Part shown: piece by piece, positions 1 to 32,000 of the stretch
How the letters are laid out: each line of letters begins with the position of its first letter
How positions within the stretch are numbered: position 1 is the stretch's first letter
Assembly: GCA_021650915.1 (NCBI GenBank)
Contig: CP091279.1
Span: forward strand, 1,560,001 to 1,592,000
DNA: 32,000 nt
DNA from: Candidatus Brocadia sp.
GTDB lineage: Bacteria; Planctomycetota; Brocadiia; Brocadiales; Brocadiaceae
Direction: 5' to 3'
Translations under genes and position numbers: made by a program
Notes under the pieces: generated by a model
Told to the model about the DNA's origin: nothing
Databases searched by the model: none
The model's input: the letters and a program-made list of their open reading frames with translations, nothing else

Positions 1-1086
1 ACCCGCATCGTGCGGACCCGGCGATGCCTCAGGATGGTATTGAACGGAAAAGGCTGGTATTGAGTGACATTTCAGTCCCTCTACCGATTTATCATTGAGA
101 TTGATATGGGTAATTTCCACGTTTCCATACGGGCTTTTATGCACGGCACCTTGCTGCGGCGGTGTTACGGCAAAGCTGTGATTCTGCGCCGTAATTTCCA
201 CTTTTCTGGTGGACAAATCCATAACAGGCTGATTGCCCCCATGATGTCCGAACTTCAGCTTGTAGGTCTTCAACCCCAGGGTCAGCGCCAGTAACTGATG
301 ACCAAGGCATATCCCAAATACCGGCTTTTTCCCCAGAAAACCTTTTATATTCTCTGTCATGTAAGGAACGGCCGCGGGATCACCAGGACCATTGGAAAGC
401 ACAATACCATCAGGCTTCATATCCAAAACGGCCTGGGACCTGGTTGTGGCAGGGACTACCGTCACCGAGCAACCCGTACTGCTGAGCTTCCTGAGAATGT
501 TATATTTTACGCCACAATCATAGACGACCACGTTGAATCTTTTCGGTTTTCCCGAATGTGTCTCGGAATCCTTCCATTCAAACACCTCATTGCAGGTGAC
601 TGTCTTTACCAGGTCTATCCCGTCCAATCCTGCCGACGATTGTACTTTTTTCATGAGTCGCAAAACGTCCAAATCTTCGGTGGAGATAATACCCTGCTGT
701 GTGCCGAAATCCCGTAATCGCCGTGTCAGTTCCCGGGTATCAATTCCCTGGATACCCACGATCTTTTTGCCCTTCAGAAATGCATCCAGGCTCACCTGTG
801 AACGCCAGTTGCTGGGGAAAGGGCTGTATTCTTTAACAATAAAACCCTCTAAAAAGAGGTTACGGGATTCATAATCTTTTTCATTAATCCCATAATTGCC
901 AATCAGGGGATAGGTCATGACCACCATTTGACCTTTATAGGATGGGTCGGTAAGGATTTCCTGATATCCCATCATGCTCGTGTTAAAAACAACCTCACCG
1001 ATCGTTTCGCCAGGGGCGCCAAGGGAGTATCCTGGAAAACTGGTTCCATCTGCCAGGACAAGTATTGCCCGGTTTTTTTTATCCAT
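1..1086 (-). CDS. carA: carbamoyl-phosphate synthase small (glutamine amidotransferase) subunit; C-terminal end runs off the window
   Basis: Absent from the supplied ORF track because it is open at position 1. Reverse-strand translation from ATG (complement of 1084-1086) gives [68 protein letters not shown]..., then [17 protein letters not shown] (class I GATase Cys-His elbow) and [14 protein letters not shown] at the window edge. 362 codons without a stop. The + strand ORFs at 64-1285 are antisense shadows of it. Confidence 0.92.
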
Positions 1087-1370
1087 AAACCGTTTCAGAG
1101 ATCAGAGGAAATTAATGAATAATCGCTACTACACATTACACAGGCGGACGAAGAAAGCCATACGCCGGTGTTTCACATCGTCCTTTTGTCCTGCATGCCA
1201 AACCAAAGACGATAAATCGTACACAGAAACGTTGAGCGTGTCAAGTCAAAGTTGCTCGTCCGCGTCAAAGTTGTTTTTCGCTTGACTCTGGCAATACCTC
1301 TGCTATATTACTTTCTCAAATACCATTGAACGAAACGATCTCCTGACTCTTTGAAAGGACAATTATTTTC

Positions 1371-2321
1371 ATGGCAATCCTCGTTACGGGTGGCGCTGGT
1401 TTTATAGGTTCACATCTGGTGGAAAGATTGTTATCTGCCGGAGAACAGGTAGTTGTCATCGATAATTTTAACGATTTCTATCCGCCGGCGTATAAGAAGG
1501 AAAATATTTCCGGCGTTCTCGGCAATCCACATTTAGCATTGTATGAGACTGATATTGGTAATACGGCTTCATGCCGGGAGATATTTGAAAAACACGGGAT
1601 AGAAAAAATCGTTCATTTGGCGGCATATGCGGGTGTAAGACCGTCCATTGAACGCCCTTTGCTCTACGAAGAAGTTAATGGTAGAGGGACCTTAAACCTG
1701 CTCGAACTTTCCCGGATTTATAAGGTTAAACAATTTATCTTTGGTTCGTCTTCCTCGGTTTACGGAAACAATAAAAAGATCCCCTTTTCTGAAGATGACC
1801 CGGTAAACGAGCCGATATCCCCCTATGCAGCGACCAAACGGGCTGGAGAGCTTTACTGTTATAACTACCATCACCTCTACAAGGTGCCGGTGACCTGCCT
1901 TCGTTTTTTTACGGTATACGGCCCGCGGCAGCGGCCAGACCTTGCTATCCGCAAATTTACTGAACTTATTGACCATGACCAGCAGATCCCCATGTATGGC
2001 GACGGAACGACGCAGAGGGATTATACCTTCGTTTCTGACATTATTGATGGGGTTGTTGCCGCCGTTAACCGGCAATTCGATTTCGAGATTATTAATCTGG
2101 GCAATTCAGCCCCCATTCAGTTAATAAAGCTTATTGAGCTTATTGAACGGGAAATGGGCAAGAAAGCAAATATCAAAAGACTTCCAGAGCAACCCGGGGA
2201 CGTGCACAGGACGTATGCGGACATTCACAAGGCGGGACGTTCTTTAGACTACAAACCCAAAGTACCCATTGAGCAAGGCATCCGCCTGTTCGTGGCGTGG
2301 TACAAAGGGCGCAAAAAATAA
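1371..2321 (+). CDS. NAD-dependent epimerase/dehydratase (extended SDR), UDP-glucuronate/UDP-sugar 4-epimerase-like
   Basis: 316-aa ORF with the N-terminal Rossmann motif GGAGFIGSHL and the catalytic YxxxK seen as YAATK. Length and the VIDNFNDFYPP segment are typical of GalE-like UDP-sugar epimerases. Exact substrate not determinable. Confidence 0.8.
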   Translation: MAILVTGGAGFIGSHLVERLLSAGEQVVVIDNFNDFYPPAYKKENISGVLGNPHLALYETDIGNTASCREIFEKHGIEKIVHLAAYAGVRPSIERPLLYEEVNGRGTLNLLELSRIYKVKQFIFGSSSSVYGNNKKIPFSEDDPVNEPISPYAATKRAGELYCYNYHHLYKVPVTCLRFFTVYGPRQRPDLAIRKFTELIDHDQQIPMYGDGTTQRDYTFVSDIIDGVVAAVNRQFDFEIINLGNSAPIQLIKLIELIEREMGKKANIKRLPEQPGDVHRTYADIHKAGRSLDYKPKVPIEQGIRLFVAWYKGRKK

Positions 2322-2609
2322 ACGGGCAATTCTCTTCCTCAAAAAATAGTGTAGCTGGAACTATCATGATACTGATCGTTGTTCATAAATAGTATTTCCG
2401 GATAAAAGTATCTTTATCTCCGTCCCCGTATCTAAGCGGAGACACGTTTCACCTCCCTTGTATCAATTAATTGAGCATCTTTCGCCGTCTTTGACGTAAG
2501 CCTGGCCGTAAGCCACACCGAAGACTCATCATGCGGTGTCATCTTAGGAGGAGGACAAATTTGATTGCGTCTGTGTTGCGTTATACAATCTCATTCAGGA
2601 GGTTTTTCC

Positions 2610-3158
2610 ATGCTAAACCTCTCTAATAAAATCAGTCTCAGCAGGATACTTTTTATTCCTCCGCTGGTGTTGTGCATCATACAGGTTCAGCATAACAATC
2701 TGTACCGGTATGTATGTCTTTTTATTATGATGCTCATCGGGTTGAGCGACATGCTGGACGGTTATTTTGCGCGGAAGAGAAATGAAATAACTAACTTGGG
2801 AAGATATCTGGACCCGGTTGCAGACAAGCTCGTCCTGATGGTCTCTTGTATCATCCTTTCCTCCGATCATATATGGCCGGAACCAAGATTTCCCAATTGG
2901 ATTACGGCGGTGATTGTCTGCAGAGACCTGGTGCTCATGGTTGGCACCATTGCACTGCTGATCATTACTGGCAGAATGGACTGCCAACCAATCATGCTGG
3001 GCAAAGTTACCACAGGCCTTCAAATTATTGCCATCATATCCGTGTTTCTCGGAAACCATATCCCCTTAACGTTCCTCATTGCGATCTGGTGGCTGGTCGT
3101 CATTTTAACCTTCATTTCCGGACTTCTCTATATGTACAGAGGCGTAAAGCAATTGTGA
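2610..3158 (+). CDS. CDP-alcohol phosphatidyltransferase family protein (PgsA-like)
   Basis: Signature D-G-x2-A-R-x8-G-x3-D-x3-D seen as DMLDGYFARKRNEITNLGRYLDPVADK, with several hydrophobic helices. The track ORF starts at 2565. I prefer ATG 2610 because AGGAGG (2597-2602) sits 7 nt upstream. Confidence 0.8.
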   Translation: MLNLSNKISLSRILFIPPLVLCIIQVQHNNLYRYVCLFIMMLIGLSDMLDGYFARKRNEITNLGRYLDPVADKLVLMVSCIILSSDHIWPEPRFPNWITAVIVCRDLVLMVGTIALLIITGRMDCQPIMLGKVTTGLQIIAIISVFLGNHIPLTFLIAIWWLVVILTFISGLLYMYRGVKQL

Positions 3159-3346
3159 TGAAATATCACATCCCTTCCTGAGCATATTTATACAAAAAGG
3201 CTTTACATTACCTGCCTTTTGTAATATTATTTATATACTTTTTTTCATAAGAAATCAGCCTCCGGCAAACAGCAGATGGTGATAACAGAAGACTGAAGGC
3301 TGATTATGGAAACCATACACTTTTGTAATCCGAGAGGTTTTTTACC

Positions 3347-4576
3347 ATGCAATTTAACACGATACAAGAGGCCGTGGAGGATCTGAAAAGCGGCAAGATG
3401 ATCATCCTGGTGGATGATGCAAACCGCGAAAATGAGGGAGATATTACCATCGCCGCCGAAAAGATCACCCCGGAGGCTATTAATTTTATGCTCACCCATG
3501 CACGGGGCATTATTTGCCTTGCAATCAACGCGGAGCGCGCGGAAGAACTTGATCTGTATCCCATGGTATCCAACAATACGTCAAACTTTCAGACCCCTTT
3601 TACCGTTTCTGTCGATGCCAGAAATGGTATCACCACGGGAGTTTCTTCAAAGGACCGGACGGCAACGATTCTAACTGCGATTGACGATAAGGCAACCGCA
3701 GACGACCTTGTGAGGCCAGGCCATGTGTTTCCGCTCAAGGCGCAGAGAGGCGGGGTGCTCGTCAGGACAGGACACACCGAAGGCGCGGTAGACCTGACAC
3801 GCATCGCAGGATTGAAACCCGCAGCGGTTATCTGTGAGATTATGACAGATGACGGGAATATGGCGAAACTGCCCGATCTCAAGAAGTTTTCCGAAAAGCA
3901 TAACCTGAAAATCTGCACCATTGCAGATATTATCAGATACCGACATGAACAGGAGCGGTTAATTGAAAAGCGCGTTACGGTAAAACTGCCTACGATTTAT
4001 GGAAACTTTATCCTCCATCTTTACCGTTCCTTTGTCGATGATTACCTCCACCTGGCCCTGTGTCTGGGCGTAGGCAGCGAGAGTGGCAACGCCCCTTCCC
4101 CCTTGCACAATGAACCGGTGCTGGTAAGGGTGCATGATGAATGCCTGACCGGCGACATCTTTGGTTCTCTCCGCTGTGACTGTGGAGAACAATTGCACAA
4201 TACCCTTAAAATTATACAGGAGGCAGGAAAAGGTATTCTGTTGTATATGAGACAGGAAGGCCGCGGGATTGGCCTGGAAAACAAACTCCATGCGTATTTG
4301 TTGCAGGAAAAGGGATTGGACACCGTTGAGGCCAATGAGAGGCTTGGTTTTCCTGCGGATAAGCGCGACTATGGCATTGGGGCTCAAATCCTGAGAGACC
4401 TGGGGGTAACAAAGATGCGGCTGCTTACCAACAACCCCAAAAAGTTTGCAGCCCTTGCCGGCTATGGCCTGGAAATTGTGGAACGGGTGCCCATTGTCAT
4501 GGAACCTAAGGCTGAAAACAAGGAATATCTGCGGACAAAGAAGGAAAAGTTGGGACACATCATAGAGAAGGTATAG
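3347..4576 (+). CDS. ribBA: bifunctional 3,4-dihydroxy-2-butanone-4-phosphate synthase / GTP cyclohydrolase II
   Basis: 409 aa. The N-half is RibB-like (VDDANRENEGDITIAAE, RTGHTEGAVDL). The C-half is RibA-like with a zinc/GTP motif (HDECLTGDIFGSLRCDCGEQL, RQEGRGIGL). Confidence 0.93.
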   Translation: MQFNTIQEAVEDLKSGKMIILVDDANRENEGDITIAAEKITPEAINFMLTHARGIICLAINAERAEELDLYPMVSNNTSNFQTPFTVSVDARNGITTGVSSKDRTATILTAIDDKATADDLVRPGHVFPLKAQRGGVLVRTGHTEGAVDLTRIAGLKPAAVICEIMTDDGNMAKLPDLKKFSEKHNLKICTIADIIRYRHEQERLIEKRVTVKLPTIYGNFILHLYRSFVDDYLHLALCLGVGSESGNAPSPLHNEPVLVRVHDECLTGDIFGSLRCDCGEQLHNTLKIIQEAGKGILLYMRQEGRGIGLENKLHAYLLQEKGLDTVEANERLGFPADKRDYGIGAQILRDLGVTKMRLLTNNPKKFAALAGYGLEIVERVPIVMEPKAENKEYLRTKKEKLGHIIEKV

Positions 4577-4689
4577 CCTGCATTTTAGTATTGTATTTTA
4601 ATAATGCTGTATAAAAACTTCTTTTTTTGTAAATTTTTTCGCACCCCTGTTTACCCCTTATCAGAAGGTTCCGTTTATTTATAAGAGAA

Positions 4690-4805
4690 GGATTGCTTCG
4701 CAGAGTTTACACTGAGCACAACGAATGTGCTCGCAATGACAACGTACCGCATATGTCATCAAAGACATAGCCAGTGTCATTGCGAGGGTCTTGTCCGAAG
4801 CAATC
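4690..4805. repeat. two-armed palindromic intergenic element (REP/MITE-like)
   Basis: ggattgcttcg...ctcgcaatgac (4690-4740) is mirrored by gtcattgcgag...cgaagcaatc (4776-4805). The arms are reverse complements of each other, and the element lies between ribBA and the permease. Confidence 0.6.
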
Positions 4806-4908
4806 TCCCGCTTTCACAACGGAGAATCGGTTGCGGTTCTGCTGCGCCAGGTGATTGGATCAACAACGCCTCTGTGAACCCTGTGGCTAAAGGTTATTTT
4901 TGAAAACG

Positions 4909-6420
4909 ATGAAAAAGTTATTCGCGAAAAAGACCCTGCGCGACCTGGCCGAAGAATCCAATCATTATCATTTCAAACGGGTATTAGGACCGTTCTCGCT
5001 CACCGCCTTAGGGATCGGTGCCGTCATCGGCGCCGGAATATTCGTTTTAACCGGCCTGGCTGCCAGGGAATTTGCCGGCCCCAGCCTGATCCTCTCTTTT
5101 GTCCTTTCAGGTCTCGCCTGCATCTTTGTTGCCCTCTGCTATGCCGAATTTGCATCCATGGTTCCTCTGGCTGGCAGCGCTTATACCTATTCCTACACAG
5201 CCCTCGGCGAAATCTTTGCCTGGATTATCGGATGGGACCTTATCCTGGAATATTCGCTTGCCTCAAGCCTGGTCGCGGTAGGATGGTCACATTATTTCAT
5301 ACAACTCCTCGGCCTCTTTGGCCTCTCTCTCCCATCCTGGCTTACCAATGACTATTGGACGTTGTCTCATCAGACGGGAGACCTCTTTGCTCAAAGCGTC
5401 CCCTATCTGTGTGGCATTCCTGTCGTATTCAATTTACCGGCGGCACTGATCATTATTGCCATTACGGCTGTGCTCGTCATTGGCATAAAGGAGAGCGCCC
5501 GTTTCAACAGCATCATTGTGGGGATAAAACTGGCGGTGATCCTCCTGGTGATCGGTGTTGGGTGGTTTTATGTAAAGCGTGATAACTGGGGCAATAGTTT
5601 TGAAACCTTTGCGCCTTTTGGTATCGGCGGTATTGGCACGGGCGCCGCTTACGTATTCTTTGCCTACATCGGTTTTGATGCAGTTTCAACGACCGCACAG
5701 GAGGCAAGAAACCCGAAGCGGGACGTACCCATCGGTATCATCGTCTCGCTGGTACTCTGCACCATCTTATACATTGCCGTCACCGCCGTCCTCACCGGTA
5801 TGGTTTATTACAAAGACATCAATATCGATGCCCCCCTGGCCGATGCCTTTACCCGATATGGGTTGACCAGGGTATCCTTTTTTATTTCCGTCGGCGCCGT
5901 GGCCGGACTGACGAGTGTGCTCCTCGTGTTACTCCTGAGCCAATCCAGGATATTCTGGGCGATAGCCAGGGACGGACTCCTGCCTGAGCGCATCTTTGCC
6001 GCCGTTCATCCCCGTTTTGGCACGCCCTACATCTCTACCATCATTGTTGGCGCCTGTGTCGCCCTTACTGCTTGTTGCTTTCCGATAGAAGAAATTGCAA
6101 AGCTGGTCAACATCGGGACACTCCTTGCCTTTTGTCTTGTCAGTGCCGCCGTAATAATACTTCGTGTTAAAGACCCCTGCCATCCCCGTGCCTTTAAATG
6201 CCCCTTCGTTCCGGTAATACCTATTCTGGGCATCCTTTCCTGCGGATACATGATGATACGGCTTGAATTCTCCACCTGGCTCAGGCTCCTGGTGTGGCTG
6301 GCGCTCGGCACCATTATTTATGCCGTCTACGGTCGACGTCACAGCAAACTGGCAAGGAAATATGCCCTTGTGACGAAGAAAAACGAAGCACTTGTGGAGT
6401 TAAACAAGAGTTATTTGTAG
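4909..6420 (+). CDS. amino acid permease, APC superfamily (cationic amino acid transporter-like)
   Basis: About 500 aa with roughly 12-14 hydrophobic segments. APC-type N-terminus (LGPFSLTALGIGAVIGAGIFVLTG, ALCYAEFASMVP, GSAYTYSY). The track start 4900 is TTG, and I prefer the in-frame ATG 4909 (MKKLFAKK). Confidence 0.88.
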   Translation: MKKLFAKKTLRDLAEESNHYHFKRVLGPFSLTALGIGAVIGAGIFVLTGLAAREFAGPSLILSFVLSGLACIFVALCYAEFASMVPLAGSAYTYSYTALGEIFAWIIGWDLILEYSLASSLVAVGWSHYFIQLLGLFGLSLPSWLTNDYWTLSHQTGDLFAQSVPYLCGIPVVFNLPAALIIIAITAVLVIGIKESARFNSIIVGIKLAVILLVIGVGWFYVKRDNWGNSFETFAPFGIGGIGTGAAYVFFAYIGFDAVSTTAQEARNPKRDVPIGIIVSLVLCTILYIAVTAVLTGMVYYKDINIDAPLADAFTRYGLTRVSFFISVGAVAGLTSVLLVLLLSQSRIFWAIARDGLLPERIFAAVHPRFGTPYISTIIVGACVALTACCFPIEEIAKLVNIGTLLAFCLVSAAVIILRVKDPCHPRAFKCPFVPVIPILGILSCGYMMIRLEFSTWLRLLVWLALGTIIYAVYGRRHSKLARKYALVTKKNEALVELNKSYL

Positions 6421-6439
6421 GGGCGTATTGCATACGCCC
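6417..6439 (+). repeat. GTAG-footed REP-like hairpin, possible terminator of the permease gene
   Basis: gtag + gggcgtat tgc atacgccc (8-bp perfect stem, 3-nt loop). The GTAG overlaps the permease TAG stop. No strong T-run follows. Confidence 0.5.
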
Positions 6440-6495
6440 TTATCTATTACTGGAAAAAGAGATCAAGAAATATTTGTAAAGTAACCTACAAATAA

Positions 6496-6656
6496 ATTTA
6501 GTAACACTTTAGTTTTTTGAAAAAGTAGGGGCGAAGCATTTGCCTGCTTGGGGTGTGAATACATTTATATCAATTTATGGCAAATGCTTCGCCCTTACAC
6601 CGTGCGGTAACATTGTTATTATTGTAATTTTTCAAAAAACTAAAGTGTTACTAAAT
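6496..6656 (+). repeat. MITE-like nested-palindrome element, copy A
   Basis: Perfect 29-bp terminal inverted repeats atttagtaacactttagttttttgaaaaa / tttttcaaaaaactaaagtgttactaaat. They enclose an inner long hairpin gtaggggcgaagcatttgcc (6525-6544) ... ggcaaatgcttcgcccttac (6579-6598). Related copies at 11067, 15237 and 24772. Confidence 0.8.
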
Positions 6657-6678
6657 TTTTAATGAGCCTGGAGCATCT

Positions 6679-6873
6679 ATGAAATATAAGGTAAATCTAA
6701 AAAAAAACGAAGAGGGGTATGCCGTTTGGGTTCCTGGTCTGCCTGGTTGTTGGTCACAAGGCCAGACAGAGGAGGAGGCATTAGAGAATAGTAAAGACGC
6801 CATAAAGGCATATGTAGAGACTGTTGAAGAATTAAGCAACAATAAGGTATCTCGTTATGTAGAAGTAGAATAA
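6679..6873 (+). CDS. hicB: HicB-like antitoxin (UPF0150 family), type II TA component
   Basis: 64 aa. YAVWVPGLPGCWSQGQTEEEALENSKDAIKAYVE matches the HicB N-terminal fold consensus (xPdLPGCxtqGdTxEEAxxnaxEAIxxyle). No HicA-like ORF is visible next to it. Confidence 0.7.
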   Translation: MKYKVNLKKNEEGYAVWVPGLPGCWSQGQTEEEALENSKDAIKAYVETVEELSNNKVSRYVEVE

Positions 6874-6879
6874 ATTACG

Positions 6880-8160
6880 ATGCAGGATGCTGTCGTAAGG
6901 ATTATTTTTAGCTGGCGGATGCTGGTTACTTTCTTTTTAGGAGTAAGCTCCGGCATACCGCTCCTCGTCACCGGCTCCACCCTTCAGGCGTGGATGACTG
7001 ATGAAAAGGTTGATCTTGCCGTGATTGGCCTGTTTTCTCTCGTGGGGCTTCCCTACACGGTCAAGTTCCTCTGGGCGCCGGTCATGGATCGCTATCTCCC
7101 TCCATTTCTGGGGAAAAGACGCGGGTGGATGCTCATCGCCCAAATCCTTCTTATGCTGGCCATTGGCGCCTTTTCTCTGGTGAAGCCCGCACAATCCCCC
7201 TGGATTGTTGCCCTTCTTGCAGCGCTGGTATCCTTTTTCAGCGCGAGCCAGGATATTGTCGTTGATGCCTACCGGCGTGAGCTTTTACCGGACGAAGAAC
7301 TGGGTTTAGGCTCTTCTCTGGCGGTGAACGGCTATCGTGTCGGTATGCTTATTTCCGGGGCGTTTGCTCTGTTCCTGGCCGACCATATCCCCTGGCATTA
7401 CGTTTATCTGCTACTGGCCATCTCACTGCTTACCGGTATCATTACAACGTGCTTAGCGCCGGATGCTGCAGGGCGCGTGATTCCCCCAAAATCCCTCCGC
7501 GAAGCGGTTGCAGGCCCTTTTCTTGATTATTTTAAGAGGGCTGGCGCCTGGGAAATCCTCGCCTTTATCCTCCTCTATAAAATGGGTGATCTCATGGCGG
7601 GCAGTATGACTACCCCTTTCATTTTAAAAATGGGATTTACCAAGACGGAACTGGCCGCCGTGGTGAAGACCTTTGGGATACTTGCCACGATTGCAGGCGG
7701 TCTCGTCGGCGGCGTCATCTTAATAAGACTTGGGCTTTGCAAAGGCCTTTTGATTTTTGGCATCCTTCAGGCAGTTTCCACCCTCTCCTTTTCGGCGCTT
7801 GCTTCTCTGGGTGCCTATAGCTCCGCATTGGCGGCTACGATTGCCTTTGAAAATTTAACCGGCGGCATGGGCACAGCGGCTTTTACCGCGTTTATGGCAA
7901 GTCTTTGTAATAAAAAGTTTACTGCAACGCAGTACGCACTCTTAAGTAGCCTCATGGGTATTCCGCGGGTGATTGTTGCTGCTCCTACGGGTTTCCTGGC
8001 CGAGCGGCTCGGGTGGGTTCAATTTTTTATCTTTTGCACGTTGGCGGCAATTCCCGGTCTCGCCTTCCTTTTCCGTTACCGGGTATGGCAGGCAGGGGTG
8101 GATTTTTTGCATAGAACAAATACTTCACAGAAAGACAACGAATTTTTGGCTGAATCTTGA
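6880..8160 (+). CDS. ampG: AmpG-family muropeptide/MFS permease
   Basis: 426 aa, polytopic. The N-terminal block SSGIPLLVTGSTLQAWMTDEKVDLAVIGLFSLVGLPYTVKFLWAPVMDRYLPPFLGKRRGWMLIAQ closely follows the AmpG consensus. Confidence 0.85.
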   Translation: MQDAVVRIIFSWRMLVTFFLGVSSGIPLLVTGSTLQAWMTDEKVDLAVIGLFSLVGLPYTVKFLWAPVMDRYLPPFLGKRRGWMLIAQILLMLAIGAFSLVKPAQSPWIVALLAALVSFFSASQDIVVDAYRRELLPDEELGLGSSLAVNGYRVGMLISGAFALFLADHIPWHYVYLLLAISLLTGIITTCLAPDAAGRVIPPKSLREAVAGPFLDYFKRAGAWEILAFILLYKMGDLMAGSMTTPFILKMGFTKTELAAVVKTFGILATIAGGLVGGVILIRLGLCKGLLIFGILQAVSTLSFSALASLGAYSSALAATIAFENLTGGMGTAAFTAFMASLCNKKFTATQYALLSSLMGIPRVIVAAPTGFLAERLGWVQFFIFCTLAAIPGLAFLFRYRVWQAGVDFLHRTNTSQKDNEFLAES

Positions 8161-8391
8161 CTTGCTATCGACCCTGATCGGCATTACAATGTCAGTTCTG
8201 AAGGAGTCTGTAACACGAATTTATTATGGAAGAAATTTCAAACAGACGTATCCCCCCTTTATCTCCCTCAATGATGGAGACACTGACTGTCCCCCGCTGG
8301 CGGGGGTGAAGGGGGTGGGTTCTGTTACGATAATGTGTCGTAGTAAGTCGACGTTAAGGAATTTCAAAGTTGCGGTTGCAAAGTTGCGGTT

Positions 8392-8418
8392 GTAGAGCGA
8401 CGAGCCTCGTCGCTTTAC
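8392..8418 (+). repeat. GTAG-footed REP-like hairpin
   Basis: gtag agcgacgag c ctcgtcgct ttac. It is preceded by a 14-bp direct tandem repeat caaagttgcggttg x2 (8365-8392) and by a G-rich motif gggggtgaagggggtgg (about 8300-8320) that recurs at about 15835-15850. Confidence 0.5.
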
Positions 8419-8471
8419 ACTGAGAAGGCCGCCGAAAGCTTAATTAAATGGTTAACAAGGAGGAATGATGC

Positions 8472-9842
8472 ATGAAAAAGAGGGTGCTGGGTGTTATTTT
8501 ATTCGGTTTGGTTCTTTATCCGGTTTTAAGCGCTGATTCCAAAGCTCAGGGGAAGGAAGTATCTGTTACCATTTATCAGAACAATTTTGGTCTTGTTCGC
8601 GATGTTCGTGAGATGGAGTTAAAGGCGGGCGTTCAGGAGATTCGGTTTACGGATGTTGCGTCCCAGATTGACCCCACTTCCGTCCATTTTAAATCACTGA
8701 CCGCGCCTGATCAGGTTGCCATTCTTGAGCAGAATTATGAATATGACCTGGTGAGTGCAGAAAAGATATTGCAAAAATATATCGATCAGGTCGTTCAGCT
8801 CTATACCAAGGAGGGCAAGATTTTTGAAGGGAAATTGCTCAGCGCCGGCGGGAATGTAGTTCTTGAAAAGAAGGACGGTGGCATTCAGTCCATCGCCATG
8901 GCGAACGTGCAGAATGTGGACTTTCCCAAACTGCCTGCAGGTCTCATCACCCGCCCAACCCTGGTGTGGTATCTCTCAAATGAAAAAGAAGGAAGGCATA
9001 GTATGGAAACGAGCTATGTAACGGAAGGGATTGGCTGGCATGCAGAGTACGTGGCATTAGTGAATCATACTGATACACAACTGGATCTATCTGCATGGGT
9101 ATCCGTGAATAATCAGTCGGGCGCCGATTACGAGCATGCCAAACTGAAATTGATAGCAGGTGACGTCCACCGGATAACTCCGCCGTCGCCACGCTACATG
9201 GATTATGAAGTACAGGCAATGGCTAAAGCCGCACCGGCCAGGCAATTTGAGGAAAAGGCCTTTTTCGAGTATCATCTTTACACGCTCCAGCGCGCCGCTA
9301 CGATTAAAAATAATCAGATCAAGCAGCTCGCGCTTTTTCCCACGGCAACTACACCCGTGAAAAAGATTTTTGAATATGACGGATCGAAAAACGAGAAGAA
9401 GGTCAACGTGAAACTGGAATTCGAAAATACCGAAAAAAATGGCTTGGGAATCCCCGTTCCCGCGGGAAAGGTGCGGGTCTATAAATCTGACGAGGACCAA
9501 TCTCAGGTGTTTATTGGCGAAGACCAGATCGACCATACCCCGAAGGATGAAAAAATCCGGCTGTATGTGGGAGATGCATTTGACGTGGTTGGAGAACGGA
9601 AGCAAATGGGTTATAAACAATTAAGCGACCGGGCACGGGAGGAGACGTGGGAGATCAAATTGCGCAATCATAAAAAAGAGGATATTGAAGTGCTCGTGAC
9701 GGAACATCTCTGGGGTGATTGGGAAATCCGTGAAACCTCTCATCCCTATAACAAAAAGGACGCCAGCACCATCGAAATGGTAATTCCGGTGAAAAAAGAT
9801 GCGGAGGCCATTGTAAAATACACGGTCTTATATCGCTGGTAG
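8472..9842 (+). CDS. secreted DUF4139/DUF4140-like protein (TIGR02231-type conserved hypothetical)
   Basis: 456 aa with a signal-peptide-like N-terminus MKKRVLGVILFGLVLYPVLSADS. VSVTIYQNNFGLVRDVREMELKAGVQEIRFTDVASQIDPTSVHFKS and GWHAEYVALV...LSAWVSVNNQSGADYEHAKLKLIAGDV resemble the DUF4140/DUF4139 pattern as I recall it. GGAGG precedes the ATG. Confidence 0.6.
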   Translation: MKKRVLGVILFGLVLYPVLSADSKAQGKEVSVTIYQNNFGLVRDVREMELKAGVQEIRFTDVASQIDPTSVHFKSLTAPDQVAILEQNYEYDLVSAEKILQKYIDQVVQLYTKEGKIFEGKLLSAGGNVVLEKKDGGIQSIAMANVQNVDFPKLPAGLITRPTLVWYLSNEKEGRHSMETSYVTEGIGWHAEYVALVNHTDTQLDLSAWVSVNNQSGADYEHAKLKLIAGDVHRITPPSPRYMDYEVQAMAKAAPARQFEEKAFFEYHLYTLQRAATIKNNQIKQLALFPTATTPVKKIFEYDGSKNEKKVNVKLEFENTEKNGLGIPVPAGKVRVYKSDEDQSQVFIGEDQIDHTPKDEKIRLYVGDAFDVVGERKQMGYKQLSDRAREETWEIKLRNHKKEDIEVLVTEHLWGDWEIRETSHPYNKKDASTIEMVIPVKKDAEAIVKYTVLYRW

Positions 9843-9883
9843 TTGAATTGCATGGGAATATTCATCATATTTAAACAGGTTCT

Positions 9884-9914
9884 GGGGTGGCACGGACAAA
9901 ATCTTTTGTCCGTG
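9884..9914 (+). repeat. ggtggcacggacaa hairpin repeat, possible terminator
   Basis: ggggtgg + cacggacaaa atct tttgtccgtg (10-bp stem). The same hairpin family recurs at 24661-24691 and, inverted, at 24935-24965. Confidence 0.55.
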
Positions 9915-10068
9915 TCTCATGAAAACTGACAGGGTTGGTTTTGTCCTGATTATGCGCCTTTTGAGTAGAGCGCCGTTCTTGATAAGTCAGTCAAACTATC
10001 ACACCGAATACTCATAACAAAGCCTCCTCTTTCGGGATGACGGGGATCAGGAGTGGTTATAATTCACC

Positions 10069-10998
10069 ATGATTAATATTTATAAAAGTACAAATCACCG
10101 GCTTGAGACGGTGGATACACCAACCGAAGGATGCTGGGTCAACGTGGTAGATCCCAGCGTGCAGGAGATTGCACAGATCGAAGAATTGGGTATTCCTGCT
10201 GACTTTGTAACCCATTCCCTCGATATAGACGAGCGGGCACACACAGAACGAAATGATGGCATCGTCCTTATTGTGCTTCGTGTGCCTTACGAAGAGGATG
10301 CGAAGGCGCAGATCCCTTATAGTACCGTACCTCTTGGGATTATTTTAACCAATACGCTTATAGTAACCATTTGCAGGACAGAAACAAGTGTTGTTCGGAA
10401 ATTCATCACCGGTCAAATACCAGAGTTATCTACGGTCAAAAAAAACCGGTTTGTCCTCCATCTGCTCCTCCGTACGGCCGTTCAATACCTTGAGTATTTA
10501 CGGGGCATCGATTCGTCTGTTGACGCGCTTGAAGACAGGCTCTATCGGTCATTACAAAACAAGGAAGTCATGGATTTGTTAAAATACCAGAAGAGCCTGG
10601 TCTATTTCACCACTGCTTTGAAGTCCAATGAACTCATGCTGGAGCGCATGCAAAAAGGCCAGTTATTCCAGGCATATCCTGAAGATGCGGAACTGCTGGA
10701 AGACGTGCTTATTGAAATCCGCCAGGCAATCGAAATGACCTATATCTCAGAAAACATCCTCAGCCAGATGATGGATGCGTTTGCATCGATCATTTCTAAT
10801 AATTTAAACGTCGTCATGAAAATCCTGACTTCAATAACCATGGTAATCAGTCTTCCCACCCTCATCGCCAGTTTGTATGGCATGAACGTCAGCCTTCCCG
10901 GACAACACTATCCGTATGCATTTGCATTGACACTGCTGGTTTCTCTGATGATATCTGCGATTGTTGTGATTGTTTTTTGGAAGAAGAAATGGCTGTAA
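10069..10998 (+). CDS. corA: CorA-family magnesium/cobalt transporter
   Basis: 309 aa. A soluble N-domain is followed by two C-terminal TM helices flanking the signature YGMN (SLYGMNVSLPG). Confidence 0.88.
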   Translation: MINIYKSTNHRLETVDTPTEGCWVNVVDPSVQEIAQIEELGIPADFVTHSLDIDERAHTERNDGIVLIVLRVPYEEDAKAQIPYSTVPLGIILTNTLIVTICRTETSVVRKFITGQIPELSTVKKNRFVLHLLLRTAVQYLEYLRGIDSSVDALEDRLYRSLQNKEVMDLLKYQKSLVYFTTALKSNELMLERMQKGQLFQAYPEDAELLEDVLIEIRQAIEMTYISENILSQMMDAFASIISNNLNVVMKILTSITMVISLPTLIASLYGMNVSLPGQHYPYAFALTLLVSLMISAIVVIVFWKKKWL

Positions 10999-11066
10999 GG
11001 AAAAATCGCAGAGAGGCGAAGAAGAATATTTCGAAAATGCGCACATTTCAGGCAATTTGATGCTGC

Positions 11067-11216
11067 GCAACATTTTAGTTTATTGAAAAATCCTAATAAT
11101 AGCGATGTTTAACACCCAGGGTAGGGGCGAAGCATTTGCTGCAACCGGAATAAATCCACTCATACCCAATCAGGCAAATGCTTCGCCCCTACTTTTTCAA
11201 AAAACTAACCTGTTAC
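11067..11216 (-). repeat. MITE-like nested-palindrome element, copy B (inverted relative to A/C/D, termini degenerate)
   Basis: gcaacattttagtttattgaaaaa ... gtaggggcgaagcatttgc (11121-) ... ggcaaatgcttcgcccctac (11173-11192) tttttcaaaaaactaacctgttac. The asymmetric 30-nt arm lies on the left here, versus on the right in copies A and C. The element ends 16 bp from the stop of the 1200-aa gene. Confidence 0.75.
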
Positions 11217-11231
11217 GGTGCCGCACCTAAA

Positions 11232-14200
11232 TCAATCATCATAGTATCTGATATATGATGGATATAATATTTGATAAATACGATCAAGTTCATCAAAGAT
11301 TTTACGTGCAGTCTTGCTGTCTCGTGTTTCCTGAGAAACCCTGCCAAAAACCTCGTTAATTACATGGTAGCCTAGTGTCCTGTAGGCTTCAAACTGGGAT
11401 TCATCAAACATTTGATTGAGCGTGGTTTGATGGGGGAATGACTTGTTCTGCATCTTGTAACTCTTAATTTCCAGTGACTCGTTGCCGGTCAATGATGACT
11501 TGATGTAAACGAGGACACCATTTCTGGCAGGTTCTGGATCGACTTTTTCGTATTCAATGGTTCCTATAGCATAGTGGCTGCCGCTGATTCCCGAATCTTT
11601 ATTCCTCTTCATCCGTTCTACATTGATGGAAATAGTAACGCCGAAGTCGGTGCGGCATTTTTCAATGGCATTTGCAAGGTCTCCAAACTCCATATCGGGG
11701 TCTTCACCCACGTCGCAGGCAACGATGTACCGGCACCGTCTCCGAACAAGTTCATAAATGCCGAGGTTCTCAAAGTGACCCCCATCGGAAAGATAAACGT
11801 ATCTCTTACGGTCATCGCTCCACCCGAATAGTTCTTTCAGGAGATAATACAACCCTGAGCAACCAGGCCAATGAAAACATATTCTCGCCACAAGATGCCA
11901 TGCTTTCGAGAGACAACACAACACTGGACAAGTAGGTCTCCTATACTTCTTGAAGTTTTTTTTATGTCTCGGATTGACGAACCACTGGCCAAGGCGAACA
12001 TTAAACACCGTCATGATAAAGGCGAGGGCGCCTGACGAACGGTATCCCATGCTGGGACTTACCGCGGCGCCAGAGATGGCCATGGCATCCCCAAGGGTAA
12101 ATGGCTTATCACCATCATTCACATCTTTCCATGAACGGTATGCATCCTTTTCCAAATCCTTTCCATTCTCCTTAGAAGTGTGTTTATGATTAGACGTATA
12201 GCCATAGTGCAGGGGGGTAAAAACAAAGGATGCCGCCTTACGCTGTTGCCAGGCGAGTTCTTCCCCTTTTGTCAAATTAAGGGTCGCATTTATGATGGGG
12301 TAAGGACCGCTATAACACTTATCGGAAAGAAATTCGCTGATTGCTATTTTTGTATCCTCTGCACCAAGATACGCACGTTTCAGCCTGTCCTTATACAGGG
12401 TGTGAAGTGAAAGGGAGTTGATATTCATCCCACTGGCAATAACAATAGCAAAAACAAAAACTCCAAAAAAAGTACCAAGCAGTATCCACCAATTAGATGT
12501 TTTATCTAAGCTAAATACATGAGGCAACCAGGCTGAGATTATAATGGCTCCAACGATGATACTGCACATCCCTAAAGCTATTGCCAACTTAAAACCCCAT
12601 TTTGCGCCCCTTCCTTCAGTACCCAGGATAAATCTCTGTAACAGCCCGCTTATAACGATCATTGCATTGACCCAGGCAAAGGTAGCGAAAGACTGAAATC
12701 CGATAACGATTATTCCTGATATTTCTTTTCCAAAAATGGTTACAGCAAACAATGCGGTTGTCAGCGCCGTCCAGCCAAGAAGAGATACGGCAAAACGTCC
12801 GAGATTATTCCTCTCGTCCTCGGTGAAGGTATCTCTGGACAGTAAGAACCAAAGAGCGCCTGCAAAAAGAAAAATCAGTATAACCGTGGGCATGCCAAAA
12901 CACGCGAAGACCAAACGGCTAAGTTTGCCACTTTTACTTTTCGGGCAATCATTAGGAAACATCTCCTCAATGAGGAGGCGGTTAAGTTTTTTGACGTTGT
13001 TCCTCTCTTCTACATCCATCTCAGAAAACTGTTTCTTCCGGGAATCAGAGGTCTTTTCTGCTAAATTGTTTACCTTATAACTGAAGTTAAAATAACATAT
13101 CCTATCGTATAAGGCAGGGTACTGTATCAATTTATTAAGCCATTGAATATAGCTTTCTTCTTTGGATTTGGACAACTTATCATCAGGCTTTTTAACTCGC
13201 AAACTATCAGTAACATCTATAATTTTTTTGGCGTTTCTATAAAGGTTTCGAATTTTATAATGCGGGAATCTTGTTGGGTAAATTTCATTCAACAAAAACC
13301 AATTTAGATTTTTAATCTTTTCTTCACACCCGAAAAATATAGGAAAAGATTTTTTGCGACAATCTTCTGTTTTTTCTATAAAATAATTTATCTCCTCATT
13401 ATTGGGAAATTTGCGATAATTCTTCCACGTAAAATTGTCATAGAGATGAGTAATTTCCAACATCTCATTGAAATGTGCAATAGTATTTTCGTGGGCTTTG
13501 AAATGTGTATCGTTATCATCTATGATCCCATCATTTCTTAGCGTTGTACAAAGTGCTTCTACTTTTGATAAATCAATAAACTCGTCCTCCCTGAAATCAC
13601 CGGTGATGACTCTTTTCTGCATCCATATCCAGTTTGATAAAAAAAAGAGTAGTCCTCCAGTAACGCCTCCCGCAATCAAAAACATTATTGTTTTTATAAA
13701 TATTTTTTTTATTTGCTTTTCATTTATTGTGATTGTGAAAAGCACCCAGAGAAAATTGAGGAGTAGGAATACTGCGAAAACCCACTTCCAGTAATTTTCC
13801 GATTCAATATAATAATATCCCTTCCATATTCCGTCGCCAAGTAATAAGACTCCTATAATCATTACAAAAGACAACCGCTTCCGTTCCTTTGGACCGCTAA
13901 GGAAGCTGATGCAAATGACAATAAATATAAAGGGAATGCTCCAACACGCTATATTCATATAGCGATAAAGGGGCGCCGCTGGGTGATAAAAAAAGATGAG
14001 TAGTAAATGAGTAAAGGTTATCATGGAGAAAAGAACAGATACGAGGATGAGCAGATTGAAGAATGAGTTGCGCAGGTATGTTGTAAGGAGCAACCAGGTA
14101 TCAGTCCCCAATAACCCCTTTTGTGGTGTCAGATAGTTGCTGTAGTCCCGCAGGTGATGGATTTCGTCAGGCTCCTTCTTATTATGCTTGCTCCAGTCAG

Positions 14201-14834
14201 GATGGAGGTTGTTAATAACGATCCACCTGCCTTTGTTTCTTATCCATGCTACCAGCCAGCTTCCGATATAACCGCCACCGGATACCGTTGATAGATATTT
14301 AAAGATGGGGAGTATGCCCAATTCTGCCATGCCCTGCAACACACCAAGGTTAAAGGTGGCGCTGCGAATTCCACCGCCGGAGAAGGCAAGGCCAACGAAT
14401 GAAGCTTCATGGGCTTCTGAATATATTACATCATATATTACATCTTCGTAATATTCATAAGAATTTTTTATAAGAAGACGATACAGTTCTTTTTTGTCCT
14501 CGCTTAAATCAGTGTCTTGTTTATTTTTGCCATCATTTTTTATTTTTTCATATAACTTATTTATTTTATCTGAAAACTTGAAATCGGGGTTTCCTTCCTT
14601 TAAAGCGTCATATAATAAAACGAGGTTTTTCGAGAGGTCATCATCGTTTGATTTAGACAAACGAAATAGAAGCGACCATAATTCTTTGGGGTCTTTTTTT
14701 TTAATTATTTCTTTAAAGTTAAGTTGATTTAAGTTAGATTCATTTATAGGATGCTCTTGAATTACTCGCGAGAGTTCTTCAGTGAAGATTTGCTCGAAGC
14801 TCAAGGCGGTTGATTCCGATGGTTTTCCTGACAT
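11232..14834 (-). CDS. giant membrane-embedded patatin-like phospholipase with split catalytic domain
   Basis: 1200-aa uninterrupted ORF with GGAGG 8 nt upstream of the ATG. Patatin motifs: GLAFSGGGIRSATFNLGVLQG (aa 148-168, oxyanion loop), STVSGGGYIGSW (Ser185, codon 14280-14282; a T-V-S-G-G variant of GxSxG) and YLSDGGHFENLGIYELVRRRC (Asp1017 in D-G-G, codon 11784-11786). Hydrophobic multi-helix blocks lie at about aa 244-405 and 641-800. A charged soluble insert spans about aa 411-640. Confidence 0.8.
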   Translation of the reverse strand: MSGKPSESTALSFEQIFTEELSRVIQEHPINESNLNQLNFKEIIKKKDPKELWSLLFRLSKSNDDDLSKNLVLLYDALKEGNPDFKFSDKINKLYEKIKNDGKNKQDTDLSEDKKELYRLLIKNSYEYYEDVIYDVIYSEAHEASFVGLAFSGGGIRSATFNLGVLQGMAELGILPIFKYLSTVSGGGYIGSWLVAWIRNKGRWIVINNLHPDWSKHNKKEPDEIHHLRDYSNYLTPQKGLLGTDTWLLLTTYLRNSFFNLLILVSVLFSMITFTHLLLIFFYHPAAPLYRYMNIACWSIPFIFIVICISFLSGPKERKRLSFVMIIGVLLLGDGIWKGYYYIESENYWKWVFAVFLLLNFLWVLFTITINEKQIKKIFIKTIMFLIAGGVTGGLLFFLSNWIWMQKRVITGDFREDEFIDLSKVEALCTTLRNDGIIDDNDTHFKAHENTIAHFNEMLEITHLYDNFTWKNYRKFPNNEEINYFIEKTEDCRKKSFPIFFGCEEKIKNLNWFLLNEIYPTRFPHYKIRNLYRNAKKIIDVTDSLRVKKPDDKLSKSKEESYIQWLNKLIQYPALYDRICYFNFSYKVNNLAEKTSDSRKKQFSEMDVEERNNVKKLNRLLIEEMFPNDCPKSKSGKLSRLVFACFGMPTVILIFLFAGALWFLLSRDTFTEDERNNLGRFAVSLLGWTALTTALFAVTIFGKEISGIIVIGFQSFATFAWVNAMIVISGLLQRFILGTEGRGAKWGFKLAIALGMCSIIVGAIIISAWLPHVFSLDKTSNWWILLGTFFGVFVFAIVIASGMNINSLSLHTLYKDRLKRAYLGAEDTKIAISEFLSDKCYSGPYPIINATLNLTKGEELAWQQRKAASFVFTPLHYGYTSNHKHTSKENGKDLEKDAYRSWKDVNDGDKPFTLGDAMAISGAAVSPSMGYRSSGALAFIMTVFNVRLGQWFVNPRHKKNFKKYRRPTCPVLCCLSKAWHLVARICFHWPGCSGLYYLLKELFGWSDDRKRYVYLSDGGHFENLGIYELVRRRCRYIVACDVGEDPDMEFGDLANAIEKCRTDFGVTISINVERMKRNKDSGISGSHYAIGTIEYEKVDPEPARNGVLVYIKSSLTGNESLEIKSYKMQNKSFPHQTTLNQMFDESQFEAYRTLGYHVINEVFGRVSQETRDSKTARKIFDELDRIYQILYPSYIRYYDD

Positions 14835-15236
14835 ATATACCTCCGGATGCAGATATGAAGATGGGAATTGTCATATGAATGGTTGCAGGCAGTAAAACAA
14901 AAATTTTAAAAAATTTCAAGTCTAATTTTCCGCTTTTTGAAATGGATCTATCATTATTCCGATCACGGCTAAAGATAATCTTTGCGCAAAGTCATTGCAG
15001 TGCAATTTTAAATACACGGGAATATTTTCCATTTCAAATCTTTGTCCTGTTTGGTATATTCTCCAGAACAGATATCCTGGCGCAACCAAGTCACCCATAG
15101 AAACTTACTGTTGGACAATTTTTCGGCTGGACAAAATGACCCTAATTGGGCAAGTATCATGTAAAACAACTATTTTTACAGGTTTTTTGTAACTTTCAGC
15201 ATACTTTCGGCTACAATCACTACACGTGAACAAATG

Positions 15237-15384
15237 GTAACACTTTAGTTTTTTGAAAAAGTAGGGGCGAAGCATTCGCCTGCTTGGGGTGTGAACGCAT
15301 TTATGCCAATTTATGGCAAATGCTTCGCCCCTACACAGTGCGGCAACATTGTTATTGTAATTTTTCAAAAAACTAAAGTGTTAC
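15237..15384 (+). repeat. MITE-like nested-palindrome element, copy C
   Basis: Perfect 24-bp termini gtaacactttagttttttgaaaaa / tttttcaaaaaactaaagtgttac. Inner hairpin gtaggggcgaagcattcgcc ... ggcaaatgcttcgcccctac (15261-15334). Nearly identical to copy A. Confidence 0.8.
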
Positions 15385-15402
15385 AACAAATGTTGATTCT
15401 GT

Positions 15403-15563
15403 AATCCCGAAGGGATGACATGATTATAGCATATTGTCACGCAATTACGGTTAACACCATAGGGGTGGCATGGCATCTTCATTTTCCCCTTATTTCACCC
15501 CTTACGGGGTTGAATAGGGTGGTGGTGTGCTTTTTTCTATAAGCATGTCATCCCTTCGGGATT
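15403..15563. repeat. second palindromic element class (20-bp terminal inverted repeats)
   Basis: aatcccgaagggatgacatg (15403-15422) and catgtcatcccttcgggatt (15544-15563) are perfect reverse complements. The interior contains a further small hairpin ttcaccccttacggggttgaa. Confidence 0.65.
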
Positions 15564-15694
15564 TCCGGTCTATCCATTTTTCTTGTTGGCCCTAAACCAT
15601 TCAGAGAAAATATTCTCTGTCAATTTTTGCTGAATAGTTACGGTTTCCTTAACTTGATAGTATAGGATTTTCATTTTATTTAAGCGGGTTTGCG

Positions 15695-15786
15695 GTAGGG
15701 TGGATTAAGCGGAAGCGAATCCACCTTTTCTGAAAATAGTATTGGTGGATTCGGCGTAAAAACCAACGCCTTAATTCATCCACTAC
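15695..15786. repeat. GTAG-footed REP-like hairpin pair (inverted)
   Basis: gtagggtggattaagcggaagcgaatccacc (stem ggtggatt/aatccacc), then ggtggattcggcgtaaaaaccaacgccttaattcatccactac. The outer ends gtagggtggattaag and cttaattcatccactac are imperfect reverse complements. Confidence 0.5.
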
Positions 15787-15929
15787 TCATAACTAATTCA
15801 TTCAGCAAAAAAATTGTCCGACAATAAGCCTTAGGGGGTGAAGGGGGTTGAGAAAAAACTTACAAAAAAAGATATTTTTACACAGGAATAATATAACGAT
15901 GAAAACGACTTTTCTAAGGAAGTTACAAA

Positions 15930-17207
15930 GTGATTGAAATAAAACCGATAACCGGGAGTATCGATGCAATCGTTAAAGTTCCCGGTTCGAAGAGCTACAC
16001 GAACCGCGCCCTCATCACGGCGGCATTGGCCGATGGAACATCAACGATTACGAATGCCCTTTTCAGCGACGATACGAAATATATGGCATCCGGCTTGAAT
16101 ATCCTGGGAATACCAGTCGAAGAGCAACACGATGTCAATACGTTCATCGTACACGGAAAAGGTGGGGCTATTCCCGCAAGACAGGCGAATTTGTTCGTCG
16201 GGAATGCAGGGACTGCAATGAGGTTTTTGACGGCCATGCTGACCCTGGGCAACGGCGTTTACGAAATAGACGGTGTCACCCGCATGCGGCAAAGGCCCAT
16301 ACAGGATTTGCTTGACGGTTTAAGCCAGCTTGGGGCGGATGTCACATCAAAAAATAACGATGGCTGCCCGCCGGTGATGATCCGGGGAAAAGGATTGCAG
16401 GGTGGATTAACCGTGGTAAAAGGAGACTTGAGCAGTCAGTATTTTAGCGCTTTATTGATGACGTCCCCGTACGCAAAAAGGGATGTAATTATTGAAGTAA
16501 AGGGCAACCTGGTTTCAAAGCGGTACGTGGATATGACGATAGCGCTGATGCGGCAGTTTGGGATAAATATTGAGAACAGTGATTATAAAACATTCTTTGT
16601 AAAATCCGGTCAGCATTACCGGGCGACACACTATGAAGTAGAAGGGGATGCGTCGGGCGCGTCTTATTTTTTTGCCGCGGCCGCCATTACCGGCGGAAAA
16701 GTAAGGGTTGTAGGCATCGGGAGTGATTCCATGCAGGGGGACATTCATTTTGTGGACGTTTTGAAAAGTATGGGTTGTAGTGTTACCTGGGGCGGCAATT
16801 GGATTGAAGTGCAGGGGGGGGCGTTGCGTGGCATAGATATTGACATGGGCGATATGTCTGATGTCGTTCAGACCCTGGCTGCCGTAGCGGTGTTTGCCCA
16901 GGGAAAAACGCGGGTTCGCAATGTGAAAAATATGCGCATTAAGGAGACCGACCGTATTGCCGCGGTGGTAAATGAATTGCGCAGGATGGGGATTTCAGCG
17001 GTAGAATATGAAGATGGTTTTGAAATTGAACCGTCTCCACCGTGTCCGGCTGAGATCGAGACCTATGATGACCATCGCATGGCTATGAGTTTTGCGTTGG
17101 TTGGGCTGCGTTCATCCGGTATCGCAATTAAAAATCCCGGATGCGTCGCGAAGACATTTCCCGATTATTTTCAGAGGTTAGAAGCCCTAAGGGGTGGAAA
17201 AAATTAA
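15930..17207 (+). CDS. aroA: 3-phosphoshikimate 1-carboxyvinyltransferase (EPSP synthase)
   Basis: 425 aa with a GTG start. KVPGSKSYTNRALITAALA, LFVGNAGTAMRFLTA, RIKETDRI and YDDHRMAMSFALVG are canonical EPSPS blocks. Confidence 0.93.
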   Translation: MIEIKPITGSIDAIVKVPGSKSYTNRALITAALADGTSTITNALFSDDTKYMASGLNILGIPVEEQHDVNTFIVHGKGGAIPARQANLFVGNAGTAMRFLTAMLTLGNGVYEIDGVTRMRQRPIQDLLDGLSQLGADVTSKNNDGCPPVMIRGKGLQGGLTVVKGDLSSQYFSALLMTSPYAKRDVIIEVKGNLVSKRYVDMTIALMRQFGINIENSDYKTFFVKSGQHYRATHYEVEGDASGASYFFAAAAITGGKVRVVGIGSDSMQGDIHFVDVLKSMGCSVTWGGNWIEVQGGALRGIDIDMGDMSDVVQTLAAVAVFAQGKTRVRNVKNMRIKETDRIAAVVNELRRMGISAVEYEDGFEIEPSPPCPAEIETYDDHRMAMSFALVGLRSSGIAIKNPGCVAKTFPDYFQRLEALRGGKN

Positions 17208-17354
17208 CCCTGTCAGGGTTGAAGTGCATATTTAGCGCGCCGGATGTATGATAAACGCTCGGGCAAAGAGTTCTTATTTTCCCTCCATCTGCCGGAGCAT
17301 ATCTCCTCTTGTAAACCCTTTTATGAGCAATACTGAGATTTTTAGAGCGCTACG

Positions 17355-18455
17355 ATGACGCCGGACGTTGATGAAAAATACATGACCATTGCCTTGGAAT
17401 TGGCAGAAAAAGGGCGTGGGAAGGTGGAACCCAATCCCATGGTGGGTGCGGTACTGGTCAAAAATGGTGAGATCGTAGGAAGGGGTTATCACCATGCATT
17501 TGGAGGGCCGCATGCTGAGATACATGCGATCAACGAGGGAGGAACAAATGGCAAAGGCGCTACACTCTACGTATCCATGGAGCCCTGCGCGCACTATGGC
17601 AAGACGGCGCCCTGCGTTGACGCCATCATAAGGGCCGCAATTGCAAGGGTGGTAATGCCGGTTATTGATCCGAATCCCATTACCTCTGGCAGAGGGCTGC
17701 AAAAATTAAAAGAGACTGGAATAGAAGTAAAACTCGGCATTATGGAATCGCAGGCCAGAAGACTCAACGCCCCCTTCTTTAAATTAATGCAAACCGGACT
17801 CCCCTACATCATCGTTAAATGGGCGATGTCGCTTGATGGCAAGATCGCCACCCACGGCGGAGACTCCCGGTGGATTACTTCGGAAGAGTCGCGTGCCTAT
17901 GTGCATACGATACGCGGGCAGGTGGACGGCATTATCGTGGGAATCAACACCGTGCTACGTGATGATCCTTTACTGACATGTCGTTTAGAAGGGGGAAGAA
18001 ATCCGCGAAGGATTATCGTCGATGGCAACGCTGTCCTGCCCTTACATTCCCGGCTCATCAAAACCATCGGAGAAAGTGAAATCATGGTTGCCGTCACCGA
18101 GAATGCGCCTCATGAGCGTATTGAGCGCCTGAAGCACGCGGGATGCAAAATCATTCGGACGAAGGGTACGGATGGTCGGGTGGATCTACAGGAACTCTTC
18201 CGGTATCTGGGCGAAATGAAATTGACGAACATCCTTGTCGAGGGTGGGAGTAAAATTATTACCTCGATGATCGAAGGCCATTTTGCTGATAAAATTATCG
18301 TATTTATTGCCCCCGTCATTATCGGAGGGGAAGGCGCAATGTCACCCGTCCGCGGCAAGGGGGTTAATATCATGGGTGAGGCAGTAAAACTGGCTGAAAT
18401 TAACATCAGAAGATTTTCCAATGACATTGCTGTTGAAGGTGTTCCGGAATACTGA
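17355..18455 (+). CDS. ribD: bifunctional diaminohydroxyphosphoribosylaminopyrimidine deaminase / 5-amino-6-(5-phosphoribosylamino)uracil reductase
   Basis: 366 aa. CMP/dCMP-type deaminase zinc motifs HAEIHAI and PCAHYGKTAPC, followed by a RibD C-terminal reductase domain (KWAMSLDGKIAT, ILVEGGSKI). Confidence 0.92.
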   Translation: MTPDVDEKYMTIALELAEKGRGKVEPNPMVGAVLVKNGEIVGRGYHHAFGGPHAEIHAINEGGTNGKGATLYVSMEPCAHYGKTAPCVDAIIRAAIARVVMPVIDPNPITSGRGLQKLKETGIEVKLGIMESQARRLNAPFFKLMQTGLPYIIVKWAMSLDGKIATHGGDSRWITSEESRAYVHTIRGQVDGIIVGINTVLRDDPLLTCRLEGGRNPRRIIVDGNAVLPLHSRLIKTIGESEIMVAVTENAPHERIERLKHAGCKIIRTKGTDGRVDLQELFRYLGEMKLTNILVEGGSKIITSMIEGHFADKIIVFIAPVIIGGEGAMSPVRGKGVNIMGEAVKLAEINIRRFSNDIAVEGVPEY

Positions 18456-18518
18456 TTGTGCGCTTAAGAATGCCTGCAGGGGACCATCGGAGAATACGGG
18501 AGACGATGCAATGGACAG

Positions 18519-18686
18519 TTACAAAGTATCAAGATCGCTGTCCTCGTCATCTAAAGCTTTCTCGATTTCAAATTCGATCTCTCTTCTTGGTTCAAGCACC
18601 AGCTTTTTGTATCTTTCTTTAATAAAAGCCAGCCGCTCAGTTTTTTTGCGCTGGTTGTCTGTCACATAATTTACTTCAAAGATCAT
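18519..18686 (-). CDS. small hypothetical protein (55 aa), below the ORF-track length cutoff
   Basis: My reverse-strand translation is MIFEVNYVTDNQRKKTERLAFIKERYKKLVLEPRREIEFEIEKALDDEDSDLDTL. ATG is the complement of 18684-18686, with TAGGAGGG about 8 nt upstream. Charged and helical-looking with an acidic tail. No family recognised. Confidence 0.4.
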   Translation of the reverse strand: MIFEVNYVTDNQRKKTERLAFIKERYKKLVLEPRREIEFEIEKALDDEDSDLDTL

Positions 18687-18830
18687 GTTCTTTGCCCTCC
18701 TATCAGTTTCATTTTACACGAAAATAACCGCATTTTAAAAACCAAAAGAATTATATAGTCAGCTTACCTAATGTCAAGTTCAAACTAAATATTTTGACTT
18801 TCAAACATTCTGTGATAAACTTTCAAAAAT

Positions 18831-19730
18831 ATGATTCGAAAAAGCGAAAGAGGTCAGGATATTCCGGAAGGCATGGTCATTGTCCCGGAAGGGCAGTTTT
18901 TCATGGGCAGTACGCAACAGGATATTGCCAAATTGCTGGAATCCGACCGAAATATTGAAGCAGAACGGCTTGAAAATGAGGTTCCTCAGCGCACGGTTTC
19001 CTTGAACGCATACCTCATCGACAAATATCCCGTTACCAACGCACACTATAAATTATTCGTCGAGGCCGGCGGCTACACGCAAAAGAGTCTGTGGTCTGAC
19101 GCCGGGTGGCAGTATATTGTTCAGGCAAAGCCGCTGGAAAATAACGAGCTGGATGCCGTCTTTCACGGTGAATCTGATTGTCCGGTCGTAAACATCTCGT
19201 GGTATGAGGCAGAGGCATTTGCAGCGTGGTCAGGGAAAAGGCTTCCTACTGAGGCAGAATGGGAAAAGGCCGCCCGTGGCACCGACGGCAGGATATATCC
19301 CTGGGGGAATGAGTTCGATAAAACACGGTTAAACTGCGCTGAGGCCAAGATTGAGAGGCCTACCCCCGTTACAAAATATCCGCAAGGACAAAGCGTATAC
19401 GGATGTTTCGATATGGCTGGAAACGTGTGGGAATGGACGGCGGACTGGTACGACAGTCAATACTACCGTCACGCCCCCGACAAGAATCCGCAAGGACCAG
19501 GAATGGCAGAAGAAAACCCCTATTTTGGCAGGCCGGAAGAAGTAGGCATTTCTATTTATGACTTAAAACCTTCTCCGGCAGGCAGAGCCCTGAGCGGGTG
19601 CAAGGTGCTGCGCGGTGGTTCATGGAACGGATCAGGTATTGTTCACATACGCTGTGCAAACCGGGATTATGATGAACCTACGTACAAAAACGACACCATT
19701 AGCTTCCGTTGCGCCAAATCGTTGGATTAG
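18831..19730 (+). CDS. formylglycine-generating enzyme (SUMF1/FGE-sulfatase) domain protein
   Basis: 299 aa. FMGS..., YLIDKYPVTNAHYKLFVEAGGY, PVVNISWYEAEAFAAWSGKRLPTEAEWEKAARGTDGRIYPWGN, VLRGGSW and ISFRCAK are the FGE-sulfatase domain blocks. Confidence 0.85.
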   Translation: MIRKSERGQDIPEGMVIVPEGQFFMGSTQQDIAKLLESDRNIEAERLENEVPQRTVSLNAYLIDKYPVTNAHYKLFVEAGGYTQKSLWSDAGWQYIVQAKPLENNELDAVFHGESDCPVVNISWYEAEAFAAWSGKRLPTEAEWEKAARGTDGRIYPWGNEFDKTRLNCAEAKIERPTPVTKYPQGQSVYGCFDMAGNVWEWTADWYDSQYYRHAPDKNPQGPGMAEENPYFGRPEEVGISIYDLKPSPAGRALSGCKVLRGGSWNGSGIVHIRCANRDYDEPTYKNDTISFRCAKSLD

Positions 19731-19754
19731 GACACGCGCTAAAGCTCCCTCAAT

Positions 19755-19820
19755 ACAAACCCTTATCCTGTTGTTTGTCTGTTCATGACAAACGACAGGA
19801 TAAGGGTTTGTAATAATTTT
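19755..19820 (+). terminator. long hairpin, probable terminator after the FGE-domain gene
   Basis: A 17-bp perfect stem acaaacccttatcctgt (19755-19771) / acaggataagggtttgt (19795-19811) with an inner stem gtttgtc/gacaaac, followed by aataatttt. Confidence 0.55.
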
Positions 19821-19874
19821 GTGATTAACAATAATTATTTTTTTCAATAATAAATCAGTTTAAAAGGAGACATC

Positions 19875-20828
19875 ATGAACATTCTTGTTTCCGGGTCATT
19901 GGCGTACGACAGGATCATGGACTTTCCGGGAAAGTTTTCTGACCACATCCTGCCGGATAAGACGCATATGCTGAACGTGTGCTTTATGATCAACGGGATA
20001 ACCGAGAATTTTGGAGGCACAGCGGGCAATATTGCTTATGCCCTTTCCCTCATGGGTGAAACACCAACGATACTCGCCACCGCGGGACGTGATTTTGAAC
20101 CGTACCGGAACTGGTTAACGCAGCGCAATATTTCCACACAGTATATTAAGGTCATTCCTGATGAACTAACGGCGGGAGCCTATATAACTACCGACCAGTC
20201 TGACAATCAAATAACGGCATTCAACCCGGGCGCAATGAAACACAATGCCAGCTTTCAGTTTAATGCAGTCGATGCCCGGACGACTCTTGCTATTATTGCG
20301 CCAGGGAATCTGGGTGATATGGTCGATTTCTCCAATACTTACAAAAAGAAAGGCATCGACTATATTTTCGATCCAGGACAGTCCCTGCCAGCATGGACAA
20401 AGGACTTGTTAACAGAGTTGATTCATGGGTCAAAAATATTTATCTGCAATGACTATGAACTGCAATTAACCCAGGAAAAAACTTCCATGACGATTGATGA
20501 TATTCTGAAAAAGACAAAGACTCTCATCGTAACAAAAGGGGAATATGGCTCCGTCGTCATGCAAAGGGAAAACGACTCAGTATGCAGCATTGACATCCCG
20601 GTTGCTAAAACCCAGCAGGTAACCGATCCCACCGGCGCCGGCGATGCCTATCGGGCGGGGTTAATAAAGGGTCTCGTGTCATCAAAAAAGGATATCGTTC
20701 ATGCAGCAAAGATCGGAGCCGTATGCGCCGCTTATTGCGTGGAGGTATATGGCCCCCAGAATTTCCATTTCACCCATGATTCGTTTAACGAACGCTTTGC
20801 TTCCGCGTTTGGAGAAAAGGCTTTTTAA
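19875..20828 (+). CDS. PfkB-family carbohydrate/nucleoside kinase
   Basis: 317 aa. N-terminal GGTAGNIAYAL and the C-terminal PfkB signature DPTGAGDAYRAG. Substrate not determinable. Confidence 0.82.
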   Translation: MNILVSGSLAYDRIMDFPGKFSDHILPDKTHMLNVCFMINGITENFGGTAGNIAYALSLMGETPTILATAGRDFEPYRNWLTQRNISTQYIKVIPDELTAGAYITTDQSDNQITAFNPGAMKHNASFQFNAVDARTTLAIIAPGNLGDMVDFSNTYKKKGIDYIFDPGQSLPAWTKDLLTELIHGSKIFICNDYELQLTQEKTSMTIDDILKKTKTLIVTKGEYGSVVMQRENDSVCSIDIPVAKTQQVTDPTGAGDAYRAGLIKGLVSSKKDIVHAAKIGAVCAAYCVEVYGPQNFHFTHDSFNERFASAFGEKAF

Positions 20829-20901
20829 AAACGGGTCACTACGTCTGTGCCCTACCCCGGACGATTGGGAAACGAAAAAGTCAAAGGAACAAAATCCGCG
20901 T

Positions 20902-20940
20902 GTCACCTCTGTCAGGGTTTACAACCCTGGCAGAGGTCAC
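20902..20940. terminator. imperfect hairpin between convergent genes (possible bidirectional terminator)
   Basis: gtcacctctgtcaggg tttacaa ccctggcagaggtcac: a 16-bp stem with one C-C mismatch and one G-U pair. It lies between the kinase stop (20828) and the thioesterase stop (20957). T-richness is only moderate on either side. Confidence 0.4.
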
Positions 20941-20956
20941 GGTATTCAATCTTTCT

Positions 20957-21364
20957 TTATTCCAAAAGCCTCTTCAGCTTGTCCGGCATGGGGGTCGGCT
21001 TACGGCTTGCGTTCAGACATGCCAGCTTTGAAATACCCTCCGCAATCAGGACATTGTCTCCCTCACGGATTATCGTATGATGAAATTCTACGGTGGCATG
21101 TTTCAGCGCGGAAATCCAGGTCCTGATAACAAGAACATCATCATACCGGGCGGGGGAGCGAAATCGGCAGTGCGCTTCGGTAACGGGAAAGTAGATATGT
21201 TCCTTTTCTAATGCGGCGTATGGCAAACCGATATTTCTCAGATATTCCGTCCGCCCCATCTCAAAATAAACGAAGAAATTGGCGTAATACACAATGCCCA
21301 TCTGATCGGTCTCCTGGTAGCGGACGCGTGTTGTAATCTCATGAATTTTCGTTTGATTGTGCAT
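20957..21364 (-). CDS. acyl-CoA thioesterase, YbgC/4HBT hotdog family
   Basis: VRYQETDQMGIVYYANFFVYFEMGRTEYLRNIG is the YbgC/4-hydroxybenzoyl-CoA thioesterase N-terminal block. The track ORF begins at a TTG (21400). I prefer the in-frame ATG at 21364 (MHNQTKIHE). Confidence 0.82.
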   Translation of the reverse strand: MHNQTKIHEITTRVRYQETDQMGIVYYANFFVYFEMGRTEYLRNIGLPYAALEKEHIYFPVTEAHCRFRSPARYDDVLVIRTWISALKHATVEFHHTIIREGDNVLIAEGISKLACLNASRKPTPMPDKLKRLLE

Positions 21365-21435
21365 ATCTTTTCCTAACACTTCTTCTGTGTACACCCTCAA
21401 AAGATCAGATAACGGTTCAGGGATAGAATACTTTT

Positions 21436-22398
21436 CTACTCCTGTCCGCGCTTGCCTTCTTGACGGAAACTCTTTAAATACTGGAAGTAGTCTCCATCCG
21501 TCGTCAAAATGAGATGCGTCTGTTTATCAAACGTTGTTTCGTAGGTTTGCAGCGTTTTGGTAAAGGAATAAAATTCTGGCGCCTTTTCATACGCCTCGGC
21601 GTAGATCTTCACCGCCTCGGCATCCGCCTGGCCTTTAATTTCCTCGGCCGTCCGGTATCCTTCCGACTCGATACGCTCCAGTTCTCTCTTCATCGAACCC
21701 AGAATCTCCGCCTCTTCCTTCCGTCCCTCTGATTCATACTTATTCGCAATACGGATACGTTCGGAACGCATTCGGTCATATATCTTGGGGATAACGGCCT
21801 CCACGTAATTGATATACTTGATCCGGACGTCAATCAATTCAATTCCATACCGACCCTCCAGCGCACGCAAAGCCATTTTCTTTATTTCTTCGCTGATTTT
21901 GTCGCGTCCCATGATAATCTGCACCTTTTTAATATCCTCCGCCTCTTCCAGCTCCTTTGTCGTATATTCGAGCTTCCGGTTCGAATTTCTGAGAACCTCC
22001 TTTAAGGTGTAAGAACTGACTACGTTTTTTACTGCCGATTCGATCACTTCGTCCAACACACGCATCCCGCGTTCTTCTGTACCCAGGGAGGTATAGAACT
22101 TCAGCGATTCTGAGATCTTCCATCGCGCCCAGGCCCCTACCCCGATGTTTTCCTTGTCCCGTGTAAGGATGTCGCTCGGTTCTCCGCTCCACTCCAGGAG
22201 TCTTTTATCAAAATATCTGACCTCCTGGATAAAGGGGGTTTTCACACAAAGGCCGGGATCCGTAACGGTCTTGACGGGCCTCCCAAACTGCGTAATAACT
22301 GCCTGCTGTCTGACATCCACAACATAGAGCGACGCTTTCAGACAGATAATCACACTAGCAACGACAATAAGGGCAATAATAATGGCTGCTTTTTTCAT
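21436..22398 (-). CDS. hflC: protease modulator HflC (SPFH/band 7 domain)
   Basis: 320 aa. An N-terminal TM helix, then LYVVDVRQQAVITQFGRPVKTVTDPGLCVKTPFIQEV, typical of HflC. Its start overlaps the hflK stop by 4 nt, suggesting translational coupling. Confidence 0.88.
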   Translation of the reverse strand: MKKAAIIIALIVVASVIICLKASLYVVDVRQQAVITQFGRPVKTVTDPGLCVKTPFIQEVRYFDKRLLEWSGEPSDILTRDKENIGVGAWARWKISESLKFYTSLGTEERGMRVLDEVIESAVKNVVSSYTLKEVLRNSNRKLEYTTKELEEAEDIKKVQIIMGRDKISEEIKKMALRALEGRYGIELIDVRIKYINYVEAVIPKIYDRMRSERIRIANKYESEGRKEEAEILGSMKRELERIESEGYRTAEEIKGQADAEAVKIYAEAYEKAPEFYSFTKTLQTYETTFDKQTHLILTTDGDYFQYLKSFRQEGKRGQE

Positions 22399-23399
22399 TT
22401 CTTCACATCCTCCTCATGAAGTCCCAGGATCGGCAAAAAACCTTCGATCTCTTTGTCGAAAACGTACAGCTTTTCACATTTGGGAAGAATCTTTGCCATG
22501 GTTTCCAGAAAGAGTCTGCGCCGGGTTACGTCCTCAGCCTTTTTGTATTCTTCAAATACGGCCAGAAATGCCCTAACATCACCGGTGGCTTCGTTTACCC
22601 TTCGAATCCGGTATCCTTCAGCCTCTTTGATCACCTGCTCCTTTTTCCCTTCTGCTGCCGGCAGTATTTTATTCTTCTGCCCTTCAGCATCATTGACGAT
22701 CCTGTCTCTGATTTGAATCGCCTGATTTACCGCATTAAAGGCGTCCTTTACCGGCGCTGGCGGATCGACTCCTTTTAGCAATACCGTCTGGATGTCAATA
22801 CCGCACTTATAACTATCCAGAACCGACTGGATATCTTCCCGGGCCTTTTGCTCTATCTCTGTCCTGCCAATCGTCAGCACTTCGTCAACAGAGCGGTCGC
22901 CCACCAATGTCCGCATAACCGCCTGTGAAACGCCGCGAATCGTTTCGCGCACATTCCTCACATTAAAATAGTACTCCTCGATTAGCTTTATCTTGTAACG
23001 AATAACCCAATGCACCTCTGCGCAGTTCAGGTCACCGGTAAGCATCAACTTCTCTTCAGCGGCATCGGGATAATCATAATTAACCGCAAAAGAAGCGCCG
23101 CGTGACTCTGTCCGGAATCCGAACTCTTCATTGTAAATACGCTTTACCTCTCCCTTCAGTACCCGGTCGATGTGATAAGGAATCTTTGAATGAAGCCCGG
23201 GACCCACCGTTTTTATGTACCGGCCAAACCGCAGCACCACCGCTTCTTCATTTGCCTTCACGGTATAAAAGGACGTGTAGCCGGTAATAATGATAAAAAC
23301 GATAATCAAGGACGGCGGTATAAACTTTTTTATCGATCCCCAGGGGATATCTTCAAGACGGATTTCCTGAGGTTTTCTGTACGGATCATAACTTGGCAT
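22395..23399 (-). CDS. hflK: protease modulator HflK (SPFH/band 7 domain)
   Basis: A TM helix, then FYTVKANEEAVVLRFGRYIKTVGPGLHSKIPYHIDRV, typical of HflK. The track ORF extends to 23531. I prefer ATG 23399 (MPSYDPYRK), which is preceded by AAAGGAGAA. Confidence 0.86.
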   Translation of the reverse strand: MPSYDPYRKPQEIRLEDIPWGSIKKFIPPSLIIVFIIITGYTSFYTVKANEEAVVLRFGRYIKTVGPGLHSKIPYHIDRVLKGEVKRIYNEEFGFRTESRGASFAVNYDYPDAAEEKLMLTGDLNCAEVHWVIRYKIKLIEEYYFNVRNVRETIRGVSQAVMRTLVGDRSVDEVLTIGRTEIEQKAREDIQSVLDSYKCGIDIQTVLLKGVDPPAPVKDAFNAVNQAIQIRDRIVNDAEGQKNKILPAAEGKKEQVIKEAEGYRIRRVNEATGDVRAFLAVFEEYKKAEDVTRRRLFLETMAKILPKCEKLYVFDKEIEGFLPILGLHEEDVKK

Positions 23400-23568
23400 A
23401 TCGTTTTCTCCTTTTCTGCTGCTATAGCGTTTACCCTCGGTCTTTTTACAACCCTCCTTAGCCCATCTTAATAAAGGCAGATTTAGCGGGTTGTTTCTCT
23501 TATGGGAACGGTCTGAAATTCCCCTTAGCAAATGTATGGCGTACTCATATCCTCCCGACTCTTTTACA

Positions 23569-24438
23569 TCAGGACACGAGTCCGTATTTTTTCAACGCAC
23601 CCGTTAACTGGCTTTCATGCTCTTTGGTCATGTCACAGAGAGGCAAACGCAGTTCTCCGTTTATCCTTCCCAGTATGCGCATTGCAGTTTTTACCGGTAT
23701 TGGATTGGTCTCAATGAACATACTTTTGCACAGGGGAAAGAGTTTGTGGTGACACTTTCTTGCTTCTTCAAAATTTCCTTCGAGACAATGACGGGTTAGC
23801 GCAGCCGTATCTGCCGGAACGACATTGGCCACAACGGATATGACTCCTTTCCCTCCAACAGACATAATAGGCAGGGTAAGGGAGTCGTCCCCTGACAGAA
23901 CCGTAATGTTACAAAGCTGCAATATCTGGGTCGTTTGATCAATGCTTCCGCTGGCCTCTTTAATTCCGACGATATTTTTGATTTCAGCAAGCCTTGCTAC
24001 CGTCTCGGGAAGAATAGATATACCCGTCCTGGACGGAACATTGTACAGAACAATCGGAATATCGACCGCCTCTGCAATGAGTTTGTAATGCCGGTAGAGC
24101 CCCTCCTGGGTGGGCTTATTATAGTATGGCGTGATGAGCAGCGCTCCGTCGGCGCCAACCTTTTTTGCCTGTTTGGTCAGCTGTAACGCTTCCATGGTAT
24201 TATTTGAACCGGCGCCAGCCAGAACCTGTATCCGCCCGGCGACCATAGTAACAACCTCCCCAATCATCTGTTCGTGTTCGTCAAACGAGAGGGTGGCAGA
24301 TTCACCTGTTGTCCCACAGGGAACAATTCCTTGTGTCCCATTTTTAACGTGAAATTCGACAAGCTCTTTCAGCTTTTGGTAGTCGACTTGCCCATTCTTA
24401 AAAGGCGTTACTAATGCCACATACGAGCCATTGAACAT
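23569..24438 (-). CDS. dapA: 4-hydroxy-tetrahydrodipicolinate synthase
   Basis: 289 aa. GSYVALVTPF, PCGTTGESATLS, the Schiff-base lysine context IVGIKEASG, and YNVPSRTG. Confidence 0.93.
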   Translation of the reverse strand: MFNGSYVALVTPFKNGQVDYQKLKELVEFHVKNGTQGIVPCGTTGESATLSFDEHEQMIGEVVTMVAGRIQVLAGAGSNNTMEALQLTKQAKKVGADGALLITPYYNKPTQEGLYRHYKLIAEAVDIPIVLYNVPSRTGISILPETVARLAEIKNIVGIKEASGSIDQTTQILQLCNITVLSGDDSLTLPIMSVGGKGVISVVANVVPADTAALTRHCLEGNFEEARKCHHKLFPLCKSMFIETNPIPVKTAMRILGRINGELRLPLCDMTKEHESQLTGALKKYGLVS

Positions 24439-24660
24439 GGTATTCTCCTTTTTAATCCCTTCTGGTATCCTTTACAACATTTTTCTCTGCAGGTTTCTGG
24501 CCATACGAAACCGACTCAGCAACAGGACGGGGACTTCGGCTCATCGCTCGCGATGACTTCAGAAACCCGAAGCCATGATACCCGTGCAAGTGCATGATAT
24601 ACTCAAGAGGCGTACAATTTGTGATTTATAAACTTGATACAGACTTACCATAATCTAAAG

Positions 24661-24691
24661 GGGTGGCACGGACAAGCTGTGCTTGTCCGTG
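24661..24691 (+). repeat. ggtggcacggacaa hairpin repeat (left member of an inverted pair)
   Basis: gggtgg cacggacaagc tgt gcttgtccgtg. Same family as 9884-9914. Confidence 0.55.
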
Positions 24692-24771
24692 TTTTTGTGA
24701 TACTGCTCAATACCTTGTGCTTGCAATGATCAGACTTGGTTTGTCTATCCAATTTTTAAAATAGATATTTC

Positions 24772-24902
24772 GTAACAATTTAGTTTTTTGAAAACATTTT
24801 GCATGAATAGTATTTATTGTAGGGGCAGGTTTGAAACCTGCCCCTACACGGCATGTAAAACATCGTTATTATTGAGAATTTTTCAAAAAGCTAAATTGTT
24901 AC
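24772..24902 (+). repeat. MITE-like nested-palindrome element, copy D (variant core)
   Basis: The termini gtaacaatttagttttttgaaaa / tttttcaaaaagctaaattgttac match copies A-C. The core hairpin is replaced by a different GTAG hairpin gtaggggcaggtttgaaacctgcccctac (24819-24847). The asymmetric arm acggcatgtaaaacatcgttattattgagaa is retained. Confidence 0.7.
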
Positions 24903-24934
24903 GATATTTCATAAACAACGTCGTGCAAGTTCAA

Positions 24935-24965
24935 CACGGACAAACAGAGTTTGTCCGTGCCACCC
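24935..24965 (-). repeat. ggtggcacggacaa hairpin repeat (right, inverted member)
   Basis: cacggacaaac agag tttgtccgtg ccaccc, which is the reverse complement of the 24661 family consensus. Confidence 0.55.
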
Positions 24966-25139
24966 TGTTTATCAATCTAAATATTCACGGATTGTGAACC
25001 TTTTGAGTATAAATGCAGATAAAACCATTCTCACGGTTTTGCTATACTATAACATAAAACCTCACTTATTCAAGCATTGAGACGAATACCCGTGGGAAAG
25101 ATAAAATGGATAAACTATCGATCCAACGCGTTCGCACGG

Positions 25140-25804
25140 TCATAAGCAGGGTACTGCATCAATAACCGGCTTTGAGGATACGCCGGACAAACTCTTTTCC
25201 CTGCAATTCATATCAACCCCGCACCAGGGACGAGTGAAAAACCGGGCAGAACTATGCCGGTAATTATCTGGATGGTTCGCACGACGCATTTTTTGGTAAG
25301 GCACGGGCTTAGAAAACTCTGACAGTGCCTTGATCTGTGTGTAATCGGAGGCGCTACCAGTTTTCAGAAAGTATCTTTTCAATCTGTTTTTTGATACTTC
25401 GTGCGTCAAAGGATGATTCCGGGGTAATTTTGTTCCAGTCGCGAAGTTCGGGCAGGGAGCTTGCCCAGGGCCCGGATGGCCATTCTTCCTCTTCCTCGTA
25501 ACGGAGATTACTCGCCCCAACTTCATAATTCTCATCGCCTGTAAGCCTTCTATGATTAAAGTGATATGTCACCCTCCTGAATCTGAGAGAGATCTTCCGC
25601 AAGGCGTTTGATTACACAGGGTATGAGGAACATCAGCCGATCAAGACCAGGCAAACGACCTATTCCTTGACGTGGATCCTCCGGGTCGAGGGAAATGTCT
25701 TCGTCCGCCTTGCGGAAGAAACCATCCAGTTCGGCAAGAGCATCCCTGATTTTTGATATCTCAGCGAGAATCTGTTTACGCCCCGGCGCGTTTTCCTTCT
25801 TCAT
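25140..25804 (-). pseudogene. three abutting/overlapping short ORFs in three frames; possible frameshift-degraded gene of unknown function
   Basis: 25804-25556 (82 aa, ATG start, MKKENAPGRKQILAEISKIRDALAELDGFF...), 25602-25354 (82 aa, only a TTG/GTG start, no internal Met, EEEEEWPSGPW...) and 25535-25140 (131 aa, very basic). The ORFs follow each other head to tail on one strand, and the + strand has no ORF here. No family recognised. Confidence 0.3.
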
Positions 25805-26116
25805 TTTTCCCTGCCCTATCTAGTCGACAAAAAATATACCAAGTTGCCTGACACCTACTTGCCTTTTCCCAAATTTTACTTGTCGCGAGTGCATATCCCC
25901 TTCATTTTACTGCGGAAACCCAGATGCCGCGTCTTTTCCTGTATTATTGCTTATTCTTTCCAACTGTCAATTCCAAATTTTTAAAAAACCAGACATTGGG
26001 AGCTTCGTATTGATAAACGGGCTGCATTCAGCTATAGTAACAGATACGGGATTTTTGCGGTAATTTCCGCAGAAAATAAAACACGTAACAATTCCAATAA
26101 TGAAGTTTAATCATAC

Positions 26117-26983
26117 ATGAACATGAGTGCGTTTGTCTTGAGCCATGAGGTTCTCATTCGTCTCGGCGCTTTTTTTGGTGTCTTAGCGATTATGACCCTG
26201 TGGGAGCTGATAGCGCCCAGGCGGACGCTCACGGCCCCGAAGATGCTTCGCTGGATGAACAATCTCGGTATCACATTCCTGAACAGTTTTCTGTTGCGCA
26301 TCATCTTTCCCGCTGCGGCTGCGGGCATGGCGACATTTGCTCAAAAGCACGGCTGGGGCATTTTCAATTACTTCCGGTTACCGCACAGTATGGTTGTCGT
26401 GGTATCGGTAATAATCATGGACTTCGCTATCTATCTGCAGCACGTGATGTTTCATGCAGTCCCTGTTTTCTGGCGAATGCACCGCATGCACCATGCTGAT
26501 CCGGACATTGACGTCACCACGGGTGTGCGGTTTCACCCCTTCGAGATCATCCTCTCCATGCTGATTAAATTTGCGGTAATTGCAGCGCTGGGGACACCCG
26601 TGCTTGCGGTAGTCGTATTTGAGGTGACACTCAATGCGACGTCCCTGTTCAACCACGGTAATGTGCGCATCCTGCGCAGCGTAGACTCCGTGCTACGCTG
26701 GTTCATGGTAACACCCGACATGCACCGGGTGCACCACTCAATGGAGGGTTACGAGACCAACAGCAACTTCGGTTTCAACCTGCCATGGTGGGACCGCTGG
26801 TTAGGCACCTACCGGGCACAGCCGCGCATGGGTCACGAAGGCATGGCCATCGGTCTCAGGGATTTCCAGGACACAAAGCGCTGTATAACTCTGCCTGGCA
26901 TGCTGGCAATTCCCTTCATTGGCAAGGTCACAGCCTATGCAATCACAAGTCGCACATGGGAGGAATCAAAAGATGGCCATTAA
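26117..26983 (+). CDS. fatty acid hydroxylase / sterol desaturase superfamily membrane protein
   Basis: 288 aa. Hydrophobic N-half and three histidine boxes: HVMFH, HRMHH and HRVHH (the di-iron ligand pattern HxxxH, HxxHH, HxxHH). Confidence 0.8.
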   Translation: MNMSAFVLSHEVLIRLGAFFGVLAIMTLWELIAPRRTLTAPKMLRWMNNLGITFLNSFLLRIIFPAAAAGMATFAQKHGWGIFNYFRLPHSMVVVVSVIIMDFAIYLQHVMFHAVPVFWRMHRMHHADPDIDVTTGVRFHPFEIILSMLIKFAVIAALGTPVLAVVVFEVTLNATSLFNHGNVRILRSVDSVLRWFMVTPDMHRVHHSMEGYETNSNFGFNLPWWDRWLGTYRAQPRMGHEGMAIGLRDFQDTKRCITLPGMLAIPFIGKVTAYAITSRTWEESKDGH

Positions 26984-27122
26984 CTTGATGCGTTCCCGTT
27001 TTGTAATTTCAGACAGGGAGTCTGCTGCGCTCAGATTTCAGGAGCCTTACCAGGGAAAATCCTTCTCTTTCAATGATGATAAATCCTTGCCATAATAACA
27101 AAAAAGCGGTAAGATAAAACCG

Positions 27123-28133
27123 ATGAAAGAAGCAATGTTTTTTGAAAAACTTGGGGACGATAAGGTAAAATGCTATCTTTGTCGTCACCATTGTATTATC
27201 AATGAAGGCAAAAAAGGTATTTGCCGGGTCAGGGAAAACCGTGCGGGAACACTCTATTCACTTGTCTATAGAAAACTTATCTCTGAAAATATAGACCCGA
27301 TTGAAAAGAAGCCTCTCTTTCACTTTTATCCTGGCAGTACCGCACTTTCTGTGGCAACGGTAGGATGCAATTTCAGGTGCATGAACTGCCAAAATTATGA
27401 AATATCCCAATTGCCAGAAGATCAAGACTCTATTGCAGGCAAAGACATTGCACCAGAAAAGATTGTTGAGGATGCCGTCCGTAATCAGTGTAAAAGTATT
27501 GCATATACGTATACTGAACCCACAATTTTTTTTGAGTATGCATACGAAATTGCAAAAATAGCGTCACAACAATCTGTCAAAAACGTATTCGTAACAAATG
27601 GGTATATAACACGCGAAGCCTTAGCAACAATAAAGCCGTATCTTCATGCAGTTAATATTGACTTAAAAAGCTTCTCCAGCCAAACATATAAAAAAATCTA
27701 CGGCGCTCAGCTGGAGCAGGTGCTTGATGGTATCCGTTCTTATAAAGAAATGGGAATCTGGATAGAAATTACCACCCTGATCATTCCAGAAATTAACGAT
27801 TCAGCATCGGAATTGCGACAGATTGCTGGGTTTATAAAGAGTGTTGGGCCCGAGATCCCCTGGCATGTGAGTCGTTTTTACCCGCGGTACCGGCTCATGG
27901 GAAAACCGCCAACGCCGGTAGATACGTTAAAAATGGCTCGTAATATAGGTCTTGAGGTAGGTCTCCGTTATGTCTACGAAGGGAATGTTCCTGGCGAAGG
28001 CGGTGAAAATACCTATTGCTACCATTGTAAAAGGCTCCTTATCAAAAGATACGGATACCAGATCCTCGAAAACGACATCGTCAATCTAAGGTGTCCATCA
28101 TGCAACACAACCATCGACGGAATTGGTATATAG
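27123..28133 (+). CDS. radical SAM enzyme, AmmeMemoRadiSam-system type (PflA/NrdG activase superfamily)
   Basis: 336 aa. N-terminal Cys cluster KCYLCRHHCIINEGKKGICRVREN, DPIEKKPLFHFYPGS, and the radical SAM CxxxCxxC seen as GCNFRCMNCQNYEISQ. This block order matches the TIGR04337-type family as I recall it. Confidence 0.8.
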   Translation: MKEAMFFEKLGDDKVKCYLCRHHCIINEGKKGICRVRENRAGTLYSLVYRKLISENIDPIEKKPLFHFYPGSTALSVATVGCNFRCMNCQNYEISQLPEDQDSIAGKDIAPEKIVEDAVRNQCKSIAYTYTEPTIFFEYAYEIAKIASQQSVKNVFVTNGYITREALATIKPYLHAVNIDLKSFSSQTYKKIYGAQLEQVLDGIRSYKEMGIWIEITTLIIPEINDSASELRQIAGFIKSVGPEIPWHVSRFYPRYRLMGKPPTPVDTLKMARNIGLEVGLRYVYEGNVPGEGGENTYCYHCKRLLIKRYGYQILENDIVNLRCPSCNTTIDGIGI

Positions 28134-28158
28134 ACATACACATTTATTGGAGGATCTT

Positions 28159-28617
28159 ATGATTGTATTAAAGAAAATACTATGCCCGGTAGACCACTCC
28201 GAGTGTTCGTATCTCGCCTTAAAGTACGCCATTTCACTGGCATTAAAGGACGAAGCACAATTATACCTTATGCATGTAATTGATGTGCGTTTATACGATA
28301 CGGAAATTTATAAATTCAGCCCTTATAAACTTAACGAGATCGATTTGAACAAGACCAGGGAAGATCTGATAAAAAGCCTGCCGGAAGGAACCTCAGACGT
28401 TCTGAACGTAGAAACAATTGTCGTAAAAGGCGTACCCTTCCAAGAGATAATTACTGCAGCAGCCTCAATCAACGCAGATATTATTGTAATCGGCACCCAT
28501 GGCAGGACCGGCCTCTCCCATGCCATTATGGGCAGCGTTGCAGAAAAAGTGGTAAGAAAAGCGCCCTGTCCGGTACTTACGGTCAGGATGCCGCACACTA
28601 TGCCTCACAAAGATTAA
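28159..28617 (+). CDS. universal stress protein (UspA family)
   Basis: MIVLKKILCPVDHSE... and the C-terminal ATP-binding motif IGTHGRTGLSHAIMGSVAEKVVRKAPCPVLTV. GGAGGA precedes ATG 28159, and the track ORF from 28123 is an upstream extension. Confidence 0.85.
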   Translation: MIVLKKILCPVDHSECSYLALKYAISLALKDEAQLYLMHVIDVRLYDTEIYKFSPYKLNEIDLNKTREDLIKSLPEGTSDVLNVETIVVKGVPFQEIITAAASINADIIVIGTHGRTGLSHAIMGSVAEKVVRKAPCPVLTVRMPHTMPHKD

Positions 28618-28634
28618 TCGTAAATGCCTTGATT

Positions 28635-28686
28635 AAAAAAACAAGCCATTGCAGCGTATAGTGTGCGCTGCAATGGCTCTTTTTTC
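28635..28686. terminator. bidirectional rho-independent terminator
   Basis: An A-run (28635-28641), the stem agccattgcagcg / cgctgcaatggct (28644-28678), then a T-run cttttttc. It lies between the convergent usp and nrdD-like genes. Confidence 0.75.
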
Positions 28687-28722
28687 AACAGGTTCTTGGG
28701 AAAAATTTACCCCCGATTATAT

Positions 28723-29115
28723 TTACCGGACTGAATACCTTCCCATATGTCTGTCATGTAGTTCACCAATTTTTGATTTGTTCCAGTTAGATACCCTGCT
28801 GTAATATCCCACTATTCGCGTAACTCCATAAAGACGAGTCGTAATCCCTGTCTCAAGAGCGTGAATAACTGATTCCACATCCTGACGAATCACGGAATCA
28901 ACATCTATGGCAAACGCGCATTCCAGTTTATGGTTAATAATCTTTATACAATCTTCTTTCGGGGTATTTCCCAGAATATCTCCATCTATCTCTAGAAATT
29001 CATGCCTTTCTATCGCTGAATCAAAGGCATTAATCTTTTCTTCTATTAATATCTGTATATTTTCCTTGCTAATGTCGCCCTGCACCATAGAATTTTCCAG
29101 TATTGCTGTTGTCAT
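28723..29115 (-). CDS. stand-alone small protein with NrdD-type (class III RNR) C-terminal glycyl-radical motif
   Basis: 130 aa, with AAGGAG 9 nt upstream of the ATG (complement of 29113-29115). The C-terminus LYGVTRIVGYYSRVSNWNKSKIGELHDRHMGRY resembles the NrdD glycyl-radical loop (R-[IV]-x-G-Y ... N-x-x-K ... E ... R). There is no catalytic barrel and none of the Zn-ribbon cysteines that precede the motif in full-length NrdD. Confidence 0.65.
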   Translation of the reverse strand: MTTAILENSMVQGDISKENIQILIEEKINAFDSAIERHEFLEIDGDILGNTPKEDCIKIINHKLECAFAIDVDSVIRQDVESVIHALETGITTRLYGVTRIVGYYSRVSNWNKSKIGELHDRHMGRYSVR

Positions 29116-29362
29116 TCTTCATATCTCCTTATGTATTGTTATTCGTTTTTTATCCTCTGCCACGCCATTTTCATTGATAAACAACCACCGTGTTTATGCA
29201 ATACGGTACCACAAACAAAGTAACACTTCTTCTAATGATATCTCACCTGACCGCACACCTCCATTTCTTTACGAAATTTTATCAAAATAACAGACATACA
29301 ATATGTAGTACACCACGGACATGCACATTTATATCAAAAAAATTTAACATGTCAAGCAAAAA

Positions 29363-29409
29363 ACACAAGGTTTTGTACATCATTCAATCGCAAACACAAT
29401 ATATTGATC
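29363..29409. promoter_or_regulatory. two NrdR-box-like palindromes with 31-bp start-to-start spacing (tentative)
   Basis: acacaaggttttgtac (29363-29378) matches 11 of 16 positions, and acacaatatattgatc (29394-29409) matches 13 of 16, against the NrdR box consensus acaCwAtATaTwGtgt as I remember it. Tandem NrdR boxes are classically about 31-32 bp centre to centre. The AT-rich background raises the chance-match rate. Confidence 0.25.
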
Positions 29410-29616
29410 GTAACTACTTTGTTATTAAACAGTTGGCAGAGTAAAAAAGGAGAGAGGCTTGACGAAAGAAAAAACCCTCCACTTATGGCAAAAATAGTTT
29501 CAGGGAAAAACGAAACCATAAAGAAAAGGAGGGCGATATGGGAGTTAATCCATACACAGATGGTATTACAAGGAATAAGGCGGAAAAGAGACAAAACGTC
29601 CTTGCTATAGGTGTCT

Positions 29617-29904
29617 TCAGCCTTCCCGGAAGTTTACGCGACGCGTGCAACGCCGATGCGCTTCGCCAATTGCCTGACTAAGCGCCTTTTCAGACGGCGG
29701 AACTGCAATCAGGTGTACATGGTTTGGCATCAGACAATAGGCCCATACTTCAACGTTCCAGTGTGAACACCACTGAGACATTAGGTCTATGTATGCCTCA
29801 TAGTCATCGTCACAGAAGAATGTTTGTAAACGTCGATTTCCCCGCTGAGTAACATGGTGTGGAACTTCCGGTACGACTACACGAGCAATTCTGGACATGT
29901 ACAC
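29617..29904 (-). pseudogene. IS200/IS605-type Y1 (HUH) transposase of the RAYT kind, 3'-truncated
   Basis: The 95-aa ORF MYMSRIARVVVPEVPHHVTQRGNRRLQTFFCDDDYEAYIDLM...WAYCLMPNHVHLIAVP carries the HUH motif (HVH). It stops at ...RRVNFREG, before the GHLWQGRF block and the catalytic Tyr helix expected in full-length members. The other two frames downstream show no continuation. Confidence 0.6.
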
Positions 29905-29914
29905 ATCTTAACTA

Positions 29915-31763
29915 GTGTTTGAACGGAAACCCCCCAGAGCCCTGTAAAGTAAGGAGAAGCTGGTGAAAAATGTTCATGAAAGTCATTGAATTTTTTCGGG
30001 TAAAAGGGTAAAATATGGCGAAAATGAAGGGATTCTGGGTATAAAGAGTCCAAATATTCGGTTCATTAACCCACTAGCCAAAGGACATTCGATAGAAGAT
30101 GAGAAAGAGATTTGAGCAGCAATTGAAGCTTGGCATCATACCCATTTCAGGGGTAAAACTGCCAATAAAGAGTCGAGATGAGCTACCACCGATACTGAGG
30201 GCGTTGCAACATATCTATGTTACACCGGAGTTGAACGAGGAGGTATTCCGGATATTAGAGGCGAAGGTAACGAAGGGGAAGAAAAAGACGGGAAGATATG
30301 GGATGGATTTATGGCATATTTTGGTGTTGTCGGTGGTAAGATTAGGGTTAGATGCCGATTATGACAGGTTGGAGGATTTTGCCAACCATCACAAACTTAT
30401 CAGGCAGATAATGGGGGTTGAGACGGCATTTGGAGAGGCGAAGGTTTTTTCGATGCAGAGCATCAAGGACAATATAAGATTGTTGGATGAGGAGACCCTC
30501 AGGCAGATAAATGAAGTGGTGATATCATCGGGGCATCAGTTGGTTAAAAAAAAGGACGAAGGACTGTGTATTAAGGTGGATACGTATGTGTTAGAGACGA
30601 ATGTACACTTTCCGACCGATATGAATTTATTGTGGGATGCGGGACGCAAGAGTCTGGACATGATAGAGGATGCAATAGAGGAAGGCATCCTGGCGGGGAA
30701 AGGATGGCGCAAGAGCAAATATTGGAGGAGAGAGTTAAAAAAGCTGATGAGGATAAGCGCAAAGGCGTCAAGCAGCGGGGGGAAAAACAAGGAAGAGCAT
30801 GTGAGGAGTTACTTGGAATTATCGAGGGGTTTGAGTGAAAAGATAGGAGCGAGTCTGTTAGCCATCTACGAAAAGGTGCTAACGACGAACCAGGTAGACA
30901 AGCATGCAGGGAAAATAGGGACACTGGAGTATTTTCACGGGATGTTGAATAAACAGATAGACCTGGTGGAGAGAAGGGTGATCCGGGATGAGGTAATACC
31001 GGCGGCAGAAAAGGTTCATTCGTTGTTTGAGCCGCATACGGAGTGGCTGTACAAAGGCAAGTCAAACAAAAGGGTAGAGTTGGGACATAATATTCTGGTA
31101 GCAAGCGATCAGTGGGGTTTCATCGTGGACCATGTGGTAGGAGAAAAACAGGCGGATGTATCGTTGGTAATTCCATTGGCAGATAGGTTGTTGAGCCGTT
31201 ACGGAGAAGGCACAATAAAGAGTATAAGTTTTGATAAAGGTTTTTACAAGAAAGAGAATAAAGAGTTGCTGAGTTTGTATATACCAGAGGTAATCCTTCC
31301 CAAGAAGGGCAAGAAGAATAAGGCGGAACAGGAAGAGGAATCGGGTAAGACATTTAAGAAGCTAAGGCACAAGCACTCGGCGGTAGAATCGGATATCAAT
31401 CGTTTGGAGCATCACGGCTTGGATAGGTGTCCGGACAAAGGGCTGCATGCCTTTAAAAGATATTGTGCAATGGGCGTGTTAGCTGCGAATTTGCACAAGC
31501 TGGGAAACGTGCTGCAGGAGAAGGCACGGAAGCAGTGCGAAAAGTTGCGAAAAGCCGCCTAAGCAAGCAAAAAACACGAAGAAAAACAGTCTGCCGGGAG
31601 GCAGGTACGCCCAGACAAGGCTAAAATAAAGGGGAAAACAAGGGAAATATGTAAAAGAACAGTATTTTTGCCAAAAACCCTAATCTCAAATCTTAAAATT
31701 ATCTATTGGTAAATAGAAAATCGACCTCGCACTTTTACAAAAAGTGCGTTTTCGTTCAGACAC
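29915..31763 (+). mobile_element. DDE insertion sequence, copy 1 (IS4/IS5/IS1182-like; family unresolved)
   Basis: The terminal inverted repeats gtgtttgaacggaaac (29915-29930) and gttttcgttcagacac (31748-31763) match at 14 of 16 positions as reverse complements (16 of 18 if the flanking TA is included). A single 487-aa transposase ORF lies inside. The whole unit repeats with period 1855 bp. Confidence 0.85.
30099..31562 (+). CDS. DDE transposase of the IS
   Basis: 487 aa. Candidate DDE residues lie in KVDTYVLETNVHFPTDMNLLWD, SISFDKGFYKKEN and HSAVESDINRLEHHGLDR. This architecture is typical of IS4/IS5/IS1182-type transposases. The family assignment needs a database search. Confidence 0.8.
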   Translation: MRKRFEQQLKLGIIPISGVKLPIKSRDELPPILRALQHIYVTPELNEEVFRILEAKVTKGKKKTGRYGMDLWHILVLSVVRLGLDADYDRLEDFANHHKLIRQIMGVETAFGEAKVFSMQSIKDNIRLLDEETLRQINEVVISSGHQLVKKKDEGLCIKVDTYVLETNVHFPTDMNLLWDAGRKSLDMIEDAIEEGILAGKGWRKSKYWRRELKKLMRISAKASSSGGKNKEEHVRSYLELSRGLSEKIGASLLAIYEKVLTTNQVDKHAGKIGTLEYFHGMLNKQIDLVERRVIRDEVIPAAEKVHSLFEPHTEWLYKGKSNKRVELGHNILVASDQWGFIVDHVVGEKQADVSLVIPLADRLLSRYGEGTIKSISFDKGFYKKENKELLSLYIPEVILPKKGKKNKAEQEEESGKTFKKLRHKHSAVESDINRLEHHGLDRCPDKGLHAFKRYCAMGVLAANLHKLGNVLQEKARKQCEKLRKAA

Positions 31764-31769
31764 TAACTA

Positions 31770-32000
31770 GTGTTTGAACGGAAACCCCCCAGAGCCCTGT
31801 AAAGTAAGGAGAAGCTGGTGAAAAATGTTCATGAAAGTCATTGAATTTTTTCGGGTAAAAGGGTAAAATATGGCGAAAATGAAGGGATTCTGGGTATAAA
31901 GAGTCCAAATATTCGGTTCATTAACCCACTAGCCAAAGGACATTCGATAGAAGATGAGAAAGAGATTTGAGCAGCAATTGAAGCTTGGCATCATACCCAT
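31770..32000 (+). mobile_element. same IS, copy 2, head-to-tail with copy 1; truncated by window edge
   Basis: 31764-32000 is identical by eye, base for base, to 29909-30145 (237 nt), including the left IR and the 5' UTR. Confidence 0.85.
31954..32000 (+). CDS. DDE transposase of IS copy 2 (first 15 codons only)
   Basis: The ATG at 31954 equals 30099 + 1855, and the sequence MRKRFEQQLKLGIIP is identical to copy 1. Confidence 0.8.
   Translation, partial: MRKRFEQQLKLGIIP

What the first reader, a model, noticed from the sequence alone, without database searches (positions are those of the whole stretch)
11232..14834. 1200-aa patatin-like phospholipase with its catalytic dyad split by about 830 residues of membrane and insert sequence
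The sequence shows the three patatin hallmarks: SGGGIRS (aa 152-158), the nucleophile elbow T-V-S-G-G (Ser185) and D-G-G (Asp1017). In canonical patatin/cPLA2-like domains the Ser and Asp lie within one compact domain of roughly 150-250 residues. Here they are separated by two polytopic hydrophobic blocks (about aa 244-405 and 641-800, each with several predicted helices) and a 230-aa charged soluble insert. A Lys/Asp-rich 145-aa N-terminal extension precedes the oxyanion loop. The C-lobe ends in SFPHQTTLNQMFDESQFEAYRTLGY. No cyclase, sensor or partner gene is adjacent, so this is a single-gene unit. Composition is strikingly uneven. By hand count, line 13681-13740 has 9 G+C of 60 and line 12001-12060 has 32 of 60. 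The TM/insert portion therefore looks foreign relative to the catalytic C-lobe and the neighbouring genes. Patatin lipases are known effectors of abortive-infection systems (for example CBASS CapV). My hypothesis is a self-contained, membrane-gated lipase that works as a defence effector-sensor fusion or a dedicated membrane-remodelling enzyme. This is inference.
Basis: partly seen in the sequence, partly recalled or inferred. Interest (0 to 1): 0.85.

Follow-up and report, generated by a model that had tools for sequence, protein, structure and literature searches.

The report
Membrane-embedded cPLA2-like lipase, Brocadia variant
This anammox bacterium gene encodes a lipid-cleaving enzyme of the patatin/cPLA2 type whose catalytic domain is interrupted by about ten membrane-spanning helices. 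That layout is the hallmark of a very large, unstudied bacterial family rather than a one-off, and nothing links it to phage defence.

Summary
ORF 11232-14834(-) encodes 1200 aa with SGGGIRS, TVS185GG and D1017GG. Two hydrophobic blocks of about five helices each lie between Ser and Asp.

The split dyad is not peculiar to this gene. It defines a family with 6,730 50%-identity clusters at E<=1e-30, present in at least 591 GTDB species across many phyla. In that family Ser and Asp are 568-821 residues apart, with 7-11 hydrophobic segments between them. AlphaFold gives a confident model (pTM 0.74), and its best PDB matches are human cPLA2 alpha and delta. Charge bias puts the catalytic domain in the cytoplasm.

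Only the 235-aa insert, most of the N-terminal extension and a 26-aa duplication are specific to Brocadia or to this gene. The insert is an internally duplicated helical module in an outward-facing loop.

Defence evidence is negative. There is no PADLOC hit, no phage copy, no conserved partner and no defence-island context. Synteny with housekeeping genes holds in Brocadia and Nitrospira.

In Brocadia the gene is AT-richer and evolves faster than its neighbours (dN/dS 0.35-0.45 against 0.05-0.14). It is frameshifted in three related assemblies and has an unusually conserved upstream leader.

Best reading: an integral-membrane phospholipid acyl-hydrolase or remodelling enzyme, function untested.

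The parts
11232..14834 (-). Complete CDS, 1200 aa plus stop: polytopic-membrane cPLA2-like (patatin superfamily) Ser-Asp acyl hydrolase
   Evidence: The ORF is intact. P0001 is 100% identical, and full-length Brocadia orthologues exist. AF2 gives pLDDT 76.9 and pTM 0.74.
14757..14801 (-). N-terminal helix aa 12-26 (FEQIFTEEL...), conserved across the family (consensus F..VL..EL.EI)
   Evidence: Occupancy is 0.85 in distant homologues. E20 is nearly invariant. pLDDT is about 93.
14415..14756 (-). Lineage-specific Lys/Asp/Asn-rich helical N-terminal extension, aa 27-140, low G+C
   Evidence: Occupancy is 0.07-0.6 in distant homologues. It is present in L011 but much shorter in P0002 and P0003. 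G+C is 0.313. Pfam finds nothing.
14106..14414 (-). Catalytic N-segment aa 141-243. It holds the strand-GGGIR oxyanion/phosphate loop (aa 153-157, window 14364-14378), the nucleophile elbow T-V-S185-G-G (window 14274-14288) and the conserved LRxYSNYLTP motif.
   Evidence: Pfam Patatin E 1.2e-7. S152-S158, S185 and G186-G188 are invariant in 99 sequences. The family profile aligns this stretch to cPLA2-delta (E 0.006). pLDDT is 87-98.
13632..14105 (-). Membrane block 1, aa 244-401: five predicted TM helices (254-283, 291-311, 321-342, 348-368, 379-401)
   Evidence: Supported by hydropathy and AF2 helices. It aligns family-wide at occupancy 0.76-1.0. K/R-rich loops at 312-320 and 369-378 lie on the catalytic side.
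13689..13714 (-). A/T homopolymer-rich stretch (A8 and others) encoding the K-rich TM4-TM5 loop. Two other Brocadia assemblies are frameshifted at the equivalent place.
   Evidence: Sequence and frame comparison with L001, L002 and L003.
12927..13631 (-). Brocadia-specific 235-aa insert (aa 402-636) in the TM5-TM6 loop. It is predicted to be extracytoplasmic, helical, low in G+C and under purifying selection.
   Evidence: Occupancy is about 0 in 95 distant homologues. That loop is 5-33 aa elsewhere in the family. The insert is present in all Brocadia orthologues. dN/dS is 0.37-0.42. Pfam finds nothing. pLDDT is below 50.
13236..13490 (-). Internal repeat unit 1 of the insert (aa 449-533)
   Evidence: Local alignment against unit 2 scores 98, compared with 29.9 +/- 5.3 (maximum 52) in 500 shuffles.
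12915..13157 (-). Internal repeat unit 2 of the insert (aa 560-640)
12429..12926 (-). Membrane block 2, aa 637-802: five predicted TM helices (637-660, 681-701, 708-733, 746-773, 782-802). The family motif REWW in the TM6-TM7 loop is replaced by ERNNLG in Brocadia.
   Evidence: Supported by hydropathy, AF2, occupancy of about 1.0 and the motif comparison.
11340..12428 (-). Catalytic C-lobe aa 803-1165. It holds the post-TM amphipathic helix, the rest of the central sheet, block III SGAAVSP (aa 921-927, window 12054-12074), block IV D1017-G-G after a strand (window 11778-11786) and the FPHQTT...QFEAYRxLG end.
   Evidence: Nearly invariant columns are listed. pLDDT is mostly above 90, and strand 1012-1016 precedes DGG. 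The whole model matches cPLA2 1cjy and 5iz5 over 444-459 columns with probability 1.0. No Pfam hit when scanned alone.
11868..11945 (-). A 26-aa Cys-rich insertion (aa 964-989) found only in this gene. It is a diverged local duplication of the following helix (CPVLCCLSKA resembles CSGLYYLLKE).
   Evidence: It is absent from L011, P0002-P0005 and all distant homologues. The DNA repeat is visible. pLDDT is 29-38.
14835..15097 (-). Upstream leader/promoter region, unusually conserved among Brocadia species. The proximal 115 nt or so include a TTGAAA box and a GGAGG ribosome-binding site.
   Evidence: It is 89% identical over 238 nt to L001 and 81-86% to L011, L093 and L094. Neighbouring intergenic regions barely align. 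There is no real Rfam match. The RNA fold z-score is -1.9.
11124..11189 (.). REP/MITE-like palindrome (arms GGGGCGAAGCATTTGCC) 43 nt downstream of the stop codon
   Evidence: Six arm matches in the window against 0 expected.
15264..15331 (.). A second copy of the same palindrome, about 430 nt upstream of the start codon. A third copy lies at 6528-6595. L011 carries one inside the leader.

Best explanation
The gene encodes an integral inner-membrane acyl hydrolase of the patatin/cPLA2 superfamily. It belongs to a very large, uncharacterised bacterial family.

Architecture. A membrane domain of about ten helices is inserted inside the catalytic domain. The insertion lies between the strand-GGGxR-helix-strand-Ser elbow segment (patatin blocks I-II) and the rest of the alpha/beta core (blocks III-IV, including the catalytic Asp). 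The two soluble pieces fold together on the cytoplasmic face into one cPLA2-like domain.

Inferred mechanism:
- The enzyme is tethered permanently to the bilayer, whereas cPLA2 is recruited to it.
- Its active-site funnel faces the cytoplasmic leaflet and takes glycerophospholipid or lysophospholipid substrates directly from the membrane.
- Ser185 acts as nucleophile, Asp1017 as general base, the GGG loop as oxyanion hole and the invariant Arg157 as phosphate ligand.
- The membrane domain probably controls substrate access.

Inferred role: membrane phospholipid turnover, remodelling or quality control, not phage defence.

The Brocadia proteins are a fast-evolving offshoot:
- They gained an outward-facing, internally duplicated 235-aa helical module in the TM5-TM6 loop and a longer N-terminal helical extension.
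- They lost two family-invariant cytoplasmic motifs, REWW and RxPxPFTGFD.
- They keep the catalytic residues under purifying selection.
- Expression appears to be governed by an unusually conserved upstream region.

What is shown: the anatomy, family membership, fold, distribution, genomic context and evolutionary rates. What is inferred: topology, substrate, gating and physiological role.
For: Motifs and hydrophobic blocks.

Conservation: S185 and the GGGIR loop are invariant. D1017, block III and many C-lobe residues are at least 90% conserved in 99 sequences.

Fold:
- Full-length AF2 model: pTM 0.74, with both catalytic pieces at pLDDT of about 90 or more.
- Top Foldseek PDB hits are cPLA2-alpha 1cjy (E 4.6e-4, probability 1.0, 459 columns) and cPLA2-delta.
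- The family profile aligns the oxyanion loop and the Ser to cPLA2-delta.

Family-wide architecture:
- More than 7,600 word-index hits.
- 6,730 cluster representatives at E<=1e-30.
- At least 591 GTDB species.
- Ser-Asp spacing of 568-821 aa with 7-11 hydrophobic segments in 74 species.
- Both TM blocks are at occupancy of about 1.

Topology: K+R counts near the TM ends are 13.8 on the catalytic side and 6.1 on the opposite side, higher on the catalytic side in 93 of 95 homologues. No signal peptide precedes the 100-240 aa N-segment.

Context:
- Housekeeping neighbours in the window.
- Synteny in Brocadia and Nitrospira.
- No recurrent neighbour (at most 7 of 80 loci, at most 3 of 143 by Pfam) and only sporadic PADLOC hits.
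- No PADLOC match for the protein itself and none in phages.

Selection: dN/dS is 0.23-0.29 in the C-lobe and 0.37-0.42 in the insert.
Against: - No biochemical or genetic data exist for any member. I found no paper on the family.
- I could not read model coordinates, so Ser185-Asp1017 proximity rests on pLDDT, pTM and the Foldseek alignment length. It is not a measured distance.
- TM-scores to cPLA2 are low (TMt 0.33, rmsd 9 A) because the whole 1200-aa model was the query.
- The C-lobe alone has no sequence-level match to Pfam or PDB.
- A constitutively membrane-tethered phospholipase needs tight control, and I can only guess at how that works.
- In Brocadia the gene does not behave like a typical housekeeping gene:
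  - GC3 is 0.425 against 0.51-0.59 in the neighbours.
  - dN/dS is 3-6 times that of the neighbours, and dS is about half.
  - Three of seven assemblies carry frameshifts.
- In rhizobia the family is patchy and sits on megaplasmids.
Confidence: 0.55

Rival explanations
1. A self-contained defence or abortive-infection sensor-effector. The membrane domain and its loop-inserted modules sense infection or envelope damage and unleash the lipase to destroy the cell's own membrane.
For: - Patatin lipases are known CBASS effectors (CapV; PMC12480259, listed).
- Family members accrete different soluble modules in membrane loops or at the N-terminus: the Brocadia insert, 1-3 DUF1080 copies and TIG. This is reminiscent of sensor diversification.
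- In Brocadia the gene is AT-richer, has high dN/dS and low dS relative to its neighbours, and is repeatedly frameshifted.
- Presence on rhizobial megaplasmids is patchy.
Against: - No PADLOC model matches.
- There is no copy in 50,697 phage records.
- No partner gene is conserved, and defence genes lie next to only a few of 80 loci.
- Position between housekeeping genes is stable in two genera.
- Catalytic parts remain about 40% identical across phyla, which is unusual for arms-race proteins.
- No part has dN/dS above 1.
Confidence: 0.12
2. The same fold and location, but the chemistry is acyl transfer rather than hydrolysis. The enzyme would be a transacylase or N-/O-acyltransferase that remodels membrane lipids, as some cPLA2 paralogues are. 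In Brocadia it might be adapted to its unusual (ladderane) lipids.
For: - The closest structures are group IV cPLA2 enzymes. From my own knowledge, that family includes transacylases and the NAPE-forming PLA2G4E.
- Permanent immersion next to acyl acceptors would favour transfer.
- About half of the homologues carry an extra 350-aa C-terminal domain that ends in an RxxGxA-like motif. This reading of the motif is my inference.
Against: - There is no direct evidence.
- The query lacks the C-terminal domain.
- That domain has no PDB sequence match.
- Nothing ties the gene to ladderane biosynthesis genes.
Confidence: 0.15
3. In Brocadia the gene is a decaying or dispensable remnant under relaxed selection. 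It is intact in this genome by chance and has little physiological role.
For: - Frameshifts at homopolymer runs occur in L001/L002, L003 and L094.
- dN/dS is 0.35-0.45 against 0.05-0.14 for the neighbours.
- The family-invariant REWW and PFTGFD motifs are lost.
- Extra insertions and duplications have accumulated.
Against: - Four assemblies keep an ORF of about 1,070-1,200 codons intact.
- dN/dS stays well below 1 everywhere and is lowest in the catalytic lobe.
- All dyad and oxyanion residues are kept.
- The upstream region is more conserved than any neighbouring intergenic region.
- Some of the frameshifts may be assembly errors.
Confidence: 0.12
4. The topology is reversed. The catalytic domain faces the periplasm and acts on the outer leaflet or on exogenous lipids.
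For: DUF1080 and TIG domains, which are usually extracytoplasmic, lie on the same side as the catalytic domain in some homologues.
Against: - The positive-inside bias favours a cytoplasmic catalytic side in 93 of 95 homologues.
- There is no signal peptide before the long N-terminal soluble segment, including in the TIG-bearing P0011.
Confidence: 0.04

Closest known systems
Group IV cytosolic phospholipase A2 (human cPLA2-alpha, PDB 1CJY; cPLA2-delta, 5IZ5/5IXC)
   Same: These are the best structural matches: Foldseek probability 1.0 over 444-459 columns. They are also the only PDB sequence matches to the oxyanion loop plus Ser elbow. Shared features are the Ser-Asp dyad, a GGGxR loop with Arg, an SGG/SGS-type elbow, and a large non-core insertion between Ser and Asp. 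In cPLA2-alpha that insertion is the cap at residues 370-548 with a lid (PMC9862071).
   Different: - No C2 domain.
- The Pfam PLA2_B score is below threshold (12.8 against 23 bits).
- The insertion is a ten-helix transmembrane domain rather than a soluble cap, and it lies between patatin blocks II and III.
- The enzyme is permanently membrane-integral rather than recruited by Ca2+.
- It is bacterial.
Patatin-like phospholipase / PNPLA domain (Pfam PF01734; patatin 1OXW, PlpD 5FQU, ExoU, VipD)
   Same: All four conserved blocks are present. The Pfam gathering score is passed. Weak Foldseek matches cover the N-segment.
   Different: - The Pfam model matches only its first half (positions 1-98 of 191).
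- The first Gly of GxSxG is Thr or Ser family-wide (STVSGGGY in 65 of 74 species).
- The domain is interrupted by about 560-830 residues.
CBASS effector CapV and other defence patatins
   Same: The same catalytic superfamily. The target is presumably the cell's own membrane phospholipid.
   Different: - No PADLOC hit.
- No cyclase or other partner gene.
- No defence-island context.
- CapV is a small soluble protein activated by a cyclic nucleotide.
Neuropathy target esterase / PNPLA6-Nte1 (membrane-anchored patatin phospholipase B)
   Same: From my own knowledge, the working analogy is a patatin-type enzyme held on the cytoplasmic face of a membrane that deacylates bulk phospholipid for membrane homeostasis.
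   Different: NTE has one N-terminal anchor and cNMP-binding domains, and its catalytic domain is contiguous. I found no sequence relationship beyond the superfamily. Not tested here.
PlaF of Pseudomonas aeruginosa (inner-membrane-anchored phospholipase A1)
   Same: From my own knowledge, it is a bacterial inner-membrane-tethered phospholipase that remodels glycerophospholipids.
   Different: PlaF has an alpha/beta-hydrolase fold with a Ser-Asp-His triad and a single TM helix. It is unrelated in sequence. Not tested here.

Membership tests
Patatin-like phospholipase superfamily (PF01734 / PNPLA) | Block I: glycine-rich oxyanion loop G-G-x-R/K after a beta strand | tested here: met
   SGGGIRS at 152-158 is invariant in 99 sequences. 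It follows strand 147-152 in the model.
Patatin-like phospholipase superfamily (PF01734 / PNPLA) | Block II: nucleophile elbow G-x-S-x-G | tested here: met
   T-V-S185-G-G. The Ser is invariant. The first Gly is replaced by Thr or Ser across the whole family, so this is a variant of the motif.
Patatin-like phospholipase superfamily (PF01734 / PNPLA) | Block III: A-S-x-x-x-P type motif with conserved Pro | tested here: met
   AISGAAVSP at 919-927. S921, G922, A923, A924 and P927 are at least 90% conserved.
Patatin-like phospholipase superfamily (PF01734 / PNPLA) | Block IV: catalytic Asp in D-G-G/A after a strand | tested here: met
   YVYLS-D1017-GG follows strand 1012-1016. It is at least 90% conserved and is found in 74 of 80 species ORFs.
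Patatin-like phospholipase superfamily (PF01734 / PNPLA) | Pfam gathering threshold | tested here: met
   32.5 bits against 27.7, covering only profile positions 1-98 of 191. The C-lobe alone gives no hit.
Patatin-like phospholipase superfamily (PF01734 / PNPLA) | Ser and Asp brought together in one alpha/beta/alpha domain | tested here: inconclusive
   The AF2 model has pTM 0.74 with both pieces at pLDDT of about 90 or more. Foldseek aligns 444-459 columns to cPLA2.
Patatin-like phospholipase superfamily (PF01734 / PNPLA) | Acyl-ester hydrolase activity dependent on the dyad | not testable with these tools
   This needs an enzyme assay with S185A and D1017A controls.
Group IV cPLA2 / PLA2_B (PF01735) | Pfam PLA2_B gathering threshold | tested here: not met
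   12.8 bits against 23, over aa 147-216 only.
Group IV cPLA2 / PLA2_B (PF01735) | Closest solved fold is the cPLA2 catalytic domain | tested here: met
   1cjy_A at E 4.6e-4 and 5iz5_A at E 7.4e-4, both with probability 1.0. TM-scores are low because the full-length model was the query.
Group IV cPLA2 / PLA2_B (PF01735) | N-terminal C2 (CaLB) domain and soluble cap/lid | tested here: not met
   Pfam finds no C2 domain. The inter-dyad insertion consists of ten hydrophobic helices.
CBASS CapV-type / known defence patatin effectors | Match to a defence-system protein model | tested here: not met
   PADLOC-DB v2: no families at E<=1.
CBASS CapV-type / known defence patatin effectors | Adjacent signal-generating or sensor partner gene (CD-NTase and similar) | tested here: not met
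   The window neighbours are CorA, DUF4139, aroA and ribD. No neighbour cluster occurs in more than 7 of 80 loci.
CBASS CapV-type / known defence patatin effectors | Location in defence islands or variable regions | tested here: not met
   The position is syntenic in Brocadia and Nitrospira. Only sporadic PADLOC hits occur among 143 immediate neighbours. There is none in phages. This was not a formal enrichment test.
TM-inserted cPLA2-like family (unnamed; defined here) | STVSGGGY elbow, about ten TM helices between blocks II and III, the post-TM helix INxFSMHxxYRNRL, the YLSDGGHFENLG Asp motif and the FPHQ..DQ.F.ESQFE.YR.LG end | tested here: met
   All are present in the query.
TM-inserted cPLA2-like family (unnamed; defined here) | REWW motif in the TM6-TM7 loop and RxPxPFTGFD after the last TM (both at least 90% conserved) | tested here: not met
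   They are replaced or deleted in the query and in all Brocadia orthologues. The Brocadia clade is therefore a divergent branch of the family.

The most novel reading that the evidence does not exclude
The inserted ten-helix domain matches no solved fold. It may be a built-in membrane-state sensor or gate for a cPLA2-like active site. The whole family would then be single-polypeptide sensor-effectors that cleave the cell's own phospholipids in response to envelope stress, damage or infection. In that reading, lineage-specific loop modules serve as input domains: the outward-facing duplicated module in Brocadia and the DUF1080 copies in Verrucomicrobia/Planctomycetes-type members.
Probability: 0.2. 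Interest if true: 0.7.

Novelty: new variant of a known kind. Interest (0 to 1): 0.42.

Why it matters
If the reading is right, bacteria from many phyla carry a cPLA2-like lipase that is built into the membrane rather than recruited to it. These include Acidobacteriota, Nitrospira, Proteobacteria, Bacteroidota, Verrucomicrobiota and Planctomycetota.

Databases label these proteins only as 'patatin-like phospholipase family protein', and I found no study of them. Characterising one member would assign a function to thousands of genes. It would also show how a potentially self-destructive lipase is kept in check inside its own substrate.

For anammox biology, the Brocadia-specific outward-facing module and the tightly conserved leader are concrete handles on membrane-lipid turnover in an organism with unusual lipids.

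The finding does not open a long-standing question. The catalytic class itself is ordinary.

Tried and rejected
Searches and tools that gave nothing:
- PADLOC and NCBIfam on the protein returned nothing useful.
- Pfam on the C-lobe, the insert and the N-extension separately gave no hits.
- PDB sequence search with the protein and with the family profile matched only the N-segment to cPLA2. The TM hits were hydrophobic-bias noise.
- Foldseek with a TM-domain-only model found no match (best E 1.7).
- A homology search with the insert alone returned nothing, although P0001-P0006 contain it. I treat this as a tool limitation.
- The first genome scan used patterns from non-conserved stretches and found nothing. 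The repeat with the alignment worked.
- Rfam found nothing on the window or on the upstream region. The only hits were hairpin-like miRNA noise on palindromic elements.
- The promoter and terminator scan was at chance level.
- Five literature searches found no paper on a TM-interrupted patatin/cPLA2 family or on patatins in anammox bacteria.
- The C-terminal extension carried by other family members has no PDB relative.

Ideas rejected:
- That the ORF is an artefactual fusion. Orthologues are collinear and full-length.
- That the TM blocks are foreign insertions. They are family-wide.
- That the 58-aa ORF in the leader is a gene. It is broken by an insertion in L011.

Full report
**1. The observation**

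The minus-strand ORF 11232-14834 is intact and encodes 1200 aa. It is the A-x-S-P motif inside AISGAAVSP (919-927) and is nearly invariant among relatives.

Hydropathy gives five strong hydrophobic segments in aa 254-403 and five in aa 637-810. AlphaFold models them all as long helices.

The hand-counted G+C values are exact: 9/60 and 32/60. G+C by segment:

| Segment | G+C |
|---|---|
| N-extension | 0.313 |
| Insert | 0.336 |
| TM block 1 | 0.372 |
| TM block 2 | 0.429 |
| C-lobe | 0.450 |
| N-segment | 0.502 |
| Whole window | 0.453 |

(All.)

Pfam recognises only aa 149-257 as the first half of the Patatin model (32.5 bits, cut-off 27.7). PLA2_B is sub-threshold. NCBIfam and PADLOC give nothing.

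**2. It is a family, not a singleton**

A word-indexed search found more than 7,600 relatives, all 860-1,900 aa long. An exhaustive HMMER scan of 1.84 billion cluster representatives found 6,730 at E<=1e-30 and 16,675 at E<=1e-3.

At least 591 species carry a relative, spanning these groups:
- Acidobacteriota
- Nitrospira
- Alpha-, Beta- and Gammaproteobacteria
- Bacteroidota
- Verrucomicrobiota
- Planctomycetota
- Chlorobi
- Methylomirabilota

In 74 of these genes the Ser-Asp spacing is 568-821 residues (median 676). Between Ser and Asp there are 7-11 hydrophobic segments (mode 9-10), and in 61 of the 74 there are none elsewhere in the protein.

In a 99-sequence alignment, the oxyanion loop and Ser185 are invariant. 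Asp1017, block III and dozens of C-lobe positions are at least 90% conserved.

Both TM blocks align across 95 distant homologues at occupancy of about 1.0. In contrast, aa 401-640 has occupancy of about 0, and aa 21-140 has 0.07-0.6. So the split dyad is the family hallmark. Only the soluble insert and most of the N-extension are peculiar to Brocadia.

The organism is a Candidatus Brocadia, judged from the source names of P0004 and P0005 and the record title of L011.

**3. Fold**

The full-length AlphaFold model, built on the 99-sequence alignment, has mean pLDDT 76.9 and pTM 0.74. The N-segment (aa 141-230) and most of the C-lobe are at about 90 or above. The insert and aa 967-990 are below 50.

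Foldseek against the PDB puts human cPLA2-alpha (1cjy: E 4.6e-4, probability 1.0, 459 columns) and cPLA2-delta first. PlpD, VipD, ExoU and patatin match only weakly, on the N-segment. The family profile aligns the GGGxR loop and the Ser elbow to cPLA2-delta (E 0.006).

In cPLA2-alpha a 179-residue cap (residues 370-548) with a lid already sits directly before Asp549 (PMC9862071). A large insertion inside this fold is therefore precedented. A transmembrane one is not, as far as I could find.

I could not read the model coordinates, so the Ser-Asp distance is not measured. That step remains inference.

A second model of the membrane region alone (pLDDT 72.5) has no Foldseek match in the PDB (best E 1.7).

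**4. Topology (inferred)**

No homologue has a signal peptide before the 100-240-aa N-segment.

In the query, short loops on the catalytic side are K/R-rich:
- 312-320: KERKR
- 369-378: KQIKK
- 734-745

Loops on the other side are not.

Across 95 homologues, K+R within 10 residues of the TM ends averages 13.8 on the catalytic side and 6.1 on the opposite side. The count is higher on the catalytic side in 93 of 95. An even number of helices (5 + 5) is also required for the two catalytic pieces to meet.

This places the catalytic domain in the cytoplasm. It places the Brocadia insert in the outward-facing TM5-TM6 loop, which is only 5-33 aa long in other members.

**5. What is special in Brocadia**

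- **The insert is an internal tandem duplication.** Units aa 449-533 and aa 560-640 align with a score of 98, against 29.9 +/- 5.3 in shuffles. The insert is present in every Brocadia orthologue. Its dN/dS of 0.37-0.42 shows purifying selection.
- **Two family-invariant cytoplasmic motifs are lost.** These are REWW in the TM6-TM7 loop and RxPxPFTGFD after TM10.
- **This gene alone has a 26-aa Cys-rich insertion** (aa 964-989), a diverged local duplication.
- **Other lineages put other modules into loops.** One to three DUF1080 copies occupy the TM2-TM3 loop (P0048, P0051, P0094). P0011 has a TIG domain at its N-terminus. About half of the family carries a 350-aa C-terminal extension.

**6. Genomic context**

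The window is a housekeeping region. Its genes are:
- a CDP-alcohol phosphatidyltransferase and an epimerase
- ribBA
- an amino-acid permease and an MFS transporter
- DUF4139 and CorA
- the lipase
- aroA and ribD
- an FGE-sulfatase and PfkB
- two SPFH proteins and DapA
- a fatty-acid hydroxylase, a radical-SAM protein and Usp
- a DDE transposase at 30099-31562

CorA, DUF4139 and MFS flank the gene in two further Brocadia genomes; a Logan contig (L091) also carries CorA beside it. aroA and ribD flank it in two.

In Nitrospira the orthologues are syntenic in 7-8 species.

Across 80 species:
- No neighbour cluster occurs in more than 7 loci.
- No Pfam family occurs in more than 3 of 143 immediate neighbours.
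- PADLOC hits are sporadic: one type I R-M locus, one PDC-M03B, and weak HerA/mad8-like hits in five members.

There is no copy in 50,697 phage records. Forty-two plasmid records carry one, mostly rhizobial, Methylobacterium or Burkholderia megaplasmids. They are annotated as hypothetical or 'patatin-like phospholipase family protein'.

**7. Evolutionary behaviour in Brocadia**

| Measure | This gene | Neighbours |
|---|---|---|
| GC3 | 0.425 | 0.51-0.59 |
| dN/dS | 0.35-0.45 | 0.05-0.14 |
| dS | 0.42-0.49 | 0.73-1.5 |

(GC3; rates.)

Within the gene, the C-lobe is the most constrained part (dN/dS 0.23-0.29) and TM block 1 the least (0.60-0.73).

Three related assemblies are frameshifted at homopolymer runs:
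- L001/L002 and L003, in the A/T-rich TM4-TM5 loop
- L094, at a G6 run in TM9

. Assembly error is not excluded.

The roughly 260 nt upstream of the ATG are far better conserved than neighbouring intergenic regions:
- 89% identity over 238 nt to L001.
- The proximal 115 nt or so are kept even where the upstream neighbour differs.

I found no Rfam family, and the fold signal is marginal (z = -1.9).

REP/MITE-like palindromes lie 43 nt downstream and about 430 nt upstream of the gene, and once elsewhere in the window.

The low dS together with the conserved leader could mean recent exchange of this locus among Brocadia species, or constraint on the nucleotide sequence itself. I cannot tell which.

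**8. Interpretation**

What is shown:
- The protein is a patatin-superfamily, cPLA2-like Ser-Asp enzyme.
- Its catalytic domain is interrupted by a conserved polytopic membrane domain.
- It belongs to a huge, uncharacterised, mostly chromosomal and stand-alone family.

What is inferred:
- The active site is cytoplasmic and is fed directly from the inner leaflet.
- The membrane domain anchors the enzyme and probably gates it.
- The role is phospholipid turnover or remodelling. Hydrolysis is most likely, and transacylation is possible.
- The Brocadia module is an extracytoplasmic add-on of unknown purpose.

The defence hypothesis has no positive support, but it is not excluded. Loop-module accretion and the fast, AT-rich, frameshift-prone behaviour in Brocadia keep it at roughly 10-15%.

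**9. Novelty and verdict**

The catalytic class is known, and the genes are already in databases under a generic name. The architecture is a distinct variant of the kind: a ten-helix membrane domain inside a cPLA2-like fold. Five full-text searches found no description of it. The Brocadia form is a further divergent sub-variant.

Interest is moderate.

Noticed in passing
window 14835-15097 (minus strand); L001 8890-9146; L011 about 9600-10000; L093 and L094 upstream regions: The roughly 260 nt upstream of the lipase start codon are much better conserved among Brocadia species than the CDS or any neighbouring intergenic region: 89% over 238 nt to L001. The proximal 115 nt or so are kept even where the upstream gene differs. 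This may be a regulatory leader or promoter. There is no Rfam family, and the RNA fold z-score is -1.9.
   Followed up: partly
window 6528-6595, 11124-11189, 15264-15331; L011 inside the leader (about 9700-9800): A REP/MITE-like palindromic element with arms GGGGCGAAGCATTTGCC: six arms in the window against 0 expected by chance. Two copies bracket the lipase gene. One copy has inserted into the conserved leader in another Brocadia species. A second long hairpin lies at about 15401-15570.
   Followed up: partly
L001 about 10000-10076 (and L002), L003 about 9985-10016, L094 about 2440-2500; equivalent to window 13689-13714 and about 12540: Three other Brocadia-lineage assemblies have the orthologue split into two overlapping ORFs by frameshifts at homopolymer runs (A/T tracts in the TM4-TM5 loop, and a G6 run in TM9). 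These could be real pseudogenes, phase variation or assembly errors. The reads were not checked.
   Followed up: partly
window 11232-14834 compared with flanking genes: Between Brocadia species the lipase gene has about half the synonymous divergence of its neighbours (dS 0.42-0.49 against 0.73-1.5) but 3-6 times their dN/dS. This is unexplained. It could reflect recent exchange of the locus between species or constraint at the nucleotide level.
   Followed up: partly
window 11868-11945 (aa 964-989): A 26-aa Cys-rich in-frame insertion unique to this genome's copy. It arose by a diverged local duplication of the adjacent helix-coding DNA. AF2 confidence is very low there.
   Followed up: yes
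P0048, P0051, P0094, P0011 (homologues elsewhere): Other family members carry one to three DUF1080 (PF06439) domains inside the TM2-TM3 loop, or an N-terminal TIG domain. About half have a 350-aa C-terminal extension ending in an RxxGxA-like motif, with no PDB sequence relative.
   Followed up: partly
aa 670-680 and 825-835 of the query (window about 12795-12825 and 12330-12360): All Brocadia orthologues have lost two motifs that are at least 90% conserved in the rest of the family: REWW in the TM6-TM7 loop and RxPxPFTGFD after the last TM. Both lie on the cytoplasmic side. Joint loss suggests the two motifs work together.
   Followed up: partly
window 30099-31562: A 487-aa ORF with a DDE transposase domain (PF01609), in a stretch with strong positive GC skew. 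It is the only mobile-element gene seen in the window and lies 15 kb from the lipase.
   Followed up: no
window 2565-3158, 21436-23531, 26117-28133: Other membrane or lipid-related genes are in the window: a CDP-alcohol phosphatidyltransferase, two adjacent SPFH/Band-7 proteins, and a fatty-acid hydroxylase next to a radical-SAM enzyme. They are too far from the lipase to argue for a functional link.
   Followed up: no
L009 (Sinorhizobium meliloti ml28 pSymA): The rhizobial plasmid copy (884 aa) sits in what looks like an accessory region, with an HTH regulator, hypothetical proteins and a DUF2235 protein.
   Followed up: no

Follow-up and report, generated by a model that had tools for sequence, protein, structure and literature searches.

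What is the role of a protein of 130 amino acids that ends in the glycyl-radical loop of a class III ribonucleotide reductase (RNR) and is encoded close to a gene for a radical SAM enzyme? Class III RNR (NrdD) supplies DNA precursors in strict anaerobes, and oxygen irreversibly cleaves glycyl-radical enzymes at the radical glycine. The gene of this small protein, hereafter the mini-protein, lies in a 32,000-nucleotide stretch of a Candidatus Brocadia contig (the window). The first-pass annotation took it for an autonomous glycyl-radical protein, possibly a spare part serving an NrdD whose gene lies elsewhere, with the radical SAM enzyme as its activase, or alternatively for a fossil of the nrdD 3' end. 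The features of the locus are listed in Table 1.

Table 1. Coordinates of features at the mini-protein locus (window positions)
Feature	Position	Strand	Description
Radical SAM gene	27123..28133	+	TIGR04337 (AmmeMemoRadiSam type), 342.8 bits; cut-off 220
Usp gene	28159..28617	+	Pfam Usp, 126.9 bits; flanked by the radical SAM and mini-protein genes
Intrinsic-terminator hairpin	28644..28678	.	16-bp stem, 8 GC pairs; A-run before, T-run after
Mini-protein gene	28723..29115	-	130-aa ORF; stand-alone NrdD-type glycyl-radical domain protein
Mini-protein residues 95-130	28726..28833	-	Glycyl-radical loop and C-terminal helix/tail; homology to the very end of NrdD
G103 codon	28807-28809	-	Predicted radical glycine
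Mini-protein residues ~17-90	28846..29067	-	Family-specific N-terminal alpha/beta domain (AlphaFold2)
Ribosome-binding site AAGGAG	29125..29130	-	9 nt 5' of the mini-protein ATG; read from the sequence

The ORF has its own ribosome-binding site, as had been annotated. Its translation ends in ...LYGVTRIVGYYSRVSNWNKSKIGELHDRHMGRYSVR and contains the C-terminal motif RxxGY followed by W-N-x-x-K...E...R (TRIVGYYSRVSNWNKSKIGELHDR). The profiles proposed in the first-pass annotation recognize the tail of NrdD only, and below their cut-offs: the mini-protein scores 22.1 bits on Pfam NRDD (PF13597; cut-off 26.2) and 18.3 bits on TIGR02487 (cut-off 326.35), both matches pairing residues 97-123 with the last 27 profile positions. 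Pfam Gly_radical (PF01228) yields no match at E<=0.1, and no GrcA model is among the NCBIfam matches. By the curated whole-protein score, which implies the barrel with the finger-loop cysteine, the mini-protein is not an NrdD. Indeed, unlike NrdD, it has no ATP cone, ten-stranded barrel, finger-loop cysteine or Zn ribbon; the absence of barrel and Zn site had been noted before, and the 130 residues contain no CxxC pair that could belong to a CxxC...CxxC site.

The resemblance to NrdD is confined to the last ~35 residues, which are homologous to the ends of the NrdD proteins of Prevotella copri (8P23), T. maritima (4COI) and phage T4 (1H7A), where the Gly loop is buried and the tail lies on the surface. 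Among planctomycete NrdDs, the loop is 71% identical to residues 762-796 of the Brocadia protein (25/35) and 77% identical to the tail of a Brocadiaceae NrdD (27/35). Residues 1-94 show no similarity to NrdD in BLASTP. In the AlphaFold2 model of the isolated mini-protein this part is predicted to form a helix, three strands and two helices, with pLDDT 85-89 across residues 21-90, whereas pLDDT of the Gly region is just 53-71. A Foldseek search with this model against PDB and BFVD retrieved nothing at E<=1e-3.

The protein is not an isolated case. It is 100% identical to a "hypothetical protein" of Candidatus Brocadia sp., and its 307 close homologues are 113-180 aa long. A family profile retrieves 767 cluster representatives at E<=1e-3, 172 of them at E<=1e-10. 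Among the 149 representatives examined (the best 150 of the profile search without P0072), 116 are proteins of 95-180 aa with the Gly motif and without the Zn ribbon. The family covers all anammox genera, other Planctomycetota, Elusimicrobiota and phages. All share the invariant motif TR[IV]VGY..NWNKSK..EL.DR, and a set of 69 diverse members shows no exchange at R100, G103, Y104, W111, K115, E118, R122 or Y127. Nor does the Gly motif vary across 19 orthologues, contrary to the possibility, raised earlier, that it is not conserved; given this invariance and the 767-representative family, the resemblance of the loop to NrdD is not due to chance. The N-terminal part is conserved as well: a profile of this part alone finds the operon-encoded mini-proteins considered below at E = 2e-9 to 2e-15. 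The clusters of relatives are named either "hypothetical protein" or "anaerobic ribonucleoside-triphosphate reductase", and no PHROGs family covers the cellular or phage mini-proteins. By these profile matches, the mini-protein is one of many small proteins, together a large and as yet undescribed family, that carry the NrdD radical loop on a separate polypeptide. The autonomous status proposed at first thus holds.

The main evidence on function comes from NrdD proteins that have lost the radical glycine. Among the 120 top-ranking homologues of one Brocadiaceae NrdD, 41 have no RxxG[YFW] pattern near the C-terminus; most of the 41 have decayed tails, and two are partial sequences. Full-length NrdDs without the glycine occur in Scalindua (example of a decayed tail: ...YGIKKRDSHDKINNWDRSK...), Anammoxibacter and other Brocadiales. 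In a clade of Elusimicrobiota, NrdD terminates just past the Zn ribbon, as seen in all 16 closest homologues of the NrdD from locus L047. The loss is specific to the tail. Of the 229 body columns without variation in 172 intact NrdDs, the Gly-less NrdDs keep 98.3%, every invariant cysteine among them (the Zn-ribbon cysteines are 100% conserved), and of the 16 tail columns only 38.8%. Since the invariant body is kept, the Gly-less NrdDs are, judging by column conservation, still working enzymes. The degenerate tails retain a relic, NNW[DN]..K..EL..R[HY], which might still fill a part of the binding site. The NrdD at locus L059 is only apparently split (655 + 205 aa): the gene is frameshifted, probably through misassembly, and this locus was left out of the evidence.

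In three operons the mini-protein gene lies directly downstream of a Gly-less nrdD, each time in a different gene order: nrdG-nrdD-mini (L047, 25-nt gap), nrdR-x-nrdG-nrdD-mini (L095) and nrdR-nrdD-mini-trx-nrdG (L178, 17-nt gap). Co-occurrence of the two genes in one genome is given by adjacency, for these three loci only; for Scalindua, Anammoxibacter and other Brocadiales it is given by different assemblies matched at the genus or order level. In Scalindua and Anammoxibacter, the mini-protein motifs are perfect, and the NrdD tails of the same genus are degenerate. The nrdG gene is retained alongside the Gly-less nrdD genes, and thus NrdG must have another substrate there.

Since conserved NrdDs lack the glycine, mini-protein genes adjoin theirs, and NrdG is retained, the mini-protein is best read as a radical domain acting on NrdD in trans. 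In our view it is likely to be an autonomous glycyl-radical domain of the NrdD type, and so the equivalent of GrcA/YfiD for class III RNR. The observations behind this reading are the sequence homology, the breadth of the family, the gene neighbourhoods, a decay that specifically affects the tails of NrdD, and the fact that NrdG is retained; from them we infer radical formation at G103, the identity of the activase, docking and catalysis in trans. Under anoxia, an activase would take the pro-S hydrogen from G103 in the RIVGY loop. The best candidate for this activase is the NrdG of the same organism, whose gene lies in an nrdR-nrdD-nrdG operon elsewhere. The mini-protein would dock on the body of NrdD by its family-specific N-terminal domain, with the Zn ribbon still provided by NrdD itself. 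The radical loop would then enter the barrel beside the finger-loop cysteine in place of the C-terminal loop of NrdD, and would support nucleotide reduction in trans. There is a published precedent for the glycyl-radical domain of NrdD being able to exit the barrel.

Two modes of action may be distinguished. In Brocadia, Jettenia and Kuenenia, where NrdD still has its loop, the mini-protein would act as a spare or an alternative to that loop, of use once oxygen has cleaved NrdD at its glycyl radical. Indeed, Brocadia and Jettenia encode an intact nrdR-nrdD-nrdG away from the mini-protein gene, and NrdD and the mini-protein are found in the same genomes as judged by identical lengths of the longest contig (P0283 with P0001, 4,046,273 bp; P0281 with L092, 3,250,501 bp; and, in Jettenia, P0280 with P0061, 3,970,402 bp). 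The gene order in the Brocadia assembly GCA_000987375.1 is nrdR-nrdD-nrdG-smc. In Brocadia, the gene after nrdD encodes a radical SAM protein of 229 aa, whose counterparts in related loci score 137-189 bits on the NrdG2 model. Several types of RNR have been reported for a Brocadia MAG in one study. On the other hand, in Scalindua, Anammoxibacter, other Brocadiales and the Elusimicrobiota clade the mini-protein would be the sole radical site of a two-component class III RNR. The suggested role as a spare part for a remotely encoded NrdD thus fits both the remote operons and the relatives directly following Gly-less NrdDs. The surroundings of the family also speak for this reading, as several of them point to stress: one mini-protein gene lies between those of Rrf2 and desulfoferrodoxin, the one in the window is close to Usp, and anammox reactors are micro-aerated.

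This situation is similar to that of GrcA/YfiD of E. coli and Y06I of phage T4, which are small (~100-150 aa) stand-alone copies of the radical loop of a large enzyme. The architecture is the same, with a mini-protein of 130 aa and a full-length NrdD with its own loop in the same genomes. In both cases the N-terminal part is not derived from the enzyme, and phage-encoded versions exist. By analogy, the same logic may be expected: activation by the enzyme's own activase followed by insertion of the loop in trans. According to a 2026 review and its references, GrcA reactivates not only oxygen-cleaved pyruvate formate-lyase (PFL), but also full-length PflB with an inactive glycine; the latter parallels the Gly-less NrdDs. 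There are also differences. The loop of GrcA/YfiD is of the PFL type (RVSGY), whereas that of the mini-protein is of the NrdD type (TRIVGY..NWNKSK), and the partner enzyme is a class III RNR. YfiD has a disordered N-terminal part, whereas that of the mini-protein is predicted to be a folded alpha/beta domain. Finally, the partner enzyme has lost its own loop in several lineages, which would make the mini-protein obligate; this is unreported for PFL.

The same review states that no spare-part protein is known outside formate lyases and poses the existence of such proteins for other glycyl-radical enzymes as an open question, in agreement with the earlier remark that no NrdD-type equivalent of GrcA had been described. 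Our literature search found no description of an NrdD spare part, of a split or Gly-less NrdD, or of the function of the AmmeMemoRadiSam system, and the surveys of RNR families that we consulted do not mention a class III RNR with the radical site on a separate subunit. With the mini-protein, probably for the first time, a spare part has been found for a glycyl-radical enzyme that is not PFL. The family would imply a class III RNR architecture new to the literature, with the radical site on a subunit of ~100-150 aa, in Scalindua, other Brocadiales and some Elusimicrobiota. The family is relevant to how anammox bacteria tolerate oxygen in micro-aerated reactors. It also concerns annotation, as Gly-less NrdDs appear intact, and mini-proteins are called hypothetical or misnamed NrdD.

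The neighbouring radical SAM gene offers another candidate activase. NrdG2-type and TIGR04337-type enzymes were told apart by NCBIfam, and the window protein is a clear TIGR04337 member; its score on the NrdG2 model (test with TIGR02495/TIGR02491) is 44.5 bits against a cut-off of 131.15, and thus it is not identified as NrdG. As had been annotated, this gene is of the AmmeMemoRadiSam type (TIGR04335/TIGR04336/TIGR04337) and is convergent to the mini-protein gene across a shared terminator. The Usp gene apparently belongs to one operon with it. The terminator hairpin lies between the convergent Usp and mini-protein genes and, being flanked by an A-run and a T-run, is usable in both directions; no Rfam RNA family was found anywhere in the window. 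The absence of Memo (TIGR04336) and AMMECR1 (TIGR04335), unlike in the AmmeMemoRadiSam system, also stands: a scan of the window ORFs revealed neither these genes nor nrdD or nrdG, and the gene calls for the corresponding region of other Brocadia strains contain none of them either.

One possibility is that the mini-protein and this enzyme form a dedicated pair of radical cofactor and activase, so that TIGR04337, rather than NrdG, would install the radical, either in the service of NrdD or on a new small radical carrier. The enzyme falls in the glycyl-radical-activase clade. Brocadia, Jettenia, Loosdrechtia and Kuenenia share a conserved block of mini-protein, Usp and radical SAM genes, also in cases of a different gene content on the other flank, and in other Brocadiales a Memo gene lies 1-2 genes from the mini-protein gene. 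Further, TIGR04337 genes recur beside nrdDG, nrdR and mini-protein genes in Planctomycetota, a context absent from published descriptions of the AmmeMemoRadiSam system. At L070 and L056, they (about 330 bits) lie directly 3' of nrdD-nrdG; the TIGR04337 proteins adjoining nrdDG in other Planctomycetota are 42-43% identical to the window protein. Among 80 metagenomic relatives, about 9 are in nrdR-nrdD-nrdG-rSAM-smc arrays, and about 14 directly follow nrdR.

However, the mini-protein and radical SAM genes face each other across a terminator and so are not co-transcribed. The three operons with Gly-less nrdD contain no TIGR04337 gene and have NrdG2 instead, no TIGR04337 was seen near the Scalindua mini-proteins, and near the phage mini-proteins a screen with an NrdG query gave a radical SAM match at one locus only (L226). 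NrdG is retained next to the Gly-less NrdDs. At 12 of the 80 loci, this radical SAM clade is paired with LigB/Memo-AMMECR1 fusions, its canonical and different context, and each association could reflect a single ancestral juxtaposition kept by inertia. Thus, of the role of activase assigned to this enzyme at first, the recurrent neighbourhood with nrdDG, nrdR and the mini-protein stands; the convergent orientation and the retained NrdG speak against it. The pairing is only suggestive, a functional link is possible, and a dedicated pair seems unlikely to us. NrdG is the more economical activase. It is doubtful, too, that the TIGR04337 enzyme is a second activase or re-activase for NrdD-type loops, whether of the mini-protein or of NrdD itself. 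If true, this would provide the first substrate for the orphan AmmeMemoRadiSam system, whose radical SAM enzyme is widespread. It would also link the system to a class III RNR built from two modular components, with a radical subunit that can be detached, replaced upon oxygen damage and supplied by phages. The model with NrdD and NrdG leaves the conserved TIGR04337 neighbour without explanation.

A non-catalytic role was also considered: the mini-protein could be a decoy or regulator that mimics the NrdD loop and titrates NrdG or blocks the NrdD barrel, for instance in order to shut down dNTP synthesis under stress. The NrdG-recognition loop is common to both proteins, and in Brocadia, where NrdD is intact, a catalytic role of the mini-protein is not strictly needed. 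The stress-related neighbours (Usp, desulfoferrodoxin and Rrf2) fit as well. On the other hand, a decoy leaves unexplained why conserved NrdDs lost the radical glycine precisely where the mini-protein occurs, and the glycine with its surroundings is invariant in the family, as expected of a working radical site. This makes such a role quite improbable. Finally, a fossil or a recent duplication fragment of the nrdD 3' end with retained expression signals, to which the short extent of NrdD resemblance might point, can safely be discarded: hundreds of proteins of similar size are conserved over the full length, with an N-terminal domain of their own, across phyla and phages, the loop is just 71% identical to the NrdD tail of the same genus, and the invariant motif implies purifying selection.

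We return to the reading of the mini-protein as a radical domain acting on NrdD in trans. Phages carry the mini-protein gene by itself. ORFs of 640-780 aa upstream of it in phage loci were considered as divergent NrdD bodies, and turned out to be portal, capsid, head-morphogenesis and DNA polymerase genes. The phage mini-protein presumably sustains the NrdD of the host, and would be a new auxiliary gene product of phages, parallel to Y06I of T4.

The 130-aa product of the window ORF (below, the mini-protein) belongs to an undescribed, widespread family of autonomous glycyl-radical proteins of the NrdD type, NrdD being the catalytic subunit of class III ribonucleotide reductase (RNR). Judging by sequence and gene context, it is classified as a glycyl-radical cofactor of the spare-part or trans-acting kind. 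Residues 97-123 match the final 27 positions of the Pfam NRDD profile (22.1 bits, cut-off 26.2) and of TIGR02487; no further part matches any family model. No CxxC Zn site is seen in the 130 residues. In BLASTP against planctomycete NrdDs, residues 95-129 align with 71-77% identity, and residues 1-94 have no counterpart. The mini-protein shares the loop with NrdD and none of the other features that define that family. In the AlphaFold2 model, the N-terminal part forms an alpha/beta domain of high confidence (pLDDT 85-89), and a strand, the Gly loop and a helix come after it; Foldseek found no structural relative of the model in PDB and BFVD. The first-pass annotation had correctly read the NrdD-type loop, the ribosome-binding site (RBS), the lack of a Zn site, the convergent TIGR04337 gene and the terminator hairpin. 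It had also noted that Memo and AMMECR1 are absent near the radical SAM gene, and indeed no nrdD, nrdG, Memo or AMMECR1 was found among the scanned ORFs of the window. The window radical SAM gene was rejected as an NrdG (44.5 bits, cut-off 131).

Table. Features of the window and of compared loci (L-handles); positions without a handle are window positions
Feature	Coordinates	Strand or orientation	Match or basis
Mini-protein ORF, 130 aa, C-terminus LYGVTRIVGYYSRVSNWNKSKIGELHDRHMGRYSVR	28723-29115	-	ORF reading
RBS AAGGAG of the mini-protein gene	9 nt before ATG	-	read from sequence
Hairpin, 16-bp stem, between the mini-protein gene and the Usp/radical SAM genes	28644-28678
Usp gene		convergent to mini-protein gene	Usp, 126.9 bits
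Radical SAM gene	27123-28133	convergent to mini-protein gene	TIGR04337, 342.8 bits (cut-off 220)
IS200-like Y1 transposase fragment	29617-29904	-
DDE transposase of the following IS	30099-31562
First 237 nt of the DDE IS	29909-30145
Repeat of these 237 nt	31764-32000		100% identity, spacing 1855 nt
Short overlapping ORFs, ~1.7 kb	24439-26116
1,200-aa ORF	11232-14834	-	weak patatin-like phospholipase domain, residues 148-256
TIGR04337 genes directly after nrdD-nrdG	L070:11197-12228; L056:11291-12280		about 330 bits
410-aa Memo-family protein	L007:10749-11978; L008:9184-10428 (relatives L024-L031)
Mini-protein paralogue	L029:9917-10381 (Kuenenia hertensis); L033:9998-10486 (Brocadia sp. DTUAMX2); L034
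Phage mini-proteins	L204:5001-5447; L184:4983-5351; L221:4938-5303

When GTDB species genomes were scanned for the family motif, the mini-protein was found at about 40 loci, and about 39 full-length NrdDs shared the tail. At locus L047 (Elusimicrobiaceae), the NrdD ORF of 784 aa ends directly past the Zn-ribbon cysteines (CQSCGAENVSGVKEIFSCEC, then stop); a mini-protein of 102 aa that has an RBS of its own begins 25 nt after it, and nrdG lies upstream. The 16 closest homologues of this NrdD, drawn from several data sources, all terminate just past the Zn ribbon and have no Gly motif; twelve of them are full-length, with 778-784 aa. The next tier (at most 61% identity, 805-830 aa) contains the loop. 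Of the 120 homologues that best match the Brocadiaceae NrdD, 41 have no RxxG[YFW] motif, among them sequences from Scalindua, Scalinduaceae, Anammoxibacter and 'Brocadiales bacterium'; a decayed relic, e.g. YGIKKRDSHDKINNWDRSKVEELVNRH, is left in most of the 41, and two are partial sequences. In one Brocadiaceae NrdD, RIGDY replaces RIVGY. The motif GITRIVGY[YF]S..NNWNKSK is perfect in the mini-proteins of Scalindua and Anammoxibacter. In an alignment of 227 NrdDs (172 intact, 55 Gly-less), 229 body columns are at least 97% invariant in the intact proteins. The Gly-less ones retain 98.3% of these columns, with all seven invariant body cysteines among them, but only 38.8% of the 16 invariant tail columns. 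Since the catalytic body is conserved, they are not pseudogenes. The gene order is nrdR-(89 aa)-nrdG-nrdD(781 aa, truncated)-mini-protein(98 aa) in locus L095 and dCMP deaminase-nrdR-nrdD(801 aa, Gly-less)-mini-protein(98 aa, 17-nt gap)-thioredoxin-like-nrdG in L178; both mini-proteins match the N-terminal-only family profile (E = 2e-9 to 2e-15). In L096 (Scalindua) and L177 (another planctomycete contig), nrdG still directly follows the Gly-less nrdD.

Many database entries named 'anaerobic ribonucleoside-triphosphate reductase' have no radical glycine, their C-terminal tail being decayed or deleted and the catalytic body conserved (compared proteins P0303-P0379 and P0390-P0405; loci L047, L095, L096, L177, L178); among their sources are Scalindua, Anammoxibacter, further Brocadiales and one clade of Elusimicrobiota. 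Several NrdDs of the clade, cellular and phage, have 1,000-1,680 aa (L050, L054, L209, L244-L248, P0402-P0405, P0437, P0441), and the precomputed Pfam domains of the P-numbered ones include intein or Hint domains. P0402-P0405 combine an intein with a truncated Gly-less C-terminus.

The simplest reading of the NrdD and mini-protein patterns is an evolutionary series. It would start, as in Brocadia, Jettenia and Kuenenia, with an intact NrdD accompanied by the mini-protein; mutation of the NrdD glycine would come next, and decay of the tail after that; finally, the tail would be deleted, with the mini-protein gene inside the operon. If so, the mini-protein must supply the radical loop in trans, and NrdG must activate it. 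NrdD appears to have come to depend on the mini-protein in several lineages. In P. copri NrdD, the glycyl-radical domain (Zn site, buried Gly loop and surface tail) is fully disordered in the dATP state, and thus the loop can leave the barrel. The mini-protein probably works like GrcA, although its sequence is not of the GrcA family. According to a 2026 review, YfiD/GrcA rescues O2-cleaved PFL and, in papers cited there, full-length PflB with an inactive glycine; the review reports no protein of this kind for glycyl-radical enzymes other than formate lyases. Two RNR-family surveys mention neither Gly-less NrdDs nor stand-alone glycyl-radical domains. The mini-protein gene is adjoined by Usp in Brocadiaceae and flanked by genes of an Rrf2 regulator and desulfoferrodoxin in one lineage labelled Elusimicrobia/Clostridia. 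Anammox MAGs encode class III RNR, and their habitat is periodically micro-aerated reactors.

The TIGR04337 enzyme, proposed in the first-pass annotation as the activase of the mini-protein, is an open lead. The block of mini-protein, Usp and radical SAM genes is retained in four Brocadiaceae genera, even where the opposite flank is a different one (Kuenenia) or where, at the strain level, IS elements or toxin genes have taken its place. In other Planctomycetota, TIGR04337 genes directly follow nrdD-nrdG (Table). Among 80 metagenomic relatives, nrdR-nrdD-nrdG-rSAM-smc arrays account for about 9 and SHMT-dCMP deaminase-nrdR-rSAM arrays for about 14, which are of a shorter form (284 aa); 12 have the canonical pairing with LigB/Memo-AMMECR1 or Memo. 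This deoxynucleotide-metabolism context is not in the published description of the family. The proximity to nrd genes and the mini-protein recurs more than chance would be expected to give; however, it may reflect a few ancestral juxtapositions. Against TIGR04337 as the activase, the two genes are convergent in the window, TIGR04337 is absent from the Elusimicrobiota operons and Scalindua loci, no radical SAM match occurs near phage mini-proteins except in L226 (NrdG query), and NrdG is retained beside Gly-less NrdDs. Thus NrdG is the likely activase, and the TIGR04337 link is left as a lead.

The loci with TIGR04337 genes in deoxynucleotide-metabolism arrays are L070, L056, L099-L103 and several of L119-L168. 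In non-anammox Brocadiales, a 410-aa Memo protein with an unassigned N-terminal extension of ~110 residues is encoded 1-2 genes from the mini-protein, separated from it by an LDcluster4 (SLOG/LOG-like) gene.

A Candidatus Brocadia sp. 'hypothetical protein' has the same sequence as the mini-protein, for which there are 307 close homologues; the 120 matches listed are 92-180 aa long and include proteins of Brocadia, Jettenia, Kuenenia, Wujingus, Loosdrechtia and other Brocadiia/Planctomycetota. The entire Gly loop and the N-terminal motifs HEFLEIDGD, NH and LETG are invariant in 19 homologues. Among 1.84 billion cluster representatives, the family profile has 767 matches at E<=1e-3 and 172 at E<=1e-10. 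The best 150 of the 767 are nearly all complete proteins of 95-180 aa, and 116 of 149 examined representatives pass a strict filter, having the motif and no Zn ribbon (median of the 116, 121 aa). In a 69-member alignment, R100, G103, Y104, W111, K115, E118, R122 and Y127 are invariant, and the N-terminal domain is variable yet alignable. The suggestion that the ORF is a fossil of the nrdD 3' end is refuted by complete family members of similar size, an invariant loop and an N-terminal domain of its own. A second, divergent paralogue of 126-173 aa, with about 45-49% identity, is encoded in some anammox genomes, where its context is unrelated.

Searching with a Brocadiaceae NrdD returned 815-aa NrdDs of Brocadia and Jettenia. 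Longest contigs of exactly equal length (4,046,273, 3,250,501 and 3,970,402 bp) place NrdD and the mini-protein in the same genomes, and in one MAG both are on a single 2.9-Mb contig (L035 and L059). In the Brocadia assembly GCA_000987375.1 the locus is nrdR-nrdD-nrdG(229 aa)-smc. The intact tail of this NrdD is just 25/35 identical to the mini-protein, which excludes a recent duplication fragment.

The IMG/VR scan yielded 74 loci (L179-L252), 63 of them with small ORFs (60-225 aa) bearing the Gly domain; 52 of the 63 also match the profile of the N-terminal part alone. In all 63 the surrounding 5 kb contain no NrdD body, and an NrdG-like gene lies nearby in L226 only. Full-length phage NrdDs are encoded in seven further IMG/VR loci. 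The genes around the small ORFs encode portal, capsid/protease, minor tail and head-morphogenesis proteins, DNA polymerase A and primase/helicase, and thus the contigs are real phages. PHROGs contains no family for these proteins. They are a new candidate auxiliary gene, with a phage-borne parallel in T4 Y06I.

The rest of the window consists of housekeeping genes, a fatty-acid hydroxylase gene and IS elements. The short ORFs between the DHDPS and fatty-acid hydroxylase genes are of doubtful coding value, and this region has no Rfam match. The patatin-like domain is the sole Pfam match of the 1,200-aa ORF. The Y1 transposase fragment lies directly upstream of the mini-protein gene. Since the start of the DDE IS recurs, two copies of this IS lie in tandem within 29617-32000. 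In other Brocadia strains this flank carries different genes, for THF dehydrogenase or PemK toxin, and it therefore varies at the strain level.
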